From: Flavobacteriales bacterium | GTDB taxonomy: Bacteria; Bacteroidota; Bacteroidia; M30B66 | Reading direction: 5' to 3' | DNA: 64,000 nt | NCBI GenBank assembly: GCA_044369395.1 | Contig: JBIPLZ010000421.1 | Span: forward strand, 24,847 to 88,846 | Part shown: piece by piece, positions 1 through 64,000 of the stretch | Layout: each line of letters starts with the position of its first letter | Position numbering within the stretch: the stretch's first letter is position 1 | Translations under genes and position numbers: made by a program | Notes under the pieces: generated by a model | Seen by the model: only the letters and a program-made list of their open reading frames with translations | Databases searched by the model: none | Told to the model about the DNA's origin: nothing

Positions 1-45
1 ACAATGCACTACTAACTTTAAAAGATGTAGAGTGGTGTAAAAACA

Positions 46-3000
46 TTAGAAGTTTTGTCCGTATACAGTTCCGTAGGTATTTGTACCGTCTTGGAAGAAA
101 GAAAAGATGTCAATCTTTCCAGCAACACTAGTTGCTGTGGGGGTAGTTCCACCTACCCACTTTAAGGTTGAAGGGCTGCTCCATGTTAATGTGTTTACTG
201 CACCGTACACTACTATTACAACAAAGGACTTACCCGCTGTAGAAGCAGGGAGTGTTAGTGTCATGTTTGCATTGGTGGTAAACTTTTGAATGGTTCCGTT
301 AGAAAGGTTTAAGGTGAAGGCAGATCCTGTGCCTGCATCGTAAAGCGTTTCGGTGTAGTTAGTAAAAGTAGGATTAATAAGCGTACCTGTCCATGCGGTT
401 GCGTAATCGGTTGCACTACTTTTTACCAAAAACTGGTTAGTTGTTCCCCCTGCTGGAACTCCCGTAGCAAGCGTTGCTGTAGAACCTTGTACCCACTGGG
501 AGGAAGTACCATCGTTGACATAGGTGTAGATGATGCCTGTGTTGGTGTCGTACCATTGGTTTCCCGCAGTTGGGGAAGCAGGGGCTGTTGCAGAAGTTGT
601 TACCGAACTACCAGCAGTTACAGTAGACCATGAAGGAGCAGATGTTCCATTTGATTGTAATACTTGCCCCGCTGTTCCAGCAGCAAGAAAACTAGTTGCA
701 CCAGATGCTGTGTTGTAAGGAACTTGACCAGCTCCACCGCCAGCGAGACTAGTTGCAGTTGATGCGTTCCCTGTTAACGCTGCGGTGATAGTGCCAGCAG
801 AAAAGTTTCCAGAAGCATCCCTGCGTACTATAGTGCTAACTGTATTTGCAGTAGCCGTGGAATAACTTTCGAGCAAGGAAGCGTTTAAGTTAGCAACCTG
901 TGTGGTTGATGTTACAGTAATCGGTGCTGTGCCAATAGCTACGGTAGAACTTAGAGTTTCGCCAGTAATTTTTTTGTTTGCAGAAAAACTACCATCACCA
1001 GTCAAACTGGCTATATTAGTCGTTCCGCCATAAAATCTAAATGCTCGGTCTGAAGTCGCTGCTGGTATGGAAAACCATAATGAATTAAGTTGAACACCAG
1101 CAGCGTAATCAGTAGATGATGCACCAAGGTCTTTATAAAAAACAACTTTTGTACCAACACTTCGAGTTGTAAATGTTGGTGCACCGTATCCGTTTGTCCC
1201 TAAATCGATCCAGTTATTAGTCGATCCAGAAAAAGTCAATTGGGCCGAAGTGCTTGAACCAGAACCTCCAAGCGTTATTTTACCAGCACTAAAGTCTCCA
1301 GAAGCATCTCGTTGAACTACATAAGAAGCAGTGTTTGCACTTGTTGCGTTTATTCCGATTGTGCCAGTTCCGGTTATTGTCCCACCTGTTATTGGGGAAG
1401 TGGTTGCAATTGATGTAACTGTTCCAGAGCCTGCCGATGACCAGGATAAGACACCGCTTGCGTTGGTAGATAATACTTGGCCCGCTGTTCCATCTGCTGC
1501 GGGGAGTGTCCAAATTACATTTGAATCAATACTATCTGAGGCTTTAAATCCTACATAGTTTTGTCCGTTGGCATATAGTTCTAAAAAACGAAGCTCGTTC
1601 GTTTTACCAGCAGAAGTTCCAGTTGGGCCTAAGAGTACACTTCCGTTACTACTGATTGTAAAAGCATTGAGAAAATTAGAAAAACCATTTGCAAACACTG
1701 GACTTGAGTACACTTGAGCTTGAAATAAATCTCCTGTTTGACCATTTACCCCTAAGACTGTAATTCCATGCCCAGCAGTTGTTCCTGTTAGAACTCTTAA
1801 AGCATAAGAATTACCTATACCTAAAGAAGTTCCAGCAATAGGTGCAGAGTCTATATGTACAGTTGCTGCTCCTGTCATACCACCCATAGTAGAACCAACT
1901 ACACTATATGTTGGAGCCTGTATTCTAATGCCTTTCGCAAATTGTGCTTGTCCCCAAGCAAAAGATACGGTTCTTGCAAGATTAATATCTATATCAATAC
2001 ATTCAGAACCCGAAGTTAGATTAGTGTGTGCAGGGGCTGTTACAGTAAGACATTTAGATGGTGCTGTATTAGATTGACTTAATGGTGCAATAGTAAGGTT
2101 TCTAGTAGTAGCTGAACCAACTGTAGTTATATTTGTTGAACCATTCCAAGTGGACAGTGCTGTGTTTTCAACATTATTAAGGTTTAAACTTGTTCTGCCT
2201 GTCGCTGCTACTAGGTTTGTTGCCCCACCATCCCACTGAAGCCTTTGAGTGTACGCTGAATCCCAATTTGTTTGGGAAGATGTTGTTGGGATTGAATAAC
2301 CCGAAGTTAATGTTACTGCTAATGTTCCAGTTGTTGTAACAGGTGTTCCGCTTACTGATAAACCTGTTGGAACTGTCATTGCAACAGAAGTTACAGTTCC
2401 AGATCCACCAGCGTTATTATAATCAGAAATTAAAACAGGAGTGTTACTTGCATCTCCAATCCATACTTTTTTATCAATTATGTTTGCTGCAAGCTCACCT
2501 TCTAAAAGAGATGTAGGAGTTGCTGTAGTTGTGCTACTTCTTTTTATTCTTATTGTATTTGGGGTAGGAGTAGGAGTAGGTGTGGGTGTGGGAGTAGGTG
2601 TGGTACACGATCCAACTGTTGTTGTTGGTGCAGGGGTTGTTCCATTACCATAAACAAACCATCCAGTTAAAGGTAGTGTAGTAGAATTACCGGATGCGTA
2701 ATAACCCACACCACCAGAATTATAAAAAAGCCATTCGCTATATTCGCTATCAAAAGAAATTGTTGTAGTAGGGGTTCCCGTTTTTTGATAATTTCCGTTA
2801 GCTAAGATTTCATATGTGCCGTTGTAAGTTGTAGTGCCAGCACCTGCCACGCAAACATTATTTAGGTAGGTGTATAAGGAATTTGCAGAACTTGTGCCGT
2901 TTGCCGTCGTAACTTCAACGCTTGCAGTTCCGGTAGTTCCGGCTGGGGTCGTAGCAGTGATACTTGTTGCACTAACCACATTAACATTAGTCGCAGCAGC

Positions 3001-3411
3001 ACCACCAATAGTAACGGAAGTTGCCCCAGTAAATTTGTACCCTGTTATTGTTATTGACCTATTGCCAACAATAGAACCACTAGTAGGGCTAACAGATGTA
3101 ACAAAAGGTGCAGTTGTACAATCACCGCCAGTTATTGTTGGTGCTGGGGATGCACCAGTAATAACAGACCAAGTTGCTAAAAGTGGATTAGCTTGAAAAG
3201 CATTGCCAGCATAAATAGTGACATTATTTTTTTCAAAAACTAAAGTGTCGCCATCGTAATTCCAATAATATCGTGTAGTTGGAGTTCCAACCTTTTCCCA
3301 CGCATTATTTGTACTATTTAAGGTGTAAACCCCATTTACATCTGGTGTACCAGCACCGGAAACGCAATGTGTATCAGCCACTTTAGAAGCTACCTCCGTC
3401 AATATCCACAC
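46..3411 (-). CDS. long tail fibre protein: N-terminal IPT/TIG-like Ig domain, (PT)n linker, then fibre shaft
   Basis: 1121-aa ORF. The N-terminal ~280 aa contain a TIG/IPT-like beta-sandwich signature (PFVTSVSPTSGSIVGNRSITITGYKFTGATSVTIGG...), followed by the linker TPTPTPTPTPTPTP. Residues NTIRIKRSS...LLEGELAANIID then repeat the N-terminal anchor motif of the neighbouring fibre (MANTIRIKRRS...APAELAYN). The rest is Gly/Thr/Ser-rich with ASGxLSWS and QRDASGxFSAG repeats typical of phage fibre shafts. Confidence 0.65.
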   Translation of the reverse strand: MWILTEVASKVADTHCVSGAGTPDVNGVYTLNSTNNAWEKVGTPTTRYYWNYDGDTLVFEKNNVTIYAGNAFQANPLLATWSVITGASPAPTITGGDCTTAPFVTSVSPTSGSIVGNRSITITGYKFTGATSVTIGGAAATNVNVVSATSITATTPAGTTGTASVEVTTANGTSSANSLYTYLNNVCVAGAGTTTYNGTYEILANGNYQKTGTPTTTISFDSEYSEWLFYNSGGVGYYASGNSTTLPLTGWFVYGNGTTPAPTTTVGSCTTPTPTPTPTPTPTPNTIRIKRSSTTTATPTSLLEGELAANIIDKKVWIGDASNTPVLISDYNNAGGSGTVTSVAMTVPTGLSVSGTPVTTTGTLAVTLTSGYSIPTTSSQTNWDSAYTQRLQWDGGATNLVAATGRTSLNLNNVENTALSTWNGSTNITTVGSATTRNLTIAPLSQSNTAPSKCLTVTAPAHTNLTSGSECIDIDINLARTVSFAWGQAQFAKGIRIQAPTYSVVGSTMGGMTGAATVHIDSAPIAGTSLGIGNSYALRVLTGTTAGHGITVLGVNGQTGDLFQAQVYSSPVFANGFSNFLNAFTISSNGSVLLGPTGTSAGKTNELRFLELYANGQNYVGFKASDSIDSNVIWTLPAADGTAGQVLSTNASGVLSWSSAGSGTVTSIATTSPITGGTITGTGTIGINATSANTASYVVQRDASGDFSAGKITLGGSGSSTSAQLTFSGSTNNWIDLGTNGYGAPTFTTRSVGTKVVFYKDLGASSTDYAAGVQLNSLWFSIPAATSDRAFRFYGGTTNIASLTGDGSFSANKKITGETLSSTVAIGTAPITVTSTTQVANLNASLLESYSTATANTVSTIVRRDASGNFSAGTITAALTGNASTATSLAGGGAGQVPYNTASGATSFLAAGTAGQVLQSNGTSAPSWSTVTAGSSVTTSATAPASPTAGNQWYDTNTGIIYTYVNDGTSSQWVQGSTATLATGVPAGGTTNQFLVKSSATDYATAWTGTLINPTFTNYTETLYDAGTGSAFTLNLSNGTIQKFTTNANMTLTLPASTAGKSFVVIVVYGAVNTLTWSSPSTLKWVGGTTPTATSVAGKIDIFSFFQDGTNTYGTVYGQNF

Positions 3412-4579
3412 CGTTGATTGCCGTTGCAGAAAGAACGGTTGTGCCGTTAATCTTTAAAACTTTGCCAGAAGCAAGGTCTAAGTTCTCGCTGCTAGTCCAC
3501 GAAGATGTAGTCGATATCCATGTGAATAACTTATCAGTTAATCCTTTAAGGGTTAAACCCCCATTGTTTGCCCCTGCATCGGTAGTAGACCCTGTTGCAA
3601 GCTCAATGTTTTTATCCGAAACAGTTAATGTGGTTGAGCTAATTGTAGTTATTGAACCTTGAACTTCTAAAGAGCCAGTCACTACTACATTTCCAGATAC
3701 AGTTCCACCAGAACTTGAAAGGTAAGATAAAGGTGGGACATCTGCTGCCGTTAAAGCTCTAAAAGCTGGGATTGCATTTGCACCAGAAGTTGGACCCATA
3801 AGCATGGTATTCATAGCTTGAGCGTTGAATGTAAGACTAATGTTTCCAGAAGTCGTTACGGGCGAAAATCCAACAGTAATGATACTTTGAAGCGGTGCAG
3901 TAATTCCTACGCTAGTTACAGTTCCAGCATTCGGTGTAATATATTCCACATCTGTACCACCGCTATTAACAGCAAGAACTTTGCCACCGTTACTTGTGTA
4001 TGCGGGAAGTAGGTTTGTTCTTGCTGAAGATGCTGTTGTTGCTCCTGTTCCACCTTGTGCTACGGTAAGAGCGGTGGTTAATCCCGTAATAGATGTTATG
4101 TCTGAGTTTGCTCCGCTTGATGCTGCGGATAAGTTTGATCGAGCACCAGATGCAGTTGTAGATCCAGTACCACCTTGAGCTACGCTTAATGCAGTAGTTA
4201 ATCCGGTTAAAGAAGTAATGTCACTGTTAGAACCAGAAGCAGCAGCACCAAGGTTGGTTCTAGCTGACGAAGCTGAAGAAGCTCCCGTACCACCATCAGC
4301 TACAGCAAGGTCAGTGATACCAGAAATAGAACCACCTGTGATGGTGATGTTAGAAAAAGTTTTTGATGCAGAAATTGTTTGAGTAGTTCCCGTGGTCATA
4401 AACGCACCAGAACCAGCTACTGAAACAATAGATGAAGAGTTGCCAGAACCGCCATCACCAAACCCGTAGTAAAGGGTATTGTCGTTTTCGTTATATGCAA
4501 GCTCGGCAGGGGCTAAAGTTGCTGGTGCTCCGGAAGCCCCTGCTGCTGATCTTCTTTTAATGCGAATTGTATTAGCCAT
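3383..4579 (-). CDS. tail fibre protein with tandem ~40-aa AQGGTG...ARSNL repeats
   Basis: 398-aa ORF starting MANTIRIKRRS (conserved fibre N-terminus). It has three tandem copies of ITSLTGLTTALxVAQGGTGxTTASxARxNL. It is adjacent to the collagen-like ORF and the long fibre. Confidence 0.65.
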   Translation of the reverse strand: MANTIRIKRRSAAGASGAPATLAPAELAYNENDNTLYYGFGDGGSGNSSSIVSVAGSGAFMTTGTTQTISASKTFSNITITGGSISGITDLAVADGGTGASSASSARTNLGAAASGSNSDITSLTGLTTALSVAQGGTGSTTASGARSNLSAASSGANSDITSITGLTTALTVAQGGTGATTASSARTNLLPAYTSNGGKVLAVNSGGTDVEYITPNAGTVTSVGITAPLQSIITVGFSPVTTSGNISLTFNAQAMNTMLMGPTSGANAIPAFRALTAADVPPLSYLSSSGGTVSGNVVVTGSLEVQGSITTISSTTLTVSDKNIELATGSTTDAGANNGGLTLKGLTDKLFTWISTTSSWTSSENLDLASGKVLKINGTTVLSATAINGVDIDGGSF

Positions 4580-4603
4580 GGTCAGGAGTCCTTTAGGTTA
4601 AAA

Positions 4604-4843
4604 TTAATAGTTACCGCCGTCAATTGTTTCGGTGTTTACATTAGTCCAAGTCGTACCGTTGTACTTTAAAAATTGGTTGTTAACAGGGCCGATTATATTG
4701 ACATCGCTCATAAGAGCTAGGTTTCCAGAAAGGCCCGGAGGGCCTTGCGGGCCTTGGGTTCCGGTTTGAGATACGGTCAATTGGGTTGTTTGTGTGTTGA
4801 CAGTTACTAGTGTTGTTTGTGGGGTAATAATAATGTCTGGCAT
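4604..4843 (-). CDS. small collagen-like (G-x-y) fibre-associated protein
   Basis: 79-aa ORF with GTQGPQGPPGLSG collagen-type triplets. Its stop overlaps the upstream start as ATGA. It lies within the fibre cluster. Confidence 0.45.
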   Translation of the reverse strand: MPDIIITPQTTLVTVNTQTTQLTVSQTGTQGPQGPPGLSGNLALMSDVNIIGPVNNQFLKYNGTTWTNVNTETIDGGNY

Positions 4844-5190
4844 TAGCGAGTTACCTCCGGTGAAACGACTGCTTCTCCTTGTATCATTCGGGTAACAAAG
4901 CCCGATGCAGATACAGTCTCTAAATCGTAAACATAGGTTTTAGCGATAAGAGCTGCTGTTGTTGATGCGGATAGAAGGAGTCTTACCACACCAGTAAGAG
5001 GGATAATAACTATTCGGCCGTTTTCAGTAGTTAGCTCTACGATAACTTCGGGGGCAGTGTAAGAAGTTCGTAACTGCATACGGGCGGTGTACCCCGTAAG
5101 GTTGACGGGAGTTCCGTCTGCGTTCTTAAAGGCAATCTCTAGAGAAAGATTGGAGCCTTGGTTGATGTTAAGTTCATATATTTCAGCCAT
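4843..5190 (-). CDS. hypothetical virion/tail protein
   Basis: 115-aa ORF in the tail module, translationally coupled to the collagen-like ORF. Confidence 0.3.
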   Translation of the reverse strand: MAEIYELNINQGSNLSLEIAFKNADGTPVNLTGYTARMQLRTSYTAPEVIVELTTENGRIVIIPLTGVVRLLLSASTTAALIAKTYVYDLETVSASGFVTRMIQGEAVVSPEVTR

Positions 5191-5204
5191 AATGCACCTT
5201 TAAG

Positions 5205-5275
5205 GCTAGGATAAGTAGGATTATACATCAAAAAAACGCATGGATCTAGAGTAAAGCGAGAGATTATACAGTTTC
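5205..5275 (-). promoter_or_regulatory. two TGTATAAT extended -10-like boxes between tail genes (minus-strand orientation)
   Basis: Minus strand reads ACTGTATAATCTC and GATGTATAATCCT within 60 nt. Confidence 0.25.
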
Positions 5276-5277
5276 TA

Positions 5278-6534
5278 TTAGGTCATCCAAACGTTAGTTT
5301 TTCCGTCTCTTGACGCATATTCGTAATTTTTAAATAACAAAGAAAAATCTTTGTATTTGTAAACAGTATTTCCGGGTACAGCTCCTGGAGGTAAAATATT
5401 AGTTACGTTGTCGTAAGCTTCTATAGGTGGAAAACCGTTATGGGTTATAAGTTTATAACTTTGACTTCCTTGTAAAACTCTAGCAACAGCACCGGGAAGT
5501 TTTAAATTAGTATCTTTAGAAACTGGAAAATGTTGTAAAAACCAATTATGACCTCTAGGTTCTGTAGTAGGCTGACTTGTATTAACTGCCCCCGGCTCAG
5601 GATCAAAAAACTTCATTTTAAAAGTGATGTCATAAAGACGTTGATCTTCTAACCATCGATAAGGTTTTAACTCTACATTAGTAAGAAGTAATTGACCTTT
5701 TTTTGCACCAAGTGCATCCCAATCATATAAATTTACAGAGCCAATATGTGTTTTAATTGCTGCTGGAATACCGGGAACTTTGTGATGTATTACAACAATT
5801 TCAGAAGCACTTACTATTTTACCCTGAGCTCCTTGAACCATAATACCTACTGGCTCTTTTGTTTTAGCATCTAACAGCGGAAGTCCGTTTTTATCAAACT
5901 CTACCCACTTGTAAGCACCAAAAGGTAAGGATAAAAATTCTGCGGTTGGTTGTTTAAATACAGTAGTAAATTGAGATAATTGATACTCATCTGGTGATAC
6001 AGATTGTGATCCAATAAGTGGTTCTACTCGATAAGTAACTGATTCATAATTAATAGTTATTCTTGCTATGTCATAATAAGATGTTTGTAGTTTTGATCCA
6101 CTGCCTAAACTGTCATATAATATTTGTTGACCTAAACATTCAATGCTTTCTAGTCCAGTAGCAACCATAAAACTTTTTGCTGCTCCACCATTTGGACCAC
6201 CGTTTGATCCGTAGTATACATAATATTGATCGGGTTTTTCTCTTACTATTGTGTTGTCTGTAGGTGTTCCATCAATTGTTGCTGTTCCAAGCATGTATTT
6301 TATAAAAACCCATCTTTGTGGATAAGGAACATCAAAAGTTCTACGAGCACGAAACGTATCACCAGTGTATGACTCTTGTGGAGATCCTGGTCTTTCGTAA
6401 TAAGTTACAGCTTCTGTTCTTGGTTCTGCGGGTGTATTTGGAAAAGCAGAAGCCACTTTATAATTAATAATTGCAACTGACATTTTAAACTCCTTAAGAG
6501 GATGCGCCCATAGGTATTTTGTTTTCTCGAACAC
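5278..6534 (-). CDS. hypothetical distal tail/baseplate protein (probable true start at 6483)
   Basis: 418-aa ORF directly downstream of the tape-measure-like gene. An internal Met (MSVAIINYK) at 6483 is preceded by AAGGAG on the minus strand and removes the overlap with the giant gene. Confidence 0.4.
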   Translation of the reverse strand: MFEKTKYLWAHPLKEFKMSVAIINYKVASAFPNTPAEPRTEAVTYYERPGSPQESYTGDTFRARRTFDVPYPQRWVFIKYMLGTATIDGTPTDNTIVREKPDQYYVYYGSNGGPNGGAAKSFMVATGLESIECLGQQILYDSLGSGSKLQTSYYDIARITINYESVTYRVEPLIGSQSVSPDEYQLSQFTTVFKQPTAEFLSLPFGAYKWVEFDKNGLPLLDAKTKEPVGIMVQGAQGKIVSASEIVVIHHKVPGIPAAIKTHIGSVNLYDWDALGAKKGQLLLTNVELKPYRWLEDQRLYDITFKMKFFDPEPGAVNTSQPTTEPRGHNWFLQHFPVSKDTNLKLPGAVARVLQGSQSYKLITHNGFPPIEAYDNVTNILPPGAVPGNTVYKYKDFSLLFKNYEYASRDGKTNVWMT

Positions 6535-9500
6535 CCTCGTTTACTTTTTCAAGCTCTTTAAGCATGTTTATTAAACCGTGCTCATTCATTTTTTTCAATT
6601 CTGCTGTCATAGGATCATCACCAAGAGCCGATACTTGGATTTTTTTGTATGCTTCTTCTACAGAAGAATAAGAAGATTGTGACTTAGAACTTTGATATGC
6701 CATTGATAATTGTTGTTTAGAATCATTAGCAGGCAATGGTTTTCCGTTAGCATCTTTTTCATTTCTTCGTTTATCACCAAAAGCTAAATTTGAAGTTCCA
6801 CTTGCAATCTTACTTCCACCCCAAGATCCCAGTGCTCCACCTATTAAACCGCCTACAGCACCACCCACCGCAGTTCCAAGAGGTCCTACTAAAGAGCCAA
6901 GTGCAGCACCTGCCCAAGCACCACCCATAGCACCTGCTAAAGCACCACCGCCTGCACCAGCTACTTGAGCTCCTGTGCGTACAACATTTTCTCCACCACT
7001 CATACTTTTAATGTCAGCGTTTTCCATTCCTTCAGAAACACCACCTACAATGCCAGAAAGAATTCCACCTGTCATAGCAGCTCCACCACCTCCAGCTAAT
7101 AGTTTTGCTAAAAACCCAGTAGTTTTTGCACCAGTGGTACTGGCTGCTCCAGCCGTTGCTGCACTTGCCCCCGCTTTAGCAGCTCCCGCTGTAGCAGCAC
7201 CTGCTCCCGCAGTAGCAGCACCTGCACCTGCGGTAGCGGTAGCAGCACCTGCTGCTACTGGAGATACTGGAGGAACGGCTGCTCCTCTTCTTAGCATTAA
7301 AGAACTTGCTAATAAAGCTGCTCGAAAGAATGCAAATCCGTTTATTAAAAGAGATACACCCGATACAAGGGCTCCAAAGAAAGCAATCGCAGGAAGAACG
7401 GCTGCTCCTAAAAGTGCAATGCCTACGCCAAGAGCTAGGAATTTTCCATCTAAAACGCTGTTAACAAGACTGGAAAACATGCTAAACAATCTTCCAGCCG
7501 TTCCCGTACCGTTCATTATTTCCCTTGCCCACGTTTGAATTATTTGTGAAGCTCTAAGAAATACGGGAATTAAAGCCATGCCTACCGCACCCGATAAAAG
7601 CTTAATCGATCCGGTAAACGTAGCAAAAGTATCAGGAGATGCGTTAGCAGTCATACCACTCATGCTTTGACTAAAGCTTTGAATCTTTGCACTAGCTTCG
7701 GTAAGGTTTGATACAAAAGCTCCAAATCTTGTGTTTTTAACAAAATCGTTTAGCTTGTCTTTAAATGGGCCCATTATATCGCCGGAAGAGTAACTACCAC
7801 CAGAAGGTCTGGTAATAGTTGCACTTCCCCCACCAACCACACCGCCCCTTGCCATATGAGAAACACCGCGTTTTTTGTAAGCCCCTAACGCTGCCATCAT
7901 GTAAGGCACATCTTTTTTGGCGGTTATGTATTCTCCCTCTTGTGCCCAAACAGGAGTTTGATCTAAACCTTTAGGCTTTCCAGGAAATGAGTTTTTACCT
8001 CCTACAAATCCACCTAGAAAATGATGTTCTGGCCGTCTTCCACTTCCAGCTTCTGGATCAACAGCAGGTTTGTTTTTTATTAAATCATTTAATATTTCTG
8101 TTAAAGCTTGTAGTTCTTGTTTGAGTTTTTCTATAGCATCTGCACTAGCTTCAATTGCTTTTTTTTGTTTTTCAACTGCTATATCAATGTCTGCATCTGA
8201 AATTTCTGCACCGCTCATTTTTTGAGCTTGCAGTTCTTTTTCTAAATCTTCCGGAGATTTCATATTCTCTAGATCATATTTTTGAGCTTCTTTTATTTCT
8301 ATTTCATTTCTTTTTTCTTTTATTTCGGGAGTGTCTGTAGCATCTTCTTTTTGTTTACTTCTTTCTTTTTGTCGATGTTTTTTTTCTTCTTCTCTTTCCT
8401 CAAATCGTTCAGCTCTTTCAGTATTAAAACGATTAACTAAAAGACCTCCACCTAGTTTACCTAAAAATCCCCCTATAAGAGATCCAATAATTCCTCCTAT
8501 AGGTCCAACTGCTGCTGTACCAAATGAAACACCAACCGCAGCGCCAAAAGCTGCACCCATAACACCTATACTTGTTTCAGCTTGAGGAAGAACTTTTGAA
8601 GGTTTATCATCTGCGGTGTTTTCTATATATTTAATTTCGTACTCAGGGTATTTTTTCTGAATTTGTTGAAAGGCTTCTTCTTCACTACTTGCGTATTCGT
8701 GACCTTCTTTTTCACGAGTAAAATCATTTACGTCTTTATTTGGATTAATTATGTTGTAGTAAAATTCTTTTTCTTTAGAATCATCTTCGGGTTTATTGTT
8801 TTCTAGTTCTTCATATACAGGCGGTTTATTTGATTTAGTTATTTTAGTAAGAGCATATCCTAGTTCTTTAACTTTTTGTTGAGCTTCTTCTTCTGAACTA
8901 GCATTAATAGAATCTTTAACTTCTGTGCCTGTAGAATCCATTGCTTCGTAGTCATATCTAAACTTTGATTTTTTTTCTTTTGTTTCTTCTGTATTAGGAA
9001 TTGCATTAACAATAGAATCTACGTCAATAGTGTCGTGATCTTCGTAAGCATTTCCACTGTAACGGTTAAGAGTTTCGGCTAATACTTCTGCCCAACCTGC
9101 TGGTACTTCTTCTCTAAATCGAGGAATAGCTTGTTTAGATTCTGCATTAATCTTTGTTGTAGCTTCTTCTTTTTTTTCTTCTTGTTTTTCTTCTTTTGTT
9201 ACGTCTGGATTTTTAGTAACTTCTGGTTTTGTATCCTTAGCATCTTCTGTTGTTGCATCACTAGGTTCTGAAATAATTAACGGTTCGTCATCATCTTTTT
9301 TTACTTCGGTAGTTGTTTCAGCGGTGCTGCGTTTAATATCATTAAGTCGGTTTAATTGATTTTGAACAATAACCAGATTGGCTCTAGCGATCTTTTGAAA
9401 GATCGGGTTTGCCATTGTCTTAAGATAAGCTTCTATTTTTTTCTGTTCTTGTTCTAAAGATCCTCTTCCGCTTTCATCTATTCTTTTAACTGCGGTAGGA

Positions 9501-12500
9501 TTTAATGGTTTTACTTCTTTATCTAAATCGCCTCTGTCTGCACCCGTAAAGTTGTCAACTTCTTTTTGAAGTAAATAAGCAACAGTAGCAGGGTCAAAGT
9601 TAGAGGTCTTATCTTTAAATGCTTGATCTCCAGACAAAGAGTGACCCATTAATGCTGCAAGAATCATATGGGAGTTTAATCCCCCAGATCGACCTATCAA
9701 TCCATCAACAGCAGACATACCGTTAAACGCTCCATGATTTTTTTCAAGTTGAGCATTTACTTGTGGAGTTTGCATTAACTCCATAGGTACTTGTATTTGT
9801 GAAGCAGCACTACCGTATAGATCGCCATCTCCCATTTTTCTAGGAACAAATTTAGCTGCTTTATTAGAAGGACGTGCTGGCTCTTTTGTTGGTTCGGAAA
9901 CAATTTCTGGTTCGACTACTGGTGCAGCATTTTCAATGCTTTTGTCATAAGCAGCTTGAGCATTTTTAAGTTCTTCTTCTGCGTTTTCAAAAGCTAAAAT
10001 TTCAGCAGGCGGTTGATTTTCTCTTAATAAAAATGCACGATCTTTTAATTTTTTTTCTTTTTCAAAAGCTATTCGTGCATTAACTAAATCTGCTTTTAAA
10101 TTTTTATTTTTGGGTTTTAAAGGATTTCTATCTGTAGGTTTTATTTTTGGAGTTTCAGCAATGTCGGGGTCAACATCTCCACTTTTAGCGTGTCGAGTAT
10201 CAATTTCATTAGCATTTTCATCGTATCGATAATAACTTCCATTTTCTCCTATATATACTAAATCACTATTTATATTTTTAGATATTGTTCCAGGGATTCC
10301 GGGTTTGAAATTTTTTCTTCTTTCTATTTCAGAATTGATTGTATTTCTTTTTTCTTGTTCTTCTAAAGTATATCCCTCTTCTGATGGCTTCATTTCATCA
10401 AGAACATCCTTGAGTGTTTGAAAACCCCAGTGTTTAATCATTTCTGTAAAATTTGAATATTCGTCAGACTGCTCATTTGTTGGTAAACTTATTGGTTTTT
10501 CTGGTGGTACTACTGGTTTAATAATTGAAGGACGTGGCTCGGGATTTAAATCAATCGGTGGAGTTTTAGGGGTGATACTAATAGTAGGATCAGCGTGTCC
10601 TGTTACACCAAAGCTTGTATGAATTTTGCCATCTTGATAAAGATACTGTAATCCATTCTCTCCAGTATAAACTTCTTCGTTATCTTTATTTTTAGATAAA
10701 GTTCCAGGAATGCCAGGTTTAAAATTGTCTCTTCTTTCTATTTCTTTATCTACGTTAGCGTTATCTTCAATTTCAAAATCTTGCCAATTTGGACTTCCAT
10801 CTGAGTTGTAACCTTTTCTAGGTTCTCGAAATTCTTGCTGTTCTTTTAATTCAGAATACCTATAGTCTAGAAAACGATTTTTCTTTGGTGCTGTTGCTGA
10901 AGAAGTAGTTTCTGGTGCTAATTCTATTTCTAATTCAGCTATAGCTTTATCTATCTCTTTGATTTCGTCTTCGCTTAATGGAGGAGCAGTTGCAACTTTA
11001 GGTTTTGATTTTGCAACATCTTTTGGTGTATTGTTTTCTTTTTCTTTTTTCTTTTTATTTAAAACTCTAAATAACGTTGCTCCCGCTACTCCAGCAGTTC
11101 CTAAAGCAAGAGCTATTAATCTTCCAAAATTTGAACTAGGCTTTTCTTTTGGATTTTCTGAAACCTCTGGGGTTGCTATTTCAGACTCCATTGGAGAAGG
11201 AGTAGGTGCTGGGGATGGAGGTTGGTTTAAAGTGTTGTTTGGAGTTTGTATGTCTCCCGAAGCTTCAACGTCTTTAATGTGTGCTTCTTTTTGAGCACGG
11301 GAAAACTTTCTCCATTTACTAGGATCAATAGATTTTTTAGAAAACAAACCTTTTTTTAAACGAGCAGCTCCTTTCATTAAAGAAAGAGGTTTTTCATTTC
11401 CTTCTATATCTGCAACATGAAGATGACCTTCAGCAGCAAGTTTTTCAGTTAGAGATTCACCGTCTACTAAAATGTCCCCAAGAAGTCGTTGATATTTATC
11501 TAACTTTGGTTTTCCTTCACTATCTACTAAAACTTTTGCTTCAATTTTTTTTGCATTAGCTAATATATTTCTTGCTGCATCTTCTGCTTCTCGTCCACCT
11601 GGCTGATCAAGTTCTCCTGGTCCATGAGCAACTTCCGGAGCATCTCCTTTATTAAGTCTTAATTTACCTTTACCCGTGTCATAAGTATCAGCATCTTTAA
11701 TAAGATTACTAGTAAGAGGATTTTTAACGTTCATTGGAAACGTTACGTATTTTTCTTCTTTTATAGAAGCCGGTTTTTTATTTGTTGAGGTAGGTTTTGA
11801 ATTTACCGGAATAGTAGGTAAAGATAAAGCAGGGGTTGGTTTAGCCGTAGGAGCTGTAGAATAAAACGGAGCTTGTGACCCTGATATAATACTGTCAGGT
11901 GGAACATTTGTTGAGCCTTTAATTCCAACTTTAGGAGCATTAGGATTAGTAGATCGTAACAATGGCGGGTTATTTTTACTGGATTGTTCAATTGCTGATG
12001 GTATAGCTACAATAGTATCTACAACATTTTTAACTATGTTATCAAGATTTTTTTGAGGATCTTCGGGTTTAGGTTCTAAAGGCAGTATTCCACCTTGGCT
12101 GTAAAGACCTCCAGCAGCTAACCAAGCTTGTTCTTTTTTATCTTTTTCTTCTTTTTCTTTTTGATTTTTTTCTTCTAAAGCTGCTGTTTCCTCAGCCGTC
12201 GGTGGAGGGCCTGCAAGTTGTGCTGCTTTTGCATCTTCTTTTTGTTTCTTAAGTGCTGCTACTCTAGCAGCTTCTTTTTCTTTTTCCGCACGGATTTGTT
12301 TAATATCTTCAACAGCAGAAGATGGTTTAGCAGCTTCTTCTGCTTTTCTTTCACGGTCTGCATAAATACTTAACTCTGCTGCATTTGGACTTTTATCTTT
12401 ACGACGATCTTCAATTCCTTTTTGGAAAAAGTTTTCACGGGCTCTTGGGTCGCCTATTACACTTCCTTCAACACCGTTATTTTTATTTACAAATCCCGCG

Positions 12501-15500
12501 GCTCTTTCGTCTTCTAATGTTCCAGCCCCTGCCATAGAAGCCATTAACATTGGAACAATAGCTGCTGCTAACATTGGTCCAGATAAAGAGTTTTTAATTG
12601 CAGCTACAATAGAATATTTAAAATCACCTGCGGGAAGGTTTTGATCTTTTAATCCAGAGACATCATGGCCTGCAATACCTTTTAAAACGGCTGCAAGAAG
12701 TTCTTCAAAAGAAGATAAGTATTTGCCAGAGTCAAAAGCACCTGCTAAATCTCCCGATTTCTGGTTGCTAATTGCTCCGTATGCACCTTGAAGCTCTCCT
12801 CTAGCTTGAGCTAAGTCGGCTCCTTCTGCAAATAAAGCGGGTATCTTATTAGAAAGACCATGAATAAAAGCTTCTTCCATAATTAAAGCTATTACTTTGG
12901 CTCTTGCTTCAGCATCATTTCCTAAAATAGCAGCGTCAGGAATTGCAAGAGTAAGTGATTGTTTTAAGTTATCACCTTCACCTTTTGTTCCTACACGACC
13001 TTGATATTCTCCATCTTTTCCTTTTATGCTTTCACTACGAGATATTTTTATTTTGTCAAATATTTTGTAGATGTTTATGCCCATTTCATTTGAAATGGTT
13101 TTTAATAGGTTTTTTACCCCTTCAACATAAGAAGCATCAGTGACAACTTTATTACCTTTATTTATTCTTAATTCTGCATCGCCTTCTTTTTGATTGATGT
13201 TTTGTATGCTTGAATCTTTTCCGGAATAAAACTTTTTGATAATAGAAGAAACTGTTTCAACAACAGATATTAAATTTTTATCTGGAGTTTTACCAGAGTC
13301 GTTAGCTAGGTTTTTTACTATGCTTGAAACGTTTTCGCTAGGGGGTGTAATTGAACTTTTAAGTTTTTGAAATTGAGAAGCTAACGCTCTAAATATTTGA
13401 TCTTGAATTTCAGTATCAACACTTGCGTCATGTGCTGTACCTTCTGTAATTATTCCAAAAGCTTCTTTTTGAACTTCAATTGTAAATATTGTTTTTCCAT
13501 CTTCAGAAGCTTCTTGTTGTTTTATAGAATCAACAATACCTGATCTGTTTTCTTTTTCTTCTCTTTTTTTTGCTTGATCTAAAGCAATTTTTGTAAGCTT
13601 TGTCTGAAGATCAGAAGTTTTAAAATGTTTTTTTTCTATTTCTATTAATTGTTTAATTATGTAATCAGTGTTTACATTTGCATATGAAGCGGAACCTATT
13701 TCATTTTTTCTTTTATCAACATTTCCAACAATTTTTAACATTGCATTTTTTATTTCGTCATTATTAGCATTAGCTAAATCGTCTTCATATGTTCCTTTTC
13801 GATTAATTGTTGCTGTAGGATCTTTCTCTAACATTTCTGCAATTTTATCTGTTATACGTTTTGCAGCATTTTCTGGAGTTAAAGTATTTCCAGCGTCATC
13901 TTCTTTAAGATACGTTTCATTAAAATCTTTAAATTTTGGGTCTTTGTTTAAATCGAGAGTTTCATCTGCCTTAATAAAAATGTTTAAAGGTTCAACTAAA
14001 TTTTTTCCTAAAGCATCTTTCATAATCATGCTTAATTGAACAATCTGAGCTTCAATTGCATGATTTTCAGAATTAACAGGGGCTGTTGGCGGTGATACTG
14101 TCTCAGCATCTATTGTTATTACATTTTTATTTTTAAACAGATTTCCAATATTGTTTAAATCTAAAAGTATTGAAGATAAGTTTTCATTTGAATCAGAATT
14201 AGAGTCGGAGTCATTATTAGCGTCTATAAGCTTAGTAACTAAATTTTCTGTCTCTAATGTTTTTTGACCTCTTGCTAACGCTTCTTGTGTGCTTTGGGTT
14301 AATGTTGAAACAGGAGCAGATGTATTAGTTGCAGAAGCATCTTTTACTCCATAAACTGAATCTCTTGCATCTTGTTTTTTTTGTCTTCTTGTTTTAAAAA
14401 GATTATCTTTGTTATCAATACCAGCAGCAATTAATGCAAGCTCGGCATCTTTAAACCACTTTTCTATTCCAAGTCGTTCTAAATAATAATTTTTAAGCTG
14501 TTCTAGTTTTTTAAGATACCAGTTATTTTCTTCTGGAGGTTCAATCTTTGCTATTTCTTCTTTAGACAAACCTTTTATTTTTTCTTGATATTCTTTTTCT
14601 GCTACATCATCTTTTTCTTTTTGTCTTTTTTGACGAGGAGAAAGATCCGCATTTTTAATTGCTGCCATAGCTTTTTTATGAGCAGCAGTTACGTTTTCTT
14701 TTTCAGTTAAATAGTTAACATAAGACCGTAAAGGTTTTTGATAATGCTCCCCAAATTTGTTGATGTCTTCAGCTAAAGAGTCGGGTTGATCTAAAAAGCT
14801 TTCGTAAGTTCTCTTATTAAAAGGCTCTAACGGCTTTTCATCATTTTTGTGATTATCTTTGTTAGTTTGCCGTATTGCTTCTAATCTTTCTTGATGGGCT
14901 CGATACTCTATTTCTTTGGCAACTAAATACTCAACGTAGTTGTTTAGAGCACCAGCAGATTCTGTTTGTTCTTTTTTATAAGTATTTACAGCGTTTGCTT
15001 GTTTATAAGCATCAACATTCCCTGGCATGGGAAAGTCTTGTTTTCTTTGTACATCTTTTTCTTCTTTTTTCTTTTCATTTGCTATTCGTTTAGCATCTTG
15101 AAATTTTTCGTATAGCTCAGATTTTGTTTCTAAAAAAGCTTTGTACTTTGCTAAATTTTCTTGATTCCTTTTTACTTCATTAGCATTTCGTTCTGCTACT
15201 ACTTGCTTGCTTTCGTTATAAGATTTTGTCCATTGAGCTTTCTTTTTTAAATATTCAAGGTGTTTTTTTTCACTCTCAGCGTCTTTTGGGCTGGAAACTT
15301 TTGGATCTTCATTAAACGCTTTGGTCCATTGAGCTTTCTTTTTTAAATACTCAATATGATCTCGTTGATCTTGAGTCATACCACTACTGTCAACAGCTTC
15401 TCGTTTAGCTTTTTCTTCTTCGTAAAATTTTGTAGATGCTTCAGATTTCCTTTTAAGCATTTTTACGTAATCAGCTAATATTTCGTCATCGTTAAGAGTG

Positions 15501-15898
15501 GGATCTTTTACGTTGTTTTTTGCAGCGAGTTGTTTACGAATAAGAATCTTTGCGTTTTCACGCATAGCAAAACTTGCAAGAATTTCAGCGTCAGATTTTT
15601 CACCACCACCACTACTACCACTTCTAGCAAAGTGACTAGCAAGACCGCCTCGTTGCCCACCGCCTTGATTGTCGTTACTAAACAGGGATCGAGATGCTCT
15701 CATTTGAAATGCAAGAGCGTGGAATTCTACTGCAATGTGCTTGGCAGAATCTTGAATAGATTCTAATTGAATACTAAAACGGTTTAAAGAAGCGGTCATT
15801 TGAGAGAACTGCTCAAATATTTTTTTGACCGCTTCTGCACCGGTGTAAGGTACTTGTGATAGTTTTGGACGACCGTGTTCTTGTCCTTGACCGATCAT
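6494..15898 (-). CDS. giant tape-measure-like virion protein (3134 aa) with an embedded staphylococcal-nuclease (SNase/thermonuclease) domain
   Basis: It sits after the tail-assembly-chaperone pair and before the distal tail genes. It is highly charged, K/E-rich and coiled-coil-like, with internal tandem repeats. The C-terminal ~500 aa have Gly/Ala-rich hydrophobic segments (GAAVLPAIAFFGALVSGVSLLINGFAFF...; AGAATAGAGAATAGAG). At roughly aa 1270-1400 (about nt 11410-11720) there is an SNase-like signature: DADTYDTGKGKLRLNKGDAPE...KIEAKVLVDSEGKPKLDKYQRLLGDILVDGESLTEKLAAEGHLHV. Confidence 0.6.
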   Translation of the reverse strand: MIGQGQEHGRPKLSQVPYTGAEAVKKIFEQFSQMTASLNRFSIQLESIQDSAKHIAVEFHALAFQMRASRSLFSNDNQGGGQRGGLASHFARSGSSGGGEKSDAEILASFAMRENAKILIRKQLAAKNNVKDPTLNDDEILADYVKMLKRKSEASTKFYEEEKAKREAVDSSGMTQDQRDHIEYLKKKAQWTKAFNEDPKVSSPKDAESEKKHLEYLKKKAQWTKSYNESKQVVAERNANEVKRNQENLAKYKAFLETKSELYEKFQDAKRIANEKKKEEKDVQRKQDFPMPGNVDAYKQANAVNTYKKEQTESAGALNNYVEYLVAKEIEYRAHQERLEAIRQTNKDNHKNDEKPLEPFNKRTYESFLDQPDSLAEDINKFGEHYQKPLRSYVNYLTEKENVTAAHKKAMAAIKNADLSPRQKRQKEKDDVAEKEYQEKIKGLSKEEIAKIEPPEENNWYLKKLEQLKNYYLERLGIEKWFKDAELALIAAGIDNKDNLFKTRRQKKQDARDSVYGVKDASATNTSAPVSTLTQSTQEALARGQKTLETENLVTKLIDANNDSDSNSDSNENLSSILLDLNNIGNLFKNKNVITIDAETVSPPTAPVNSENHAIEAQIVQLSMIMKDALGKNLVEPLNIFIKADETLDLNKDPKFKDFNETYLKEDDAGNTLTPENAAKRITDKIAEMLEKDPTATINRKGTYEDDLANANNDEIKNAMLKIVGNVDKRKNEIGSASYANVNTDYIIKQLIEIEKKHFKTSDLQTKLTKIALDQAKKREEKENRSGIVDSIKQQEASEDGKTIFTIEVQKEAFGIITEGTAHDASVDTEIQDQIFRALASQFQKLKSSITPPSENVSSIVKNLANDSGKTPDKNLISVVETVSSIIKKFYSGKDSSIQNINQKEGDAELRINKGNKVVTDASYVEGVKNLLKTISNEMGINIYKIFDKIKISRSESIKGKDGEYQGRVGTKGEGDNLKQSLTLAIPDAAILGNDAEARAKVIALIMEEAFIHGLSNKIPALFAEGADLAQARGELQGAYGAISNQKSGDLAGAFDSGKYLSSFEELLAAVLKGIAGHDVSGLKDQNLPAGDFKYSIVAAIKNSLSGPMLAAAIVPMLMASMAGAGTLEDERAAGFVNKNNGVEGSVIGDPRARENFFQKGIEDRRKDKSPNAAELSIYADRERKAEEAAKPSSAVEDIKQIRAEKEKEAARVAALKKQKEDAKAAQLAGPPPTAEETAALEEKNQKEKEEKDKKEQAWLAAGGLYSQGGILPLEPKPEDPQKNLDNIVKNVVDTIVAIPSAIEQSSKNNPPLLRSTNPNAPKVGIKGSTNVPPDSIISGSQAPFYSTAPTAKPTPALSLPTIPVNSKPTSTNKKPASIKEEKYVTFPMNVKNPLTSNLIKDADTYDTGKGKLRLNKGDAPEVAHGPGELDQPGGREAEDAARNILANAKKIEAKVLVDSEGKPKLDKYQRLLGDILVDGESLTEKLAAEGHLHVADIEGNEKPLSLMKGAARLKKGLFSKKSIDPSKWRKFSRAQKEAHIKDVEASGDIQTPNNTLNQPPSPAPTPSPMESEIATPEVSENPKEKPSSNFGRLIALALGTAGVAGATLFRVLNKKKKEKENNTPKDVAKSKPKVATAPPLSEDEIKEIDKAIAELEIELAPETTSSATAPKKNRFLDYRYSELKEQQEFREPRKGYNSDGSPNWQDFEIEDNANVDKEIERRDNFKPGIPGTLSKNKDNEEVYTGENGLQYLYQDGKIHTSFGVTGHADPTISITPKTPPIDLNPEPRPSIIKPVVPPEKPISLPTNEQSDEYSNFTEMIKHWGFQTLKDVLDEMKPSEEGYTLEEQEKRNTINSEIERRKNFKPGIPGTISKNINSDLVYIGENGSYYRYDENANEIDTRHAKSGDVDPDIAETPKIKPTDRNPLKPKNKNLKADLVNARIAFEKEKKLKDRAFLLRENQPPAEILAFENAEEELKNAQAAYDKSIENAAPVVEPEIVSEPTKEPARPSNKAAKFVPRKMGDGDLYGSAASQIQVPMELMQTPQVNAQLEKNHGAFNGMSAVDGLIGRSGGLNSHMILAALMGHSLSGDQAFKDKTSNFDPATVAYLLQKEVDNFTGADRGDLDKEVKPLNPTAVKRIDESGRGSLEQEQKKIEAYLKTMANPIFQKIARANLVIVQNQLNRLNDIKRSTAETTTEVKKDDDEPLIISEPSDATTEDAKDTKPEVTKNPDVTKEEKQEEKKEEATTKINAESKQAIPRFREEVPAGWAEVLAETLNRYSGNAYEDHDTIDVDSIVNAIPNTEETKEKKSKFRYDYEAMDSTGTEVKDSINASSEEEAQQKVKELGYALTKITKSNKPPVYEELENNKPEDDSKEKEFYYNIINPNKDVNDFTREKEGHEYASSEEEAFQQIQKKYPEYEIKYIENTADDKPSKVLPQAETSIGVMGAAFGAAVGVSFGTAAVGPIGGIIGSLIGGFLGKLGGGLLVNRFNTERAERFEEREEEKKHRQKERSKQKEDATDTPEIKEKRNEIEIKEAQKYDLENMKSPEDLEKELQAQKMSGAEISDADIDIAVEKQKKAIEASADAIEKLKQELQALTEILNDLIKNKPAVDPEAGSGRRPEHHFLGGFVGGKNSFPGKPKGLDQTPVWAQEGEYITAKKDVPYMMAALGAYKKRGVSHMARGGVVGGGSATITRPSGGSYSSGDIMGPFKDKLNDFVKNTRFGAFVSNLTEASAKIQSFSQSMSGMTANASPDTFATFTGSIKLLSGAVGMALIPVFLRASQIIQTWAREIMNGTGTAGRLFSMFSSLVNSVLDGKFLALGVGIALLGAAVLPAIAFFGALVSGVSLLINGFAFFRAALLASSLMLRRGAAVPPVSPVAAGAATATAGAGAATAGAGAATAGAAKAGASAATAGAASTTGAKTTGFLAKLLAGGGGAAMTGGILSGIVGGVSEGMENADIKSMSGGENVVRTGAQVAGAGGGALAGAMGGAWAGAALGSLVGPLGTAVGGAVGGLIGGALGSWGGSKIASGTSNLAFGDKRRNEKDANGKPLPANDSKQQLSMAYQSSKSQSSYSSVEEAYKKIQVSALGDDPMTAELKKMNEHGLINMLKELEKVNEGVRENKIPMGASS

Positions 15899-15907
15899 AA
15901 GGGCTCC

Positions 15908-16114
15908 TTACAATTTAGGGGAAGGCTCACTATTTTGTTTGTTCCAAAGTTTTTGAGTCTCTTCTTCTGAAAGACCTCTCCAATCTTTGTTAACTTTCCA
16001 AAATAGTTCTTTAGCCGATTGATATTGACCAACTGGTTCGTCTGCCGATTTTGGTCTAAAATACAAGTTTTTAACTTGATAGGGGGTGAGCTTACTTATC
16101 TGCTCAATACTCAA
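15908..16114 (-). CDS. tail assembly chaperone, -1-frame extension (GT-like C-terminal part)
   Basis: A 68-aa ORF is annotated from a TTG, but its frame is open upstream for at least about 50 more codons, overlapping the end of the 147-aa ORF in the -1 frame. Confidence 0.35.
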   Translation of the reverse strand: MSIEQISKLTPYQVKNLYFRPKSADEPVGQYQSAKELFWKVNKDWRGLSEEETQKLWNKQNSEPSPKL

Positions 16115-16158
16115 GTTATATGGGTCACGTAATAACGTCGCAAAGATCTCTGAGATAC

Positions 16159-16602
16159 TTATCCGGCGGCCTGGTTCTGAGCTGCCTCCGGACCACTCGG
16201 GTTTGGGTCGGTGTTCGCCTCTCCAACTTTTTCCATCATTTCTTCTAATCGTGTTTGAACAAGATCATCAATCGTATCAATTTCAATCTCAGGATGATTA
16301 GGAAGAAGACAAATATGAAGAATTTTTTTAAAGTGAGTAAGCGTTTGCATAGCTCTCATACAAGGAGCAGATCCAAATGCGTAATACCCTTCTGCAATAT
16401 CTTTTTGAGTTTGAGCAATTAACTCTGCGTACTCTGTTTGTGTTAAATACTGACGCATTCTTTTTGCAGTCTTAACCGCAGTGTCTTCTAAATACTTTTC
16501 AAAATCACCTTGAATTTTGTATGTCCAAGGAGAGCATGTATACTTTACACCGTTGTGCTCAAAGGTACTACCAAGCCCCAGTGCTTTAGAAATCTCAGCC
16601 AT
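16159..16602 (-). CDS. tail assembly chaperone (G-like, upstream frame)
   Basis: 147-aa ORF immediately upstream of the tape-measure-like gene, in the canonical position. The -1 frame is open across its 3' end and continues into the next ORF. Confidence 0.4.
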   Translation of the reverse strand: MAEISKALGLGSTFEHNGVKYTCSPWTYKIQGDFEKYLEDTAVKTAKRMRQYLTQTEYAELIAQTQKDIAEGYYAFGSAPCMRAMQTLTHFKKILHICLLPNHPEIEIDTIDDLVQTRLEEMMEKVGEANTDPNPSGPEAAQNQAAG

Positions 16603-16611
16603 ATCATTCTC

Positions 16612-17154
16612 CTAAATGTTATAAACTTCATAATCCGGACTATTGTTTTTGCCTGAAAAAGTAATTTTTGTAATGCCTTTAGCTTCAGCAGTCTGAGTAC
16701 ATTGTGTAATTAAAAAGCTGTTAAAAAGCCAATAAGCATTACTACTACCTAAAGCAGGCAACGTTGAAAAATTAGGCGAACTTCGATATTTATCTGGGTA
16801 TAAAGCAAGAGCTATTGTTCTCCCTGCTGTTAATTCAAAGCCACCCGAAAACCAAAATTGAACTCCACCAGAAGTTGAAGCTGTATCATAAAAAGCTTCT
16901 ACATTTACAATAATTTCAGATACAGTTGGAATAGCATACTTAGTGTTTATTTTTTTAGGATTGTTTCGAATACCAGCAGCAATTTGAGCACCTTGAGTGC
17001 TAGTAAGATCTGCTGTTTCAATTGACATGTCAACAGACCATTTATTTGCTTTTATAACTTGCCAAGGTCCGGGAGTTGCTGCTGACGCATGAAGTGGTAA
17101 AGCTGCATAAGTTGCCATAGCAACTCGACCACCCCACCCTGCAATTACTGCCAT
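16612..17154 (-). CDS. hypothetical tail protein
   Basis: 180-aa ORF in the tail module between the tube-like proteins and the chaperones. Confidence 0.3.
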   Translation of the reverse strand: MAVIAGWGGRVAMATYAALPLHASAATPGPWQVIKANKWSVDMSIETADLTSTQGAQIAAGIRNNPKKINTKYAIPTVSEIIVNVEAFYDTASTSGGVQFWFSGGFELTAGRTIALALYPDKYRSSPNFSTLPALGSSNAYWLFNSFLITQCTQTAEAKGITKITFSGKNNSPDYEVYNI

Positions 17155-17214
17155 AATACATTCCTATTTATAAAAGGAGAGCTTAAGTAAGCTCTCCTTC
17201 TATTAAAATTAAAA

Positions 17215-17694
17215 CTAAGCTATTTGAATACCTGTACCACCGGAAACTTTTCCAGCTAAAGTATATTTAATAACTCCGCGAACTTCTGTATCAACGGTAA
17301 GGTTTTCTACAAAAGCATTAAACATAAACTTTTTAGTGTCACCAGCACCTGCGTAGTCAACACCAGAAGCCACGCCTTTGTTAGTAAACAATTGCAATTT
17401 GATATAAGCACCGGGCTTAAGCAGAGGAATAATACCATCAACTGCGTCATAATACGCATCAACGTTAAATTCCAAGTCGGACATAGATTGAACATAACGG
17501 CTAATTGGAGTGTTAGCTCCGTCAGCACCACCAGTTGTTTCTTCAAAAGAAGAAGCATCTTGCAGTTCGGTTTTGTAAGTTACAGACCATTTGGTTGCAA
17601 GTAAAGCAATCGCGTTGCCAACACCTGCACCAGTAGGACCAACAGCTTGAACTAGTACACGACCACGAAAACCGGAAATTGCTGTAGCTGGCAT
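17215..17694 (-). CDS. tail tube-like protein
   Basis: 159-aa ORF with N-terminus MPATAISGFRGRV, similar to the neighbouring 173-aa ORF (MATSLAISGIRAGF). This is the size and position expected for a major tail protein. Confidence 0.35.
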   Translation of the reverse strand: MPATAISGFRGRVLVQAVGPTGAGVGNAIALLATKWSVTYKTELQDASSFEETTGGADGANTPISRYVQSMSDLEFNVDAYYDAVDGIIPLLKPGAYIKLQLFTNKGVASGVDYAGAGDTKKFMFNAFVENLTVDTEVRGVIKYTLAGKVSGGTGIQIA

Positions 17695-17746
17695 TTAGAA
17701 ACTCCTTAATTTTTTATAAACAGGGGGATAAATAAACAACGCTGGA

Positions 17747-18268
17747 TTACTCCCCAGCAAAGCCTACACGAACAATGACAGGGTTTGATCCGTCATTATT
17801 TTGAATTTTAAGTATGTCAGCGGTAGTTAAAGTTACTGGATAACCAGTAGAATCGTTGCAAGAAAGCTGCATACAACCGCCTAAACGAATTCTAATTTTA
17901 TCGGTTGCGTCACCAAAAAAACTTGAAAACGCAGCAGTAGCGTGACCGCCTACATAAATAGATGATCCCGTGCTAAGTGTAGAAGATAGTAATTCAATAT
18001 ACATAAGACGGATTTTAGTAAAAGCAATGCTTGCTCCAAATACGTCTGTAAGTGCTCCAGAAAGATCTAAGTTTGCAGTTGCACCTGCTGCAATAGAAAT
18101 CTCATCTACATAAAATACACTGCACTTACCTTCACCAGTTCCATTTGCAAGAGAACTAGAAAAGTTAAAAGATCCGGAATTAGTGGTGTCAGCTCCTACA
18201 GTAGTAGTTTGGGCTGCACTCCAACCAAAACCTGCTCGAATACCGCTAATTGCTAATGATGTAGCCAT
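17747..18268 (-). CDS. tail tube-like protein (paralog)
   Basis: 173-aa ORF sharing the AISGxRxG N-terminal motif with the 159-aa ORF. Confidence 0.35.
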   Translation of the reverse strand: MATSLAISGIRAGFGWSAAQTTTVGADTTNSGSFNFSSSLANGTGEGKCSVFYVDEISIAAGATANLDLSGALTDVFGASIAFTKIRLMYIELLSSTLSTGSSIYVGGHATAAFSSFFGDATDKIRIRLGGCMQLSCNDSTGYPVTLTTADILKIQNNDGSNPVIVRVGFAGE

Positions 18269-18288
18269 TTAAAAATCTCCTAAGAATG

Positions 18289-18996
18289 TTAAAGAACCCT
18301 CGTTATCATAATATCGTATATTACAGATCCACGAAAGATCAAATTTCCATCTTTATACCGAAAATTTTCACTTCGGACATTTTGTTCAATTGGCTGCATA
18401 GACACGGTTTTGTTGGTTGTTTTTTCAAAAGGCAGGGGTTTCCAGTCAAACGATTCTCTAATTATTTCAAGACATTCATCTATTAAAGCAGCACCCGGAG
18501 CGTAGACTATAAAATCTAAATTAGTGCCTTCAAAATAAGTTGCTTCTGTTGTGAAATTAAAACTACGATCTGAATCTCGAATAATTACATAAGGCATAGA
18601 AAGCGTTTTGCCTTCTATAGATTCAGGAGCTTCATTGGCAAACATTCCTCCAGTAAACTTGCTCATTAAAGAAGGAGTGGAATACCATTTACTTTTAACG
18701 GCTGCTAATATCGAATCGGGATTGTTTAAATCAAGTGATGAAAAAAACGGTAAAGAAATATTATTTTGAGCATCTTTACATACAGCATAAACTTGTTGAA
18801 AACTAAAAGCAGGGCGATTGCTTACACGAAGATCACCAGATTGAAGTAATGATCCGTAATATAAATATTGCTCTGTAAAACTATCAGAACTTTTTGTGTA
18901 AATATCTACAGTGTAGTTTTGTGGAAAAGATGTTCTAACAATAAAAGAAGTAGAGCTTTCTTTTATTAAATCAAAAGAAGGACTTGGTATGCTCAT
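18289..18996 (-). CDS. hypothetical neck/tail-completion protein
   Basis: 235-aa ORF between the head-tail joining genes and the tube proteins. Confidence 0.3.
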   Translation of the reverse strand: MSIPSPSFDLIKESSTSFIVRTSFPQNYTVDIYTKSSDSFTEQYLYYGSLLQSGDLRVSNRPAFSFQQVYAVCKDAQNNISLPFFSSLDLNNPDSILAAVKSKWYSTPSLMSKFTGGMFANEAPESIEGKTLSMPYVIIRDSDRSFNFTTEATYFEGTNLDFIVYAPGAALIDECLEIIRESFDWKPLPFEKTTNKTVSMQPIEQNVRSENFRYKDGNLIFRGSVIYDIMITRVL

Positions 18997-19337
18997 TAAA
19001 GCACCTGTTCCTTTCCTTCAATCATAAATAGTTTGTTTCTACTAGCAATATTCATAAAACCTGTGACTATGTAATAGGTATTAGTTTTTTCTAAACGAAT
19101 CCTGTCACCTCGTTTTGGTTTTAAATCAACATTAGTGTATATCTGATGGGTAATGATTATTTGTCGAGAAGCATACTCTTGTTTTAAAAGAGTTGAAACA
19201 GGTTGAATAGAAGCTGAAATGTTTTCAGAACCTGTTACTGCTTTCCAGTTTTCTCTTTTTGAACCCGCAGAAGCATCTAAGGTTATAACAGACCTTTCTA
19301 ATGTTACCTTTTTGTTTAATAGAAAAGGAGAAAGCAT
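18996..19337 (-). CDS. head-tail joining/head-closure protein
   Basis: 113-aa ORF, translationally coupled and directly after the connector gene. Confidence 0.3.
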   Translation of the reverse strand: MLSPFLLNKKVTLERSVITLDASAGSKRENWKAVTGSENISASIQPVSTLLKQEYASRQIIITHQIYTNVDLKPKRGDRIRLEKTNTYYIVTGFMNIASRNKLFMIEGKEQVL

Positions 19338-20005
19338 TAAAGAGATTGCTCCCTATAGCGAGTTAGTATTTGATCTACTGAAGATAACAATGGATCGTTG
19401 GTTTTTTGTCGAGGATCAAATATTTGATATTCATAATCACCAAGTTTTTCAGATTGAAGAATACTTCCTACTTCTACATTACGTTTCATAAATGATACTA
19501 AAAGGCAAACAGCATACTGAATATCCATAGGTATGATGTTATAACCTGCTGTATAGGTGATTTTTAAATTGCCGTAAGTAGGTCCAATCTCAGAAGCAAG
19601 TTTGCCGGGGTAATAAACCCTGCCTGCTTCCATCCAGACTCCACCAATACGAACAAGAAGGCCAGATTTAGATTCTGTTACACCTGCATCAATGTCTAAG
19701 GTGTAGTGCATACCAGCAGTAAGTAATGTTGCAGGCCCAAAAGAATTTGCGTTATATCCATAATATGCTTGATAGTCTTCGTAAACAGATTGAACAGAAA
19801 TAACAGGGCGGTTACGAAGAATAATTGATCGTTGTGAATTACCTGCATAGTATTCTGTATAAGAAGCAGGCTCCAAATTACGCTTAATTCGATTGCTTAT
19901 AATCGACTCAGCAGCAATTTGGAGCCCTGTTAATTGTGAATTTTGTGTAGCATCAGAACCCGGTATATTGAGAAAGCTCTTTATTTGTGCCAAGCTGGTA
20001 AGCAT
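19337..20005 (-). CDS. head-tail connector protein (gp6-like)
   Basis: N-terminus MLTSLAQIKSFLNIPGSDATQNSQLTGLQIAAESIISNRIKRNL matches the gp6-like head-tail connector pattern (..vK.hL.i..d..d..L..li.aA...i). It lies downstream of the capsid gene. Confidence 0.45.
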   Translation of the reverse strand: MLTSLAQIKSFLNIPGSDATQNSQLTGLQIAAESIISNRIKRNLEPASYTEYYAGNSQRSIILRNRPVISVQSVYEDYQAYYGYNANSFGPATLLTAGMHYTLDIDAGVTESKSGLLVRIGGVWMEAGRVYYPGKLASEIGPTYGNLKITYTAGYNIIPMDIQYAVCLLVSFMKRNVEVGSILQSEKLGDYEYQIFDPRQKTNDPLLSSVDQILTRYREQSL

Positions 20006-20035
20006 GGTATATCCGGGTTCATGGTTTTAATACTA

Positions 20036-20455
20036 CTAAACAACAAGTGCGCCATTACTATCGCCAGCAATTTTCTTGCTTGCAATGATTACAACAGATA
20101 ATGGCAAAGCTACTGGCGAACCTGTTACGGTTGCTACGGCTCTTACATATCGTTTGTTGCGAAGAAGTTTGCCCAAGAACTGGAACTGACCGTTAAGGTC
20201 TGAACCAGAAAGAGTGTCATAACTCTTAAGGTCTACAAAGTTACTGTTGTCATCGCTCTCTTGAACTTTGACAGCAAGGGTTGGGCTTGTTCCACCGGAA
20301 GCAGTTCCGGTTACCAAGAGTGCATTAATAGGGCCATCGGAAAGTTGAAGGTCAATTCCGGTTCCGGTTACTGAAGAAGCAGGAGCTGTTACGGGAGCGA
20401 TTGAAGCTGCACCCATTCCTTGATTCTTTAGATCTGCAATAAAAGTAGCTGGCAT
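20036..20455 (-). CDS. hypothetical head protein
   Basis: 139-aa ORF between the capsid and connector genes. Confidence 0.3.
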   Translation of the reverse strand: MPATFIADLKNQGMGAASIAPVTAPASSVTGTGIDLQLSDGPINALLVTGTASGGTSPTLAVKVQESDDNSNFVDLKSYDTLSGSDLNGQFQFLGKLLRNKRYVRAVATVTGSPVALPLSVVIIASKKIAGDSNGALVV

Positions 20456-20522
20456 GAAAAAATTCCTTATATTTGGGTTTTGAAAACCCAGAGGGGTTTA
20501 GCCTCTGGGCAATTACAACTGA

Positions 20523-21935
20523 CTACGCAATGTTGAGGTTGTCGCAAATTACAAATGATGCTTCATGACGAGGAGCTCCGTCACAATACATGATCCCTCG
20601 ATACCACGTTTGGTCGGTGGTAAACGGTGTATCACCTTGTGTACTGATTTGGAACTCGATAGCACCAGAAAGAGCAATCATATAATCGCTAAAGTCGCCA
20701 CCAAGGATATAGCTCAAGTTAGAAGAGCTACCCTTAGTTCTTGAACCGCTGATCTGGGTAGACTTGTAAACAGGGTTGCCATACAAGTTACCAGGAGTGG
20801 TTCGGCTGTAATCCATGTTCGTGTTTAGTTCACGGAACATGTTGAATACGAATGGACCCTTAGCGTCGTTAGCAACAACAGCATCAGACCTTCTGTTAGC
20901 AATTGCTGCGTAAAGAAGAGGACGCATAAGGAAGGATTTGAACTGTGCGTTCTGTTCTTCCACTTTCGCAATCATGTTTGCAATATCTTCTGGTTGAATG
21001 GTATCACCATTTGTTCCAGTTACCTTTGCAGTGTGACGGCTAATGTTTGCGTAGTTGATAAGACCTTTAGGTTCATTGCTTGAACCAGTTGCTTCCAACA
21101 ACGACTTGTCCAATCGAAGAGCAAGTACACGGCTGATATCCTCTCGCAAGAACATTTCAACCGAGACAGAGCTAAATCGGAAAAGTTCGTTTGGAACTTT
21201 GCACAAGATTCCGAGCTTCTTGGCTTGCAAGAGTACGTCACCAGTTGCAGGTGTTGAATCTTGAACTGCGTTGGATTCACCAACCCAGTAAGCTGTACCA
21301 GCGTTGGTTTGCCTTGGGAAAGTGATTCTGCCGTTTGGTGGCATAGCAATGGTGCGAGCACCAGCACTCATGAACACTTCGTTATTTCTAAGGAGTTCGA
21401 TAAGTTCGCCTTGGATTGGAGGGGCAACTAATGCACCGCCTTGACTTTCGTCAATCCACGACATAGCTTTTTGAACACCCCATTGTTTAGCACGAATGTT
21501 ACGAACTTCTTCACGGTCATAACCAGTAATGCCTGCGGTTACAATATCACGGATATCTTTAGCAAAGCCTTCTTCGCCGGGGATTTCAGCAATGTAATCG
21601 CTGCCAAAAGGAGCCATAATGGTGTTAGTGTGAGCTTTGTTGTAACCAAGACGGTCTACATAAAGCTTTTGAAGAGCTTGAGCGGTTTCCCATTCAACTC
21701 TTGCATTTTCGGGAGAGAGTTCGCCACGAAGAAGACCAAAAAGTTTTACGAAGCTATAGCCTCGCGAACTCATTGAGTTTTCACCTTTGCGAACTTGAGG
21801 AGCGTTAAGTACCGAGCTGTTCCTTGCGGACTTGCTGGTGCTTTCGATTTCACTCAGTTTGTTTTGAAACTTTGCCTGAGTTTCGGTAATGCTATTGATT
21901 GCATCAATAACAGGCTTAATGTTTTTCCCGGCCAT
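20523..21935 (-). CDS. major capsid protein, HK97 fold
   Basis: 470-aa ORF with characteristic HK97-family segments (GGALVAPPIQGELIELLRNNEVFMSAGARTIAMP; WYRGIMYCDG). It is flanked by the prohead protease and connector genes. Confidence 0.8.
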   Translation of the reverse strand: MAGKNIKPVIDAINSITETQAKFQNKLSEIESTSKSARNSSVLNAPQVRKGENSMSSRGYSFVKLFGLLRGELSPENARVEWETAQALQKLYVDRLGYNKAHTNTIMAPFGSDYIAEIPGEEGFAKDIRDIVTAGITGYDREEVRNIRAKQWGVQKAMSWIDESQGGALVAPPIQGELIELLRNNEVFMSAGARTIAMPPNGRITFPRQTNAGTAYWVGESNAVQDSTPATGDVLLQAKKLGILCKVPNELFRFSSVSVEMFLREDISRVLALRLDKSLLEATGSSNEPKGLINYANISRHTAKVTGTNGDTIQPEDIANMIAKVEEQNAQFKSFLMRPLLYAAIANRRSDAVVANDAKGPFVFNMFRELNTNMDYSRTTPGNLYGNPVYKSTQISGSRTKGSSSNLSYILGGDFSDYMIALSGAIEFQISTQGDTPFTTDQTWYRGIMYCDGAPRHEASFVICDNLNIA

Positions 21936-21946
21936 AGTGTTTTCCT

Positions 21947-22165
21947 TTAAACAGGGGATGGGGAGTTTTTAAATTCACCACAAAAAATTTTCGATTCCGT
22001 TTCGGGAAACACACCAAGTGTTCCCCCTTGTAAAAGATGACTTCCTGGCGATGATTGAATCAAAGTCGGAGGGTATCTTCGGCATTGACCATATTCTGTC
22101 TCTGGAACGTTTTTCCAAAAACAACATTGACGACAAGTGCCAGAGATGTCTTTTGACTTTGCCAT
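21947..22165 (-). CDS. small Cys-rich hypothetical protein
   Basis: 72-aa ORF (CRQCC...C) between the protease-scaffold and capsid genes. It has no strong RBS. Confidence 0.25.
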   Translation of the reverse strand: MAKSKDISGTCRQCCFWKNVPETEYGQCRRYPPTLIQSSPGSHLLQGGTLGVFPETESKIFCGEFKNSPSPV

Positions 22166-22170
22166 GGTTG

Positions 22171-24285
22171 TTATCGTTTACCTGTCACTTCAAAAAGACG
22201 CTTGTTTAAGGCATCTTGATTGCTTTTCAAAGCCATCAAAGAATTGATAAGAGTTTTCATCTCATCTTCTTGTTCAGCTTTGTCTTCTTCTTCAGCTTTA
22301 GAAGAAAGAGCGTTGCAGCACTGATCAAGTTTCTCATGGATACCCTTGAGAAGTTCTGTATGAGCAGAACAAGATTCGTGCATAGAGTGTAAAACTTCGG
22401 CCATAGATTTAATAGCAGTATGGGTGGGGTCCTCATTTTCTGCTTTTTCTTCAGATTCATCTTCATCAGAAGCTTCTGCTTTTTCTTCTTCGGAAGCTTC
22501 TTCTTTCTCTTCATCTTCGTCATCGTCTTCAGCAGCTTTTGCTGCTTCTTCAATTTCTTTTTCTTCTTCATCATCTGCTTCGTCAGCATCTTCTGAAGCT
22601 TTTATTTCTTTTTCCTTATCGTCTTCATCTTCTTTTTCATCTTCTTTTTCTTTTTTCTTAGCAGGCTTACCTTGTGCAGGGGGAGGTACAAGATCTTCCA
22701 TTGCACTTTTAAACCAGTTTTTTTCTTTTATGCTCACGGTAGCAAACTCCTTAATGTCTAAATCTGGAAACAACGCTTTAACTTCTTCAAGGCCAGAGAT
22801 ATTGCGATATTCCAGAGGAAGTAAGTATAATACTTTATAAACTTTAGCAAGCTGATTGTAAACCCCTAATTTAAGTTTTTTAGGTATGTCCACACCTTCT
22901 TGCAAAGACAAGAGTACCGCCATGGCCATCTTGACTTCTTTGACACTTGCCTTGACTTTCTCATTTCCTAAACGTTCAAAAATAGAAATGTAAGATTTTT
23001 TCTTTGATCCTTTATTAGGATCGTAAGCCCAATTTTTTAAGGAAATATCTCTTTTAGATATTTTGCACTCTTTAGAAACAGGTTTGCCTTTAGGCATCTT
23101 TCTCATTCTAGAATTAAAGGCAATAGTTTTATTAGCCCATGTAATATGTTTTTTTGTCCAAGATTCTTTCTTAGTTGAAAGGAGTTCTAAGTTTCTTTTA
23201 ATAGGACCTGTACTTAAAGATGCTTTTTTAGAACACTTATTTTCACTCCAAGCTTTTAGCTCTTTGTGTGACATGTTAGTTTCTTTTTTGTACTTAGCAT
23301 AAACTTCGTCACGCTCTTCTTTATCTACTGATTCTTTAGTTTCTTCTTTAATAACTTCTTCAATACCAGGAGTTGGACCTTGAGGTAAAACTCCAATAAT
23401 TTTTACAGTGTCATCTGAAGTTAAAGGCAAGATAGGTGCTTTAAAATAAGAAGATTCTAATGCTGCAAGAGATACAGATTTTTTGACAGACAAGGGAACG
23501 TAAGAAGATAAAGCTTTACGAATAGCAGGCGAAATCTTTTCTCCTTCTACATGACCTCTAGACAAATGAGCTGCAAGAGCTTCTTGATTTGCAGGGATAG
23601 GAACTACAGACCATTCAATCATATCCCACTCTAAAAACCGTAATGCTGGAACACTGTGAGATTGATTGCCACGAAAGTCTAAAATCTCTTCGCCTGTTTC
23701 TAGGTCTACCATATCTTCGCCTTCATCATCCATAATGATAGAAGCTCTAATAGGTAAAAAACCTATAGAAGACGCTTGTAGTTCTTTACGAGCAATAAGA
23801 CGAAATACTATTTCTGACTCACGGGTTTCACCGTGAAAATAAGCGGTAGAATAAATCTTATCGTCAAATATTTCTAAAGTTAAGTTGCCTTCGGGGTCAC
23901 GGGCAGATGCAATAGGAAGCTCTTCGGTTTTGTGTCCAAAAAATACGCGGGGATTTCTGCTGTAGTTTTTAAGATGATTAACGCACCCTCTTGGAATTAC
24001 TATGTCTCCATGACGATCACGGGCAGACGTAGTAATGACAAACCTTGCTGTCATTCGAGAAGTATCAATGACTGGTGGTTCAAGATCGTCAGAGTCAAGG
24101 GCTACAAGGGAAGACGGGGATTCGGATAAACAATGGGCCATGTTTCGGGCATATTGTGCGGAGAAGGGCAATACTCCGGCTTTGGCCATAGAAGAATTAA
24201 AGTGTTTTTTTCGATCTTTAATAAAAGACCGAATTACTTCGGGTGAGGAAACGTCAAGAGATTCGGGAATTTGAAACTTACTCAT
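22171..24285 (-). CDS. prohead protease (HK97/S78 family) fused to an acidic coiled-coil scaffold-like C-terminal region
   Basis: N-terminal region carries the protease signature: RFVITTSARDRHGDIVIPRGCVNHLKNYSRNPRVFFGHK, SSIGF, EWSVVPIPANQEAL. The C-terminal ~250 aa are very acidic with K/E-rich repeats (EDEKEDEDDKEKE...). It lies between the portal and capsid genes. Confidence 0.75.
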   Translation of the reverse strand: MSKFQIPESLDVSSPEVIRSFIKDRKKHFNSSMAKAGVLPFSAQYARNMAHCLSESPSSLVALDSDDLEPPVIDTSRMTARFVITTSARDRHGDIVIPRGCVNHLKNYSRNPRVFFGHKTEELPIASARDPEGNLTLEIFDDKIYSTAYFHGETRESEIVFRLIARKELQASSIGFLPIRASIIMDDEGEDMVDLETGEEILDFRGNQSHSVPALRFLEWDMIEWSVVPIPANQEALAAHLSRGHVEGEKISPAIRKALSSYVPLSVKKSVSLAALESSYFKAPILPLTSDDTVKIIGVLPQGPTPGIEEVIKEETKESVDKEERDEVYAKYKKETNMSHKELKAWSENKCSKKASLSTGPIKRNLELLSTKKESWTKKHITWANKTIAFNSRMRKMPKGKPVSKECKISKRDISLKNWAYDPNKGSKKKSYISIFERLGNEKVKASVKEVKMAMAVLLSLQEGVDIPKKLKLGVYNQLAKVYKVLYLLPLEYRNISGLEEVKALFPDLDIKEFATVSIKEKNWFKSAMEDLVPPPAQGKPAKKKEKEDEKEDEDDKEKEIKASEDADEADDEEEKEIEEAAKAAEDDDEDEEKEEASEEEKAEASDEDESEEKAENEDPTHTAIKSMAEVLHSMHESCSAHTELLKGIHEKLDQCCNALSSKAEEEDKAEQEDEMKTLINSLMALKSNQDALNKRLFEVTGKR

Positions 24286-24287
24286 AG

Positions 24288-25628
24288 TTATCCTCTGTTG
24301 TCATTGGGCGATGATAAAGGTTGGCTAGAAGGAGGGTGTGTACCGCCCATAGGATTACTTGCAATGTTTACTGGAAGTATTGGGCTATCTCCCCAAGCAG
24401 TTGGGAATGGCTCTCTGCCACGCATAACACGAACTTCATTAGGAGTAATCGCACCACACATAAGATCGGTTTGAATTTGTTTTTCAGTAAGCTCTGGATC
24501 GTGCGGGGTAATGTCTTCCCACCAAACTTTTAAAGATTCATCATAACGATGAGCAATCTTTTCAGTAATTACTTGACCAAAGTATCGAAGAATAGGGTTA
24601 ATAGTTTGCTGCATAAATGCAGCTTGTGAAGCCATTACAGAGCCGTAGGTCATTTCTTTGTTAAGACCTGCTGCGGAAGCGGGTACACCAAACAAGGCTA
24701 AAATGTTATCTCGAATTTCTGTAGCGGTTTCACCAAAAAGCATTTCGTTAATCCCTAAAGACAAGGGGTTAACTGAAACTCCTGGAGGTAAAAACATTGG
24801 ACGGTTAGATCGAGTATCACCAGAGTAACGAGACATAAACTTAGCTTCAATACGGCGAAGATCTTCGTCACTAGGGTCTTGAAACTTTCCATCAAACTGT
24901 ACTGCAACAGTTGGAAACGTTCCGTTTTTATAAGAGTGCCAACGAGAGCGATTAATCATTTCAGCGGTATCGCCCCACTGTGCACCTGCCGTTAAAGGAG
25001 CGTAACCATCAATCTTTGAAATTGGGCTCTTATCTTTAAACACTACTATTTCTTCTATTGGAAGAAATTTCCTAAAGTAATTGCCTTCGATAGGACGAAT
25101 TTCATAGCCTTCGATAAGCTTGTCTTTGCCCACAATAGGCCACATCCAATGAGAAGGTACTACCCAGATTGCAGCAGGGAGACCAAGGTCGTTAAGAGGC
25201 ATCCACCAGTAAGCTATGCCAGTAAGGTGATGAAACATGATGGTTTCATACCAAAGGTCATAAGAGGTGTCGGGATCGTTAGGGTCTTTAAGGAGCCGAA
25301 GCAGGGGATGCTTGTTAGGTACTGGCTCAAGGTCTTCGTGAGAAAGCAAGGGAATAAGGGCTTTTTGTTTTAGAAAGTTATGACGGGGTGAGTTCATAGC
25401 GTGATGATAAGTCCACGAAACATTGGGTATTTGAGAAGCTACTTGTCTGGCAATTGCACGAATAGCGATGTAGATCCAATGTTTGAAGTTTCTAACCTGC
25501 TCAATGCGGGAATCTGTCCATGCTGAAACGTAAGGTAAAAAAGAAGGTCCGTAAGACAGCAACGTCGATAGATCCCTGTCTGAAGCTTGGTCAGGAGGGA
25601 GTCGTAATTTGCGTCTACGCTTTGCCAT
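24288..25628 (-). CDS. portal protein (HK97-type)
   Basis: 446-aa ORF immediately upstream of the protease. Its size and position in the portal-protease-capsid order support the call. Confidence 0.7.
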   Translation of the reverse strand: MAKRRRKLRLPPDQASDRDLSTLLSYGPSFLPYVSAWTDSRIEQVRNFKHWIYIAIRAIARQVASQIPNVSWTYHHAMNSPRHNFLKQKALIPLLSHEDLEPVPNKHPLLRLLKDPNDPDTSYDLWYETIMFHHLTGIAYWWMPLNDLGLPAAIWVVPSHWMWPIVGKDKLIEGYEIRPIEGNYFRKFLPIEEIVVFKDKSPISKIDGYAPLTAGAQWGDTAEMINRSRWHSYKNGTFPTVAVQFDGKFQDPSDEDLRRIEAKFMSRYSGDTRSNRPMFLPPGVSVNPLSLGINEMLFGETATEIRDNILALFGVPASAAGLNKEMTYGSVMASQAAFMQQTINPILRYFGQVITEKIAHRYDESLKVWWEDITPHDPELTEKQIQTDLMCGAITPNEVRVMRGREPFPTAWGDSPILPVNIASNPMGGTHPPSSQPLSSPNDNRG

Positions 25629-25655
25629 AGATTTACCCTATAATTAGAATCCTTA

Positions 25656-28382
25656 ATGTATGTATTATGCTTTAAATCTGTAAACGGTTCAATAGGAAAG
25701 GGAAAAGTTATGCTTGAATCTTATATGGAATCACTTTTTACTCCCAAAGACGGTAAAATTAAATCTTCTGATATACATAAAACTTTAACATCTATTATTA
25801 ATCTTCCTTCTAGTTTTACTCCTGAGTCATGGGATAAATGGCTAACTAGTTATGGAGGTAAAGCTAATATACCTAAACCTCTTTTAAAAATACTTGAAGG
25901 GGATCGTAGTGGTAGTAGGTCTGTAGAAATAAGAAAACTAATTACTGAATATGCAGACAGTATAAGAGTTGGAAGTTTTGAACAGGCTCTTGCTATAAAA
26001 AGTTTAAAAGAAGAAATTATTAAAGCTTTTGAAACAACTTTTAATGCAGAAGCTAGTCGCATACAAAGATACACATTAGCTAGAAAAAATAATTTGTTGT
26101 CTATTGCAGAAGAAAATACCATTTTAGGCACTAGTGTAATGCCTGCCTCTAAAGCAGCGGATCAAATTGCATTAATGGTTAAACGTGGTGATAGTTTATC
26201 TAACCTTAAATCATTTATAAATAGAGTAGGAGCAGGCAAAGACTTTATAGTAAATGTTATTAAAAAATTAAAAGATGATAAAAAAGAAGATATCGCAGCT
26301 TTGGTAGGACAAATGGATGCCAAAATAGGAGGTAGTTCTGATTACGAACTTAATCAATTATTAAAATCAATTGAAACAAAAGAAAAAGTAAAGGTTTTTA
26401 TAAGCACCTATTGCAGAACAGAAAGTATTATGAAGCTTATAGAAATGCTTTCTAGTGAGTCATCTTTTAAAGCTAAGACAGGTTTAGACATTTCTATTTT
26501 GCCAGGGATTTTAAATAACAGAAAAACATCTCAAAAAATAAAAGATTTAATATCAGATCAAATTCTTCATAACAATGGTTTTGATAAAGTAATAAAAGAA
26601 ACGGATATGCGTAATTTTATTTTAAACAAACAACAGGAGTTTATAAAAAAGGCAATTGACACCGGAAAACAACCTAGCATTAGAGTTTTAAAAGAAGCAA
26701 TTATTTCAAAAGTTCAATTAAAATTACAAGATAGATATGAAACATTATTGTCAGGGATTGTAGATAAAGGTTTAGTAGGGGCTGAATATTATAGTCAATT
26801 AACTTCAATGATAAACAATCATGTAATAAATGAGCTTTCTTTTATAAATGATTATGTAACTTATCCTACTAGAAAAATATTAGATAAAAATAATAACGAG
26901 ATAACAATTAATTCTCTTCACGTTGATAATGTTGTTTACCCAGAAAGGTTAAAAAGGTTTGGAGCTCCTAAAAAAACCAAAAAGCAAGAAGAGAGAGAAT
27001 CAGATACTGAGTTTTTAAAATTAACTGCTCTTATAAATACCCTGCCCCCAGAAATGAAAGTTGCTCAAAATTTAGTTAAATACAGCATTAAAGCTAAGAC
27101 TTTACAAAAATTACAAAGATTAAAGGCTGAAGGAAAACATTTAAATAAAAACTCAGACGATTTAAAAGAAAGCATTTTTAATGAACACGGACACATTGTA
27201 ATAGGTTCTTTATTTAAAAAAGCTTTAGAAGAGTTAGATGCAAAAACAAGCAGTCCTTATGCAAGCACTGTTTGCTTAAGAGCTATTTTATTTTTAGCTA
27301 AAGGGTCAGGTACTTGGCGGTCTAAACATGCTTATTTATACAAACAAATTTACGAAATGGCCGACAAGCTTCATGCTGCTGCTAAAGAGTCAGGAGTCAC
27401 ACTTGATCAGTTATTAGATCGTCGTCGATTAGAAGATAAAGATCCCGATGAAAATAAAGGACGTAGAAACGACGTAACAAGAGGTCATAGAAAAGATCCA
27501 GATTTTAGTAAAGCAGATTATTTAGACAGGTTACAAATTAGAAATTTGATGAGGGCTATTCCTAAACGGTCAAAAATTATCGGTGAGTATGCTCCACCTT
27601 ATGTTGATTCTAGGGGTAAACCTTTAAGCCCTGCAATTCAAAAACTGTTTGAAAGATACGTTAGTAATATGAAAACTAACGCAGTGTTTCAAAAAATGGT
27701 AGTTGATAACCCTAACGGTATTCATGGACTGTTTATTAATTATTTAACAAGTAAACACGGACAAAGACTGATTAATGATGAAATAGCATTTCGTTTAAAA
27801 GATGTAGATAAAGATCCAGAAGTAAGCAAAGCAATACTTGGGTATGAAAGAGTTTTGTACGGTTTACGCTATGAAAGAATTCAACAAAGTCTTGAAAGTT
27901 CTCTTGGTCATGTAGATAAAAATACTGGATTTTTCATTCCTCAAAAAAGAAGAAATCTGCTAAGTGGTGAAGCAAATAAAGCTGTTAATAAAACTGGACA
28001 ATTTGATGAAGCTAAAAAACAAGAGCTTATGGAAGCAGATAGCTCTGAAGATTATCTTTTTGGTATATCAAAAGTAATTCCACCAAATGTACAAGAAAAG
28101 TTTCAAGGATATTCTTTATTGGGAATGATACATGCTTCAGAATCAGAAGAAGAGCTTTCTATGGTCATGTCTCATATTCATACGTTAATTCCAAAAGATC
28201 ATTTAGATACACTTCAAGAAAACGCATCTGTAAAAATTAGTGATGTTCATTTAGAAAAGCAAACTGAACTAAACAAAAAAACAGAAACAGACCAACAAGA
28301 ATTTTTAAGAAAACAATCTTTAGCAAGGCAACAAGAAATACAGGGGTTAAATAACACTCCCGATGTAACTCGCGGCACTTAA
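25656..28382 (+). CDS. large Lys-rich hypothetical protein (AT-rich island); probable start 25710
   Basis: 908-aa ORF with a markedly lower GC than its neighbours. It has no recognisable motifs. It is followed by a hairpin at CCCCCGTATTAAAGGGG. Confidence 0.5.
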   Translation: MYVLCFKSVNGSIGKGKVMLESYMESLFTPKDGKIKSSDIHKTLTSIINLPSSFTPESWDKWLTSYGGKANIPKPLLKILEGDRSGSRSVEIRKLITEYADSIRVGSFEQALAIKSLKEEIIKAFETTFNAEASRIQRYTLARKNNLLSIAEENTILGTSVMPASKAADQIALMVKRGDSLSNLKSFINRVGAGKDFIVNVIKKLKDDKKEDIAALVGQMDAKIGGSSDYELNQLLKSIETKEKVKVFISTYCRTESIMKLIEMLSSESSFKAKTGLDISILPGILNNRKTSQKIKDLISDQILHNNGFDKVIKETDMRNFILNKQQEFIKKAIDTGKQPSIRVLKEAIISKVQLKLQDRYETLLSGIVDKGLVGAEYYSQLTSMINNHVINELSFINDYVTYPTRKILDKNNNEITINSLHVDNVVYPERLKRFGAPKKTKKQEERESDTEFLKLTALINTLPPEMKVAQNLVKYSIKAKTLQKLQRLKAEGKHLNKNSDDLKESIFNEHGHIVIGSLFKKALEELDAKTSSPYASTVCLRAILFLAKGSGTWRSKHAYLYKQIYEMADKLHAAAKESGVTLDQLLDRRRLEDKDPDENKGRRNDVTRGHRKDPDFSKADYLDRLQIRNLMRAIPKRSKIIGEYAPPYVDSRGKPLSPAIQKLFERYVSNMKTNAVFQKMVVDNPNGIHGLFINYLTSKHGQRLINDEIAFRLKDVDKDPEVSKAILGYERVLYGLRYERIQQSLESSLGHVDKNTGFFIPQKRRNLLSGEANKAVNKTGQFDEAKKQELMEADSSEDYLFGISKVIPPNVQEKFQGYSLLGMIHASESEEELSMVMSHIHTLIPKDHLDTLQENASVKISDVHLEKQTELNKKTETDQQEFLRKQSLARQQEIQGLNNTPDVTRGT

Positions 28383-28564
28383 AAACATTTTAACAACTGC
28401 CATTCTGGCAGAAAACTTTATTAGCCCCCCGTATTAAAGGGGAGCCCCGCCCTATTTGTACTCCTGTTTGTGTGGATGATTTAACACCCCCTACCCCTAT
28501 GTGCGTTATGAGTATGCGTGTTGTGTGCTCAGTGGGGTGTGTTGAATATTTAAAGGAGTCTGAG

Positions 28565-29017
28565 ATGAAGAGTAATGTTATTTTGATTTTGGTTTTATCT
28601 TTCAACATAGCACTCGGCATTTTGGCTGTTCGATACATAAATGAATGTTCAAAAAATATGCCTGAGGTTTGCACTGTTGCTAGTGTTGTAGCTACTGCTG
28701 ATTGGAATGATCAATTTAATGCTCCCGGTTGGACAGTATTTAAAACTACAGAGGGTGAAACAGTATTAAAAATTCACGGAAGTTCGGATGGTTATGTATG
28801 GTTTTATCCTAACAACAGTAGTTGTCCTTTAACTTTAGTGCTTAAAGAGTTAAAAGTAAAAATCACAAAAATTATCTGTTGTCATCCAGCAGTAGTTAAA
28901 GAACGAAGTAATGTTGATGTATCTTTCTTTCAAGAGACTCATCGTTCTTTTGTTTATGCGACTCTTAATATTGTTGAGGGAGAGAATGTTCGGGTTTATA
29001 ACAAAAACCCTAATTAG
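28565..29017 (+). CDS. signal-anchored Cys-containing membrane protein
   Basis: Starts MKSNVILILVLSFNIALGILAV after AAGGAGT. It is the first gene of the repeated promoter-like cassette region. Confidence 0.5.
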   Translation: MKSNVILILVLSFNIALGILAVRYINECSKNMPEVCTVASVVATADWNDQFNAPGWTVFKTTEGETVLKIHGSSDGYVWFYPNNSSCPLTLVLKELKVKITKIICCHPAVVKERSNVDVSFFQETHRSFVYATLNIVEGENVRVYNKNPN

Positions 29018-29150
29018 CAGAGGACACTCCGAAAAGGGTGTAATGCACTACTTAATCTGATCTAGGTTAGGTAACGGTTCCAAGTCCGAGCATATATGGC
29101 TATCTCACTTTGAGGTAGCTGTTTTCGTTTCTAGATCAAGGAGTTTAGTT
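29018..29150 (+). promoter_or_regulatory. repeated intergenic cassette, copy A (post-stop hairpin, conserved AACGGTTCCAAGTCCG box, GCTGTTTT box, AAGGAGT RBS)
   Basis: About 75% identical to copy B at 29293-29419. Confidence 0.5.
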
Positions 29151-29294
29151 ATGGATAATAATATCGTTGGTCAAATTGCATACTTCACAGTTTGTTTTGC
29201 AGTTTTGGTGGTGCTGTTTACTCCTGTTAATGTCTGGTTGTTGGAAAAAATGTTTGCGGTATTAGACAAAGTTTTTATGACTCCAAAAAACTAG
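29151..29294 (+). CDS. small hydrophobic membrane protein (47 aa)
   Basis: MDNNIVGQIAYFTVCFAVLVVLFTPVNVWLLEKMFAVLDKVFMTPKN. Preceded by AAGGAGTTTAGTT-ATG. It is too short for the ORF track. It is flanked by the repeated ~130-bp elements. Confidence 0.45.
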   Translation: MDNNIVGQIAYFTVCFAVLVVLFTPVNVWLLEKMFAVLDKVFMTPKN

Positions 29295-29419
29295 CAGAGG
29301 ACACCTTCGGGTGTAATGCACTATGAAGGCTAGACTTCATAACGGTTCCAAGTCCGGCATATACAGTCATGCTCATGTTGAGTGTGGCTGTTTTTGTTTC
29401 TAGATTAAGGAGTTTTACG
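29293..29419 (+). promoter_or_regulatory. repeated intergenic cassette, copy B (UUCG-tetraloop hairpin GACACC-TTCG-GGTGTA)
   Basis: Shares GCAGAGGACAC, GGTGTAATGCACTA, AACGGTTCCAAGTCCG, GGCTGTTTTTGTTTCTAGAT and AAGGAGTT with copy A. Confidence 0.5.
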
Positions 29420-30034
29420 ATGGCTAATGTTAACTTTTGTGTTGTATGTGGTTCTGAAGTTCTTACCGGTGTTGATGCTGGTGAGGCTTTTGCTATTGGG
29501 TATTGCGAGTGTATCGCAGTGCCAGAAGTTGATGTTTTTGTTTTGGAGGATACTGATATGCCTTGTTGTGTTCCAGATAACAAAACATTCATTTTTTGTA
29601 GCGATTGCGGACATGAGGGAAGTAATCCTTGCAACTGTAAGGGAGTTACAATAGAAGACGAAGAATTCATCTACGTCTATGAAGAAGCAGAGGTTCTTGC
29701 TGCTTCTGTTGGTTGTCAATCATGTAATCAAGCTGCTTGTAAAGGGCCTAATGAACGTGGATACTGTCTTGAGTATTACGACTACGAAAACGAAAAAGCA
29801 CTTCGGAAGTTTCAAGGATTAGAGGAGGATGACCCAGAACCACAGGTAGAAAAAGTTCGCTCCTTTTATGAAGAAGCGTTTTTAATGTTGGCAATCTTGA
29901 CTAGTTTCTTTCGTCTTCTGTATGCCATCTCAACAGGGAAAGTTAATGATCCTTCCTTGGTCATTGCGTGGTATGCGTTTTGCGGTTACTTGATCTTGTC
30001 TTATACCGCAGTCATTCTGTGGTTTGTACTTTAA
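29420..30034 (+). CDS. Cys-rich zinc-binding protein with C-terminal transmembrane anchor
   Basis: MANVNFCVVCGSE...CCVPDNKTFIFCSDCGHEGSNPCNCKG plus C-terminal hydrophobic helices. Preceded by AAGGAGTTTTACG-ATG. Confidence 0.5.
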   Translation: MANVNFCVVCGSEVLTGVDAGEAFAIGYCECIAVPEVDVFVLEDTDMPCCVPDNKTFIFCSDCGHEGSNPCNCKGVTIEDEEFIYVYEEAEVLAASVGCQSCNQAACKGPNERGYCLEYYDYENEKALRKFQGLEEDDPEPQVEKVRSFYEEAFLMLAILTSFFRLLYAISTGKVNDPSLVIAWYAFCGYLILSYTAVILWFVL

Positions 30035-30039
30035 ATAAT

Positions 30040-30177
30040 TTTGACTTAGCTGATAGGCAGCTTGGGAGTTCGACGCTCTCACTAAGTCTTTGATCTGAAC
30101 TATCACGGATCTTGCAGTCATCTACGCTCTTGTAGGTGGCTGTTTTAATTGATAGCTACTCTAAAGGAGTATTGGTT
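30040..30177 (+). promoter_or_regulatory. third upstream element sharing the GGTGGCTGTTTT box and AAGGAGTATTGGTT RBS
   Basis: Partial similarity to copies A and B in the proximal 40 nt. Confidence 0.35.
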
Positions 30178-30444
30178 ATGGCTAATTGTATTTGTGGGTG
30201 TAAACGACCAGTTGAGCAACGGTGCGGTACTGAAGAGTATCTTGATGACGTTGGAGCTTGTAACATTTGCAACGCTCCATGTTTCGGTTACATCTGCACT
30301 CGTTGCGAAACTCTAGAGATAGAGTTGTGTAAAAAACAGGAAGAGGAAATGTTGGAAGTTATGAGAAATGATTTAATTGATCCAATCTTAGATTTTCTTG
30401 ATCCTGACAATATTGAAAATCGTCGAATACAAAATAACGATTAA
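30178..30444 (+). CDS. small Cys-rich zinc-ribbon protein
   Basis: MANCICGCKRPVEQRCG...CNICNAPCFGYICTRCE. Preceded by AAGGAGTATTGGTT-ATG. Confidence 0.5.
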   Translation: MANCICGCKRPVEQRCGTEEYLDDVGACNICNAPCFGYICTRCETLEIELCKKQEEEMLEVMRNDLIDPILDFLDPDNIENRRIQNND

Positions 30445-30470
30445 TAATTAGTTTAGTTGATTTTTCTAAA

Positions 30471-30503
30471 GCTCATGCGTGTTGCATGGGCTTGTTCTGT
30501 TTA
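30471..30503 (+). terminator. intrinsic terminator-like hairpin 1 (GCTCATGC-GTGTT-GCATGGGC then U-rich)
   Basis: 8-bp stem, GTGTT loop, followed by TTGTTCTGTTTA. Confidence 0.5.
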
Positions 30504-30506
30504 TAG

Positions 30507-30538
30507 CCTCTGCGTGTTGCAGGGGTTTGTTCTTTTTA
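30507..30538 (+). terminator. intrinsic terminator-like hairpin 2 (CCTCTGC-GTGTT-GCAGGGG then TTTGTTCTTTTT)
   Basis: Same loop as hairpin 1, with compensatory stem changes. Confidence 0.55.
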
Positions 30539-30554
30539 TACATAGGAGTTTGAT

Positions 30555-33404
30555 ATGTCATTATGGAATTACAGATTGCCAGCAATTGTTTGTTATAAAG
30601 ATAAGCAGCACATTGCTTACCGATTTACCAAGGGAGGAGTGAAAGTAAAGCTCCTTTCTTGGAAAGAAAAGTTTTCGGAGTCGTTCTTCAAAGCTGTTGG
30701 TACTCCTGATAAGAACAGTACCAATGTGATGAATGAACTTGAGGTTAAGACCTTCAACGGTCACGACTACTTCAAAGTAGAAGGCATTGTATTCTCCTGT
30801 TCGACAGGAGATGTAATGAAAGATAACAACATCATTAAGTTGTTTGATGGTGTTGAACTTACCGAAGGTACAGCTCTTAGAGAAGACCCTGAGAACGGGT
30901 TTTATAAGGGTATGTACAACGCTCATGCTCATAAGCGTCATTTAGAAGACAAACAAGCAGGTATTGTGCCTGCTGTTCCAACTACTACAGCACCAGCTTC
31001 GGTGTCTGTGGAGGTGTTTACTCAAGAACCTATAAAGGAGGTAGATAGAGTGAAGCAACATATTCAGCACTTGCTTGATACAGAACGGATCAAGGAGTTG
31101 AGCAGTAACACAAAGGTAAAGGGAGTCTACGGCAGGGATTATCATATGATCCGTGCTGTATCCAAAGGTAGGGCCTATAGGGTCTTCACAATGGACAAGG
31201 GCAAAGATTGCAAAGAAATCCTTCACGCTATGGAGGGCTTCTTAATAATTGCAGTCAACAAACCCGATACCGTATTATTTGCAGTGTCTGAAGAACCCAC
31301 TACGTTCTTAGCGTGGTTCAAGGATTTCGGCTTTGGGATCAAGAAAGGGCCAAAGCTTAGTAAACGGTTATCGCAATTCATTAGACCCTATCTAATGTTT
31401 GCAAGTTTTGGTCCAAAGATTTTTAACATTAAGATCTTAACCAAAGAAAATTGGTCGGGTGATTTCCGCACTGTTGACGGTGCAAATATCATAAGCACAA
31501 GAGCCTTTCGGTTTTTACTCGCAGTAACCGTAGGTAATCTTATAAAAGCCGGTGATCAAGAAGCTGCTGATCTCATTCAGCAGATGGGCGAAGAAAACGT
31601 TGTATTCAACGGCAGGCTTTGGTTGCCAGGATATGGATTCATCAAGGGTCAGTTCTTTGTCTCTCCTTTCATCAAGGAAGATTTTGTTATCCACGAGGGT
31701 AACATCAAGGATGAGATCCGAGTAAATTGTCCATACGCATACCTTGGTATGGACCCACAGCCCGGTAAACTTTCACTCGAGTCAAACGGTCAGGGGTGTA
31801 ACAACTTCCCACCACCGTTTGGGATTGGTCACGGTGTAAAAGTTGCTGATAGCTTGTTGTACAAGAATGTTGTCAAAGCTTGTGATAAAGCTTTAGAACG
31901 TCTTAAGACTGGCAAGCTTGAGACATCTCTCAAAGACCTCTTGATCTTGTTGCAAAACAACTTGATTGAGGAGAGTGAGACTACCAAGGGAAGACTTAAC
32001 CTTGCTCACTGGAGTGAGTTTGATTCTCCTAAATCTAACCCTGCATTGTTTGGCAGGGAAGCTAAAGATGGTCTACGTCGCATGGTTGACTTAGATGAGC
32101 TTAACATCAATGTCAAAGTTGATGGTGGCACATATTGCCAAACAGTTTCAGAGTCAGTAATGGCTTTGATTGGTGTGCCTACTATCATTGAGAAGGGTAC
32201 TGTCCAATACAATTCTCGGTGGATGGTTTACGTCATGAATGACGAGGACTACATTGCTAACCTCCCCAACCATGGTGGTCCTGACATGGACGATAAGTTC
32301 TGTCAGATACTAATGCGACAAGAAGGTTTTGATGGCATTCGATGCTTTATGTATCGGAATCCATCCGACAGGGGTGAGTACAATGTACTTACCTTCAAGG
32401 GTGAGCCACCTGTTAAAATCAGCGAAGTCATCTTACCAGCTAAGATGCCTCTTAAGCTAACCGAGCGGGATTGGAAGTTGCCAGAAGTTCCATCGGCTAC
32501 AAGGCCGAAAGTAGTTTACGTTGATGCAGATTATGCCATCGACGAGTTTTACAAAGAGCTCGATCTAGAGGGTGCAAACCCTGGATTGGGTATCAACGTA
32601 GGCAGCTTGTGGAACGCTTCTAACCCTGACGTGTCGCTTAGAAATAAGCACATGCCTAGCAATGAAGCTCAGGTTGACTCTACCGTTCAGCTTAAAGACG
32701 GTGTTGATATCGTCTTTATCAAAGGCTGCATGGTGAAAACTATGAAGGAGGTTCTTCAATCTACTTGGATGGTCGATCACCGCAGGTTGCGCAACGTCAA
32801 GAAGATGTTCAAGGATGACGCTCACTACAACTCTTGGGTTGCAAAACTCAAGAAGCAAGGCCGTCTTCCCGAAGCTGGCAACTGGTGGACTCGTCTAGTT
32901 ACTGAGTGTGACAAGGTGGTTAAAACCACTATTGAGAAGATTGACCAGACTATCGAGTCAGTCAGACTTCGTAACAATTACAACCTTATCAGCCCTACAC
33001 CTCTTAATGCTTCACAGCTTGAGATGGTTGCTAGGTATGTCTCCAAGATGATGCGTGTTCAAGGTGCGTGTGGTCGCACACCAGAGACTCGCAACACCGG
33101 ACTTAGAAATGCTAAGGACAGCATCACCCAGAAAGGCCACGAATGGATCGCCAAGGGTATGAAAGAACACTTCAACACCCTGTGTGATAAATTCGCAGCA
33201 TGGGGACTGGTTGAGCAAGACGGGGTCAAACTCAGCAGAACTCCTGTTCGTGTTGCTATTGCAATAGCGCACGTAGTTAACAACCACTCCTTCGTAGGTA
33301 GAGAAAACCCAATCGTCACGGATTGGCTAATGGATCGTAAGGAATACTTCAACACCTACTTGAGTATCCTTAAGACCTACAAGAAGGTTACTGCTACTAA
33401 GTAG
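30555..33404 (+). CDS. large hypothetical protein (949 aa)
   Basis: Long ORF with RBS AGGAG. It is preceded by tandem terminator-like hairpins. It contains a KVDGG motif but no convincing family assignment. Confidence 0.5.
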   Translation: MSLWNYRLPAIVCYKDKQHIAYRFTKGGVKVKLLSWKEKFSESFFKAVGTPDKNSTNVMNELEVKTFNGHDYFKVEGIVFSCSTGDVMKDNNIIKLFDGVELTEGTALREDPENGFYKGMYNAHAHKRHLEDKQAGIVPAVPTTTAPASVSVEVFTQEPIKEVDRVKQHIQHLLDTERIKELSSNTKVKGVYGRDYHMIRAVSKGRAYRVFTMDKGKDCKEILHAMEGFLIIAVNKPDTVLFAVSEEPTTFLAWFKDFGFGIKKGPKLSKRLSQFIRPYLMFASFGPKIFNIKILTKENWSGDFRTVDGANIISTRAFRFLLAVTVGNLIKAGDQEAADLIQQMGEENVVFNGRLWLPGYGFIKGQFFVSPFIKEDFVIHEGNIKDEIRVNCPYAYLGMDPQPGKLSLESNGQGCNNFPPPFGIGHGVKVADSLLYKNVVKACDKALERLKTGKLETSLKDLLILLQNNLIEESETTKGRLNLAHWSEFDSPKSNPALFGREAKDGLRRMVDLDELNINVKVDGGTYCQTVSESVMALIGVPTIIEKGTVQYNSRWMVYVMNDEDYIANLPNHGGPDMDDKFCQILMRQEGFDGIRCFMYRNPSDRGEYNVLTFKGEPPVKISEVILPAKMPLKLTERDWKLPEVPSATRPKVVYVDADYAIDEFYKELDLEGANPGLGINVGSLWNASNPDVSLRNKHMPSNEAQVDSTVQLKDGVDIVFIKGCMVKTMKEVLQSTWMVDHRRLRNVKKMFKDDAHYNSWVAKLKKQGRLPEAGNWWTRLVTECDKVVKTTIEKIDQTIESVRLRNNYNLISPTPLNASQLEMVARYVSKMMRVQGACGRTPETRNTGLRNAKDSITQKGHEWIAKGMKEHFNTLCDKFAAWGLVEQDGVKLSRTPVRVAIAIAHVVNNHSFVGRENPIVTDWLMDRKEYFNTYLSILKTYKKVTATK

Positions 33405-33552
33405 CAGATAGTCTCTCTCACTTCTAATCTCCTCGCAAGGCTTCGCGGGATAGTCTTTGGCTCGGAACAAGGCCTTCGCTCGGAAGCCTCGCTCAGTCCA
33501 ACCAAGCAAAACACACGGACAGTAGTAGTCTCTCTAGCATGGTAGCGGTAGT

Positions 33553-33561
33553 GGTGTGGGG
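33553..33561 (+). promoter_or_regulatory. GGTGTGGGG intergenic motif, copy 1 (CGGTAGTGGTGTGGGGA)
   Basis: Exact 9-mer. The 17-mer is shared with copy 2. Confidence 0.4.
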
Positions 33562-33572
33562 AATAGAGGCAT

Positions 33573-33914
33573 ATGGCTTCTATTCAATTATCTACTTATC
33601 AAGGAGTATCTATCGTGCTAGAAAAATTCGCTTTCATTTCCCGTCACATTCCAACCGAAAGCCAAGTTCGCTTGGCCTTGGAAAAAGGAATTGAGCTTGT
33701 TCATGTTGGTGATCGGGACGGGTTCACTATTAACCCGAAAGAATTTATCGCTGCCGATTTTAGAGGAGTCGTGGTCGTTCACGCTCAAGCAGCCCTGACT
33801 TGCTTTAAGTACGGATTCTCTGTCGGCGTGTTTAACAATGTTAACAGGGCTCCTCTTGGTGAGAAGCCAGTGTTCGAGACTACTGAGTTATTCATAACAG
33901 AAAGGAATATCTAA
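33573..33914 (+). CDS. hypothetical protein (alternative GTG start 33615 after AAGGAG)
   Basis: ORF preceded by a GGTGTGGGG motif. The internal GTG at 33615 has the better RBS. Confidence 0.4.
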   Translation: MASIQLSTYQGVSIVLEKFAFISRHIPTESQVRLALEKGIELVHVGDRDGFTINPKEFIAADFRGVVVVHAQAALTCFKYGFSVGVFNNVNRAPLGEKPVFETTELFITERNI

Positions 33915-34150
33915 TGTTCAATTTGTACAAGCCCGTAAGGGCAGGCTCGCATTACGAGTTAGACCTTGATCTTAACTTCATCTGCTTGCATCCATTCGAG
34001 ATGCAAGCACGTGAAGAGGCCGCACGGTCTAATGATGATGAATATCACGGAGGGTACTTCACTCTCCGTGACTTAGTAAAATTCCTCGATCATCACAACA
34101 TGAAACTAGAGGATCTCCGTCACTGGAGTCCACCAAAGAAAGGGGCATAA
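33914..34150 (+). CDS. hypothetical protein
   Basis: 78-aa ORF, ATGA-coupled to the upstream gene. Confidence 0.4.
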   Translation: MFNLYKPVRAGSHYELDLDLNFICLHPFEMQAREEAARSNDDEYHGGYFTLRDLVKFLDHHNMKLEDLRHWSPPKKGA

Positions 34151-34151
34151 T

Positions 34152-34391
34152 ATGGGCATCTACATAGCCCGTTTCCACACAGATTTACTAGTAGAAGACT
34201 ATCCCACTCCTTACGGAGTGGGTGAATACAACGAAGCAGTAGCCTATGTGGAAGACTACTGCAATCGCATAAAAGGAATCGAGCCCCGCTTCGATCTCGT
34301 TCTCTATACCGGAGATGGCAGAGAATATGAACGAGCCAGTATTGAATACTGGAAAAAATACCTTCCTAATCCTCTTCACCCTCAAGGGTGA
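34152..34391 (+). CDS. hypothetical protein
   Basis: 79-aa ORF. Its stop lies inside the intrinsic-terminator hairpin. Confidence 0.4.
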   Translation: MGIYIARFHTDLLVEDYPTPYGVGEYNEAVAYVEDYCNRIKGIEPRFDLVLYTGDGREYERASIEYWKKYLPNPLHPQG

Positions 34392-34406
34392 TGGGGATTT
34401 TTTTTA
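34377..34406 (+). terminator. rho-independent terminator
   Basis: TCACCC-TCAA-GGGTGA stem-loop followed by TGGGGATTTTTTTT. Confidence 0.6.
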
Positions 34407-34517
34407 AAAACCCTGTCGCACTTCGTGCCCACTTTATATTATCCGCTCCCTGTCGCTCGCTCCCTCAGGAGGTAAGCCAATGCTGTTAGTGGTACTTCAA
34501 GTAACCGTGCCGGTAGT

Positions 34518-34526
34518 GGTGTGGGG
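34518..34526 (+). promoter_or_regulatory. GGTGTGGGG motif, copy 2 (CGGTAGTGGTGTGGGGA)
   Basis: Exact 9-mer, upstream of the 34586 gene. Confidence 0.4.
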
Positions 34527-34585
34527 ATACTACCACGCTGTTGTGCGTAAGATCCTATAACTCATCCTATCTAAGGAGTATTCGC

Positions 34586-35131
34586 ATGTTGACTAACGTA
34601 CAAGGACTTATTAACGAACTAACTACCTATCAGATTAATGAAGGGTACAAGCTCGGGGGCAAGGGCCCTGCTATGAAAAAGCTTGCTGGAACTATCAAGG
34701 AGATCTTTCCAAGCTTATCTGATGCAGACAAAGGAATCTTTCTTGCAACAGTAGGAAGAGGCAGGTTCGCAATCAACAAAGACATATGGGATATGTTTTG
34801 CGAAGCTGTAGGCATCGAAGCCCCTGCACCAACACCTACACCAGCTCCTGCTACACTAGCACCGCAGACAAACAAGGTTGCGGGCGAGATCTTGGAGCAT
34901 GTCAAGGGGCACTTGGTAGCCATCAACTTGCTAGACAAGGCTATGGAAGCACAGTTGAATACCATGGATCGTCAAGCTGAAAAACTTGACTCTCACCAAG
35001 CTATCCTACAAAGCTTAGTAGGCATGGTTAGCGACCTACAAAAGCAAGTTGCTGAACTCAAGAAGCCTGCTTCACCCCGAAGAGGAGCAAGAGCTAAAGT
35101 CGAAGACAGTATCGAGCTTGCTTCCGTGTAA
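34586..35131 (+). CDS. hypothetical two-domain protein with APAPTPTPAPA linker
   Basis: Starts MLTNVQGL after AAGGAGTATTCGC. Followed by a strong intrinsic terminator. Confidence 0.45.
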   Translation: MLTNVQGLINELTTYQINEGYKLGGKGPAMKKLAGTIKEIFPSLSDADKGIFLATVGRGRFAINKDIWDMFCEAVGIEAPAPTPTPAPATLAPQTNKVAGEILEHVKGHLVAINLLDKAMEAQLNTMDRQAEKLDSHQAILQSLVGMVSDLQKQVAELKKPASPRRGARAKVEDSIELASV

Positions 35132-35139
35132 ACCAAAAG

Positions 35140-35171
35140 CCTCTACCCGAAAGGGTAGGGGTTTCTTTTTT
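35140..35171 (+). terminator. rho-independent terminator
   Basis: CCTCTACCC-GAAA-GGGTAGGGG then TTTCTTTTTT. Confidence 0.7.
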
Positions 35172-35268
35172 AGAAAACCCTGTCCTCGCTACGCTCGCTC
35201 TGGATTCGTACGCAGTCGTTCCTCCTGCGGGCAATTGGCAAACGCTAGTCGCTGTTACCCCCTGTCTT

Positions 35269-35277
35269 GGTGTGGGG
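35269..35277 (+). promoter_or_regulatory. GGTGTGGGG motif, copy 3 (TTGGTGTGGGGTTTC)
   Basis: Exact 9-mer in a long non-coding region. Confidence 0.35.
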
Positions 35278-35456
35278 TTTCCAACCTTTGGCAAACCACC
35301 ACGGACTTCTAGCGGAAAAAGAAGACAGTATAAAAGGATCTCAATGTCCTTAATGTAACAAGATGGTGGGGAAAAGGTTATGGGGAACTAACTTCATTTC
35401 CTAAATTACCTACTTTATCACATCTTTTACGCTGTTTTTCCGTGTGTGGCGGTTTC

Positions 35457-35465
35457 GGTGTGGGG
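35457..35465 (+). promoter_or_regulatory. GGTGTGGGG motif, copy 4 (TCGGTGTGGGGCTT), next to a GCTGTTTTT box
   Basis: Exact 9-mer, about 60 nt upstream of the 35523 start. Confidence 0.35.
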
Positions 35466-35522
35466 CTTTACGTCGATGCGTACTGCCCTTTTTCGTTTCC
35501 AGTTCTTGTAAAGGAGGTAGTT

Positions 35523-35711
35523 ATGCCACGTAGAAAGTGCCCCGTCAGAGATGTCAGGGTGCAGAGCACAGTGTTGATTGATGTCAGCACCAGTGAGCGA
35601 TTCAAGGTACTCACAAGTGATGAGTACGCATTATTTCTGGAAGGACTTGTTGTCCAATCAGAAGGTCAGAATCAAATGAAAACTACAAAGGAGATTTGCA
35701 ATGTTATTTAG
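35523..35711 (+). CDS. small basic hypothetical protein
   Basis: MPRRKCPVRDVRVQ... after AAAGGAGGTAGTT-ATG. The upstream part of the tracked ORF is probably non-coding. Confidence 0.4.
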   Translation: MPRRKCPVRDVRVQSTVLIDVSTSERFKVLTSDEYALFLEGLVVQSEGQNQMKTTKEICNVI

Positions 35712-36207
35712 TTCCAACAACAGCGTTAACTTTCGTCAAAAACTGGTAGTCCTCGTAGGCTTCCAAGTATGTCTTATACTAATCGCCAATGTGTTTTGTG
35801 CAAACGAAACAGCGGAGGCAATGGTATATGAACTGCAAATGGATGAAATGGCAGACTACTACGAAGGAAAAGAACGAGTCAAAAATAGACTCGCAGAACT
35901 TGATCTACAACGATGCTGCTCAGGCAGAGTTGCAGAAGAAAAAGAGTGCAAAGTAGAACACTGCCACTGCATGGGTATGCCAAATGCTGAGTGCCAAGAG
36001 ATCTGGTGTGACAACCCAGAGATCATAACTGATGAGATATGGTTCATGGATCAAATGGACATCTCACGGATTAATATTGATCGTAAATACAAGGAAGGAA
36101 AATACCTTCTCTTTGTAGATAAGATCGGAAGGGTATTCAGATTTGATTTGTCCTTAGAATCAGAAGAGTATAAACCCCAAAAAATAAAGGAGTTCATACG
36201 TGATTAG
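35701..36207 (+). CDS. secreted/membrane Cys-rich protein
   Basis: N-terminal hydrophobic signal (LVVLVGFQVCLILIANVFCANETAEA) and Cys cluster (CCSGRV...CKVEHCHCMGMPNAECQEIWCD). Confidence 0.45.
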   Translation: MLFSSNNSVNFRQKLVVLVGFQVCLILIANVFCANETAEAMVYELQMDEMADYYEGKERVKNRLAELDLQRCCSGRVAEEKECKVEHCHCMGMPNAECQEIWCDNPEIITDEIWFMDQMDISRINIDRKYKEGKYLLFVDKIGRVFRFDLSLESEEYKPQKIKEFIRD

Positions 36208-36297
36208 TACAACACAAGAAGCGTTCCAATTCTTTGCAATCATACTGTCAGGTTTCATACTCTTTGGAACCTGCATACTATTAGGATATAAATTACT

Positions 36298-36636
36298 ATG
36301 CCTAATCTAAAAGCAAAGTTATTTCTACTACTCACCGGAGGCATACTATTTGTCTCCGGTTGCAGTAAACCCGATGAAAACCTAACTGATTCTTGCTTAT
36401 ACATAACACAAAGAGTTCCAAGCACCAAAGAAGTTTGGGATCAGTTAGAAGAATCTGCAAAGATGGAAAGAAAAATCCGTCGTGCAAACGTAAAAGTAAA
36501 ACAACTCTGGCCTATGCACCCCACAGATATATCCGAATCAAACATACCAACGTTTCTTAGAGATCCGTACAAATGGTATCTATGTAGAGATAACGAGTGG
36601 GAAGTCTATGCCATATCAACCAACAAAGGAAACTAA
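36298..36636 (+). CDS. lipoprotein (lipobox FVSGC)
   Basis: MPNLKAKLFLLLTGGILFVSGCSKPDEN is a classical signal peptidase II signal. Confidence 0.55.
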   Translation: MPNLKAKLFLLLTGGILFVSGCSKPDENLTDSCLYITQRVPSTKEVWDQLEESAKMERKIRRANVKVKQLWPMHPTDISESNIPTFLRDPYKWYLCRDNEWEVYAISTNKGN

Positions 36637-36638
36637 CT

Positions 36639-36809
36639 ATGTATAAAGTTCTAAGCTTGCTTATGATTCCAATCACGTTCTTTACCTTCTTCGGCATAGC
36701 AGACTTCTACGTAGCTAACAACTACACAGAAGGTTCTATGATGGCAGCGTTACTATCTACATTCACTCTAAACTTATGCACACTAGGGTACACCCTTAGT
36801 AGATGCTAA
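36639..36809 (+). CDS. small membrane protein
   Basis: MYKVLSLLMIPITFFTFFGIADFYV... with an RBS-like AAAGGAAA upstream. Confidence 0.4.
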   Translation: MYKVLSLLMIPITFFTFFGIADFYVANNYTEGSMMAALLSTFTLNLCTLGYTLSRC

Positions 36810-36821
36810 TAAGGAGGCTTC

Positions 36822-37097
36822 ATGAGTTTTACCTTAAAAGCAGTGCTAATAACCGCAGCAGTGTCTCTATATTTTTATAACTTCCCTGTCAAAAAATATA
36901 CGGAAGACCCTGTTAGATTAATGTTGATACCTTACAACGTAATGCCAGATCCTAAACATAGGACGGATTCAATCTTAATGGCAGACGAAACAGGTAAGAA
37001 GTATCTACTGAGTTTTAGAGGAATCATAATGGACTGCGAACATTACCTCACACCGCTACGAAACTTAACAAATAAATTAGACCCCTACTACGAATAA
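36822..37097 (+). CDS. small membrane protein
   Basis: MSFTLKAVLITAAVSLYFYNF N-terminal TM helix, after AAGGAGG. Confidence 0.4.
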   Translation: MSFTLKAVLITAAVSLYFYNFPVKKYTEDPVRLMLIPYNVMPDPKHRTDSILMADETGKKYLLSFRGIIMDCEHYLTPLRNLTNKLDPYYE

Positions 37098-37136
37098 GAC
37101 TCCTATCAACCATTAACCCTGCATCACCCTTGAGGT

Positions 37137-37145
37137 GGTGTGGGG
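37137..37145 (+). promoter_or_regulatory. GGTGTGGGG motif, copy 5 (GGTGGTGTGGGGTTTCTTTTT)
   Basis: Exact 9-mer followed by a T-run. It may double as a terminator 3' arm. Confidence 0.35.
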
Positions 37146-37184
37146 TTTCTTTTTGCCCACGGTTTTCCATTTTCGTTTTTCCCC

Positions 37185-37239
37185 TTTTGGTTTGGGGTTT
37201 CGTCATGGGTTCCGGTTTTGGTTTGGGGCTTCGTGGACA
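37185..37239 (+). repeat. two direct copies of TTTTGGTTTGGGG(T/C)TTCGT, 30 nt apart
   Basis: Copies at 37185-37205 and 37215-37235, upstream of the 37287 gene. Confidence 0.4.
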
Positions 37240-37286
37240 CATGCGTGTTCAAGCCCACACTCTAGCATTGAAAGGAGATTGCAGAC

Positions 37287-37508
37287 ATGAGCGTAAGGAT
37301 TCGCATCATCGAAACCGTGCCAACGAAGGCACATAAACGATCACCGCTCTTAGCAAAACTAAGACGCAAGCTGATCAAACTTCAACACCTAAGAGATCAA
37401 GGAACACCAGATCGAATAGGCGAAGAAGACGTTATACAAACCTTAGAACGTAAACCCAAAGTTGCCCGACAATTTTGGCAACAAGGAGGATACCAATGGG
37501 CTGGATAG
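37287..37508 (+). CDS. small basic hypothetical protein
   Basis: RBS AAAGGAG. Preceded by GT-rich direct repeats. Confidence 0.4.
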   Translation: MSVRIRIIETVPTKAHKRSPLLAKLRRKLIKLQHLRDQGTPDRIGEEDVIQTLERKPKVARQFWQQGGYQWAG

Positions 37509-37690
37509 AAATCCTAGCAATCGGACTCATACCCGGAAGCATCAAAGTTTCCCGTGAGTTCGGCAAATTAGACGTGAGCATTACTCCCGCAGTATTTATG
37601 CTCATCGAATTTGTATGCAAAAAAGCAAAAGAACTTTTGACTTCACCGTCGAAGCCAGAAGAACCCACCGAAGTTAAGACGGTTTCTTAA
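37496..37690 (+). CDS. small membrane protein
   Basis: MGWIEILAIGLIPGS... after CAAGGAGG. Confidence 0.35.
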   Translation: MGWIEILAIGLIPGSIKVSREFGKLDVSITPAVFMLIEFVCKKAKELLTSPSKPEEPTEVKTVS

Positions 37691-37719
37691 CACAACAACA
37701 ACAACAAAGGATCATAACA

Positions 37720-38145
37720 ATGGATATCAAAGAAGTAATCGTAAAGTCTAGCCTCAAGCAACGAATCACCGCAGCACTTGTAGCAGGTGCTTTAGGTGGT
37801 GGCTATTACTACAACGCTCACGCAACCGTGTCTCCCCAGCAAGCCGTAACAAGCGGAATGCACAAGGAAAACACAGTTAAGATGACCGTACTTTCCGGCA
37901 AAGATTTCATCGATGGTAAGACTAAAGCACCTAAATCTACAGTGCTTAATGACACAGCAGACTACAAAGCTGCAAGTCTTACTATATACATCGATAGAAC
38001 TCGCTGCCCTAACTTAAATTACGCTAGCCTTCAAGGCAAAACCATTAGCGTAAAAGGATTTGTACAAGAGTGGAAAGGTAAGGACGGCAAATCCAAACCC
38101 GAAATCAAAGTAACTGATCCTTCCCAAATCAGCGTAGTGAATTAA
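37720..38145 (+). CDS. membrane-anchored OB-fold (BOF/YgiW-like) protein
   Basis: N-terminal TM segment, then GKTISVKGFVQEWKGKDGKSKPEIKVTDPSQISVV, which resembles the BOF OB-fold signature. Confidence 0.4.
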   Translation: MDIKEVIVKSSLKQRITAALVAGALGGGYYYNAHATVSPQQAVTSGMHKENTVKMTVLSGKDFIDGKTKAPKSTVLNDTADYKAASLTIYIDRTRCPNLNYASLQGKTISVKGFVQEWKGKDGKSKPEIKVTDPSQISVVN

Positions 38146-38253
38146 TCCCCACTACGAGCACTGAGGAACGAGAGAAGAAGTGCAAGCTAAACCTTCGCTT
38201 CTTCTCTCACACTGTATGACTAACCCAAACACCAAACATTCTAGGAGATTGAT

Positions 38254-38784
38254 ATGAGCAACTTTGAAGCATTTGTAACCGCAAATAGTGCAGCCCAAAT
38301 CCGTGACTCTAAAATCGGAGGAAGGTTTTGGAAAAGGCGAGACAGCTTTACCACTGGTAACACGCTAACACCTTCCAAAACCACACCACCTGAGCTAGAA
38401 GGCAAAACCTTACACATTGCCAAACAAGATGAAGGCTTCACCCTTTACATAGCACACACTGTTGACGCACCCTTTAGTGCAGCAGAAGTATTGTGCCACT
38501 TAAAGGAAACCGAAATCAAAAACAAAGAAGGCCTTGTATCACCAGTCCTTAAAGGGATTGCAATGATCAACGGACAAAGCTCTGAGATTGTTATCAGAGC
38601 CAATAGCCTTCAGCAGAAACAAGACCAAGTAAACAGGGCAATTGCAGATGGTAGAACCAATGCCATCGTAAGCAACCAACCCGATCTTTACATGTCCATT
38701 GCGACATACAGCACTAGCAAAACCAAGCCAGTCGTACCAGCAATGAACAGTAATGAAATGCCAGACGAAGACTTACCGTTCTAG
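38254..38784 (+). CDS. hypothetical protein
   Basis: 176-aa ORF with RBS AGGAG. Followed by an intrinsic terminator. Confidence 0.4.
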   Translation: MSNFEAFVTANSAAQIRDSKIGGRFWKRRDSFTTGNTLTPSKTTPPELEGKTLHIAKQDEGFTLYIAHTVDAPFSAAEVLCHLKETEIKNKEGLVSPVLKGIAMINGQSSEIVIRANSLQQKQDQVNRAIADGRTNAIVSNQPDLYMSIATYSTSKTKPVVPAMNSNEMPDEDLPF

Positions 38785-38802
38785 TATTTGATCGCCCAAA
38801 GA

Positions 38803-38853
38803 TAGCTCTCTAGTGATTCCTGCAAAGGATGAATTAGAGAGCTTCTTTTTTTC
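38803..38853 (+). terminator. rho-independent terminator
   Basis: AGCTCTCTA...TAGAGAGCT inverted repeat followed by TCTTTTTTT. Confidence 0.55.
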
Positions 38854-39003
38854 ATGTGGGCAAGTGAATATAGACAGCACCTTTCTAGTAGTAGTGAGCA
38901 ATCACACCCTACTAGATTGGTGCATTTTTTTGAAAGGTTTCTGTTTGGATTAGGGTTTCTCATATTAAAAACCGCTAAATACTTAACACAAAAGGAGCAT
39001 ACG

Positions 39004-40809
39004 ATGGCAACACTAGTTCATCCATCCGCAATTGAACAAGACGATAAGCTGCTGCATCGGCTAAAAAACTATAGGCTAGCTCCAATAGGAACACCTCTAA
39101 CAAAAGATGACACCTTAATCGTAAGCTGGGATTACAGACACAAGGCTGCAACACTTCTTCCTAGCCGTATGCTAACTGTCATTGTTCTTAATCCCACCAA
39201 CGAAAGCCCAATGATAACTGTCAAAGGTGTGCATGTAGAAAGAAGAAACGGATCTGTAATAATGCAGTCGTATGATAAAAGAGCACAGCAGAATATGTAC
39301 CGGCTCTTTAAAACCATGCCAAACACTTGGGGTGGTAAGACTTGGTTTAACATGGGCAAAGTTTATGACATCTCTAGAACACCATACGCATACCTTCTAG
39401 ATACCCGCCATGCAACTATCATAAACCCTTTCGGAGAAGAATACGAAAAAGATATCACAAGCTATTGTAGACCTATTGACTGCTTACCCTATGTCAGGGA
39501 AGGAAGAACCCCTCGTTACAAACTAACTGCTAACCAGACACCTCTCTTTAAAAGTCTTGCAGATGCTGTAGCAGGCAACGCTGTATCAACCGTAGAGTCT
39601 TTCTATACCACAGAGCTTGGAGAAGTTTCTTTCACTCTTAAGCAATGCTTAGATTACATGCCAAGAGATACAAGCGTAATGGCAGGGATTGCCAACTGGC
39701 CTTATGAGTTAGTACCACGAGCTTACTTAGAGTGGCTTGTAGCAGACGGAGATCTTGGCGACAGTGTAATGTCCACCGCACTACCTGGACCAAACGCTTT
39801 ACGAGATAGCATCTTATCCTTTCTTTCAGAGACTACTATCTTCAAGATGTACAACGGAACACTTGAAGAAGAAGGCAAACTAAAAGTAATCGGAAATACC
39901 AATGACAATCCCATGACTCGAAGCCTGCGTAAACAACACGTCAAGATGGATACAGAAGATAGAGATATGGTACACCGAGACTTCTGTACTTTCGGCTACT
40001 GGATCAAAGACACTTTCGTTCCAGCGGGAACTAGCAGCTACATACCTTTTGAAGCTCACGGGCCTGCAACTTGGCTTGAAGCTCATGATGGTAGAAGAGA
40101 TGCAGAGAGTCTTCCTAAACATCTTAAGACAGGACTTACTGAGTTTGAACGGCAAGAGAAATGGACTCCTACAGAAAAGGAAAACTACGATTGGAAGCCA
40201 GTACAAATAAGCACCAACGTAAACAAAGCATTAGAACATCTCTTTAACCTGCACCAAAGGCTAGATCTCTGGGAACAAAGACATGACTTTCTTCTTAGAA
40301 GAACCGAGCTTGAGATGAGTGAACGAGACAGGGAAGAAATGGACTGGGAGTTTAAAGAGCATGAGCTTGAAATGAAAAGAATCAAAAACGAGTATGTAGG
40401 TATCCTTAGCTTGCACAAAGATTCTATTCCCGCAGCTTGGGGAATCAAAGACCGGATTATTAAGCTTAGAACTGTAGCTAGTTATGATGCTAGGAAGATG
40501 GCAGATCTTATTGAAGACATGCTGGAATATGCAAGCTTAGAAGAAAAGCGTAGCGAAGAAGATCAAATGTACTGGATCTTAGTAACTCAAAAAGTGACAG
40601 AATGGAGAGAGTTTAAGCAAGAGCTAGATAAAGAAAAAGATAAACACTTAGAAGAAGCAAGGCTTATACGACCTGCTATACCTTGGAACATGATGAAAGA
40701 CTTAAACGTAAGCCAGACTGATGACGCTGCATCTTTAAGATGGGCAATTCGATTTGCCAAAACTCAAACCCCTAGCTTATCAAAAAGGAAATCCAAATGC
40801 TTCCAGTAA
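39004..40809 (+). CDS. large hypothetical protein (602 aa)
   Basis: Starts MATLVHPS after AAAAGGAGCATACG. The annotated upstream extension crosses a terminator and is unlikely to be translated. Confidence 0.45.
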   Translation: MATLVHPSAIEQDDKLLHRLKNYRLAPIGTPLTKDDTLIVSWDYRHKAATLLPSRMLTVIVLNPTNESPMITVKGVHVERRNGSVIMQSYDKRAQQNMYRLFKTMPNTWGGKTWFNMGKVYDISRTPYAYLLDTRHATIINPFGEEYEKDITSYCRPIDCLPYVREGRTPRYKLTANQTPLFKSLADAVAGNAVSTVESFYTTELGEVSFTLKQCLDYMPRDTSVMAGIANWPYELVPRAYLEWLVADGDLGDSVMSTALPGPNALRDSILSFLSETTIFKMYNGTLEEEGKLKVIGNTNDNPMTRSLRKQHVKMDTEDRDMVHRDFCTFGYWIKDTFVPAGTSSYIPFEAHGPATWLEAHDGRRDAESLPKHLKTGLTEFERQEKWTPTEKENYDWKPVQISTNVNKALEHLFNLHQRLDLWEQRHDFLLRRTELEMSERDREEMDWEFKEHELEMKRIKNEYVGILSLHKDSIPAAWGIKDRIIKLRTVASYDARKMADLIEDMLEYASLEEKRSEEDQMYWILVTQKVTEWREFKQELDKEKDKHLEEARLIRPAIPWNMMKDLNVSQTDDAASLRWAIRFAKTQTPSLSKRKSKCFQ

Positions 40810-41144
40810 ACCACGGCATCTTTCCACAAGATGAACTCGTTCCGGTAACAACCCTCTGGACATCTAAGAAAGGAACAGGAACTCTCTGGGGCAGACTCAC
40901 AGAAACGATGAGAGTCTTTCTGTTCCCAGGACAAGCTGGAATCAAGAAAGCTAGACTGGCAATCATGGAAAAGACAGACATAGCTTGGTACACGCTTTGC
41001 TCTTTAGAAGATCGTCCTTACGGTTGGTGCGGAGGGTTTGGACTTAGCTATGTAAAGATCAAGCTAAACAACAAAGAAAAACCAACAGACAGTGACAGTT
41101 ATGGCTTGTACTTTTCGCCATACTATAAGGAGAAAGTAGCATGA
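40797..41144 (+). CDS. hypothetical protein
   Basis: 115-aa ORF, translationally coupled. Confidence 0.4.
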   Translation: MLPVNHGIFPQDELVPVTTLWTSKKGTGTLWGRLTETMRVFLFPGQAGIKKARLAIMEKTDIAWYTLCSLEDRPYGWCGGFGLSYVKIKLNNKEKPTDSDSYGLYFSPYYKEKVA

Positions 41145-41410
41145 ACCGTTATAACTATTTCTGGAATGATAGCTACTGGGATATCTACGCAAAGGATATT
41201 GAAGAGGCACAGCAGTTAGTCTTTGACTTGGATAGGATACCTTATGATATAATACATATCCCCACCCTCAATATAAACATGGAGGTAGTTGATGAAGACA
41301 AAAAAGACACGGCAGCAAAAAGCCAAAAGGATATTAAATCTAACAGCAAGAAGAATGCTAGCAAAGCTACTGGCTATGAAACCTATCGACTTAAATCCGC
41401 GAGCATTTGA
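41141..41410 (+). CDS. hypothetical protein
   Basis: ATGA-coupled to the upstream gene. It overlaps the next ORF extensively in another frame. Confidence 0.3.
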   Translation: MNRYNYFWNDSYWDIYAKDIEEAQQLVFDLDRIPYDIIHIPTLNINMEVVDEDKKDTAAKSQKDIKSNSKKNASKATGYETYRLKSASI

Positions 41411-41513
41411 AAGCTATGAATTCTGCGAAGAAGTTAGAGACATGTATGAAAGAAACAGATTCAAAGCAGATAGACTATTAAAGAACTATGACCTAGCAAG
41501 TATCGTGGTGTAA
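41292..41513 (+). CDS. small basic hypothetical protein
   Basis: Strong RBS (GGAGGTAGTTG-ATG). Basic N-terminus. Confidence 0.4.
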   Translation: MKTKKTRQQKAKRILNLTARRMLAKLLAMKPIDLNPRAFESYEFCEEVRDMYERNRFKADRLLKNYDLASIVV

Positions 41514-41515
41514 CC

Positions 41516-41731
41516 ATGTCAAACATGAAATTGATACGAGAAGGACTGGAAGCTGCGGACGATCTATCAGTATTGTTCCGCAGCATATTAGGTGAAGTTA
41601 CTACAGCAAATGATAAGAGAATCAAGAAGCTAGAAAAAATCATCTCTGAAAAAAGAATACTTATTCACATAGCCCTAGCTGAAGCCGTAGCAGCAGAGAA
41701 ATTAACAACCAAGAACAGGACCTCTTTATGA
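41516..41731 (+). CDS. hypothetical protein
   Basis: 71-aa ORF adjacent to the previous gene. Confidence 0.35.
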   Translation: MSNMKLIREGLEAADDLSVLFRSILGEVTTANDKRIKKLEKIISEKRILIHIALAEAVAAEKLTTKNRTSL

Positions 41732-42129
41732 ACGCAATTCTCTCGCATCCATTATTTGCAAGCATGGTATGCGAACATGCAAGAAAAAGTTTAAACAAAC
41801 AAAAACACAAATGTGACTTCTGTTCTTTTACTGGAACAGATTTAGATAACTTTAACGAAGACCTTAGAACCTGTTCTCGCTGCCAAGAGTATATAGAATC
41901 TATGCGGATTTGTGGAATGGACGTAGATGATATAACAAAAAGGTTTGGCTTACTAGGAAGCATACGAGCTATGGAAAACTGCATTGGATCTTGTGCTCCC
42001 ACCAGTGCAATACTTAGTAGTTTTAAAACCTTCTTTAATAAAATGAAAACCATCCCTGAAATACGACAAGCCATTTCAGAAGGAATTGAAAACGAAAAAC
42101 GAAAAAGGGAAAACGGAGCTAGCGATTAA
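41728..42129 (+). CDS. zinc-ribbon hypothetical protein
   Basis: CDFCSF...CSRCQEY Cys pairs. Confidence 0.35.
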   Translation: MNAILSHPLFASMVCEHARKSLNKQKHKCDFCSFTGTDLDNFNEDLRTCSRCQEYIESMRICGMDVDDITKRFGLLGSIRAMENCIGSCAPTSAILSSFKTFFNKMKTIPEIRQAISEGIENEKRKRENGASD

Positions 42130-42481
42130 TTCGGTACTGCTTTATACGGGAAAGATAAAGAGCCGCGTCTTTAACTACGTGAGGGTTATACTGTTTCCAA
42201 TCACGAAGATGACCCCATGTCAAATGACAATTAGGACCGTCCTCGCAAAGAGACAAAAGATTAGAAGGGTCTAACTCTAAATCCGGTCTAAGATGAAACG
42301 GTTCGATATGGTGTACAGAAACGTTCTTACTTTTACCACAAGCCTGACAAGTTGGTTGAGTAAGTAAATGCTTTTTCCTAACACCATCCCACTTAGGTGA
42401 CCGCAAAGAATCCCTTGGAGGTGAGCTTTCAATTTTAGATTTCGCTGCACCAAAAATCATCTCTCTAATTGCTTGAATCAT
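42119..42481 (-). CDS. HNH endonuclease
   Basis: CQACGKSKNVSVHHIEPFH...NLLSLCEDGPNCHLTWGH is an HNH motif with a zinc-binding Cys/His pattern. It lies antisense within the plus-strand block. Confidence 0.7.
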   Translation of the reverse strand: MIQAIREMIFGAAKSKIESSPPRDSLRSPKWDGVRKKHLLTQPTCQACGKSKNVSVHHIEPFHLRPDLELDPSNLLSLCEDGPNCHLTWGHLRDWKQYNPHVVKDAALYLSRIKQYRINR

Positions 42482-42645
42482 AGCTTACTCCTTTAAGTAT
42501 AATTATATAATACTTTAACTATACCTAAAGTCGTTTATTAGTTCCATACTCCGTAAAGGTTTCCTGTTTAATTTTTGATTATTCGGGGATAAATACCTGT
42601 CCACTTCTGTACGCATTTGTATGATCCCAAAACAAAAGGAGCTGT

Positions 42646-43548
42646 ATGAAAGTAGTAGACTTATTTGCAGGAGCTGGAGGCTTTAGCACCGGAGCAGTAC
42701 AAGCTGGGTGTGAAGTTGTATGGGCTGCTAACCACTGGAAAGATGCGGTGCATGTACATGAGTGCAATCACCCCAAGACTTTCCACAGTTGTCAAGACTT
42801 ACAGCAAGCAGACTTTACTACCTTGCCACAGTACGATGTTCTGTTAGCCAGCCCCTCTTGCCAAGGGCATAGCAAAGCTCGGGGAGCGGATCAACCAAGA
42901 CATGATGCAGCAAGGAGTACAGCATGGGCTGTTGTTGCCTGCGTTGAAACCACCAGGCCCAAAGCTTTTGTAGTAGAGAATGTCACAGAGTTTTTAAGCT
43001 GGGAACTATTCCCACAATGGAAAGGCTGCATGGAAAAGCTTGGATATAACTTAGCTTCCAACATATTAAACGCTGCTGACTTTGGTGTGGCTCAATCTAG
43101 GATAAGAGTTTTTATTACCGGATCTAAAGCTCAACCTTTACAAGTTCAAACAAACCCATTTAAAAAACACATACCTTTTAAAGACTTAATTGAAGACGGG
43201 GATTATAAGTGGTCAACCGTTTCTGATAAAGCTGATAGCACTAAAAGAAAATGGGCTAACGGAATTAAAGACCACGGAGATAATTTCTTAATTGCCTACT
43301 ACGGATCTGAACGTGGGGGTAGAAGTATTAAGAAGCCCCTTGGAACAATAACCACGAAGGAAAAGTTTGCTCTTATCAATAGGGATAAGATGCGAATGCT
43401 TTCTTTGAGTGAATACAAAAACGCTATGGGATTCCCAGAAAAATACCTATTGCCTAAAAGCAAGAGCCTAGCACTTCACATGCTGGGCAATGCAGTCTGC
43501 CCTCCCGTTGCAAAAGAGATCCTAACCCAAATGAAAGAGTGTATTTAA
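42646..43548 (+). CDS. DNA (cytosine-5) methyltransferase
   Basis: Motif I DLFAGAGGFSTG, motif IV SPSCQGHS, motif VI ENV, motif VIII QSRIR. Confidence 0.8.
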   Translation: MKVVDLFAGAGGFSTGAVQAGCEVVWAANHWKDAVHVHECNHPKTFHSCQDLQQADFTTLPQYDVLLASPSCQGHSKARGADQPRHDAARSTAWAVVACVETTRPKAFVVENVTEFLSWELFPQWKGCMEKLGYNLASNILNAADFGVAQSRIRVFITGSKAQPLQVQTNPFKKHIPFKDLIEDGDYKWSTVSDKADSTKRKWANGIKDHGDNFLIAYYGSERGGRSIKKPLGTITTKEKFALINRDKMRMLSLSEYKNAMGFPEKYLLPKSKSLALHMLGNAVCPPVAKEILTQMKECI

Positions 43549-43805
43549 TGTCACGACACAACGTTACAGCACACGGTAAAACTTACACCTACGGATACGA
43601 CAATTGCGTTCCCGAATATTATTTGATGAGTATAGATGATAAAGGACAACGGGAGTTTTTAGTTGGAGGTATGGCAAGCTTTGCTGGAACAGCAGGCAAT
43701 CTTTTACAAGAGTTTAAAAGGCAAAAGCTTTTAGGAATCATTCATCCCGAACACATAACCCTTGCAGCACTGGATCTTCCTATTCCCCAAAAGGAGTTTG
43801 TATGA
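43539..43805 (+). CDS. hypothetical protein
   Basis: 88-aa ORF overlapping the MTase stop and the next start. Confidence 0.4.
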   Translation: MYLMSRHNVTAHGKTYTYGYDNCVPEYYLMSIDDKGQREFLVGGMASFAGTAGNLLQEFKRQKLLGIIHPEHITLAALDLPIPQKEFV

Positions 43806-44368
43806 AAATACTTACGCAGATATCACCAGCAAAAGTCCAAAACTTAGTAAGACTTCTATCCGAAAGACTCAAGCTAACCACAGATGTATCCAACTATGCG
43901 CCAGGTAGAAGAAGGTCTTGGCTACAATACGAAGCACCGCTGGGAGCAAGTATGCCTTGGAGAAAAGCTAACAACGACCAAGAGCTATGGGGCGAAATCC
44001 TAGAGATAGGAAAAGAGATAGGCTTCATTCCTGAGCTTGGACTAGCTTCTCTTGGAGGAACTATTAAGCCTCATCGAGATGCGTCTTACGCTGACTACAA
44101 AGCCGTAGGCATTAACTTAGGAGGTACGACTTTTGGATATGAAAAGTCTTATCCAGAATACAAATGGGCTCCTCAAGAACGATTAGTAACACCAGCAGAA
44201 GTAAGTGAGACAGATTTAATAGGCGGGGAAGTGTACGAGTTCAACTGCAAGAACCTACACTGGACAACCAACGTATCGCCCACCCGATGGGCAATTAATC
44301 TTTGGCAAGTATCAAACAAACAAAGAACCCAATACGAAACTTTTAAGGAGATTCACAATGGAAACTAG
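43802..44368 (+). CDS. AlkB-like 2OG-Fe(II) dioxygenase (candidate)
   Basis: GGTIKPHRDASYADY (HxD), then GGEVYEFNCKNLHWT (second His, 62 aa later), then SPTRWAINLWQV (R..N/L..RQ-like 2OG-binding strand). This parallels E. coli AlkB at LSLHQDKDE / GGESRLFYHGI / CRYNLTFRQ. Confidence 0.5.
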   Translation: MKILTQISPAKVQNLVRLLSERLKLTTDVSNYAPGRRRSWLQYEAPLGASMPWRKANNDQELWGEILEIGKEIGFIPELGLASLGGTIKPHRDASYADYKAVGINLGGTTFGYEKSYPEYKWAPQERLVTPAEVSETDLIGGEVYEFNCKNLHWTTNVSPTRWAINLWQVSNKQRTQYETFKEIHNGN

Positions 44369-44603
44369 CCGTCTTGAAAACCCATGGCCAAACGTACCGT
44401 TTTCTTCTAATGGAGCTGCACACTCTAAAGAAACAGTAAACAGTGTGAACGCAATCTTATTGAGGTTAGCGTTTCAAGCAGCAGAAGAACACATCAACCA
44501 AACAAGAATTGGAAATGGGTCAAAATCTTTTGAGAAGTTTAAATTGCAAGCAGAAGAACTAGAAAAAATTTTAGCGTTTTTTAACCCTTCTTGGAAAAAG
44601 TAA
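44358..44603 (+). CDS. hypothetical protein
   Basis: 81-aa ORF overlapping the upstream gene (same operon). Confidence 0.35.
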   Translation: METSRLENPWPNVPFSSNGAAHSKETVNSVNAILLRLAFQAAEEHINQTRIGNGSKSFEKFKLQAEELEKILAFFNPSWKK

Positions 44604-44625
44604 TCTTAACAAACAGGAGTTTGTC

Positions 44626-45180
44626 ATGCCCTACTGGTGTATCAATGCAGTAACACTAAAGCACAAAGACAAAGAGCACCTAGCATTTATTGCAAATGCT
44701 TATAACAACGGCAAGCTGCTTAGTTCTATTCTTAAAGATTCAACAGAAGCAGATCCTAAATTAATAACCGCGTGGCGGTTTGATAACTGGGGAACGTCAA
44801 AAGAAATTCAAAGACCTCACGAAGATGATGTAGAACCACACCAAGAAAAAGATGATGAAGAATGGTTCTTAGATCTAAACTTTGAAACCGCATGGACTCC
44901 ACCACTAAAGCTGTATTCACTGTTAAGTCTTGAAGGCTATAAAGTACAAGCTTATTTTTGGGAATCCGTCAAAGGCTATTGTGGAAGATTCTTAAATAAC
45001 AATGAAGCGTTCTATCCAATTGAGGTACTTGACTCTCAATGGACTTCAGCAAACCTCCCAGCAGATATCGACTTTGCATTAGGAATAACAGAAAGGTTAG
45101 TAGAGTGGGAAGATTATGAATATGAACTTGAACAACAAGATAAAGAAACCTCTGCCTTGTTTCAAGAGAGTTCAAAATGA
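44626..45180 (+). CDS. hypothetical protein, paralog of 46578..47237 (MPxxCxN / NWGT / TAWxPP family)
   Basis: MPYWCINAV..., FDNWGTSKE, FETAWTPPLKLYSL, AYFWESVKGYCGRF match the second copy. Confidence 0.45.
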   Translation: MPYWCINAVTLKHKDKEHLAFIANAYNNGKLLSSILKDSTEADPKLITAWRFDNWGTSKEIQRPHEDDVEPHQEKDDEEWFLDLNFETAWTPPLKLYSLLSLEGYKVQAYFWESVKGYCGRFLNNNEAFYPIEVLDSQWTSANLPADIDFALGITERLVEWEDYEYELEQQDKETSALFQESSK

Positions 45181-45473
45181 TACCAGACTTTGCAAAACCT
45201 AAATTTGAAATAGGTAATACCAGACTGTCTCCCAAGATATCCAAGCTTGCAAAGACTGTTCTGTTAGTAGAGTTGTATCTTGACCGCCATCAACTAGGAG
45301 ACTGGGATAACTCGGAAGAAGATACACAAGCTTTAAACAAAAGTGCTATTGAAACTAACGACTTAGTGATCTCACGGTTCAATACAACTTTTGGTTTGAT
45401 AAAAGTTATGACAAACAAAGATAGAAATAAAACTATCGTGCTGTTTGAAGATGAATATTCACCTGACATTTAA
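45177..45473 (+). CDS. hypothetical protein
   Basis: 98-aa ORF, ATGA-coupled. Confidence 0.35.
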   Translation: MIPDFAKPKFEIGNTRLSPKISKLAKTVLLVELYLDRHQLGDWDNSEEDTQALNKSAIETNDLVISRFNTTFGLIKVMTNKDRNKTIVLFEDEYSPDI

Positions 45474-45485
45474 TGGAGCTTAGTT

Positions 45486-45722
45486 ATGGATGACGAGAAA
45501 ATACAAATGCTTCCGTTTCAATTACCAGAACTTCTAACCTTTATGCTTCTATTTAGAATCCTCACTCATAGAGATGATGGACTAGCTAAAGTAGCAGAGC
45601 TCTTAGACGCAGATGAAATGACTGTTAAAAAACTAAAGATAAGAGTTCACGATTACCTAGAAACACATACAAACAAAGAACTAGACTTTGAACCATTAGA
45701 CTTTAATAAAGGAGAATTATAA
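45486..45722 (+). CDS. hypothetical protein
   Basis: 78-aa ORF. Confidence 0.35.
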   Translation: MDDEKIQMLPFQLPELLTFMLLFRILTHRDDGLAKVAELLDADEMTVKKLKIRVHDYLETHTNKELDFEPLDFNKGEL

Positions 45723-45959
45723 ATGGTAAACATTAAAGACACCATGATTATCAAGAAAATGCAGGAGGCTCTTCATTCATTCAATAAGATGCTCAATCGC
45801 TTTAACCGAAGAGTGTAGACAAGCAGCAGAAACTGCAAACATGTTTCTTATTGTCTACATGCAGATAGTAAAGCTTAGCTAGACAGAAGACATCTCTGAG
45901 CTAAATGATTCCGCTGTCGAACTACACCAAGAGATAGGCAAACTAAGGGAGCTAGTACA

Positions 45960-46304
45960 ATGAGCCACACACCAAGACCGTGGAAGCCAAGCCTCTTTAA
46001 TATTGTTACCAATGTTACCGGACTTATACAAGAAAAACCAAAGGCAACACCACTCAAAGTAGACAAGGGGTTGCTAGAAATACTCGATGATAATGAAAAC
46101 ACTGTTGCTTTCGTAAACCTAGAAGACACATCCCTAAGTGAAAACGATCTTGCCAACGCTAACCTCCTCGCAGCAGCACCAGAGTTGTTAGCAGCGTTAC
46201 GAGAATTGCTTTACGTAACAGAACCAACTTTCGACAACCGGCACGAAAGAGAAGCTGCTATCGATGCTATCAACAAAGCAACAGGAGAAGAAGATGCCCC
46301 TTGA
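45960..46304 (+). CDS. hypothetical protein
   Basis: 114-aa ORF. Confidence 0.35.
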   Translation: MSHTPRPWKPSLFNIVTNVTGLIQEKPKATPLKVDKGLLEILDDNENTVAFVNLEDTSLSENDLANANLLAAAPELLAALRELLYVTEPTFDNRHEREAAIDAINKATGEEDAP

Positions 46305-46560
46305 ACCTTTAACAAATCCAATAGATCTTGAACCTAATGTGCAAGACTTAATGAATAACTTTACAGCTGTAATTGAAAACGCTCGTATAGATGCTATGTG
46401 TTTATACCTTAGACTTAATAAAGAAACAGGGGATCAACAATGGGCTCTAAATGTATTAGATCCTTTAGACGAAATAGAAAACCTACTTAGACGTATTTAC
46501 AAAGCAAAAGCTTGTGCGTGGAAAAGAGGTTCAGATGGTGGAATTATTATATCAGATTAA
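46264..46560 (+). CDS. hypothetical protein
   Basis: 98-aa ORF overlapping the upstream gene. Confidence 0.3.
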   Translation: MLSTKQQEKKMPLEPLTNPIDLEPNVQDLMNNFTAVIENARIDAMCLYLRLNKETGDQQWALNVLDPLDEIENLLRRIYKAKACAWKRGSDGGIIISD

Positions 46561-46577
46561 CTAACAGGAGAATAATC

Positions 46578-47237
46578 ATGCCTAATTATTGCGAGAATGA
46601 ATTAAGAATACGTGGTAATAAAAAAGATGCTTTGGATTTTGTGGAAAAAATTAAACTAAAAGATAGACCTTTTTGTTACTCAGCGTTGTTTCCTATCCCA
46701 AAACCTTTGCAAGAAGTTACCTCAGGAAGCGAAGAAATTTATTATGAAGTCGTATATGGTAAACCACCAGACTGGGTTTTAACTCAAATGAAAGAAGCAG
46801 GGTTTGAAAATCCAGATAAAGAAACAATTATAACTTGGTATGCAAAAAGAAGCTTGTCAGCAAGCGATGCCGTAGAAAAAGTAAAAGCTATTGCAAATAA
46901 GTATAAACAAAACAAAGAAACCTACGGACATTTAAGTTGGTATGGTTGGTGCATATCTAACTGGGGAACTAAATGGGGTGCTTGTGATAGCGAACTGTTG
47001 TGCTCAGAAGAAATAAAACTTAAAGGTAAAGAATCTTGGGAAGTAGAATATAGATTTAATACTGCATGGAGTCCACCTAAAGAAGCTTTGTTGCATATCA
47101 GTGAGATGTTTCCAAACCTAAGTTTTGTTTTGAAATACTGGGAAGGTGGTTGCTGCTTTAAAGGAGTCTTCAAATTTGAGAACGGTGAAGTCTTTAAAGA
47201 TATAACTAAAGAATATACCGGCCACCGTGGTGGTTAA
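46578..47237 (+). CDS. hypothetical protein, paralog of 44626..45180
   Basis: MPNYCENELRIRG, SNWGTKWG, FNTAWSPPKEALLHIS, YWEGGCCFKGVF. RBS ACAGGAG. Confidence 0.45.
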   Translation: MPNYCENELRIRGNKKDALDFVEKIKLKDRPFCYSALFPIPKPLQEVTSGSEEIYYEVVYGKPPDWVLTQMKEAGFENPDKETIITWYAKRSLSASDAVEKVKAIANKYKQNKETYGHLSWYGWCISNWGTKWGACDSELLCSEEIKLKGKESWEVEYRFNTAWSPPKEALLHISEMFPNLSFVLKYWEGGCCFKGVFKFENGEVFKDITKEYTGHRGG

Positions 47238-47260
47238 ACAACTTATATTAAAGGAAACCT

Positions 47261-47548
47261 ATGAGCCCCTACCTAGATTTAATAGATAAGATTTTTCTAA
47301 ACCTAGGGCCTAATTCAATACAGCATAAAGAAATGCAGGCTAACGCTTTAGAAACAGTAATACTATTAGTAAAAGTTATGAAAGAACCTTACTTAGAAAT
47401 ATGTGATATCTTAAAAGAAAACATTTTAGATCATCTAGCTTCTGTGACTGGTATTGAAAAAAAAGAGTTAAAAACCCGTTTGGAATATTGTGTTGAAGAA
47501 TCTATAGAAGACATTGCAGATCAATCTATAAGACACATGTACGATTAG
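47261..47548 (+). CDS. hypothetical protein
   Basis: 95-aa ORF. Confidence 0.35.
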   Translation: MSPYLDLIDKIFLNLGPNSIQHKEMQANALETVILLVKVMKEPYLEICDILKENILDHLASVTGIEKKELKTRLEYCVEESIEDIADQSIRHMYD

Positions 47549-47571
47549 GATTGTATACTATACGCATCTTG

Positions 47572-47630
47572 TTTAACCTTAACTAAGGACTTGTCTTAGT
47601 TCACGCAAACGCTTTAACCTTAACTAAGGA
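47572..47630 (+). repeat. 18-bp direct repeat TTTAACCTTAACTAAGGA x2, the second copy overlapping the RBS of 47639
   Basis: Exact copies at 47572-47589 and 47613-47630. Confidence 0.5.
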
Positions 47631-47638
47631 GAATCCTA

Positions 47639-47911
47639 ATGACATCTACAACCCCTGCACCTACTAAAACCAAAACAAAAAATAAACCAGAAGATGTTCT
47701 TCAAGCTCTTATGGATTTACCAAAGGTTAAAGAAGACCTTTTTGGAAACCTTCCGCTTATGAAAGAAAGTGTTGTCAATGTTTTTGATGACAAGTGGAGA
47801 ATTAATCTTTGGGTTAGCATTCATAATCCAGTAGTTCCAAACGCGGGTCGTATCTTAAAAAGTTATTTTGTTAAATTTGGTAATGGCAGGTTGGAAATTT
47901 TGGAGGATTGA
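47639..47911 (+). CDS. hypothetical protein
   Basis: 90-aa ORF preceded by a duplicated 18-bp element containing the RBS. Confidence 0.4.
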   Translation: MTSTTPAPTKTKTKNKPEDVLQALMDLPKVKEDLFGNLPLMKESVVNVFDDKWRINLWVSIHNPVVPNAGRILKSYFVKFGNGRLEILED

Positions 47912-47913
47912 GT

Positions 47914-48057
47914 ATGAAGATGTTGGCTATTTTGTTGATCGGTTGTGCAGGGTGTACAAAAACATTGGAGTCAAATGCCAACACTGATGTATATCCTCAT
48001 GACCCTAACGTAATTCAAAAGGTTAACCTTGGTATGTCCTTTAAAACGCAATGGTAA
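47914..48057 (+). CDS. small lipoprotein (47 aa)
   Basis: MKMLAILLIGCAGCTK has an LIGC lipobox. RBS GGAGG. Not in the ORF track because it is short. Confidence 0.4.
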   Translation: MKMLAILLIGCAGCTKTLESNANTDVYPHDPNVIQKVNLGMSFKTQW

Positions 48058-48079
48058 ACCCTCAACCACTGGAGATTTT

Positions 48080-48187
48080 ATGTACACATTTATAGCCGGA
48101 GTATTGTTTGGAATATCGTTAGTGATTTACATGGCTAAAGAAAATGCAAAGCATAGTTTTGAACAGAGCTTTGGTCGAAGAAAATAA
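48080..48187 (+). CDS. small single-TM protein (35 aa)
   Basis: MYTFIAGVLFGISLVIYMAKEN... after GGAG. Confidence 0.3.
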   Translation: MYTFIAGVLFGISLVIYMAKENAKHSFEQSFGRRK

Positions 48188-48285
48188 AGGAAGCATAAGG
48201 CCAGCACTAAGAAGCAGGCAGTTCTTTTTCGATGTGGACTGTCTCTTGAGATCCGGTGCTGGTTTTATTACAAGGGAGGAAACCC

Positions 48286-48750
48286 ATGCCACACGTATCG
48301 TTAAGATTAATGCGACAAGATGATATTCCCGCAGTATCTGATATAGGAGCTAGATGTTATAACTCATCCTACTACGAGAGCGACGAATCATTTTTATCTA
48401 AGTGGTGTGGGTATCCTAAAGGTTGTTATGTTGTAGCGGTCAGGGGAAAAGTAATTGCTTATGCGATTACATTCCCCTATTTCAAAGAAGAAGTATTCCC
48501 TTTAAATAGTATGTACACTCCTTTCTTTGCACCTACAGGACATTACTTCCACGACATCAGCGTTTGCCCTGGCTATCGTAAACAAGGATATGCAGGGATG
48601 CTAATAAACAAAGTATGGAATAGCTCTCCTCTTCCCAAGTCCTTGGTAGCTGTAAACAACAGTCAAGAGTTCTGGGAAAGGTATGGGTTTGTGCTAACCC
48701 GCTATGTCAAGTACGGTAAAAGTAAAGCCTCTTACATGCAGTGTTTGTAA
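48286..48750 (+). CDS. GNAT family N-acetyltransferase
   Basis: RKQGYAGMLI (acetyl-CoA binding motif A) and FWERYGF. Confidence 0.55.
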   Translation: MPHVSLRLMRQDDIPAVSDIGARCYNSSYYESDESFLSKWCGYPKGCYVVAVRGKVIAYAITFPYFKEEVFPLNSMYTPFFAPTGHYFHDISVCPGYRKQGYAGMLINKVWNSSPLPKSLVAVNNSQEFWERYGFVLTRYVKYGKSKASYMQCL

Positions 48751-48806
48751 GAAAAACGTATACATATTTCTGACAAAAAAAACTTCTTAAGAAAGGAGGC
48801 ACGGAG

Positions 48807-49871
48807 ATGCCCTATTCAGAACTTCCAACTTCTTATACTCTTTACAAGCTATGGATAGAAGAAAAGAAAAAAGAAGGTAAAGCTAATCATTTAAAAAAGT
48901 TACAAGCCTGTTGTTCCAACCCTATTGATTTTTATACATTTTTTATTAAAGAGTTTACAGGTATGGACTCTATTATGGCTTCTCGTTGTTATGCAGAAAA
49001 AGCATGGTATAAAGTTGGATGTCCATACTATAACATTCATCCAAATTTTATATCCAAGTTATGCAACTGCAACCTATCAAAAATACCAGCTTCCCTTTTT
49101 AAAATGCCACACGAGTTAGAATCTATTCATGTAAGATTTAAAGATTTTCATTCTGAATTCGCATACAGTAGTTCAAAAACAAATAATCTTCGATGGGCAA
49201 CTTCTATATTGGTTTATGAAATACCTGAAAATGAATATAGTAAACGAACAATATCTATTAGTTTAGATATGTTAATGAATCAAAACGACATAGGTAAAAG
49301 TTTAAATATTTATGAACTAAGAACACAAAAAAAAGACGATAGATCTTTATGCATATTTAATATTGTACTTGAAAAAAATCAAAGTTTACAAGACGCTATC
49401 AAAATAGCTATTAGTAAACAGTGTGATAAAAAAGGAATGTCGCTGCCAAGTGATTCTAAGTATGAGATATTAATTAAAAACGTATTAAGCCTTTGCAGCA
49501 CTATTGGATTTCTTTCTGACAATCCTACTATTTGTGAGCCAGATATTCTTGCTGCGGATAGACACCTAATTGAAAAGTCTAACCCTCAAGAACTAGAAGC
49601 TCTGCACCAGAAAGCAAAGAACAAAAGAAAATACGGTTGGAACATTGGTACTGATCGTATGTTTGTAGGACCGCAACCTTTTCAGTTAGCAAACAAATCC
49701 CAAGCTGCTGAAGGAAAAGAACGGGAGTATGCACACATTAGAGCAGGGCATCCTCACGCTGTTCGGTATGGCAAAGGCAAAGAGCTAGTAAAGATTATGT
49801 GGTTTGTACCACTTACTGTAAGACCAGACCTTCCTTTTAAGATAGAACAACAGACCCAAACCACTTTGTAA
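48807..49871 (+). CDS. hypothetical protein (354 aa, AT-rich)
   Basis: Long ORF with RBS AAGGAGG and low GC. No recognisable motif. Confidence 0.45.
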   Translation: MPYSELPTSYTLYKLWIEEKKKEGKANHLKKLQACCSNPIDFYTFFIKEFTGMDSIMASRCYAEKAWYKVGCPYYNIHPNFISKLCNCNLSKIPASLFKMPHELESIHVRFKDFHSEFAYSSSKTNNLRWATSILVYEIPENEYSKRTISISLDMLMNQNDIGKSLNIYELRTQKKDDRSLCIFNIVLEKNQSLQDAIKIAISKQCDKKGMSLPSDSKYEILIKNVLSLCSTIGFLSDNPTICEPDILAADRHLIEKSNPQELEALHQKAKNKRKYGWNIGTDRMFVGPQPFQLANKSQAAEGKEREYAHIRAGHPHAVRYGKGKELVKIMWFVPLTVRPDLPFKIEQQTQTTL

Positions 49872-49883
49872 CAGGAGATAAAG

Positions 49884-50048
49884 ATGAATGAAAATGATGC
49901 TTTTGAAAAATATAAAAAACTTTTTGATGACCCTTCTATAGCTGCTGGATATGAAGCAATATTTAAAGAAGGTTATAAAGCAGGGGTGCGAGATACTTTG
50001 TCTTATCAAGACTTTATAAAAAACATAAAGGTTAAAAATGATAATTAA
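49884..50048 (+). CDS. small hypothetical protein (54 aa)
   Basis: ATG after ACAGGAGATAAAG. Verified to end at TAA 50046-50048. Confidence 0.35.
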   Translation: MNENDAFEKYKKLFDDPSIAAGYEAIFKEGYKAGVRDTLSYQDFIKNIKVKNDN

Positions 50049-50415
50049 AACCTGCGACCTTATAGGTATAGAGCTAGACTTTGTAGTAGCCCAACTTGAA
50101 GCAGTTGATGTAGATGAAGATTGCTATACCTTTGATTGTAACTACAACCCACATAGTAGGTACAGTCCTTCAACAAACTGGGAAGAAGCAGGGGGTATTA
50201 TTGAACGAGAGAACATTGCACTCACTGGTATCTCCTTCCCTTGGTTTGCTACGGAACTAGGCTGGTGGGGACACATCAAAGACGTACGTAACGTTGGAGC
50301 TACTCCTCTTGTTGCAGCAATGCGATGCTATGTGCAAAGCAAATGGGGAAAAGAAGTAAACATGAAAACGGTTTATGAAGCACTTCAAATTGAAAAGGAT
50401 TGGAACAATGTTTAA
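50038..50415 (+). CDS. hypothetical protein
   Basis: 125-aa ORF. Confidence 0.4.
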   Translation: MIIKTCDLIGIELDFVVAQLEAVDVDEDCYTFDCNYNPHSRYSPSTNWEEAGGIIERENIALTGISFPWFATELGWWGHIKDVRNVGATPLVAAMRCYVQSKWGKEVNMKTVYEALQIEKDWNNV

Positions 50416-50583
50416 CAATCCTAATTTAAAACTATCATCCCGAAATCTGTTTCGTGATCATAGAGCAAAGCCAATGTTTATAGGGGTTTGCCATGCGGTT
50501 TTTTGCTATGCTTGCATTGGCTTTTGAATATGGTAGTCTAGTTGAGTCTTGTAGTTACAAACTCTTAAGGGGTATTTAAAAAG

Positions 50584-50880
50584 ATGACTGAGTTTACACC
50601 AGAAGAAAAGATTAATTTTTTAATGGCAATAGATATTATAAATATTCAAGACAGTATAAAAAATACTAATTACGAATTTGTTTGTTCTGTACTTAGCGGA
50701 AAGAATCCTAATTATACACCGTATTCAAGAATGTCAACTGAAGCTTTAAATGAAAGGTTTGATATCATTTATAACAACAGAAATCATTTTAAAAATACTG
50801 TTAAGATTCATAAGCTAACCAGAGATTTAAATTTACTTTGTAAGCCTAAAGGGGATGTAAGCAATGAAACCAAAGCCTAA
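50584..50880 (+). CDS. hypothetical protein (AT-rich)
   Basis: 98-aa ORF overlapping the RHH gene by 17 nt. Confidence 0.35.
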   Translation: MTEFTPEEKINFLMAIDIINIQDSIKNTNYEFVCSVLSGKNPNYTPYSRMSTEALNERFDIIYNNRNHFKNTVKIHKLTRDLNLLCKPKGDVSNETKA

Positions 50881-51103
50881 AAGTAAGACTCCAAAAGAGC
50901 CAATTAGATTAACAAAAGATGACAACCTTTTAATTGGTGTCATACTACATAACAACAAACAAGCAACTAGAACCGAAGCTGTTAGGATGGGTTTAATTTT
51001 AGCTGCCCAACAATACGGAAATGTTAATTGCCTTATTATGCCTGCAATTAAAAAAAAGATTAGAAAAGAAAAACTTGAAGAATCTAAAAAAAATAAAAAG
51101 TAA
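50864..51103 (+). CDS. ribbon-helix-helix (CopG/Arc-like) DNA-binding protein
   Basis: PIRLTKDDNLLIGVILHNNKQATRTEAVRMGLILA follows the beta-strand plus two-helix RHH pattern. Lys-rich tails. Confidence 0.4.
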   Translation: MKPKPKSKTPKEPIRLTKDDNLLIGVILHNNKQATRTEAVRMGLILAAQQYGNVNCLIMPAIKKKIRKEKLEESKKNKK

Positions 51104-51195
51104 TAATATTTTTTTTTATTAATAATTGATTCCTATTTAAGATGAAGTATAGTCATATTGCTGCTTGAAGATTGGCGTCCTCCGGCAGTAATAAA

Positions 51196-51240
51196 CCTCA
51201 GGGGGGCAACCTTGAGGTTTATTTATTTAGATACAATATT
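51196..51240 (+). terminator. rho-independent terminator ending the plus-strand block
   Basis: AAACCTCA-GGGGGGCAACC-TTGAGGTTT followed by ATTTATTT. Confidence 0.55.
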
Positions 51241-51254
51241 AAAAGGATATACTA

Positions 51255-51533
51255 GTGGGACATTTTATTTTTGTTGTACTTCATATTTTGGCTTTCTTGT
51301 GCGGGTTCTTTGGCTTGTTTATTACTATACCACTTCATCTTATATACGCAGTTATGCTTACTCAAGCTAACAACTCGAGAACAAATGTTGTTAAAAAATC
51401 AGAACCGCAAAATATGGGTAGGTTGATAGGATTGTGTATCCGTGTATTAATGATTTTCATTGTTGGAATTGTAGTGTTTGTTTTGTTCTTAGGACTTTAT
51501 TACAGAATAAATGGTCGTGCTCCTTGGCATTAA
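51255..51533 (+). CDS. small membrane protein (GTG start)
   Basis: Three hydrophobic helices. Follows the plus-strand terminator. Confidence 0.3.
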   Translation: MGHFIFVVLHILAFLCGFFGLFITIPLHLIYAVMLTQANNSRTNVVKKSEPQNMGRLIGLCIRVLMIFIVGIVVFVLFLGLYYRINGRAPWH

Positions 51534-51584
51534 GATTTGTATTAAAGTAACCAAAGCTTATTTTTACAAGGGTTTGCTACACGA

Positions 51585-51836
51585 TTACTTTGGTATACGG
51601 CTTTGCATTAAAGTAAGAACCAAGAAGGTTGCGGTAGCTGCACCCGTTGCGTAGGCTATCACTTCAAAGATATCATCTTGCTTACTGTAATACTTGAATA
51701 GGAATACAGATAACACGGCAATAATAAAGCCACACAGGGAAGCGTATACTATCTTGTTATTAAAGATAAAATGCTTTTCCATAGTAAGGAACATTGTCCA
51801 TAGCGCACCACATAAGAAGCATAGTATGTATCTCAT
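51585..51836 (-). CDS. holin-like small membrane protein
   Basis: 83 aa with 3 predicted TM helices. It is the last gene of the minus-strand block. Confidence 0.3.
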   Translation of the reverse strand: MRYILCFLCGALWTMFLTMEKHFIFNNKIVYASLCGFIIAVLSVFLFKYYSKQDDIFEVIAYATGAATATFLVLTLMQSRIPK

Positions 51837-51980
51837 AGCTAATACCCTAGCTCTCTTAAAATGTGAATAAGGTTTGTTACGCTCCTAAGAAAGCCATGAA
51901 CCTCTATTCCAAAGGTCATGAGTTTAATAAGCCCCTGCAATAGTTCGCTCATAGTGTAGCCAGCCTATAACATGGGAAGG

Positions 51981-52175
51981 TTACAAAGCTATACCTCTCT
52001 CTGGTGGAGATGTAGGATCTCCGGTACGAGGATCAAAAGGCCAATCTTCAATGTCAGGACAGATACATTCCCTTGCATGTTCGTCATGGATAGAACAGTA
52101 CCATTCTTCGCAAGACTCACAAATAAACCACACAGGCTCCCCACGATGGGGAGTCTTTTTTTTTTGATCTTTCAT
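51981..52175 (-). CDS. small Cys-rich zinc-ribbon protein
   Basis: CESCEEWYCSIHDEHARECICPD. Its ATG overlaps the PhoH stop (ATGA). Confidence 0.4.
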   Translation of the reverse strand: MKDQKKKTPHRGEPVWFICESCEEWYCSIHDEHARECICPDIEDWPFDPRTGDPTSPPERGIAL

Positions 52176-52831
52176 AACCGTTTAAGAACTTCTCTCACCA
52201 AGGGGTGACGAAGAGACTCTTCCTCCGTGAATGTATGTGTGCAAGCCGTTGCTAAAGAAGACAAGCGTTTCATTACGCTAAGTATGTCACAAGATGTTTT
52301 GTCAGGGTTGTGTGGTTTTACATCAGTTTGATCAGGGTCACATGAGATAAGGACTTTGCTGTTGTTGCCTACACGGGTAAGAAACATTTTGAGTTGAGCG
52401 TAAGTTGCGTTTTGAGCTTCGTCTAAAAAGAGTACGCAGTCTTCAAAAGTGTCGCCACGCATGTAGGCTAAGGGCTGAAAGAGCACGGCTTCTTCCGGCA
52501 ATTTGTAGGTTAATCTTTTTATTAACCGACGTATTGGATCAAAGTACGGGCTGATTTTTTCGTCTACAGTACCAGGCAAAAAGCCTAGAGTGTCACCAAC
52601 CTCTACGATAGGTCGAACTACTAAGATTTGTTTTTTGTTTCCAGATAAAAGTTCTTGGATAGCACAAGCTAAGGCACAGTGCGTCTTGCCACAACCAGCA
52701 GGGCCAGTCAGAAAGATGAGGTCGTGAGTTGGGTAGTCTTTGGCTACTTTAATTTGGGTTGGGTTGGCGGGTTTGAAATGAAATACCGTTTCGTTGAGGG
52801 ATGCAGAGGTATTAGGTTTCTTTTTTGCCAT
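52172..52831 (-). CDS. phoH: PhoH-like ATPase
   Basis: Walker A GPAGCGKTH, LFLDEAQN, and the characteristic GxxxxVVRP / DxxQxD PhoH core. Confidence 0.8.
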   Translation of the reverse strand: MAKKKPNTSASLNETVFHFKPANPTQIKVAKDYPTHDLIFLTGPAGCGKTHCALACAIQELLSGNKKQILVVRPIVEVGDTLGFLPGTVDEKISPYFDPIRRLIKRLTYKLPEEAVLFQPLAYMRGDTFEDCVLFLDEAQNATYAQLKMFLTRVGNNSKVLISCDPDQTDVKPHNPDKTSCDILSVMKRLSSLATACTHTFTEEESLRHPLVREVLKRL

Positions 52832-52845
52832 GATGCTTTCCTTTA

Positions 52846-54387
52846 TTAAAAGTATTCGCCTTCAAGAAAGAGTTTCTTTTTGGGTCTAACACGGAGAGCT
52901 TCTAAGCAGGCCATCCCTAAAGAGATAGCACGGTCATCATGTCGATTAGGTAGATGATCAATCCTAAAACCATAAGACATTACTTTGGTAATGAGTTCGC
53001 AAAACTCATCAACTAAAGTGTGCTTTCCACCGCCTTGTATAAAGATTGTTCCGCAATCGGGATACCAGAAAAGCTTTTTATTAACGACTAAAGATCTTAC
53101 TGTTTGAGCCATCTCATAGTTAGACTTGCCACCGCGAGCTTCAAACTTATGAACAGGAAGCGTTCCTGTAAACTTCTGAAACGTGGATTCCATTTGGTAA
53201 GGGTCAATTACTAAAGAGGTAAGTTCATACTTAGATCGAATGTCATCTATCCAGCGTTCAACGGCTTCAATCTTAACAGGGTTTTCTCGAGAACCCTGCA
53301 TAACGTCCATGCGATCTACATGAAGGGTGTCATCTTCATTGCGGTGTATAAGGGTGCATACAGTTCGATCACGTACTGGACCGTAGTCAATTGAGGCAAT
53401 ATAGGAGACTCCGCTTTGTCCAATAACGTGGGGTGTATAGTCATTAGATACACACTCATCAACTTCTTTACGTGTAAGAAAGTTGCAACCATCAGACGGA
53501 TCAACCCACTCATTATCAAATAAACGGCGAGCTAACTGAGGCGGTACGGTTCGACGAAGGTCATCCATAGCTGCGGAGTCCATCCATGAAGCTAGCTTGC
53601 CCGGTGCTTCGTAAACAAACCAGCGGGGGGAAGACTTAAAAGTTTCAAGCGTGTCATGTTGCCATGTGTACTTAAGGCCTGCGTTGGTGATAACTATAAG
53701 GACTGAGCCTGGTCGTTTCTCTCTACCGGAAAGAAGAGCGTTCCATAGGTCTGGTTTATGCCAATGGGTTAGCTCATCCACAATGAGAAGGTCACCACGA
53801 ATACCGTGAGAAGAAGCAGCGTCTGCTGCAAGGATCTCAATAGAGGAGCCGTTAATGCCGTGGATCTTCCAATTGCGAAAGTCCAGTCGTTTAGCAAGCC
53901 AAGGATTAAGGCGGGATTCATCTTGCATGGCTTTAGCTAATAAGCCTGCTTGCTCTTTGTCGGCTGCTGCAACGTATCCGGTAAAGGAGCGGGTGTTAAA
54001 GGCTAAGGCCCAGTTGATAAGCCTTGCTATGAGAGAAGATTTGTCGTGACCTTTGGGAAGAGTAAGCCAAAAGTTTCGGTGGGCTGCATAGTCTGGTCGT
54101 ATGTTCGCTACGTGCTCTATTGCAGGGAGGATCTTGTTAACAAGAGCCCATTGCCATGGTTCTGCAATTTCTCGAAACAAAGTAGGATCTGGACGTGAGT
54201 CAATGATGACGTGATTGAGATAACGAAAACAAGAAGTTGAAGAAGCTGACTCTGCTAAGAGGTATGCTTGTTGCAATCCTCTACGCAGCTCAAATGTCGT
54301 CTTCGAGTTTTGTATTGCTCGTATGTCGTTTGATGAGTTCTTTTGCATCTTTGTCGGGGAGTTGATAGGAAAGGATTTCTGTTTCAT
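52846..54387 (-). CDS. terL: terminase large subunit
   Basis: P-loop-like LPKGHDKSS, Walker B LLIVDE, and a C-terminal RNaseH-like nuclease segment (ASIDYG...DHLPNRHDDRAISLGMA). Confidence 0.75.
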   Translation of the reverse strand: MKQKSFPINSPTKMQKNSSNDIRAIQNSKTTFELRRGLQQAYLLAESASSTSCFRYLNHVIIDSRPDPTLFREIAEPWQWALVNKILPAIEHVANIRPDYAAHRNFWLTLPKGHDKSSLIARLINWALAFNTRSFTGYVAAADKEQAGLLAKAMQDESRLNPWLAKRLDFRNWKIHGINGSSIEILAADAASSHGIRGDLLIVDELTHWHKPDLWNALLSGREKRPGSVLIVITNAGLKYTWQHDTLETFKSSPRWFVYEAPGKLASWMDSAAMDDLRRTVPPQLARRLFDNEWVDPSDGCNFLTRKEVDECVSNDYTPHVIGQSGVSYIASIDYGPVRDRTVCTLIHRNEDDTLHVDRMDVMQGSRENPVKIEAVERWIDDIRSKYELTSLVIDPYQMESTFQKFTGTLPVHKFEARGGKSNYEMAQTVRSLVVNKKLFWYPDCGTIFIQGGGKHTLVDEFCELITKVMSYGFRIDHLPNRHDDRAISLGMACLEALRVRPKKKLFLEGEYF

Positions 54388-54832
54388 TGTAAAGTGGTAA
54401 TCCTAATCGGGTGTACTCCGCAACAAGCTCGTTGTGGTTGAGGGTTTGTACCGAAGCGTCTAGAGTTACTTCACGCTTTTCGGGAGCGTCAAGGCCCATA
54501 AGCTTTGCACGTCGCTCAGAAACTTTTAAAGCGGTTTCAATTGCACGGGGATTACCTAATTGACATTTAGGCCAAAGGGCGCGGAGAAATTCATCAAGTC
54601 GTTGTAGCTCTAACTCACGGAGTTCTGTAGACATCTCCTGAGTCATGTCACGCCAAGTTGTAAGTTGCTCCACGATTTGATTGTGGATTGTAGGAGTGCT
54701 TACTCCTAAGTGATCTGCTATCTGCCACACCGACCAGCCTGCAACACGAAGCTGCATTATCTGCATGGTTTGTTGGGCATCAATAATCGCATTTGGGTAA
54801 GGATGCGTTTCCGTTATCTGTTTCTTAGACAC
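54290..54832 (-). CDS. terS: terminase small subunit (HTH)
   Basis: N-terminal HTH (VAGWSVWQIADHLGVSTPTIHNQI). Sits immediately upstream of TerL and overlaps it. Confidence 0.55.
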   Translation of the reverse strand: MSKKQITETHPYPNAIIDAQQTMQIMQLRVAGWSVWQIADHLGVSTPTIHNQIVEQLTTWRDMTQEMSTELRELELQRLDEFLRALWPKCQLGNPRAIETALKVSERRAKLMGLDAPEKREVTLDASVQTLNHNELVAEYTRLGLPLYNETEILSYQLPDKDAKELIKRHTSNTKLEDDI

Positions 54833-54907
54833 AAATAATCTCCCTCTTCAGTACCTATAAGGTACGAACTGGTGATTTATCTAGGATAATCGGAGTACAA
54901 AGATATG

Positions 54908-55399
54908 TCAAGTCGTGTATTCAAACAAGTATCCATTTTCTGTTGGACACTCGTATATATTTTTTAAAATCTTAACGCACTTAAAAGCGTTTTCTTTTAA
55001 AAACAAATGGGCAACTAAATCGGATTCTCTAACTACAGAAGTTATTTTGCAGGGATCGTATTGAGTCTTTGAAAAGTCTTTAGCCCATTTAAGCATAGCT
55101 GAACCGTTACCACGTCTACGCATTTTTGGGTGTACAGTCATAGACCAGATAACAACTTCTTTTTTCTTTTCGTTTATCTCTAAAGCGATATAACATATAG
55201 GGGATTTGTCATACTCGAGAAGGACTATCTTAAGTTCATTCTTTTTAAATAGGTTTTCAAAATCTTCATATGTCCAAAGGTCTTCAGAGCCAGAAGCCAT
55301 TTCAAGAAGAAGAAGTTTGTCGATGTCCGCTACCTTTGCTATTACAGCCACGGCAATCTTATCCGAAATCTCAGGTGATAGGTTGTCAGGGGGTAACAT
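54908..55399 (-). CDS. GNAT family N-acetyltransferase
   Basis: VHPKMRRRGNGSAMLKWA (motif A). Confidence 0.5.
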   Translation of the reverse strand: MLPPDNLSPEISDKIAVAVIAKVADIDKLLLLEMASGSEDLWTYEDFENLFKKNELKIVLLEYDKSPICYIALEINEKKKEVVIWSMTVHPKMRRRGNGSAMLKWAKDFSKTQYDPCKITSVVRESDLVAHLFLKENAFKCVKILKNIYECPTENGYLFEYTT

Positions 55400-55484
55400 T
55401 GGACCTACTCCTTTTTAACGGGGGGAGTCAGGTCAGGCCTGACGGTATATCAAAAAGATATTAGCCGTCTGTAATATACTAAAT

Positions 55485-55844
55485 TTATCGAAGCGTTAAT
55501 AGATAACTTAAATGATTAAGTTCTGAAAGCATCTCATCTCTTATTGTTAGTAAGTCGGTGTCTTGTGTTTTATCTATGTCTTGAACAAGATCAATCATAA
55601 GGTAAGACTTAAACCACAAGATTTGCTCAGGGCAACTATTAACGTTTCCGTAAGATGGGCATTGTTCAAAATCTGGTAAAGCTAACCTTGGATTTTTTCC
55701 TTGGTACACTTCTATGTATTTATCTATTAACTTTTTAAAAGATTTGTAAGCGTTATCAAAAGCTACATGTTGTGCATAGCTTTGAGTTTCCCAATGCCAA
55801 ATTAATAATTGAGTTATCCAATGTAAAAAGCAATCACTTTTCAT
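55485..55844 (-). CDS. hypothetical protein
   Basis: 119-aa ORF. Confidence 0.35.
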   Translation of the reverse strand: MKSDCFLHWITQLLIWHWETQSYAQHVAFDNAYKSFKKLIDKYIEVYQGKNPRLALPDFEQCPSYGNVNSCPEQILWFKSYLMIDLVQDIDKTQDTDLLTIRDEMLSELNHLSYLLTLR

Positions 55845-55853
55845 AAAGGCTCC

Positions 55854-56147
55854 TTATAATTTCCAGCGTTCATCACTGTCACTATCACTGTCACTACTAT
55901 CATCGTCGTCCATATCTACTTCATCACCATCGTCGTTATCGGGTCTTCCCATAGCGGTGTTGGTTAGTATCATCTCAAAATACTTTCCAACTAGACTCAT
56001 ACACTGGTCAGGAGTAAAACCTTCAGAAAAACATTTAGAATAAAATATTCGTAAAGCTCTTGGATAGTTGTCTGCAATAAATCCAGACGCTTCGTCAAAC
56101 ATACGAACTCGATCTGGCTCGTCTAAAGGCTCATCATTATTCGACAT
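55854..56147 (-). CDS. acidic protein with poly-Asp/Ser C-terminal tail
   Basis: Ends DDGDEVDMDDDDSSDSDSDSDERWKL. Probable start at MSNNDEP. Confidence 0.35.
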   Translation of the reverse strand: MSNNDEPLDEPDRVRMFDEASGFIADNYPRALRIFYSKCFSEGFTPDQCMSLVGKYFEMILTNTAMGRPDNDDGDEVDMDDDDSSDSDSDSDERWKL

Positions 56148-56649
56148 GTTGTTTACCTTTGATTGTAATAAGACGGCAGTATTCAGCCAAGCATATGGCA
56201 TCAGCAACACCGTCGTGTTCTGTTCTTCTTCTTTCTGGGATCAAATACTTTGAACCATTTTCAAGAGACTTAGCAAACTCAATACTTTTCTTTTTGTCAG
56301 GGGTCGTATAACCAAAAAGTTTTCGTTTCCATCTTTGAGATGTGACTTGTTCAAATGGAATGTATAAAACATCTAACAAACAAATGAGTGATCCAAAACC
56401 ACGTCCAAAAGAAAAAGTTGATACTACACCTTGTTTAGGCATAGCATGAACCTGTTCTATTGCACAGGTATTAATTCGAGATGTAAATCTTGTTATTTGA
56501 AGATACAAATCTTTACAGTCTAAAACCTTTTTATGGTTTTCAACAAGTAATGAGAAGGGGGAGGCATAGCGGACCCCACCTGATATATCCACTATAGCAA
56601 ACGCTCCCCCCAATCCCGGATCTATTCCTAAGAACAGATCTTGGTTCAT
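56137..56649 (-). CDS. RuvC-family Holliday junction resolvase
   Basis: N-terminal LGIDPGLGGAFAIVD motif. Confidence 0.6.
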   Translation of the reverse strand: MNQDLFLGIDPGLGGAFAIVDISGGVRYASPFSLLVENHKKVLDCKDLYLQITRFTSRINTCAIEQVHAMPKQGVVSTFSFGRGFGSLICLLDVLYIPFEQVTSQRWKRKLFGYTTPDKKKSIEFAKSLENGSKYLIPERRRTEHDGVADAICLAEYCRLITIKGKQHVE

Positions 56650-56918
56650 ACAGACCTCTGTGTAATTTGACGTGAGATTTCATATTCAAGAGCTGCAACA
56701 GAATCTCGCAAAGATTTAATTACAGCTTCTTTAGTCATTTGCTTTTCGGGTTTAAAATAAACAGGTTCTTGAAATTGCATACCACCGCCATCTTCAAATT
56801 GAAGAACTGCTCCAAGAACAAGACTTACATTTCCACCTGTTGGTGGCAACGTTTGTTTAGATGCTGTCTTCTTTTCAAGGTTTTGTTTGATTGCAGACTT
56901 TTTACTTTTGGACTTCAT
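56646..56918 (-). CDS. hypothetical protein
   Basis: 90-aa ORF coupled to the resolvase gene. Confidence 0.35.
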   Translation of the reverse strand: MKSKSKKSAIKQNLEKKTASKQTLPPTGGNVSLVLGAVLQFEDGGGMQFQEPVYFKPEKQMTKEAVIKSLRDSVAALEYEISRQITQRSV

Positions 56919-56972
56919 AGCATTCCTTTACTAGGGGTTAAAAACTAAAACAACTGTACCAATAACAATTAT

Positions 56973-57578
56973 TTATTTGGTTGTGGTTGCAGGGGTTGCA
57001 GATCCAGTTGATCCAAATCCTCCGGCTGCACGAGCAGTAGTATCAAGCGTTGCAGCATCTACAAAGTTAAAGAAGCCGCAGGGCAAAATTATTACCTGTG
57101 CAATACGATCACCAGCTTTATAGGTGAAGGGTTCTTTACCCATGTTGGTAAGCATGATTACAATTTCACCACGGTAATCAGTATCAATCACACCGCCAGT
57201 AATAACTAAGCCTTGTGCAGCAAGAGAAGATCTATCACGAATTAAACCAAAGAGTCCTGTAGGGAGTTCAAACCCTACTCCCGTATTTATTTTTTTAGCA
57301 ATTTCTCCGGGCTGAATAACACCATCTTCACAAGAAGAAAGATCAAAGCCTGCATCTGAAGCATACGTTTTAAATGGAGCTTTAGCTGTTAATGAAAACA
57401 GTTTGTATTTAAGAGGAGGCGGTCCTTGGTTTTGTCCACTTTGCATATTAGGATTCATTCCCGGCATCATAGGGTTCATACCCTGCATGTTAGGATTCAT
57501 CCCGCCCATCATCGGATTAAAGTTTGGATTCATATTAGGGTTCATATTAGGGTTCATACCACCAGTAAATGCACTCAT
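56973..57578 (-). CDS. dut: dUTPase (trimeric) with MNPN-repeat N-terminal extension
   Basis: Motifs ASDAGFDL, RDRSSLAAQG, GVIDTDYRGEI, GDRIAQVIILP. The N-terminal ~45 aa are (MNPN)n / GMNPNMQ repeats. Confidence 0.85.
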   Translation of the reverse strand: MSAFTGGMNPNMNPNMNPNFNPMMGGMNPNMQGMNPMMPGMNPNMQSGQNQGPPPLKYKLFSLTAKAPFKTYASDAGFDLSSCEDGVIQPGEIAKKINTGVGFELPTGLFGLIRDRSSLAAQGLVITGGVIDTDYRGEIVIMLTNMGKEPFTYKAGDRIAQVIILPCGFFNFVDAATLDTTARAAGGFGSTGSATPATTTK

Positions 57579-59542
57579 ACTTTTAGTTCCTCTTTTTGTG
57601 CTGTTATTTCGCAAGCTATTCCATCGCAACCAACGTCGTTCATGTCATGTGATTTTTGTTCTGGCCATTGAATTGGTTTTAAATCTTTGGTCATCTCTAA
57701 ATATTGCTCAGGGGTTATGCTCTCATACGGCATCTGAGGGTAAGCTCCTTCTTCTAAAGCGGGTAAAAATGATACCGCTTTAAGTTGTGATTCAAACTCT
57801 TTCAAAAGAGCGTTAAGATTAGGACCTTCTGTAACAGGATCAAAAGTTACTGTTACTGATACGGAGTTATCTGCCCAGTGTTTTTGTAACAAGACTGCAA
57901 GCTCTAGCTGTTCTCTTGCAGAGATGTGTTCTACAGTAGCTACACGTACATCACCCATAACAGGAAACTCTACCACTGTTGTGTGTGGATCTTCTCGATC
58001 TCCCATTTTCATTAGCTCGGTTTTGTAGCCAGCTTCTTTAATAGCTTTTAAATCTGCAAGGTGTGTGGAATATCGAACCCTCCGGATATAGCAATTTCTC
58101 AAGGGATAATGACACCCAGGAGTGCAACCAGCAAGGAGTGAAACTGTTCCAGAGGGTTTGATCGAGGTCTTACGAATACTTTCTCTTACACCTAACCATT
58201 CAGAATAAATACGGTCATAGGTAGATACTGTTTCATAGCCAGCTTCACACCAATCTATAAGAGTCTTTTTAGAGTTGTACGCTAAGAACTGAGCTACACC
58301 AGAAAGAGATGTACCAATTCTACGATTGCGAAGTTGTACAGCATTGGTTTCAGACCAGTGCGTAGGTAATAAAGTAATAGCTTTTGAATACAAGAATGCG
58401 TATTTAAGCGTGTTCAAAAACTCGGGAAGTGTTTTGTGATGCGGAAGATATGTTTCGTTAAGGTTACATACTTCATAAGGTTCTAATAGTTGTTCAACAC
58501 AAGGATTAGATCCTTTAACACGGTAGTCTTTGTTGTCAGGAGTTCCTTGTATTCTTCCCCACTGTTGTGCATTTTGAAGCCAAAAATATCCAGGCTCTCC
58601 ATTAATGCGGGTGCGTTCTGCAATAGCTGAGTAGTCCATACCTAAGCGAGCGTAAACAGAGTTGTTACTAGTCCAGCCGTAAGAAGCTCTCTCAGGGTTC
58701 TTAGAGTAATCTTTTAAATCTAAGTACTCTGGGTCGTCAGGAGACCCAAAGCTTATCTCTGCCGTACGGCGTATATTACCTGCAACTACGCAACGCCCTA
58801 CAAGATTCATAATGTCTACGATATTACGGACAGAAATAGTCTTTCCAGCAGACAAAAGAATAAGAGTTTCAATGTCTTTGAGTAAAGACTTAAGAGGCTC
58901 AGGCCCTTCTGCTACCCCACCAAATCCACGGATAGGAGTACCTTTGGGCCGTATCAAAGAATAGTCAAAGAGGGGTTTTGGATACAAACCGAATCCCCAA
59001 AGTAAAAGCTTGCCCAGAGCTTCTACCCACCCCTCCCTTGAATCGGGTATAAGAAAAGCTTGTGATGATGTAGTTGGAGTCCAAGTTGTTTTGCCTGCAC
59101 CATCGGTGTCAAAGCCACAACCAACTCCCAACATACTAACATCCATTAGAAAACAAAAAGGCTTTTCACGGTCTTCTGCAATGTTTGCAGTGCTTACAAA
59201 AGCACAATTCATTAAAGGCATCGACCCAACTTTATCTACAATGGGAGTACCGTGTACCCACAAGCCTCTACCGGGAGGTGTAAATTTAAAGTTGTAGATT
59301 AATCGAGCCATTTCACCTGCTTCTTTTAAAGCAAGCGTGTGATCAAACGGAAGGTTGTAATGCTTGCAATGATTTTGCAAAATATCAAAAGTTCCATTTA
59401 CGCATCTAGATACCGTGTCAGCCCATGTCTCTTCTTCACGACGGTAGGTTCTTCGGTAAACTAGCTCTCCCAAAGAATTGGGGCCAGACATGAAACCCCA
59501 CTTAGGGGTAGAATTATTAAAAATATCAGGCCTGATAAACAT
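57575..59542 (-). CDS. ribonucleotide reductase, monomeric class II-like (RTPR-like)
   Basis: ~650-aa protein with an NPC.E active-site-like loop (KGSNPCVEQLL) and C-terminal Cys pair CDGIACE. Start taken at MFIRPDIF, since the upstream part is low-complexity and AT-rich. Confidence 0.5.
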   Translation of the reverse strand: MFIRPDIFNNSTPKWGFMSGPNSLGELVYRRTYRREEETWADTVSRCVNGTFDILQNHCKHYNLPFDHTLALKEAGEMARLIYNFKFTPPGRGLWVHGTPIVDKVGSMPLMNCAFVSTANIAEDREKPFCFLMDVSMLGVGCGFDTDGAGKTTWTPTTSSQAFLIPDSREGWVEALGKLLLWGFGLYPKPLFDYSLIRPKGTPIRGFGGVAEGPEPLKSLLKDIETLILLSAGKTISVRNIVDIMNLVGRCVVAGNIRRTAEISFGSPDDPEYLDLKDYSKNPERASYGWTSNNSVYARLGMDYSAIAERTRINGEPGYFWLQNAQQWGRIQGTPDNKDYRVKGSNPCVEQLLEPYEVCNLNETYLPHHKTLPEFLNTLKYAFLYSKAITLLPTHWSETNAVQLRNRRIGTSLSGVAQFLAYNSKKTLIDWCEAGYETVSTYDRIYSEWLGVRESIRKTSIKPSGTVSLLAGCTPGCHYPLRNCYIRRVRYSTHLADLKAIKEAGYKTELMKMGDREDPHTTVVEFPVMGDVRVATVEHISAREQLELAVLLQKHWADNSVSVTVTFDPVTEGPNLNALLKEFESQLKAVSFLPALEEGAYPQMPYESITPEQYLEMTKDLKPIQWPEQKSHDMNDVGCDGIACEITAQKEELKV

Positions 59543-59559
59543 AGGATTCCTTCCTGTTG

Positions 59560-59600
59560 TATTATCATTAAATAATGATTTGTATGATTTGTCAATCTTA
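59560..59600 (-). promoter_or_regulatory. sigma70-like promoter upstream of the RNR gene (TTGACA-17-TTTAAT on the minus strand)
   Basis: Minus strand: TTGACAAATCATACAAATCATTATTTAATG in an AT-rich gap between the polymerase and RNR genes. Confidence 0.3.
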
Positions 59601-59630
59601 TTTTCGGAATTGTTCTTATTTTTATTTGAA

Positions 59631-61805
59631 TTACTTTTCCCAGTAATCACAAAGGGAGAGAGAGCATTCCACGGGAACTTTTTTATCCATTGCGAAGAAC
59701 ATTTCTTCTTCCATAATAAACTTTGCATGATTAGCCTCTTCCGTGTTGGAAACTTCTAGAACAATTTCATCGTGAACAAATGCCACGGGATAAAACTTTT
59801 CACGAACTAGTCTCCAAAGAGCTCTCTTAGCTCCATCGGCTGCAAGGCTTTGAAAAGGTGTGTTACGAGCTTGAGTGTAAGTGCATCCTCCTCGAACTCT
59901 TCCTGTCATGGTAATTGCGTTAGTAGAGAAAAGTTCGTAATGAAAATCCATGCCACCTGTTTTGAGTTTGCTGTTTTCTAATAGATGGTCAAAGTTTTTA
60001 AAACTTAGTTTTAAAAGATCTGTCATTACTTCCCAGCAAGTATCCCACATCTTAGGTTCATATCGAAACTCGTTTTTGTTTTTTAACCTTGCTGCATTTG
60101 AAAGCATGATTGCTGCCATTGGAATGTTTTTACTTATCTTAAGTAAAGGCCCTTCTAAAACTTCTACTGGAACCATAAGGTTATAGGCAAGGTCTTCTAA
60201 AATAGAGTCTGAAAGATACTTTCCAATCTCAGGGTAAATCTGATAGATCAGTTTTTTTCTAAACGCGGAAGCTTCTTCTTTTGTCATGCTTACACCGTAA
60301 GAAGCTTTAGCGTAATCAGCTAAAGAGGCTGCTCCTAAACCTCCTGGGATTCCAAAATTTAGAGCCTTGGCTGCTTGACGAAATGTTTTAAAACTTACGG
60401 GATTTGTTTCTTTTAACTTTTGAAACTCTTCAAGAGTTATCCCTTGAATCATTGCAGCAGTATATACGTGAGGGTCTATGCCTTTACGAATTGTATCTGC
60501 AAGAACAGACGTTCCGAAACGATCTTCACAAATAGCTGCAAGTGTTCGTAGCTCAATAAATGCGTAGTCAATCACTGCAAACTTTTTTCCACTGCGGGGA
60601 ACAAACAAAGATCTGAAAGATTTATCTCCAGGCATTTGTTGAATGTTAGGTTTAGAAGAACTGGTTCTTCCAGTACGCATAAGCACTTGATAGCTGGGGT
60701 GTATTCTTTCTGTAGTGCTTTCTTGAAAGATGTTAAAAAACGATAATAACTTAGAAGTGCTATTAAGACCTAAGAATTTTTTAATAAGTGGATTGTATTC
60801 TTTATAAGGTTCCCAGTCTGAAGTTGAAAGAGAAACAAGACCTGAAGTTTTACCTTCTGATAAAGGTAAAGGAATACCATTATTTAAACATACTTCAGAA
60901 AGAAGACCACGAAGAACTTTTGTACTCATAGAAGGGAGATGAGATTTTTCTGTATACTTTAATCCACCTCCCATTCTCTTAGAGTATCTTTGAAAAAGAG
61001 TAGGGTACTCTTGATCTAAAGATGCAATGTCGTTTTTAATTCCTTCCCTAATAGATAGTTCTTGAAGATTAACTTTACCGGGGTTAAAACCTATTCCATT
61101 GCGAGTGATTTTTAAAAGAGCTATAGCTGCTTTAACTTGAATGTGATGAGTTAAAGGTCCGTACTCTTTTATTTTACTATCCGATATTCCAAACTCATGA
61201 GATAAGTCTAAAGCCTTTTGATACAAAAGTTTGTATATCTTTTGAGTTGCTGCGGAGTCTGATGCAGCGTAATCAAAAAATCCTTGGTCAACTTTAGTCC
61301 AATCTTCGACTTCTAAAAGTTCTCCAAACCTAAGTCGGTAAGGAGATTCTTTGTCTACTGTAAAAGATATGTTTAATTCTTTAGCGTATTGAGAACAAAG
61401 CTTTCCTAAGTTTTGAGGAAAAAGCATACCTTCAGAAGAGCCTGCTTTAGATTCTCCTAAGCCAGTAGCTAGACGAATAAGCATGTCTAAAAACATAGTG
61501 TCATGCAAACGGTTAGATTCTACAAGATTCCAAACGCGAGGGGTTACTTGTTCTAAAACCCAAAAGTCAAAAGCAGCGTTGTGGCAAACAAAAGTGTGGC
61601 TGGTATGAGCTGCAAAAAAAGAGTCTACTTCATAAGGACGAAGTATTATTGTAGACTTTCCATCAGAAACTGTAGCTAAGACAATCTTTGGGTTATCTTC
61701 TTTAGATTGAATTAAAACTGTTTCAGTATCTAAACCTAAAATCTTTTCTTCAAGAATTTTCCCATTCCATCCAAAAGTATAAGGGGTGTTAAATAGTTCT
61801 TGCAT
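59631..61805 (-). CDS. DNA polymerase, family A, with 3'-5' exonuclease domain
   Basis: Exo I LGLDTETV, motif A DYAFIELR, motif B RQAAKALNFGIPGG, motif C VAFVHDEIVLEV. Confidence 0.85.
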   Translation of the reverse strand: MQELFNTPYTFGWNGKILEEKILGLDTETVLIQSKEDNPKIVLATVSDGKSTIILRPYEVDSFFAAHTSHTFVCHNAAFDFWVLEQVTPRVWNLVESNRLHDTMFLDMLIRLATGLGESKAGSSEGMLFPQNLGKLCSQYAKELNISFTVDKESPYRLRFGELLEVEDWTKVDQGFFDYAASDSAATQKIYKLLYQKALDLSHEFGISDSKIKEYGPLTHHIQVKAAIALLKITRNGIGFNPGKVNLQELSIREGIKNDIASLDQEYPTLFQRYSKRMGGGLKYTEKSHLPSMSTKVLRGLLSEVCLNNGIPLPLSEGKTSGLVSLSTSDWEPYKEYNPLIKKFLGLNSTSKLLSFFNIFQESTTERIHPSYQVLMRTGRTSSSKPNIQQMPGDKSFRSLFVPRSGKKFAVIDYAFIELRTLAAICEDRFGTSVLADTIRKGIDPHVYTAAMIQGITLEEFQKLKETNPVSFKTFRQAAKALNFGIPGGLGAASLADYAKASYGVSMTKEEASAFRKKLIYQIYPEIGKYLSDSILEDLAYNLMVPVEVLEGPLLKISKNIPMAAIMLSNAARLKNKNEFRYEPKMWDTCWEVMTDLLKLSFKNFDHLLENSKLKTGGMDFHYELFSTNAITMTGRVRGGCTYTQARNTPFQSLAADGAKRALWRLVREKFYPVAFVHDEIVLEVSNTEEANHAKFIMEEEMFFAMDKKVPVECSLSLCDYWEK

Positions 61806-61813
61806 AAGCTCTC

Positions 61814-63952
61814 CTAGCTATTTTGTACAATGAAAACGTAAGTAGGTGTACCACCAAGTGTTCTGCTAATTTTTTCAATCATTCCAAATCCACGATCTAC
61901 AGCAAGCTTGCAAAGATCTTCAGCATCTTCACGTCCTTTACATTCAAACAATCTTTGTCGATAGATGTCTCTGTAAGAAATGCAACCTTTATGATGAGTA
62001 ATTACATGCTTAATAAAGTTTTCTAACTTGCGTTCATTCGGAGTGTAATTAATTCTTTTTAAAACCCTTTGATAATGTGACCTAAAATAATCTAAAACTT
62101 TTATGGCGCACTGCATTGCAGGGGCTGTAATAGGTTGGTCGATATCATAATCACCAACAGGAAGAGATGCTCCGTGTAAGTAGTGCATTACTAACGCAAA
62201 CCTAGCTAAGATAGCTCTATGTTTTCCCCACGCACTTAAATACTGCGGTGGAAAATTTGGATTACGTATAAGAGCATTTTCTTGTTGATGCCACTGATTC
62301 CAAACCTGTCTTGCTTCTGGAGAAAGCGGTATAGCTTTTGGTTGATATAACTTTGTAATAGCATCTGGACTTTGATTAGGAGCTTCTATTGGGCACAAAG
62401 ATAACAACCGCCTGCTTACTGTTTCCCAAGCTTCTTCTAAATCGTTGTCTGGATTAAAAGAAGAGACGGGGTCAAAACCAAGCATTGTGTTAGGGAAGGA
62501 GAACAAAAGCCTAGCAAAGAACCCGTCATCTTTTCCGCAGTCGTTAGTAAGCTCTGAAAGTAAGTCGGGCTGAATACCTCCTAATACTGTAAGAGCTGGA
62601 CAAGATATTATAAGAGTTTCATTATCTGTTTTACGATCTACTTTAACGTCTTCATTCGACCATGTAGAAAGAAAGAATTCTTTGTCACCACCTTTACCAC
62701 CACGGTATTGATTTAGACTTTTAATCCAAGCTAAGATTTCATCTCTAAAGTACAACATCGATGGATCGTTACGGGTGTTATGACCGTTGTCATGTAGACG
62801 TTTTGCTACAGTTTCAACCGTAATATCTGAAACCCAGTAATGAGTAATAGGCCTAGGGCGTGAAGGAGCGTCTGGGATTTCTGTTCCGTTACGCCTAGCT
62901 TGTTTAACTTCTTCTCTCCAATCAACAAGATCTCTTCCAAATAAAGACATTTCGTTTTCGTAACGGTTAGCATCTTCTTTTTGCATCCTTCTTATCGGGG
63001 AGAGTACACGCTTTGCTGCAGGAGACTTTCCAGAAGACGGAGGTGCTACAATGCAAAAGTATTGATTAGCAAGCTCTGTCCATTTGCTATCTAACTGAAT
63101 AGACCTTGAAGTTCCAAGACATCGAGCTGCTACAGCAAGCATAGCCGTCGCCATAAAGTCTTCGGGGCATTGAATAGATTGTGAGTGTTGATTAATAAAC
63201 TCTCTAAGAATAGGCGGGAACACGTCCATTGGAAATGGTTCTGGTTCCCCTGGATCGAAAAAATTTAGAGGTAAAGACTCCCCAGAATGAATTTCACGGA
63301 TTTTAGATATAGCTTCCTCACCCCAAAAAACGGTGGGGGTTAAGCCTGCTACTAAAATATCATCAATTCCTTTATTTGCGGGATCAAGAGTATCCCACGT
63401 TTCAAACCCAATTTCATATCCTTTAGAAAGAAGCGTTTCTGCAAAAAGTCTTAAAAGTCTAGCTACTCCATTCTTTGAAACTACGTCAGGGTAATCAAAA
63501 GAAAGGAGTGCTTTTTTAACATTAAGGTTTTCTAAAACAGGAAGAGCTGAAAGCCACGCTCCTACACCGGGAATAGATATAGTGTAAACTCCGCTTTTCC
63601 TCCAAGCTAAGTCAGATTTAATTTCCCCTTCAGTGATTCTTACAGTTGTGGTGTTTGTTGGTGGTGACAGGGGGCAATGTACGGGTGTTCCCGCACTTAC
63701 ACCTTCTCTACTTGACCAAATAATATACTTGGGAGCAAACGGCCTGCGGGTTTTCATGCCCATGATGTTGCCGTTAAGATCTCGAATAGGAATAAGCAAG
63801 CCTTTGGGATTAATAGCAAACTGACAATACCCTTCATTTTCTTTGCACGAGCGAAATCCTGGTACTTGTAAAAGGCTTGTACCGTACTTTTTGTTTAGTT
63901 TGTTAAGTAAAGAAGTTTCGTCGTATGTTGTAAGCAAAGATCTGTATTGCAA
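61814..63952 (-). CDS. primase/helicase (Toprim-like N-terminal region plus P-loop NTPase, DUF3987-type)
   Basis: P-loop IVAPPSSGKSPAAK. Architecture resembles plasmid/phage primase-helicases. The N-terminus may extend beyond the window edge. Confidence 0.5.
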   Translation of the reverse strand: MQYRSLLTTYDETSLLNKLNKKYGTSLLQVPGFRSCKENEGYCQFAINPKGLLIPIRDLNGNIMGMKTRRPFAPKYIIWSSREGVSAGTPVHCPLSPPTNTTTVRITEGEIKSDLAWRKSGVYTISIPGVGAWLSALPVLENLNVKKALLSFDYPDVVSKNGVARLLRLFAETLLSKGYEIGFETWDTLDPANKGIDDILVAGLTPTVFWGEEAISKIREIHSGESLPLNFFDPGEPEPFPMDVFPPILREFINQHSQSIQCPEDFMATAMLAVAARCLGTSRSIQLDSKWTELANQYFCIVAPPSSGKSPAAKRVLSPIRRMQKEDANRYENEMSLFGRDLVDWREEVKQARRNGTEIPDAPSRPRPITHYWVSDITVETVAKRLHDNGHNTRNDPSMLYFRDEILAWIKSLNQYRGGKGGDKEFFLSTWSNEDVKVDRKTDNETLIISCPALTVLGGIQPDLLSELTNDCGKDDGFFARLLFSFPNTMLGFDPVSSFNPDNDLEEAWETVSRRLLSLCPIEAPNQSPDAITKLYQPKAIPLSPEARQVWNQWHQQENALIRNPNFPPQYLSAWGKHRAILARFALVMHYLHGASLPVGDYDIDQPITAPAMQCAIKVLDYFRSHYQRVLKRINYTPNERKLENFIKHVITHHKGCISYRDIYRQRLFECKGREDAEDLCKLAVDRGFGMIEKISRTLGGTPTYVFIVQNS

Positions 63953-64000
63953 ACCTTGAGCTAATGAAAGATCAATGCCACGTTTTCCTAAATCTTCTGC

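What the first reader, a model, noticed from the sequence alone, without database searches (positions are those of the whole stretch)
28383..30555. Early-region cassette system: repeated ~130-bp intergenic elements with stop-codon-abutting tetraloop hairpins driving small Cys-rich and membrane genes
Four small genes (28565, 29151, 29420, 30178) are each preceded by a long non-coding element. Copies at 29018-29150 and 29293-29419 are clearly homologous. Each begins exactly at the upstream TAG stop with GCAGAGGACAC, then a hairpin: GACACTCC-GAAAA-GGGTGT in copy A and GACACC-TTCG-GGTGT (a UUCG tetraloop) in copy B. Compensatory changes preserve the stem. Both then share AACGGTTCCAAGTCCG, GGCTGTTTT(C/T)GTTTCTAGAT and the RBS AAGGAGTT. 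A third element (30040-30177) and the region before 35523 share the GCTGTTTT box. This looks like a reiterated processing-site or terminator plus promoter unit, reminiscent of T7 RNase III sites and promoters. It suggests a dedicated early transcription programme, possibly read by a non-host sigma or polymerase. The products are tiny membrane-anchored and zinc-ribbon proteins, the kind typically involved in host takeover.
Basis: seen in the sequence. Interest (0 to 1): 0.6.

Follow-up and report, generated by a model that had tools for sequence, protein, structure and literature searches.

The report
Twister ribozymes between phage early genes
The two repeated "intergenic elements" are self-cleaving twister ribozymes that sit between small genes of an uncultured phage and most likely cut the long early messenger RNA into single-gene pieces; this is a known RNA class in a known kind of neighbourhood, and here it shows a clear layout.

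Summary
Copies A (29015-29150) and B (29292-29419) are homologous, strand-specific structured elements.

Their 5' halves are type-P5 twister self-cleaving ribozymes. They are the two best Rfam hits in the window (28.1 and 27.2 bits), below the curated cut-off of 37.6. Their two departures from the consensus are compensatory pairs in pseudoknots T1 and T2. Covariation in over 130 viral relatives supports every helix.

Predicted cuts are at 29041|29042 and 29314|29315. They would release the 47-codon gene as a 273-nt RNA.

In 249 relatives, 75% abut an upstream stop codon and 83% precede a ribosome-binding site and start codon. Some phage contigs carry 12 or more copies.

The 3' halves are a separate module, also found in elements C and E: a G·U-rich leader hairpin, a U-rich tract, a tail and the ribosome-binding site. 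Its role is unresolved. I found no promoter.

Element C carries a tRNA-like three-way junction instead of a twister.

The next gene (30555-33404) is predicted to be a QDE-1-like RNA polymerase.

This is a new member of a known kind.

The parts
29017..29088 (+). Twister ribozyme A, type P5. P2 is 29017-19 with 29044-46. The L1 strand GAGGA is 29020-24. P1 hairpin is 29025-40. UAA is 29041-43. The T2 strand AC is 29047-48. P3 is 29050-72. P4 is 29075-77 with 29086-88, and its loop UUCCAAGU is 29078-85.
   Evidence: Rfam Twister-P5 hit at 29016-29089, 28.1 bits. My own model R1 also hits it. The helix and pseudoknot assignments rest on covariation in relatives.
29041..29042 (+). Predicted self-cleavage site A, U|A. 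The upstream product would end in the P1 hairpin with a 2',3'-cyclic phosphate. The downstream product would start with 5'-OH-AAUGCAC.
   Evidence: Position of the conserved P1-UAA-P2 junction in the Rfam alignment. That twister cleaves at this U^A is established knowledge of the class. It was not tested here.
29294..29356 (+). Twister ribozyme B, type P5. P2 is 29294-96 with 29317-19. GAGGA is 29297-301. P1 is 29302-13 with a UUCG loop. UAA is 29314-16. AC is 29320-21. P3 is 29323-40. P4 is 29343-45 with 29354-56, and its loop is 29346-53.
   Evidence: Rfam Twister-P5 hit at 29293-29357, 27.2 bits. R1 gives 24.6 bits, E 9e-5.
29314..29315 (+). Predicted self-cleavage site B, U|A. Together with site A it would excise a 273-nt RNA, 29042-29314, carrying the 47-codon gene.
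   Evidence: Same basis as site A. The coordinates were read.
29096..29143 (+). Leader module A. A 12-bp G·U-rich hairpin is at 29096-29122. An interrupted U-tract is at 29123-32. The tail CUAGAUCA at 29131-38 is complementary to the P3 loop UGAUCUAG at 29058-65. The ribosome-binding site AAGGAG is at 29138-43.
29363..29412 (+). Leader module B. A 13-bp hairpin is at 29363-29391. The U-tract follows. The tail UCUAG at 29399-403 is complementary to the P3 loop CUAGA at 29330-34. The ribosome-binding site is at 29407-12.
30043..30088 (+). Element C, 5' module: a three-way junction that resembles a tRNA without an anticodon arm. The acceptor-like stem is 30043-49 with 30082-88. The D-like hairpin GCUG-AUAGG-CAGC is 30049-61. 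The T-arm-like hairpin GGGAG-UUCGACG-CUCUC is 30064-80.
   Evidence: Model R2 finds 8 copies, counting the window's own, in the window and five related contigs. Six of 17 pairs show compensatory changes. ARAGORN finds no tRNA and Rfam gives no hit.
30092..30169 (+). Element C, leader module. Hairpin X is 30092-30111, with loop CUAUCA at 30100-05. The 13-bp leader hairpin is 30114-30143. The tail UGAUAG at 30150-55 is complementary to that loop. The ribosome-binding site is 30164-69.
30469..30527 (+). Element E: two tandem hairpins, 30469-93 and 30505-27, with an invariant apical GCGUGUUGC and U-rich tails. They lie just before the polymerase gene.
   Evidence: The same hairpin type occurs in L001, L013, L045, L100 and L120 and, by reading the sequence, in L009.
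28383..28564 (+). Element D: a conserved structured leader before the 150-aa gene. It is neither a twister nor a tRNA-like element. A C-rich strand at 28481-97 can pair with the G-rich strand at about 28533-47, enclosing an E-like hairpin.
   Evidence: Fold z-score -3.89. Conserved in L001, L009 and L013 and in L045 and L109. The motif occurs once in the window.
28565..30444 (+). The four small genes: 28565-29017 (150 aa, N-terminal transmembrane segment), 29151-29294 (47 aa, transmembrane), 29420-30034 (204 aa, Cys-rich with C-terminal transmembrane helices) and 30178-30444 (88 aa, Cys-rich).
   Evidence: ORFs. tblastn finds homologues in related contigs. Pfam and PHROGs give no match.
30555..33404 (+). 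A 949-aa protein predicted to be a single-subunit two-barrel RNA polymerase of the QDE-1/RDR type. It is context, not part of the repeats.
   Evidence: AlphaFold2 model with pLDDT 78.8 and pTM 0.70. Foldseek against PDB matches maize RDR2 (E 5.5e-9), QDE-1 (E 2e-8 to 1e-6) and a phage gp64 RNA polymerase (8f72_B, E 8e-6).

Best explanation
Each of copies A and B is a composite 5' leader made of two modules.

Module 1 is a type-P5 twister self-cleaving ribozyme. It begins with the last base of the upstream TAG stop codon. The small genes are transcribed as one + strand early polycistronic RNA; which polymerase makes it is inferred below. Each ribozyme then folds and cuts itself at U|A (29041|29042 and 29314|29315).
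- The upstream cistron keeps its stop codon. It ends about 25 nt later in the P1 hairpin with a 2',3'-cyclic phosphate, which is a protected 3' end.
- The downstream cistron starts with a 5'-hydroxyl followed by the compact P3/P4 remnant. This would uncouple its stability and translation from those of its neighbours.
- The two cuts would release the 47-codon membrane-peptide gene as a 273-nt RNA.

Module 2 lies between the ribozyme and the start codon. It consists of a conserved 12-13 bp G·U-rich hairpin, an interrupted U-tract, a short tail that pairs with the loop of the preceding hairpin, and a strong ribosome-binding site. It is a shared leader of small early genes in this phage group, and it occurs with or without a ribozyme. 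I infer that it acts as a leaky terminator or attenuator, or as a 5' stabiliser or common regulatory operator. The evidence does not decide between these.

Because the units are repeated, they also serve as recombination points through which small genes are gained and lost.

What is shown: the twister identity and architecture, the intercistronic placement, the strand-specific structure, the modularity and the cassette indel.

What is inferred: actual cleavage, transcription by the host polymerase, the effects on RNA stability and translation, and the role of module 2.
For: Twister identity:
- The two elements are the top two Rfam hits in the whole window, both to Twister-P5 over the full model.
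- All conserved strands are present: GCAGAGG(A), UAAUGC and GGU(U)CCAAG(U)CC.
- The two departures from the consensus are paired. In 130 distinct viral twisters, GAGG[G] goes with U[C]CC 83 times and GAGG[A] goes with U[U]CC 46 times, with 1 exception. The base after UAAUGC covaries with AAG[C/U].
- On 138 distinct sequences, 96.1% of cells pair against 65.5% in shuffles. The covariation score is 0.716 against 0.169 in shuffles, and at most 0.106 when partners are slid. T1 and T2 are included.
- Of 211 distinct P1 inserts, 86% have at least 4 terminal pairs, against 2.6% when shuffled.
- 108 distinct cores of the same A-U variant occur in metagenomes.

Placement:
- 178 of 236 relatives have an ORF ending within 15 nt upstream (control 8.7%).
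- 199 of 240 have a ribosome-binding site plus ORF start downstream, at a median of 31 nt (control 38%).
- Arrays of 12 or more copies occur on single contigs.

Cassette behaviour:
- L120 is 90-96% identical to 28756-30708 but lacks one unit plus the 47-aa gene.
- The same unit precedes different genes in relatives.

Module 2:
- Long perfect hairpins with T-rich tails number 21 on the + strand and 2 on the - strand, and they cluster here.
- In 21 of 22 CAGCYA-type copies the hairpin sits 12-24 nt before a ribosome-binding site (30 nt in one L216 copy), and its apical part covaries.
- Loop-tail complementarity of 5-8 bp is present in 15 of 15 units, in three sequence versions.

Literature: twister and other ribozymes are known to lie near phage genes, and processing of polycistronic RNAs has been suggested (PMC6765202 section 13; PMC4604425).
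Against: - Both hits are below Rfam's gathering score (28.1 and 27.2 against 37.6). The long P3 insert and short P1 account for much of the gap.
- P2 is only 3 bp, and P1 of copy B is only 4 bp.
- No cleavage, transcript or host data exist for this uncultured phage.
- The biological role of bacterial and phage twisters is unresolved in the literature, so the stability and translation consequences are conjecture.
- If module 2 hairpins are efficient terminators, the downstream genes would need antitermination or their own promoters. I found neither.
- The loop-tail pairing rests on related sequences and short helices.
Confidence: 0.8

Rival explanations
1. Each unit is an RNase III-type processing site or terminator followed by a promoter, as in the T7 early region. 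The promoter would be read by a phage-specific sigma factor or by the phage RNA polymerase.
For: - Hairpins followed by U-rich tracts are enriched in 25-38 kb: 28 against 9.7 expected.
- A TTGNNN-16/17-TAGNTN pattern can be read in several copies.
- The phage encodes its own RNA polymerase just downstream.
Against: - The first hairpin is 4-5 bp and lies inside a complete twister core. That is far too short for RNase III.
- The putative -10 abuts the ribosome-binding site, so transcripts would lack the conserved AAGGAG.
- L216 copies keep the hairpin but not the TTG.
- G·U pairs make the structure specific to the + strand RNA.
- The boxes do not recur upstream of other genes in the window.
Confidence: 0.07
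2. The main function lies in module 2 acting as an intrinsic terminator. The units would be attenuators that grade or delay expression along the operon and delay the polymerase gene. The ribozyme would only trim the terminated RNAs, releasing a ribozyme-remnant fragment of about 80-90 nt.
For: - The hairpins score as terminator-like, with 12-13 bp stems followed by U-rich tracts, in five intergenic sites before the polymerase gene.
- They occur without ribozymes too.
Against: - The U-tracts are interrupted (UUUCGUUUCU).
- The stems are G·U-rich.
- Spacing to the next ribosome-binding site is held within about 12-24 nt, which a terminator does not need.
- The canonical terminators of the same phages look different: they have uninterrupted U runs and no ribosome-binding site after them.
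- Most twisters elsewhere have no such hairpin and lead straight to a ribosome-binding site.
Confidence: 0.25
3. The repeats are chiefly selfish or recombinogenic DNA. They would be a PeSL-like mobile regulatory cassette that shuffles small ORFs, and the ribozyme would be inactive or incidental.
For: - The unit-plus-gene indel relative to L120.
- Mosaic combinations of P1, P3 and hairpin variants among relatives.
- The same unit lies in front of different genes.
Against: - Every catalytic-core position is conserved.
- Helices and both pseudoknots are maintained by compensatory change across hundreds of divergent copies. This indicates selection on the folded RNA, not only on DNA homology.
- The two roles are not exclusive.
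Confidence: 0.1

Closest known systems
Twister self-cleaving ribozyme, type P5 (Rfam RF02684; Roth et al. 2014, cited from memory)
   Same: It has the same conserved strands, the same P1/P2/P4 helices with an optional P3, both pseudoknots and the same circular permutation. It lies near phage genes, as reported for the class (PMC6765202, PMC4604425).
   Different: It scores below Rfam's cut-off. It carries A-U instead of G-C at one pair of T1 and one pair of T2, and a long P3. It is fused to a conserved leader hairpin, tail and ribosome-binding-site module. Two copies in tandem bracket a 47-codon gene.
PeSLs: composite promoter-terminator motifs that mediate modular shuffling in T4-type phages (PMC2839356, PMC4122927)
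   Same: These are repeated regulatory units of about 100 nt that contain a stem-loop and flank small, variable early ORFs. Indels between close relatives are bounded by the repeats.
   Different: PeSLs are defined by an early promoter plus a terminator stem-loop. Here I found no promoter, and the unit carries a ribozyme. The phage lineage is unrelated.
T7 early-region RNase III processing sites
   Same: They are intercistronic cuts in a polycistronic early RNA that leave a hairpin at the 3' end of the upstream message.
   Different: The cut here would be made by the RNA itself, leaving 5'-OH and cyclic-phosphate ends. It would not be made by RNase III acting on a duplex of about 20 bp.
tRNA punctuation, plant mitochondrial t-elements and MALAT1 mascRNA (from memory)
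   Same: Element C has an acceptor-like stem, a D-like arm with GG in its loop and a T-arm with the GUUCRANNC pattern, placed between two cistrons. In those known systems RNase P or RNase Z cuts at such mimics.
   Different: It has no anticodon arm and no CCA. tRNA finders do not recognise it. Cleavage by RNase P is only an inference.
Tornado circular-RNA expression system: RNA flanked by twister ribozymes and ligated by RtcB (from memory)
   Same: An RNA segment flanked by two twisters would acquire 5'-OH and 2',3'-cyclic-phosphate ends.
   Different: Tornado is engineered and uses differently permuted twisters. No evidence exists for circles here.

Membership tests
Twister ribozyme (type P5) | Conserved core strands: GCAGAGG(G), UAAUGC and GGUCCCAAGCCC-like | tested here: met
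   Both copies carry GCAGAGGA, UAAUGC and GGUUCCAAGUCC. The two differences from the consensus are covarying pseudoknot positions.
Twister ribozyme (type P5) | Helices P1, P2 and P4 (P3 optional) supported by covariation | tested here: met
   96.1% of cells pair against 65.5% in shuffles, and every helix has changes on both sides. The 211 P1 inserts and 49 P4 flank combinations pair. The window's copies fit the same scheme.
Twister ribozyme (type P5) | Double pseudoknot T1 and T2 | tested here: met
   In T1, G-C occurs 83 times and A-U 46 times against 1 exception. T2 shows A-U, G-C and G-U pairs and almost no A-C. On alignment A7, T1 is 99% paired and the first T2 pair is 92.7% paired.
Twister ribozyme (type P5) | Score at or above Rfam's gathering threshold | tested here: not met
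   28.1 and 27.2 bits against 37.6. The long P3 insertion is modelled as an insert, and the short P1 also loses score. The threshold is a curation cut-off, not a structural feature.
Twister ribozyme (type P5) | Site-specific self-cleavage at the U^A of the P1-P2 internal loop | not testable with these tools
   This needs in vitro transcription or end mapping.
PeSL-type mobile regulatory cassette | Early promoter next to a terminator stem-loop | tested here: not met
   The consensus scan finds no sigma-70-like site in the units. The TTG...TAG resemblance is inconsistent with use of the ribosome-binding site and is not conserved in L216.
PeSL-type mobile regulatory cassette | Repeats bound the indels of small ORFs between close relatives | tested here: met
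   L120 compared with the window: one unit plus the 47-aa gene is present or absent.
Intrinsic terminator (module 2 hairpins) | G+C-rich stem directly followed by a U-tract at the end of a transcription unit | tested here: inconclusive
   The pattern scan accepts them. However, the U-tracts are interrupted, the stems are G·U-rich, and each is followed 12-24 nt later by a ribosome-binding site. The canonical terminators at 35137, 37115 and 52134 do not look like this.
RNase III processing site (T7 R-site type) | Duplex of about two helical turns, often with an internal loop at the cut | tested here: not met
   P1 is 4-5 bp. The leader hairpins are 12-13 bp perfect stems with 3-nt loops.
tRNA or tRNA-like element (element C) | Cloverleaf recognised by tRNA finders; acceptor stem, D-arm, T-arm and anticodon arm | tested here: not met
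   ARAGORN finds nothing at normal or lowered thresholds, apart from a spurious call that reuses the T-arm. The acceptor-like, D-like and T-like helices are supported by covariation, but there is no anticodon arm.

The most novel reading that the evidence does not exclude
In tandem arrays of type-P5 twisters, every RNA segment released by two neighbouring ribozymes carries two half-ribozymes. Its 5' end holds the 3' part of one twister (5'-OH-AAUGC, P3, P4). Its 3' end holds the 5' part of the next twister (GCAGAGGA, P1, U with a cyclic phosphate).

The cores are identical, so the two halves could reassemble into a complete twister that is nicked exactly at the scissile bond, with the gene sitting in the P5 position. 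The ribozyme's reverse reaction, or the host ligase RtcB, could then seal the nick. The result would be small circular, exonuclease-resistant mRNAs. Here that would be a 273-nt circle encoding the 47-aa membrane peptide.

If so, the arrays of 12 or more twisters on other phage contigs would be natural circular-mRNA factories.
Probability: 0.06. Interest if true: 0.85.

Novelty: new member of a known kind. Interest (0 to 1): 0.42.

Why it matters
The biological role of twister and other small self-cleaving ribozymes in bacteria and phages has been open since their discovery; reviews call it "elusive".

This locus and its relatives give a concrete and testable picture:
- The ribozyme starts at or overlaps the stop codon of one gene.
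- It ends a few tens of nucleotides before the ribosome-binding site of the next gene.
- It can be repeated a dozen times along one phage operon.

That layout fits a role as built-in punctuation that turns a polycistronic early RNA into single-gene messages with defined, protected ends.

In the same operon another intergenic space holds a tRNA-like junction instead, which points the same way. Standard annotation would miss both ribozyme copies because they score below Rfam's threshold.

The repeated units also appear to be the joints at which small host-takeover genes are swapped.

Tried and rejected
- **tRNA or tmRNA.** ARAGORN finds none in the window. For element C only a spurious low-threshold call appears.
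- **Rfam at gathering thresholds.** Nothing in the window.
- **Other ribozyme or RAGATH families in elements C, D, E and in 33.3-38.3 kb.** No hit at E of 10 or less (28300-30600) or 5 or less (33.3-38.3 kb).
- **Sigma-70 promoters inside the units.** None in the scan. I rejected the manual TTG/TAG reading because of its position relative to the ribosome-binding site and its loss in L216.
- **N4-type hairpin promoters for a virion RNA polymerase.** Rejected. The 3134-aa ORF matches tail lysin and tape-measure families, not a polymerase. The hairpins are also + strand-specific because of G·U pairs.
- **Known phage relatives.** No blastn or tblastn match in 50,697 phage records. A peptide-word search with the 949-aa protein found nothing in viral contigs.
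- **GCTGTTTT box as a genome-wide motif.** Not enriched.
- **UUGACACCCCCUACCCC (element D) and the element E apical motif as repeated promoters.** Each is confined to its own site.
- **PDB sequence searches for the 908-aa and 949-aa proteins.** Nothing useful. The fold search was needed.
- **Host assignment.** The twister variant occurs in only 1 of 185,579 species genomes, a Clostridiaceae MAG. The host stays unknown.

Full report
**Setting.** The window is an uncultured tailed phage.
- Genes identified by family matches: HK97-type capsid (20523-21935, -), portal (24288-25628, -), large terminase, family-A DNA polymerase, helicase-primase, ribonucleotide reductase and a methyltransferase.
- The 3134-aa ORF matches tail lysin and tape-measure families, not a polymerase.
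- There is no nucleotide or protein match in 50,697 deposited phage genomes.
- The finding lies at the start of a long + strand block, from 25656 to about 52100. That block begins at a divergent junction with the portal gene. The best sigma-70-like site of the region lies there (TTGCCA-17-TAGAAT, 25622-25650). The block ends at a canonical terminator at 52134.

**Observation.**
- Copies A and B share long exact blocks. AACGGTTCCAAGTCCG occurs exactly twice in the window.
- Both copies fold significantly better than shuffles on the + strand only, because the stems hold many G·U pairs.
- The third element (C) and the two flanking elements (D, E) share only parts of the 3' half.
- The "GCTGTTTT box" is not enriched in the window, and the site before 35523 is at chance level.

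**Identity of the 5' halves.**
- A permissive Rfam scan of the region matches the type-P5 twister ribozyme over its full length at 29016-29089 (28.1 bits) and 29293-29357 (27.2 bits). These are also the two best hits of any family in the whole window. They fall below the curated cut-off of 37.6.
GCA/UGC is P2. The "stop-abutting tetraloop hairpin" is P1. UAA between P1 and P2 holds the scissile U|A. "Hairpin 2" is the optional P3. CGG-UUCCAAGU-CCG is P4 with the loop that forms the two pseudoknots.
- The two copies differ from the consensus at four positions: GAGGG becomes GAGGA, UCCC becomes UUCC, GC becomes AC and AAGC becomes AAGU. If the pseudoknots are real, these are two G-C to A-U swaps.
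- I tested this on 130 distinct viral twisters retrieved with a pattern left degenerate at those positions. G goes with C 83 times and A goes with U 46 times, with one exception. The base after UAAUGC pairs with AAG[C/U] as A-U, G-C or G-U and almost never as A-C.
- A covariance model built from nine P3-less relatives found 157 copies in 100 loci. On 138 distinct sequences, 96.1% of cells pair against 65.5% in shuffles. The covariation score is 0.716 against 0.169 in shuffles, and at most 0.106 with slid partners. Every helix, including T1 and T2, shows changes on both sides.
- A metagenome scan for the exact A-U variant returned 110 loci with 108 distinct cores. P1 can be any sequence but nearly always pairs.
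- With filters off, the model finds only these two copies in the window.
- I therefore regard the twister identity as established by sequence and covariation. Cleavage itself is untested.

**Placement.** The following counts cover 249 distinct type-P5 copies.
- 178 of 236 have an ORF of at least 40 codons ending within 15 nt upstream. The commonest arrangement, as here, is a TAG whose G is the first ribozyme base. The control rate is 8.7%.
- 199 of 240 are followed by a ribosome-binding site and an ORF start, at a median of 31 nt. The control rate is 38%.
- Some contigs carry arrays: at least 12 in L186 and L197, 13 in L006.
- The variant is almost absent from bacterial genomes: 1 hit in 185,579 species genomes.
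- In this permutation the upstream product keeps its stop codon and ends in the P1 hairpin. The downstream product starts with a 5'-OH.
- In the window the two cuts would free a 273-nt RNA carrying the 47-codon membrane-peptide gene. That gene has a homologue in L066.

**Cassette behaviour.**
- Related contigs share homologues of the 908-, 150-, 204-, 88- and 949-aa proteins. They carry the same unit in front of different genes. L066 has four units punctuating small genes.
- L120 is 90-96% identical to 28756-30708 but has a single unit and no 47-aa gene. This is an indel of exactly one unit plus its gene.
- P1, P3 and hairpin variants are combined mosaically among copies.
- This resembles the PeSL cassettes of T4-type phages (PMC2839356, PMC4122927), but without a promoter.

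**The 3' halves (module 2).**
- Long perfect hairpins with T-rich tails number 21 on the + strand and 2 on the - strand. They cluster at 29096, 29363, 30114, 30469 and 30505.
- Across relatives the A/B/C type keeps the stem base CAGCYA...URGCUG, while the apical part covaries. The U-tract is interrupted. In 21 of 22 such copies the hairpin lies 12-24 nt before a ribosome-binding site (30 nt in one L216 copy), with or without a twister. The canonical terminators of the same phages have uninterrupted U runs and no following ribosome-binding site.
- In L216 the hairpin is kept but the TTG that could mimic a -35 is lost, so the conserved feature is RNA structure.
- The loop of the preceding hairpin (P3, or hairpin X in element C) is complementary to the 5-8 nt just before the ribosome-binding site in 15 of 15 units. 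Three sequence versions occur: CUAG with CUAG, CUAUCA with UGAUAG, and CUACC with GGUAG. This suggests a pseudoknot enclosing the leader hairpin.
- GCAU(U), complementary to the cleavage-site strand AAUGC, follows P4 in 27 of 50 P3-containing twisters but in only 5 of 58 without P3. It may sequester the new 5' end.
- The function of module 2 is unresolved. Candidates are a leaky terminator, a 5' stabiliser, or an operator for a common regulator.

**Element C.**
- Its 5' part is a three-way junction found in 8 copies, counting the window's own, across the window and five related contigs. Six of 17 pairs show compensatory changes.
- It looks like a tRNA without an anticodon arm. It has a 7-bp acceptor-like stem, a 4-bp D-like stem with GG in its loop, and a T-arm, GGGAG-UUCGAYG-CUCCC, with the G53-T54-Ψ55-C56-R57-A58...C61 pattern.
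- tRNA finders and Rfam do not recognise it.
- I infer, with low to moderate confidence, that it is cut by RNase P or RNase Z. It would then be a second kind of intercistronic punctuation.

**Context.** The 949-aa gene after the array gives a confident AlphaFold2 model (the alignment is). Foldseek matches maize RDR2 (E 5.5e-9), QDE-1 (E 2e-8 to 1e-6) and a phage gp64 RNA polymerase (8f72_B, E 8e-6). The phage therefore very likely encodes its own RNA polymerase. That makes the small genes upstream plausible early genes read by the host enzyme. Nothing ties the repeats to this polymerase.

**Comparison with the literature.** Twister, hammerhead, pistol and hatchet ribozymes are known to cluster near phage genes. 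Processing of polycistronic RNAs has been suggested, and the function is called elusive (PMC6765202 section 13; PMC4604425; PMC8782182). My full-text searches found no paper describing twister arrays in phage operons, but the searchable library is incomplete.

**Verdict.** The elements are new members of the twister class, in a clear and testable arrangement.

Noticed in passing
window 30555-33404 (+): The 949-aa protein has no Pfam, PHROG or PDB sequence match. It gives a confident AlphaFold2 model whose best PDB fold matches are the two-barrel RNA polymerases maize RDR2 (E 5.5e-9), QDE-1 (E 2e-8 to 1e-6) and a phage gp64 RNA polymerase (8f72_B, E 8e-6). HGGxDxDDK at 573-581 is invariant in 12 homologues and may be the metal-binding loop.
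   Followed up: partly
window 30043-30088 (+); also L066:3271-3329 and 3842-3900, L045:5496-5554(-) and 6291-6350(-), L126:2222-2280, L216:6742-6800(-), L120:1068-1126: A conserved three-way-junction RNA resembles a tRNA without an anticodon arm. It has an acceptor-like stem, a D-like arm with GG in its loop and a T-arm with the GUUCGAYGC pattern. It lies between cistrons, and 6 of 17 pairs are compensatory. It is in no Rfam family and is a candidate RNase P/Z site.
   Followed up: partly
L186, L197, L006, L170, L135, L213 (viral contigs): Arrays of 6 to 13 or more type-P5 twisters lie on one strand within 8-13 kb, about one per kilobase, each between small ORFs.
   Followed up: partly
L120 (Ga0049080_10027286) against window 28756-30708: This contig is 90-96% identical to the window but lacks one twister unit plus the 47-aa gene. 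Its homologue of the 88-aa gene is extended at the N-terminus.
   Followed up: yes
window 30469-30493 and 30505-30527 (+): Two tandem hairpins with an invariant apical GCGUGUUGC and covarying stems lie directly before the polymerase gene. The same hairpin type precedes genes in L001, L009, L013, L045, L100 and L120. Its role is unknown.
   Followed up: partly
window 28383-28564 (+): This is a conserved structured leader before the 150-aa gene. It contains CCCCCGUAUUAAAGGGG, and UUAACACCCCCUACCCC can pair with GGGGUGUGUUG. It is present in L001, L009, L013, L045 and L109. It has no conserved -10 element and no Rfam hit.
   Followed up: partly
window 33405-33572, 34392-34586, 35132-35522 (+): Three long G+C-rich intergenic regions in the same operon contain repeated motifs. 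CGGTAGTGGTGTGGGGA occurs at 33546 and 34511. A terminator followed by AAAACCCTGTC occurs at 34378 and 35145. Rfam gives no hit.
   Followed up: no
metagenome twister loci from the scan, analysed: GCAU(U), the complement of the cleavage-site strand AAUGC, follows P4 within 14 nt in 27 of 50 P3-containing twisters and in 5 of 58 without P3. In one clade (e.g. L030, L057, L114) it is the full 7-nt complement GUGCAUU.
   Followed up: partly
window 6494-15898 (-): A 3134-aa ORF has A+T-rich, strongly skewed composition. Only its C-terminal 450 residues or so match tail lysin and tape-measure families.
   Followed up: no
window 25656-28382 (+): This 908-aa first gene of the + strand block has about 30% G+C and no family or PDB match. 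It is conserved at 26-28% identity in related contigs.
   Followed up: no

Follow-up and report, generated by a model that had tools for sequence, protein, structure and literature searches.

A conserved G-rich motif downstream of a phage two-barrel RNA polymerase gene probably forms the core of that polymerase's promoters

In the Thermus phage P23-45, the non-virion RNA polymerase (nvRNAP) gp64 reads GC-rich promoters (TCTAGGGGCTTT, GGTCTAGAGGCTTT and TTCTAGGGGCGTT), which were mapped by ONT-cappable-seq and ChIP (PMC10770324). The mapped gp64 promoters have their G-run at about -14 to -11 (Supplementary Data 1, PMC10770324; Chaban et al. 2024). In our analysis of these promoters the transcription start site (TSS) falls inside an inverted repeat, a feature on which the main text of that paper is silent.

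Here we describe a 64-kb stretch of DNA (the window) from the 95-kb genome of an uncultured phage, in which an earlier note had pointed to a recurrent G-rich 9-mer and had offered three explanations for it: a phage-specific promoter, a regulator-binding site or a terminator arm. We find that the motif, GGTKTGGGG, is probably the core of a ~20-nt promoter, SCKGTNNTGGTKTGGGGNTT, read by the phage's own 949-aa two-barrel RNA polymerase (RNAP), a putative non-virion enzyme. The system most likely resembles the mapped P23-45 promoters, and for five of the copies a promoter has the strongest support among the three options.

A plus-strand motif in the gaps between genes

Exact copies of GGTGTGGGG occur at 33553, 34518, 35269, 35457 and 37137, all on the plus strand as had been claimed, against an expectation of 0.17, and five copies were reached in none of 100 dinucleotide-preserving shuffles. 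The longer strings said to be shared between copies are present as well, the 17-mer CGGTAGTGGTGTGGGGA at 33553 and 34518 and GGTGTGGGGTTTC at 35269 and 37137. Two one-mismatch copies, GGTTTGGGG, lie at 37189 and 37220 on the same strand, so that GGTKTGGGG is found seven times (0.42 expected), each time intergenic, on the plus strand and within 33.5-37.3 kb. When start codons are chosen by a preceding Shine-Dalgarno sequence (GTG 33615, ATG 34586, ATG 35523 and ATG 37287), the gaps between plus-strand genes hold all seven copies, which bears out the gene-free location given in the earlier note, and no copy appears on the minus strand or in a coding region. At the gene-proximal sites the G-run stands 57-72 nt before the start codon. 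The 9-mer is embedded in an asymmetric consensus of ~20 nt that extends from -8 to +11 relative to it, and PWM matches of 21-31 bits are confined to the plus strand at 33.5-37.3 kb, the shuffle maximum being 16. The GT-rich strings at 28470-28545, which had been likened to the motif, do exist but are a different element without a PWM match, namely the 3' arm, rich in G and U, of a long imperfect hairpin that immediately precedes a ribosome-binding site (z -3.1).

The motif is also present in the orthologous gaps of relatives; its absence there, like copies on the minus strand or in coding regions, would have spoken against a functional site. Seven syntenic related metagenomic loci carry 6-8 copies each, altogether 47 unique sites with none on the minus strand, at orthologous positions and all downstream of the polymerase ortholog; in alignments of the orthologous gaps it ranks as the longest invariant block or among the longest. 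In a distant clade (L009/L012), whose polymerase is only 34-37% identical, the same positions carry a related version, CYCCTTNTRGTCKTGGGG, which retains C-12, T-9, G-5, K-2, T-1 and GGGG and differs at -3, -4, -6 and -10. Such a change of motif alongside polymerase divergence is as expected of co-evolving polymerase-promoter pairs.

The polymerase gene and the transcription units downstream of it

The gene at 30555-33404 on the plus strand ends 150 nt upstream of the first motif copy and encodes a 949-aa protein with the predicted fold of a single-subunit two-barrel RNA polymerase. Its fold matches RDR2, QDE-1, P23-45 gp64, the P74-26 ortholog gp62, P23-45 gp96 and crAss phi14:2 gp66, and a GGxDxDD acidic loop (D577, D579, D580) is invariant in the family; by its structural model, the protein is a two-barrel RNAP. 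The loop departs from the canonical DxDGD and stands elsewhere relative to the RNP motif than in gp64 and QDE-1, and hhalign finds no homology to gp64 at the sequence level (probability 0.5%). The second large conserved protein of the block, of 908 aa, lacks any invariant Asp and gives an all-helical model of low confidence. No T7-type RNAP was matched in PHROGs or Pfam among the large ORFs of the 64-kb window, nor was a tape-measure-fused virion RNAP found there, the 3134-aa virion-type protein showing only nuclease and lysin similarity. We infer the pairing of polymerase and motif from circumstantial evidence. The promoter reading is supported by the RNAP gene directly upstream, by the motif's conservation and its change from lineage to lineage, by its fixed spacing from start codons and by its likeness to gp64 promoters.

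Under this reading, the pre-early operon (25.7-33.4 kb), which is devoid of the motif and has the polymerase as its last gene, would be transcribed first, probably from a single conserved AT-rich promoter block at ~25636-25680. Twister-like ribozymes and G.U hairpins are found in this pre-early region. The new polymerase would then start at 33553, 34518, 35269, 35457 and 37220, the five of seven copies for which a predicted promoter is best supported, and these promoters would head short transcription units closed by intrinsic terminators (34380, 35137 and 37115). The strong sites span only ~4 kb of the 26-kb plus-strand block, the rest of which must depend on other promoters.

The first promoter-type site, GCGGTAGTGGTGTGGGGAAT (33545-33585, plus strand, PWM 31.3), has its G-run 57 nt before GTG 33615 and orthologs in seven loci; an inverted repeat comes after it (33561-33585), with the loop at +13 to +17 from the first G. 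Its unit is closed by an intrinsic terminator on the plus strand at 34380-34404, CCTCAAGGGTGATGGGG followed by T8. The second site, CCGGTAGTGGTGTGGGGATA (34510-34555, plus strand, PWM 30.3), lies with its G-run 63 nt before ATG 34586, is conserved in seven loci and leads into an inverted repeat (34525-34555, loop +15 to +18) whose hairpin is kept with compensatory changes; the terminator scan placed the end of its unit at 35137-35172 (plus strand), AAGCCTCTACCCGAAAGGGTAGGGGTTT followed by a T-run. Between terminator and next promoter lies a conserved non-coding block, AAACCCTGTCGC ... CGCTCGCTC at 34407-34470 and, as a second copy, AGAAAACCCTGTCCTCGCTACGCTCGCTCTGGATTCGT at 35173-35215, which is found on the plus strand only, twice per genome, and is kept even in the distant clade. 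The third site, CCTGTCTTGGTGTGGGGTTT (35261-35300, plus strand, PWM 28.7), has orthologs in L001 and L003, while L006 and L007 carry related copies. It is followed by a hairpin (35274-35300), and the absence of an ORF over the next 249 nt makes the site a candidate tandem upstream promoter or start of a small non-coding RNA. At the fourth, GCGGTTTCGGTGTGGGGCTT (35449-35488, plus strand, PWM 27.4), the G-run precedes ATG 35523 by 61 nt, GGT-TGGGGCTTT exceeds every other invariant block of its intergenic alignment in length, and one pair of the hairpin formed by the following inverted repeat (35463-35488, loop +12 to +15) shows four pair types among seven orthologs. The fifth, CCGGTTTTGGTTTGGGGCTT (37212-37256, plus strand, PWM 28.6), is intact in all seven loci, with the G-run 62 nt before ATG 37287 and a conserved hairpin in the inverted repeat that follows (37226-37256, loop +16 to +19).

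The remaining two copies differ from these. The copy at 37189 belongs to a tandem duplicate, CCCCTTTTGGTTTGGGGTTT (37181-37200, plus strand, PWM 21.5), that has no downstream inverted repeat; its G-run pairs upstream, and its position is decayed in some relatives (GGTTTGAGG in L001, GGTTTTGGT in L007). It is probably a decaying duplicate, weak or non-functional. The copy at 37137 is no promoter but makes up the 3' side of an intrinsic terminator hairpin. This terminator (37115-37156, plus strand; 14 pairs and a T-run in the terminator scan) comes after the gene ending at 37097 and has the layout CCCTGCATCACC-CTTGA-GGTGGTGTGGGG, then TTTCTTTTT, with all four Gs of the GGTGTGGGG copy paired with the upstream arm. 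Like ordinary intrinsic terminators, which only this copy resembles, it consists of a hairpin, here of 12-14 bp, and a T-run directly 3' of the stop codon; contrary to what one expects of them, its 3' arm stays constant where the 5' arm varies and follows the promoter core of its clade. In L011 the 5' arm is changed at five positions with pairing kept and the 3' arm unchanged, and in L012 the 3' arm, GGTGTCGTGGGG, matches that clade's own promoter core. It is conceivable, though rather doubtful, that the polymerase recognises this promoter-like core within the terminator of its operon as well.

That every copy is such a G-rich terminator or attenuator arm is very improbable. Besides the case of 37137, this explanation could draw on the other terminators of the block, which end in the similar GGGTGATGGGG and GGGTAGGGG, and on TTTTTCG directly after the downstream hairpin at 35457, where, however, the motif is the 5' side of that hairpin and not its 3' arm. 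The other six copies have no upstream 5' arm, their G-runs pairing downstream or being unpaired, and five of the six have no T-run behind them (33553, 34518, 35269, 37189 and 37220 lack both arm and T-run); they are also downstream of separate, complete terminators. Equally remote is a role in DNA metabolism, whether as iterons of a replication origin or as a site for packaging or nicking. Iterons form clusters of same-orientation repeats within a few hundred bp, as a rule beside an AT-rich stretch and replication genes. Three same-orientation copies do fall within 92 bp (37137-37228), in a T-rich stretch, but the copies as a whole are dispersed over 3.7 kb, with one in each gap upstream of a gene and a constant spacing to the start codon. 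In relatives the middle copy of the cluster is decaying, no shift in composition or skew marks the locus, and the replication genes are ~20 kb away on the other strand.

An operator for a phage or host DNA-binding regulator, with the early genes transcribed by host RNA polymerase, would equally be strand-specific, intergenic and conserved, and small candidate DNA-binding-type proteins are encoded elsewhere in the block. We nevertheless regard it as unlikely. Operators are typically palindromic, whereas this motif is asymmetric; in a scan of 25-44 kb no sigma-70-like -35/-10 pair (16-18 nt spacing) was found at the motif copies, and such sites are depleted overall (21 found, 38.7 expected). Furthermore, a dedicated polymerase gene lies directly upstream, the motif shifts in step with polymerase divergence, and it is like known nvRNAP promoters. 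Among the three options of the earlier note, a promoter is best supported for five of the seven copies, a terminator arm is correct for 37137 only, and the regulator site finds no support in an asymmetric ~20-nt motif whose flanking inverted repeat differs from site to site. The RHH protein named as a possible binder is not needed for explaining the motif.

Inverted repeats at the promoter-type sites

By analogy with the gp64 promoters and the position of their G-run (about -14 to -11), transcription would start ~10-11 nt downstream of GGGG, that is, in the loop of the inverted repeat or at most 2 nt before it, the 5' arm of the repeat beginning inside the G-run. Under a criterion picked after the data were seen, an inverted repeat begins in the G-run with its loop start at +10 to +19 at all five promoter-type sites as against 15% of control GGGG sites, and in P23-45 at three of five mapped promoters as against 16% of controls. 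The distant clade agrees with this at only 2/5 and 2/3 sites, and outer-stem covariation at the motif hairpins is weak. The repeats are 25-32 nt long with 4-6 nt loops and variable sequence.

From these positions we infer the TSS and a role for the repeat, which may help DNA opening for a polymerase without a sigma-like factor. It is conceivable, though rather doubtful, that P23-45 and this lineage have in common two-part promoters, made up of a short G-run motif and an inverted repeat of variable sequence that begins in the G-run and sets the start site at its loop, and opened by hairpin or cruciform extrusion in place of a sigma-like factor. If true, a promoter architecture would be common to a Thermus phage and an unrelated uncultured lineage.

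The same hairpins could instead act in RNA, each motif being the unpaired segment of a leader element with a 5'-UTR hairpin (a processing, stabiliser or translational-regulator site) and transcription starting further upstream. The nearly constant 57-72 nt to the start codon, the hairpin after each site and its retention among orthologs with some compensatory changes would suit such an element, and the neighbouring pre-early region clearly does use RNA-level elements, its twister-like ribozymes and G.U hairpins. We consider it improbable, a little less so than an operator. An intrinsic terminator precedes each promoter-type site, beyond which transcription has to begin anew, and no other candidate promoter is visible in the motif-bearing gaps, sigma-70-like sites being depleted. 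Moreover, the conserved positions reach 13 nt upstream of the hairpin into unstructured, asymmetric sequence, and the frame of the motif matches P23-45 DNA promoters mapped by 5'-end sequencing; the TSS lies inside the repeat there, which excludes a hairpin at the 5' end of the RNA.

Comparison with described phage promoters

The window and P23-45 are alike in encoding a single-subunit two-barrel RNAP at the end of the pre-early region and in having about 5-7 promoters, predicted ones in the window, that head early genes of the same direction. Their promoters follow a common frame, T-C/G-T-N-GGGG-(C/T)-T-T, seen in TCTAGGGGCTTT of P23-45, GGTGTGGGGCTTT of the window and GGTCTTGGGGTTT of the L009 clade; set against (G)GTCTAGGGGC(T)TT, as expected upstream of early genes and in their direction, the window motif has TCT-N-GGGG-Y-TT in common with the gp64 promoters, a likeness in frame. 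On the P23-45 genome, a PWM built from the distant clade only ranks the five mapped gp64 promoters 21, 50, 184, 218 and 276 of 79,976 positions (top 0.03-0.35%). With the window-clade PWM they come no higher than 864-3093 of ~80,000 (top 1-4%), so that in neither cross-genome search were they among the top matches. These ranks mean that the two systems have the frame in common but not the specificity, the positions that would confer it being different; judged by sequence, the window sites and gp64 promoters are related, not interchangeable. The polymerases differ as well, being 949 aa with GGxDxDD and a fold nearer QDE-1/RDR2 here and 616 aa with DYDGD in gp64, and so do host and habitat, an uncultured genome of 40% GC as against a thermophile.

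The hairpins used by the virion RNAP of coliphage N4, a giant T7-like enzyme, have a 5-7 bp stem and a 3-nt loop and are located on the template strand, upstream of +1. The likeness is that a factor-independent polymerase may use a DNA hairpin beside a short conserved sequence for template access; the repeats here, of 25-32 nt with 4-6 nt loops around the predicted +1, are not of the N4 type. T7-type systems, with their class II/III promoters, differ in the right-hand fold of their polymerase, as opposed to two barrels here, and in motif and predicted TSS offset, but they too have a polymerase gene that ends the first-expressed region, a first specific promoter directly after it, an asymmetric ~20-nt consensus whose positions vary with the polymerase lineage, and hairpin-terminated units.

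Copies of the motif and their conservation

The GGTKTGGGG motif of the window probably marks the promoters used by a two-barrel RNA polymerase that the phage itself encodes. Of the seven copies, five look like functional sites, one is a decaying duplicate and one is the arm of a terminator. Five exact, plus-strand copies of the 9-mer GGTGTGGGG had been reported in the earlier note at 33553, 34518, 35269, 35457 and 37137, and our count bore this out, with 0.17 copies expected and no shuffled sequence reaching five; the 17-mer and the 13-mer common to pairs of copies were likewise confirmed. With either G or T accepted at position 4, two further plus-strand copies were gained, at 37189 and 37220. 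The copies had also been placed in gene-free gaps, and all seven proved to be intergenic within the plus-strand gene block, with the starts set at codons downstream of AAGGAG-type ribosome-binding sites (GTG 33615, ATG 34586, ATG 35523 and ATG 37287). Alignment of the sites gave a consensus longer than nine bases, SCKGTNNTGGTKTGGGGNTT, whose position weight matrix (PWM) scored 21-31 bits at the seven sites and at no others in the window, the next-best match reaching 15.4 bits, inside the shuffle range. The sole sub-threshold match on the minus strand (ACGGTCTTGGTGTGTGGCTC, 45954-45973, 15.4 bits) overlaps the start of a plus-strand ORF and is probably due to chance, because its score lies within the range of shuffled sequence. 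An Rfam search at the motif sites returned no known RNA. We regard an RNA-level leader element as a less likely reading of the motif than a promoter.

Homologs of the 949-aa protein encoded at 30555-33404 (plus strand), with identities from 91% down to 33%, lie on syntenic metagenomic contigs, where capsid and portal genes on the minus strand are followed on the plus strand by a gene whose product has about 900 aa, then by small genes and the ortholog itself. Each of the seven closer-clade loci carries 6-8 copies of GGTKTGGGG, always on the plus strand and downstream of the ortholog; the unique sites total 47, and the minus strand has none. In orthologous intergenic alignments the motif is the longest invariant block or among the longest. 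Equal frequency inside coding regions and on either strand, or absence from orthologous intergenic regions of related phages, had been named as observations that would count against a functional site; both were examined, and both outcomes favour such a site. The tandem copies appear to be under different constraint, as 37189 is mutated in two of the loci (L001 and L007) but 37220 is intact in every one. That the repeated copies act as iterons is a less likely explanation than a promoter set.

In three loci of a more distant clade (L009, L010 and L012) the ortholog has 801-804 aa and is 34-37% identical to the 949-aa protein; the exact motif is absent, and CYCCTTNTRGTCKTGGGG stands at the same gene-upstream positions. 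Numbering the first G of the G-run as +1, both versions keep C-12, T-9, G-5, K-2, T-1 and GGGG, and they differ at -3, -4, -6 and -10. Promoters of diverged phage polymerases change in just this manner. We give the operator of a regulator less weight as a reading of the same sites. Among more distant family members, no promoters were seen in L015, such contigs being too short to show them. Three relatives have extra promoter-type copies (L004 10327-10440, L006 13953-14060 and L007 13023-13130); behind these comes a conserved stretch of about 100 nt that contains no ORF, CCCTCTGGTTRGTGACA.ACCTA.GAGA..AAGTCAC.CCTTA.CCAAGGT, which the window lacks and which may represent a non-coding RNA.

At the gene-proximal sites the start codon follows the G-run by 57-72 nt. 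A complete intrinsic terminator (34380, 35137 or 37115) precedes each of the five promoter-type sites, P1-P5 (33553, 34518, 35269, 35457 and 37220), so that the region would consist of short separate transcription units. Directly after the stop codon at 37097 stands a 12-14 bp hairpin with TTTCTTTTT behind it, and the copy at 37137 is its 3' arm. In the L011 terminator five differences in the 5' arm keep the pairing through G.U and A-U while the 3' arm is unchanged, and in L012 the 3' arm is GGTGTCGTGGGG, the promoter core of that clade; the promoter resemblance of this arm may not be accidental. That all copies are terminator arms only, as this one is, is less likely than the promoter reading. 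A further conserved element is a non-coding block, AAACCCTGYC ... CTCGCTACGCTCGCYC TGGATTCGT, situated after an intrinsic terminator and ahead of the next promoter. It is present twice per genome and on the plus strand only (34407-34470 and 35173-35215 in the window; about 13085 and 13731 in L009; about 12253 in L012), and its sequence hardly changes even in the distant clade, where polymerase identity is about 35%. After P3, about 180 nt (35274-35456, plus strand) are ORF-less up to the next promoter and are conserved in L001 and L003; this segment may encode a small non-coding RNA ending at the hairpin and T-run at 35463-35488.

The putative polymerase and its genome context

The 949-aa protein gave no Pfam, PHROG or PDB sequence match, phmmer against the PDB being empty. 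An AlphaFold model built from 12 sequences (pLDDT 78.8, pTM 0.70) matched only two-barrel RNA polymerases in Foldseek, among them maize RDR2 (E 5.5e-9), Neurospora QDE-1 (about 2e-8), gp64 of the Thermus phage P23-45 (8e-6) and Arabidopsis RDR2. By this predicted fold, the gene upstream of the motif sites encodes an RNA polymerase. Its family comprises at least 270 cluster representatives, and the members tested carry no annotation. An invariant GGxDxDD loop is common to the family, gp64 having DYDGD instead; structural equivalence of the two loops could not be established, and hhalign linked the family neither to gp64 nor to a 3134-aa protein of the window. In two distant members with the GGxDxDD loop, P0026 and P0083, a C-terminal PIF1/AAA_30 superfamily-1 helicase domain is fused to the protein.

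The window belongs to an uncultured tailed phage, and an identical gene is found on a 94,996-bp JGI/NCBI metagenome contig. Genes for portal, protease-like protein, major capsid, tail fibres and the 3134-aa protein occupy 46-25628 on the minus strand, those for terminase, PhoH, ribonucleotide reductase, DNA polymerase and helicase-primase lie at 52-64 kb, also on the minus strand, and the plus-strand genes from 25.66 to about 51.5 kb are ORFans almost throughout. There are no tRNAs in the window. Neither megablast nor tblastn revealed similarity to isolated phages, and scans of viral contigs, and of genome contigs for a host or prophage, gave no match.

Two other large proteins were considered as polymerases. 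The DNA encoding the 3134-aa protein (6494-15898, minus strand) has 34-35% GC and a strongly negative AT skew. Residues 1411-1516 of the protein form a staphylococcal-nuclease-like domain, and its C-terminal region (aa about 2670-3100) is lysin/tape-measure-like. The idea of an N4-like phage carrying a giant virion RNA polymerase was rejected, as this protein matches only tail-lysin and tape-measure families and the nuclease-like domain, and similarity to the 949-aa family or to any polymerase was not detected. The 908-aa protein, first gene of the plus-strand block (25656-28382, 30% GC; true start probably ATG 25710), is conserved in position and fast-evolving, with 14-19% identity between clades; it has no database matches, and against the PDB just weak glycosyltransferase ones (E 0.25). 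It was rejected as a second polymerase, since it lacks an invariant aspartate and its model is all-helical and of low confidence (pLDDT 47); nothing indicates such a role.

Elements of the pre-early region

The pre-early region, 25.7-33.4 kb, is free of the motif and has conserved elements of its own. Its first gene is preceded by an AT-rich block that occurs once and contains stacked -10-like boxes, CCCTATAATTAGAATCCTTAAT ... TATTATGCT (25636-25700, plus strand); this block is conserved in all clades and is likely the promoter of the whole pre-early operon. Two full-length plus-strand matches to the Twister-P5 self-cleaving ribozyme (RF02684) lie at 29016-29089 and 29293-29357, with syntenic ones in L004 (4320-4393 and 4598-4662), L006 (8856-8925 and 9127-9191), L001 (9134-9207) and L012 (8070-8141). 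All score 25-32 bits, less than the gathering threshold (37.6). The set of core nucleotides is almost complete, and each match carries at the same position an inserted stem of varying sequence. Because these matches sit between pre-early genes, they suggest that a polycistronic pre-early RNA may be processed by the putative ribozymes. After the polymerase gene, L009 (12416-12520) and L012 (11360-11460) carry a twister-like string, GGAGGACACCC ... GGGGTGTAACACGC ... ACGGGGTTCCAAGCCCCCG, not called by Rfam, perhaps due to a large insertion.

GT-rich strings at 28470-28545 had been described in the earlier note as similar to the motif. This did not hold: they form a long hairpin before a ribosome-binding site and belong to an element class other than GGTGTGGGG. 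Such G.U-rich hairpins lie on the plus strand at 28478-28548, 29096-29122, 29363-29391, 30114-30143, 30469-30493 and 30505-30527; their C/A-rich 5' arm and G/T-rich 3' arm pair, through G.U, in the plus sense only, and after each comes a T-run and, immediately, the ribosome-binding site of a pre-early gene.

Comparison with the gp64 promoters of P23-45

Promoters specific to a phage two-barrel non-virion RNA polymerase are already known from P23-45, in which the product of one gene, gp64, uses a GC-rich motif, defined via ONT-cappable-seq and ChIP-seq, to transcribe the early genes and some of the middle ones (PMC10770324). Its mapped sites are TCTAGGGGCTTT, GGTCTAGAGGCTTT, GTCTAGAGGCGTA, TTCTAGGGGAAC and TTCTAGGGGCGTT, with the G-run at about -14 to -11 and the mapped transcription start site (TSS) about 10-11 nt past it (PMC10770324).

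At all five promoter-type sites of the window a 25-32-nt inverted repeat starts inside the G-run. Its sequence varies between paralogous sites and is kept in orthologs, with few compensatory changes, and folding with DNA parameters and 25 nt of upstream context placed the loop start between +11 and +16, counted from the first G. By P23-45 spacing, the TSS is predicted at about +14, in the loop or at most 2 nt before it. Three of the five mapped gp64 promoters are built in this way too, their mapped TSS preceding the loop by 2-4 nt; hairpins are not mentioned in the main text of the P23-45 paper (PMC10770324). By a criterion picked after the data were seen, the repeat was present at 5/5 sites in the window against 15% of control GGGG sites, at 3/5 against 16% in P23-45, and at 2/5 and 2/3 sites in the distant clade. 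Given this post hoc choice and the little covariation in the outer stem, we treat the repeat as a lead and not as a result. A transcript start at the GGGG with an RNA 5' stem-loop, as at T7 phi10, was downgraded, because the P23-45 TSS maps within the repeat, about 10-11 nt beyond the G-run.

To our knowledge, promoters are known for only a handful of two-barrel RNA polymerases from phages, and the present locus would add a second, independent lineage in which such a polymerase can be paired with a well-defined promoter set. The two diverged promoter versions, from sister clades with polymerases about 35% identical, would amount to a natural specificity-swap experiment. The inverted repeat, if real, would offer a testable answer to the factor-free opening of double-stranded promoters, pointing to a possible hairpin-assisted initiation mechanism, and a ribozyme-processed pre-early operon would be linked to the polymerase switch. 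The compact terminators and the defined promoter of 20 nt could also find use as orthogonal parts for expression.

The window (GGTGTGGGGCTTT), L009 (GGTCTTGGGGTTT) and the gp64 sites have in common the frame T-C/G-T-N-GGGG-(C/T)-T-T. A 13-nt PWM built from six distant-clade sites only ranked the five mapped gp64 promoters 21, 50, 184, 218 and 276 among 79,976 P23-45 positions, and the window-clade PWM ranked them 864-3093, so that with neither were the mapped promoters the top matches. Thus, these ranks argue for a common frame with differing specificity, in a window lineage that, compared with P23-45, is unrelated and uncultured and whose polymerase family is very divergent and unannotated.

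Follow-up and report, generated by a model that had tools for sequence, protein, structure and literature searches.

The window, that is, the whole 64,000-nucleotide stretch of DNA analyzed here, carries at positions 35523-37097 six genes (p62, p168, p36, lpp112, p56, and p91; Table 1) that encode five envelope proteins and, in the case of p62, a small cytoplasmic one. These genes form a single operon between two terminators. The left terminator is conserved in two related contigs (L011 5114-5141 and L014 472-497), and the right terminator is near-identical in L011 (6862-6894) and L029 and is also found in L014 (2062-2079). The cluster genes carry Shine-Dalgarno sites of the AAGGAGG type at correct spacing. 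No sigma-70-like site was found in the leader, and the promoter was not located there. The GGTGTGGGG repeats were considered as a dedicated promoter and set aside; at least the copy at 37137 instead belongs to a terminator, of which it forms the 3' arm.

Table 1. Features of the operon and of the second mini-cluster (window coordinates).
Feature	Position	Strand	Description and evidence
Left intrinsic terminator	35137..35164	+	Closes upstream unit; 12-bp stem (6 GC pairs), then T-run
Non-coding leader, ~360 nt	35165..35522	+	GGTGTGGGG(T/C)TT repeats at 35269 and 35457
p62	35523..35711	+	Small cytoplasmic protein, first operon gene; SD AAGGAGG 7 nt upstream; no hydrophobic segment
p168	35701..36207	+	168 aa, bitopic inner-membrane protein; hydropathy, homologs
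p36	36200..36310	+	36-aa TM peptide; AAGGAG SD
lpp112	36298..36636	+	Predicted lipoprotein, lipobox VSGC (motif), Cys22; C-terminal residues 61-107 paralogous to p168 C-domain
p56	36639..36809	+	2-TM hairpin peptide; N-terminal hydrophobic segment
p91	36822..37097	+	TM-anchored at N-terminus; N-terminal hydrophobic segment
Right intrinsic terminator	37115..37147	+	14-bp stem, then T-run
p90	47639..47911	+	Conserved soluble protein; no TM segment
lpp47	47914..48057	+	47-aa putative lipoprotein; LIGCAGC, both Cys invariant (3/3); mature part ~33-36 aa
p35	48080..48187	+	35-aa TM peptide, basic C-terminus; conserved in L027

The open reading frames named in an initial annotation of this DNA are all present where it placed them. 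That annotation had described a cluster of lipoprotein and small membrane-protein genes; the cluster is real and larger than described, p62 and p36 having been missed. Its proposal that the proteins are targeted to the envelope is supported. Two small genes, p36 and lpp47, are also overlooked by automated gene callers. A hydrophobic segment occurs in about 20 of the 83 crude open reading frames of the window; therefore, the clustering of hydrophobic frames is only moderately unusual. What weighs strongly here is conservation, together with purifying selection and paralogy, rather than clustering alone.

The operon stems from a ~95-kb uncultured tailed phage, the group of which is widespread in lake metagenomes. 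Around it lie methylase, HNH, and anti-defense-like genes, on the strand opposite to the structural genes. Within this plus-strand non-structural block, lpp112 is separated by ~10 kb from the portal gene, the nearest structural gene, and by ~30 kb from the distal tail genes. The next conserved unit after the operon likewise encodes envelope proteins (p64 and p141).

The protein p168 combines a TM anchor of predicted N-in orientation with an acidic helical stalk, an invariant R-C-C motif, a linker that varies, and a C-terminal domain of ~50 residues ('WFM-P-DI...KYLLF-D') that is lineage-specific. Its homologs form 13 clusters with 41-90% identity. The initial annotation had called it a signal-peptide Cys-rich protein, and the single N-terminal hydrophobic segment (residues 13-37, after a basic N-terminus) and nine cysteines are indeed there. 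However, a signal anchor (type II topology) is more likely than cleavage and secretion: the h-region spans ~20 residues, no AXA site is conserved, and an AF2 model of low confidence (pLDDT 54) draws one unbroken helix from residue 11 to residue 75. In the same model, the C-terminus forms a small beta unit. The Cys-richness is mostly due to a lineage-specific insertion of 21 residues in the periplasmic linker (C83, C88, C90, C98, and C103), which was seen only in the window and in two clusters close to it; the invariant cysteines are C72-C73 alone.

The N-terminus of lpp112 comprises the n-region MPNLKAK, an h-region, and the lipobox V-S-G-C22, in which S-G-C and the preceding residues are invariant in all five family members, whereas Cys33 is found in four and Cys96 in only two. 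These features make a convincing case for the predicted lipoprotein, as had been proposed initially. By profile comparison, lpp112 is nevertheless not an independent gene of the T5 Llp type, as its C-terminus is paralogous to the C-terminal domain of p168. In hhalign, it matched the p168 family with 87% probability (E 4e-6), at a score ~10 SD above a column-shuffle null that none of 200 shuffles reached. Other paralogs in the relatives matched the same family at 94% (L011-128), 93% (L027-109), and 95% (L029-124). The AF2 models of lpp112 (pLDDT 45) and p168 were both too poor for structural use. The initial annotation missed this organizing principle, namely, that the lipoprotein is a lipid-anchored paralog of the membrane protein encoded just upstream.

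Downstream of p168, the shared domain recurs on different anchors: on a lipid anchor as lpp112 (the window, L013, L014, and L029), on a TM helix (L011 and L029), or on a signal peptide (L027). L029 carries three copies of the domain. In L012 there is no second copy, and the slot beside p168 holds a YpsA/SLOG-like gene. Thus, judging from these relatives, lpp112 is dispensable in some of them. Where the lipoprotein gene is present, it overlaps the p168 gene (L014 and L029) or is separated from it by 90 nt containing p36 (the window and L013).

The remaining genes are retained to different degrees. Homologs of p62 share 57-64% identity in L011, L012, and L014 and are near-identical in L029, with L027 retaining, at its cut end, part of a clearly divergent copy; p62 is conserved in every relative whose sequence extends that far. 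The peptide p56, previously read as a single-TM peptide, is instead a two-TM hairpin and was found in all sampled relatives but L011. Together, p62, p168, and p56 are kept in relatives down to ~40% identity, and on this comparison they make up the conserved core, with p56 usually but not always part of it. By contrast, p36 is optional, occurring only in the window and L013, between which it differs by six synonymous versus two non-synonymous changes and a GTG-to-ATG change of the start. Sequence identity to the counterparts is 49-64% for the core proteins p62 and p168 and 77-92% for the downstream block; p949 and p181, which lie upstream, share the fast divergence, so it is not cluster-specific.

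The product of the last gene, p91, listed initially as a single-TM peptide, has an N-terminal hydrophobic segment. It occupies the position of a TM-anchored domain paralog of 124 (L029) or 128 (L011) residues. According to the DNA alignment, p91 shares the ribosome-binding site, TM anchor, and terminator with these genes, while the remainder has diverged, and its N-terminus matches the TM-anchored paralog in BLASTP (E 4e-5). Despite the matching position and N-terminus, hhalign gave no support for p91 as a member of the shared-domain family, and this assignment was rejected.

Outside the phage group, the p168/lpp112 family has no homologs among 1.84 billion representatives searched with HMMER, and the lpp112 profile retrieved only its own cluster. 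No PHROG or Pfam family matched lpp112 at E<=0.1, the profile of the shared domain found nothing significant in Pfam or the PDB, and PADLOC gave no matches at E<=0.1 for any of the ten proteins. NCBIfam matches (ferredoxin reductase, antiporter subunit, and others) were far below the cut-offs and were judged to be noise. As far as these searches can tell, the ~50-residue domain is a previously undescribed orphan family outside the known exclusion, spanin, and defense families, and it can be followed across anchor types. We are highly confident that the locus is a single operon of a ~95-kb lake phage with gene products of the classes given above, that its core is p62, p168, and usually p56, and that the recurring domain sits on interchangeable anchors and constitutes an orphan family.

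Relatives also provided information on host and lifestyle. No cultured phage matched 20 kb of this phage in megablast. Searches of portal, PolA, and MCP by tblastn returned only matches of <30% identity to unrelated phages, and therefore no host signal. A scan of IMG/VR with lpp112 and a neighboring 354-aa protein gave no match; thus, the phage group is absent from IMG/VR. Genomes scanned for prophages with the p168 profile yielded none. However, the relative L015 encodes an integrase, and the 49-nt core of its attP is identical to the tRNA-Lys(CTT) of Planctomycetota MAGs; a prophage junction was seen in L020. On account of this integrase and attP, the host is probably a freshwater planctomycete (diderm) and the group probably temperate, both being assigned through L015, a relative with 72% identity in a tail protein, and not through the window's own genome. 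A Bacteroidota host, suggested by the residues C-S-K-P-D-E at the lipid Cys, was rejected on account of the strong Shine-Dalgarno sites and the Planctomycetota attP match. In this manner, a tRNA-Lys attP and an integrase give a host and lifestyle assignment to a ~95-kb phage group that lacks a cultured relative. The Planctomycetota are a phylum with an atypical envelope, and we know of no phage-envelope system characterized in them; with this locus, a freshwater phage that occurs widely and probably infects a planctomycete provides a well-delimited set of envelope genes.

Where the agents are known, superinfection exclusion and outer-membrane lysis are mainly the work of small membrane proteins and lipoproteins of phages; to our knowledge, nearly all such examples come from coliphages. 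Known exclusion proteins, such as T5 Llp, Cor, T4 Imm and Sp, HK97 gp15, and TP-J34 Ltp, are typically small, orphan, and either membrane proteins or lipoproteins. By analogy, the operon products appear to fit this general profile, and exclusion is our leading guess. The operon might modify the host envelope such that the same phage or its relatives fail to adsorb or to deliver their DNA (superinfection exclusion, broadly understood), a proposal that we make only tentatively. The faster divergence of p62 and p168 and the Cys-rich insertion in the linker would suit this proposal, although the divergence is shared with p949 and p181. As to topology, p168 would sit N-in in the cytoplasmic membrane, with its domain held in the periplasm by the helical stalk bearing the conserved Cys-Cys pair, and lpp112 would present the same domain from a lipid anchor. 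In E. coli, the Lol rule directs lipoproteins with Ser at +2 to the outer membrane; by this rule, which may not be that of the planctomycete host, the Ser +2 of lpp112 would predict an outer-membrane location. The shared domain would bind one common host envelope component or let the copies pair with each other. Under exclusion, an arms race would account for the diversification of anchors and linker insertions. A lysis-region candidate located elsewhere, after the tail genes of L015 (judged from architecture only), fits exclusion as well. The probable temperate lifestyle, the variable slot, and the operon's own terminators are compatible with exclusion and are not evidence for it.

The more specific likeness to T5 Llp and T4 Sp that had been suggested for this locus did not hold, although the envelope targeting, the lipoprotein, and the small genes did. 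None of the cluster proteins resembles a known exclusion protein, including T5 Llp, Cor, and T4 Sp and Imm, in PHROG, Pfam, or PADLOC. Like Llp and Cor, lpp112 is a small, orphan-like, phage-lineage-restricted lipoprotein with a classical lipobox, presumably facing the periplasm. Whereas llp adjoins the gene for pb5 on its downstream side (PMC9586334), lpp112 is not located beside receptor-binding or tail genes; its placement differs from that of cor, too. Llp has a disulfide (Cys11-Cys58), while lpp112 has no conserved intramolecular one. Moreover, lpp112 lacks sequence similarity to Llp and Cor and is a paralog of the neighboring inner-membrane protein, replaced by non-lipidated versions in relatives; by these comparisons, it falls outside the Llp/Cor family. 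T4 Imm, Sp, and RI are likewise small signal-anchored or TM envelope proteins encoded among non-structural genes, but they show no similarity to the cluster proteins in PHROGs and differ in domain organization. Another point of comparison is provided by morons and lysogenic-conversion genes (lambda bor and lom, HK97 gp15, and TP-J34 ltp), with which the operon shares a terminator-bounded unit, cargo that varies between close relatives, envelope-located products, and a probably temperate phage. Unlike such accessory cargo, p62, p168, and p56 belong to the core, and no promoter was located in the leader.

The retention of p62 and p168 in all relatives would also fit a core function in the infection cycle. 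Under this alternative, which we consider doubtful, p168 would be essential and its paralogs modulators of an envelope function distinct from both exclusion and disruption of the outer membrane, for example, lysis-timing control (by antiholin-like periplasmic sensors such as T4 RI), peptidoglycan or cell-division remodeling, or periplasmic counter-defense. Besides the conserved core, the envelope-protein unit that follows the operon speaks for it, as does the YpsA/SLOG-like protein in the slot of L012, the YpsA family being linked to cell-division inhibition in Bacillus. However, no homology to antiholins, holins, peptidoglycan enzymes, or defense and anti-defense families was detected, and the idea is too unspecific for sequence tests.

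A spanin-like role in lysis, with p168 as i-spanin and lpp112 as a separated or overlapped o-spanin, appears unlikely. The two proteins would join across the periplasm via the C-terminal domain that they share and would disrupt the outer membrane during lysis, with p56 and p36 as holin-like partners. The gene order is that of two-component spanins such as lambda Rz/Rz1 and T4 PseT.3/PseT.2, in that the gene for a protein with an N-terminal TMD and a predicted periplasmic domain directly precedes, and in L014 and L029 overlaps, a lipobox gene; small peptides with one or two TM segments are adjacent, and at ~280 residues the pair is near the spanin range. The invariant C72-C73 of p168 are predicted to be periplasmic, and at least one periplasmic Cys is found in 507 of 528 two-component spanins (PMC6139136). 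Separated o-spanins are often of beta character, and coiled coils are missing from many i-spanins (PMC6139136), which would suit this reading. No recognizable spanin or endolysin was found anywhere in the ~84 kb surveyed. Against this, the lipoprotein is not co-conserved with p168, as L011 and L027 have non-lipidated paralogs and L012 has none, although a two-component spanin needs its outer-membrane subunit. In addition, p168 and lpp112 are homologous to each other, and we know of no spanins with homologous i- and o-subunits. They lack a proline-rich region, a long coiled coil, and a PHROG or Pfam spanin match, and they lie outside a recognizable lysis cassette: no endolysin or holin is recognizable nearby, the operon sits among the methylase, HNH, and anti-defense-like genes opposite to the structural strand, and the lysis-region candidate of L015 is better placed. 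Endolysin and holin families were recognized neither in the ~84 kb nor in L015; a TM-anchored protein of 273 residues in L015 was rejected as an endolysin, with no support from Pfam, PHROG, PDB, or phage tblastn searches.

Most speculative, and decidedly improbable, is that p168 and the lipid-anchored lpp112 pair via the shared domain into a trans-periplasm tether of homologous subunits, which would constitute either a new spanin-like membrane-fusion class or an envelope-clamping form of exclusion. If true, the exchange of lipid, TM helix, and signal peptide as anchors would represent a device rewired in nature, and pairing of paralogs across the periplasm would add a new design of trans-envelope device. 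If the paralogs do not pair, the genes remain a clean set of candidates for the first functional studies of how phages and the envelope interact in Planctomycetota.

A second mini-cluster, with GNAT and AcrVA2-like genes as neighbors, comprises p90, lpp47, and p35. The initial annotation had listed a tiny lipoprotein and a TM peptide here as missed by the ORF track; both are real genes conserved in relatives, and gene callers mostly miss them. The stop codon of p90 lies 2 nt before the start of lpp47 in all three phages examined, suggesting translational coupling. A protein of the lpp47 frame is 68-72% identical in relatives, versus only 53-60% for the neighboring gene. Between the window and L027, lpp47 has 22 codons with synonymous changes only versus 13 with amino-acid changes, and identity is 72% in-frame versus 32-34% in other frames. 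Lipidation of lpp47 is likely from its motif, if less secure than that of lpp112, because the signal peptide is unusually short (10-13 residues). It is improbable that lpp47 is a minimal o-spanin or a small lytic lipoprotein like the colicin lysis proteins, with p35 as a holin- or antiholin-like peptide. Its strong conservation would agree with this, and lambda Rz1 and the bacteriocin release proteins are similar in size to its mature part. A weak match to phrog_812 ('Rz-like spanin', E 0.007) falls short of significance and is probably due to the signal peptide and lipobox. Moreover, there is no adjacent i-spanin (p90 has no TM segment and p35 no periplasmic domain), no Pfam match to the Lysis_col or entericidin families was found, and the neighbors are the GNAT and AcrVA2-like genes. 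With or without p35, p90 and lpp47 form a separate, more conserved unit of putative envelope function, in which p35 is optional, being kept in L027 and replaced in L028.

The main cluster of small genes forms one transcription unit, as judged from the DNA reading and a terminator scan, with a Shine-Dalgarno site ahead of each of its six genes (table). The ORFs listed in the initial annotation were all found where it had placed them, and the additional gene p36 had been overlooked. Given six synonymous against two non-synonymous changes relative to the related phage contig L013, and a GTG-to-ATG exchange of the start codon, p36 is a genuine gene. p56 had been described as a single-TM peptide; its two hydrophobic segments point instead to a hairpin. 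Apart from the cytoplasmic p62, the operon products are targeted to the envelope, as their sequence features show.

Main features of the window, with positions in nucleotides
Feature	Position	Strand	Remarks
Giant tail protein, 3134 aa	6494-15898	minus	tail module; single ORF, several internal hydrophobic segments
HK97-type major capsid protein	20523-21935	minus	
Protease-like protein		minus	
Portal	24288-25628	minus	
Left intrinsic terminator	35137-35164		strong, kept in relatives
p62	35523-35711		cytoplasmic
p168	35701-36207		predicted signal-anchored inner-membrane protein
p36	36200-36310		TM peptide
lpp112	36298-36636		lipoprotein signal
p56	36639-36809		two hydrophobic segments
p91	36822-37097		TM anchor in first ~25 codons
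Right intrinsic terminator	37115-37147		strong, kept in relatives
p64	37496-37690		two hydrophobic segments
p141	37720-38145		N-terminal signal-like segment, beta-rich C-terminal part
lpp47	47914-48057		putative lipoprotein
TerL	52846-54387	minus	

The proposal that lpp112 is a classical lipoprotein was borne out by a textbook signal (MPNLKAK, LFLLLTGGILF, then VSG-C22) and by a lipobox that shows no variation among the five members of the family. For p168, previously called a Cys-rich signal-peptide protein, the hydrophobic N-terminus was confirmed and the cleaved signal was not. A basic N-terminus is followed by a 20-residue hydrophobic helix that lacks a conserved signal-peptidase I site, and the AF2 model shows one unbroken, low-confidence helix over residues 11-75; therefore, p168 is read here as a signal-anchored inner-membrane protein with a periplasmic C-terminus. 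The AF2 models were poor overall (pLDDT 45 for lpp112 and 54 for p168). Most Cys residues of p168 derive from a 21-residue insertion, CKVEHCHCMGMPNAECQEIWC (window 35947-36009, residues 83-103), which places five of them in the periplasmic linker and, beyond the window, occurs only in the close clusters P0005 and P0006; C72-C73 are the only invariant Cys. The insertion could form a disulfide-knotted or metal-binding loop.

Profile-profile alignment placed the C-terminus of lpp112 (61-107) onto the C-terminal domain of p168 (104-149), with the common motif (L/I)W(F/P)M-x-P-x-D-I-x3-N...K(Y/W)-L-L-F-x-D...V-(F/Y). The two families were matched by hhalign at 87% probability (E 4e-6), and their score of 39.2 was reached in none of 200 column shuffles (mean 11.6, sd 2.7, maximum 24.3). 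Six related contigs (L011, L012, L013, L014, L027, and L029) were compared. A p168 homologue occurs in all six, p62 in every contig whose sequence extends to its position, and p56 in all except L011. The stretch from p168 to the terminator differs phage by phage: p168 is followed by p36, lpp112, p56, and p91 in the window; by p36, a lipoprotein, and p56 in L013; by a lipoprotein and p56 in L014; by a lipoprotein, p56, and a 124-aa TM-anchored protein in L029; by a 128-aa TM-anchored protein only in L011; by a 109-aa signal-peptide protein lacking Cys and a p56-like protein in L027; and by a YpsA-like cytoplasmic protein and a p56-like protein in L012. In L012 (6449-6940), the protein in the slot is YpsA/SLOG-like (Pfam PF06908; phrog_289, E 1.5e-16) and is no domain paralogue.

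Against the p168 family, hhalign gave 94% for the 128-aa protein, 93% for the 109-aa protein, and 95% for the 124-aa protein, and the 109-aa protein also matched the lpp112 family (75%). By these profile matches, the slot proteins concerned are related domain paralogues and not unconnected cargo. Therefore, one lineage-specific domain of ~50 residues is displayed from four kinds of anchor: the long-stalk TM helix of p168, the lipid of lpp112, a short TM anchor, or a signal peptide. An operon has at most three copies. p91 occupies the position of the 124/128-aa copy and shares with it the RBS, the anchor-encoding first ~25 codons, and the terminator; the rest of p91 has diverged past statistical recognition as this domain. 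A word-indexed search of 5.8 billion proteins yielded four clusters for lpp112 and 13 for p168, all from related phage contigs, and an lpp112-family HMMER profile run exhaustively over 1.84 billion representatives retrieved its own cluster alone. No cluster protein had a meaningful match in Pfam, PHROGs, PADLOC, or NCBIfam, and the shared domain has no counterpart in Pfam or the PDB; the family is an orphan.

In the second mini-cluster, lpp47 starts 2 nt past the p90 stop codon in the window and in two related contigs (L027 and L028), among which it is 68-72% identical, as against 53-60% for p90. Its reading frame is preferred (72% identity vs ~33% in other frames), with 22 synonymous-only and 13 amino-acid-changing codons between the window and L027. 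The suggestion of a tiny second lipoprotein thus holds as to coding, and LIGCAGC keeps its two Cys without exception; because the signal spans only 10-13 residues, lipidation is probable, though less than secure. The 35-aa TM peptide p35 is likewise present as annotated, being conserved in L027, with other genes in its place in L028. The mini-cluster gave a single database signal: lpp47 has a sub-threshold match (E 0.007) to 'Rz-like spanin', which we attribute to the signal peptide and lipobox. The stretch directly 3' (48256-49871) encodes a GNAT acetyltransferase and a protein of 354 aa whose Pfam match is weak and AcrVA2-like; P22 NinX-, Y8K6-, and DUF1281_C-like genes are close by, and the neighbourhood looks like an accessory or anti-defence one.

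The window is part of a tailed phage. Its 3134-aa ORF, whose sole Pfam signal is a weak T2SSF_N match, probably encodes a giant protein of tape-measure type, in which case the tail would be very long. Genes for PolA, a class II RNR, and a DUF3987 primase are located past 57 kb. The phage proteins recur as exact copies on many contigs, 83-95 kb in length, in metagenome assemblies from JGI, ENA, and Logan. Megablast found no close cultured phage, and marker proteins were <30% identical, to unrelated phages. In a relative known from a metagenome, L015, the tail module is shared (42-91% identity by tblastx; 72% in a 761/770-aa protein), and downstream of the tail genes are a tyrosine integrase gene (Pfam 6e-16; phrog_1 3.5e-38) and a degenerate tRNA-like attP (14669-16305). 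Among 185,579 species representatives, a 28-nt core of the attP matched Planctomycetota MAGs exclusively (11 of 11 hits), always in tRNA-Lys(CTT), with 49 nt at 100% identity. In two MAG contigs, L020 (93% over 297 nt) and L017, similarity extends beyond the tRNA into phage DNA, and these look like prophage junctions. On account of the integrase, the attP identity, and these junctions, the phage group is probably temperate, and its probable hosts are freshwater Planctomycetota; in the case of the window's own genome, both assignments are inferred through relatedness. Planctomycetes phages have already been predicted from lake metagenomes (PMC6802176). Tandem 12-nt repeats, TGGGTGGCCGTT, on both sides of the attP core (15917-15955 and 16281-16305) are candidate arm-type integrase binding sites.

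No endolysin, holin, or spanin was recognisable by Pfam or PHROGs in ~84 kb of the ~95-kb genome (window plus L007-L010). By architecture only, a 92-aa ORF without family match (51255-51533, plus strand) is holin-like; it has two long hydrophobic segments and ends the plus-strand block, adjoining PhoH and TerL. In L015, several small TM ORFs (46, 57, and 90 aa) lie 3' of the tail genes (11953-14153), together with a 273-aa protein that has a TM anchor and a papain-like Cys...His pattern, and a protein that combines a signal with a C-terminal TM segment. Judged by architecture alone, this region is a candidate for an unconventional lysis cassette.

As for function, p168 would hold the domain in the periplasm via a helical stalk with a Cys-Cys pair, lpp112 would present the same domain from a lipid anchor, and the copies might share one binding partner in the envelope or associate with one another. 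Envelope modification or superinfection exclusion ranks first, as a tentative reading. It is favoured by small orphan products located in the envelope, by diversification of the slot and periplasmic linker among close relatives, by faster divergence of p62 and p168 (49-64% identity) relative to the block that follows (77-92%), by the probably temperate lifestyle, and by a better-placed candidate lysis region elsewhere. However, the core genes are conserved and the genes upstream of the operon diverge as much. Further points against this reading are that none of the products is homologous to an exclusion protein, which leaves the likeness drawn earlier to T5 Llp and T4 Sp-type proteins unsupported, and that, unlike llp (PMC9586334), the operon is not linked to receptor-binding genes. 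Somewhat less probable is a different core role in the envelope, for example in lysis timing or cell-wall/division control. Spanins are structurally very diverse (PMC6139136). The idea that p168 and lpp112 are their N-terminal-TMD and lipobox partners deserves serious attention because of generic hallmarks: the gene order with overlapping or separated lipobox gene, periplasmic Cys, and the lack elsewhere in the ~84 kb of any recognisable spanin or endolysin. It is nevertheless unlikely, given that L011, L012, and L027 keep p168 without a lipoprotein, that the neighbourhood is non-structural, and that homologous spanin subunits would, to our knowledge, be unprecedented. The operon would resemble known small envelope-acting phage proteins in mode of action; on the defining features tested, it does not belong with Llp/Cor, the spanins, Imm/Sp, or any family of defence proteins. 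What is new here is an orphan domain family reused on membrane anchors that are interchangeable, in a phage whose probable hosts form an under-studied phylum; the operon anatomy is clean and testable and conflicts with nothing in current understanding.

The next, highly conserved unit encodes p64 and p141 (77-86% identical in L011, L012, and L014), so that the envelope-protein-rich region reaches ~38.1 kb. The motif GGTGTGGGG(T/C)TT occurs on the plus strand at 33553, 34518, 35269, 35457, 37137, 37189, and 37220, is confined to the intergenic regions between four consecutive short transcription units (33.5-37.3 kb), and is kept in relatives; GGTKTGGGGYTT has five exact copies against ~0.03 expected for a near-identical pattern. 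One copy at least, that at 37137, forms the 3' arm of a terminator; the remaining copies may represent weak hairpins or a regulatory/promoter element. A further small membrane-protein cluster comprises 28472-29017, a 47-aa TM peptide (29151-29294), and a 221-aa ORF with two C-terminal hydrophobic segments (29369-30034; alternative in-frame ATG at 29420). A 57-nt direct repeat (29115-29171 and 29384-29440, 77% identity) spans the RBS and start codon of the latter two, adjoining ORFs, the start in the second being the alternative ATG at 29420.
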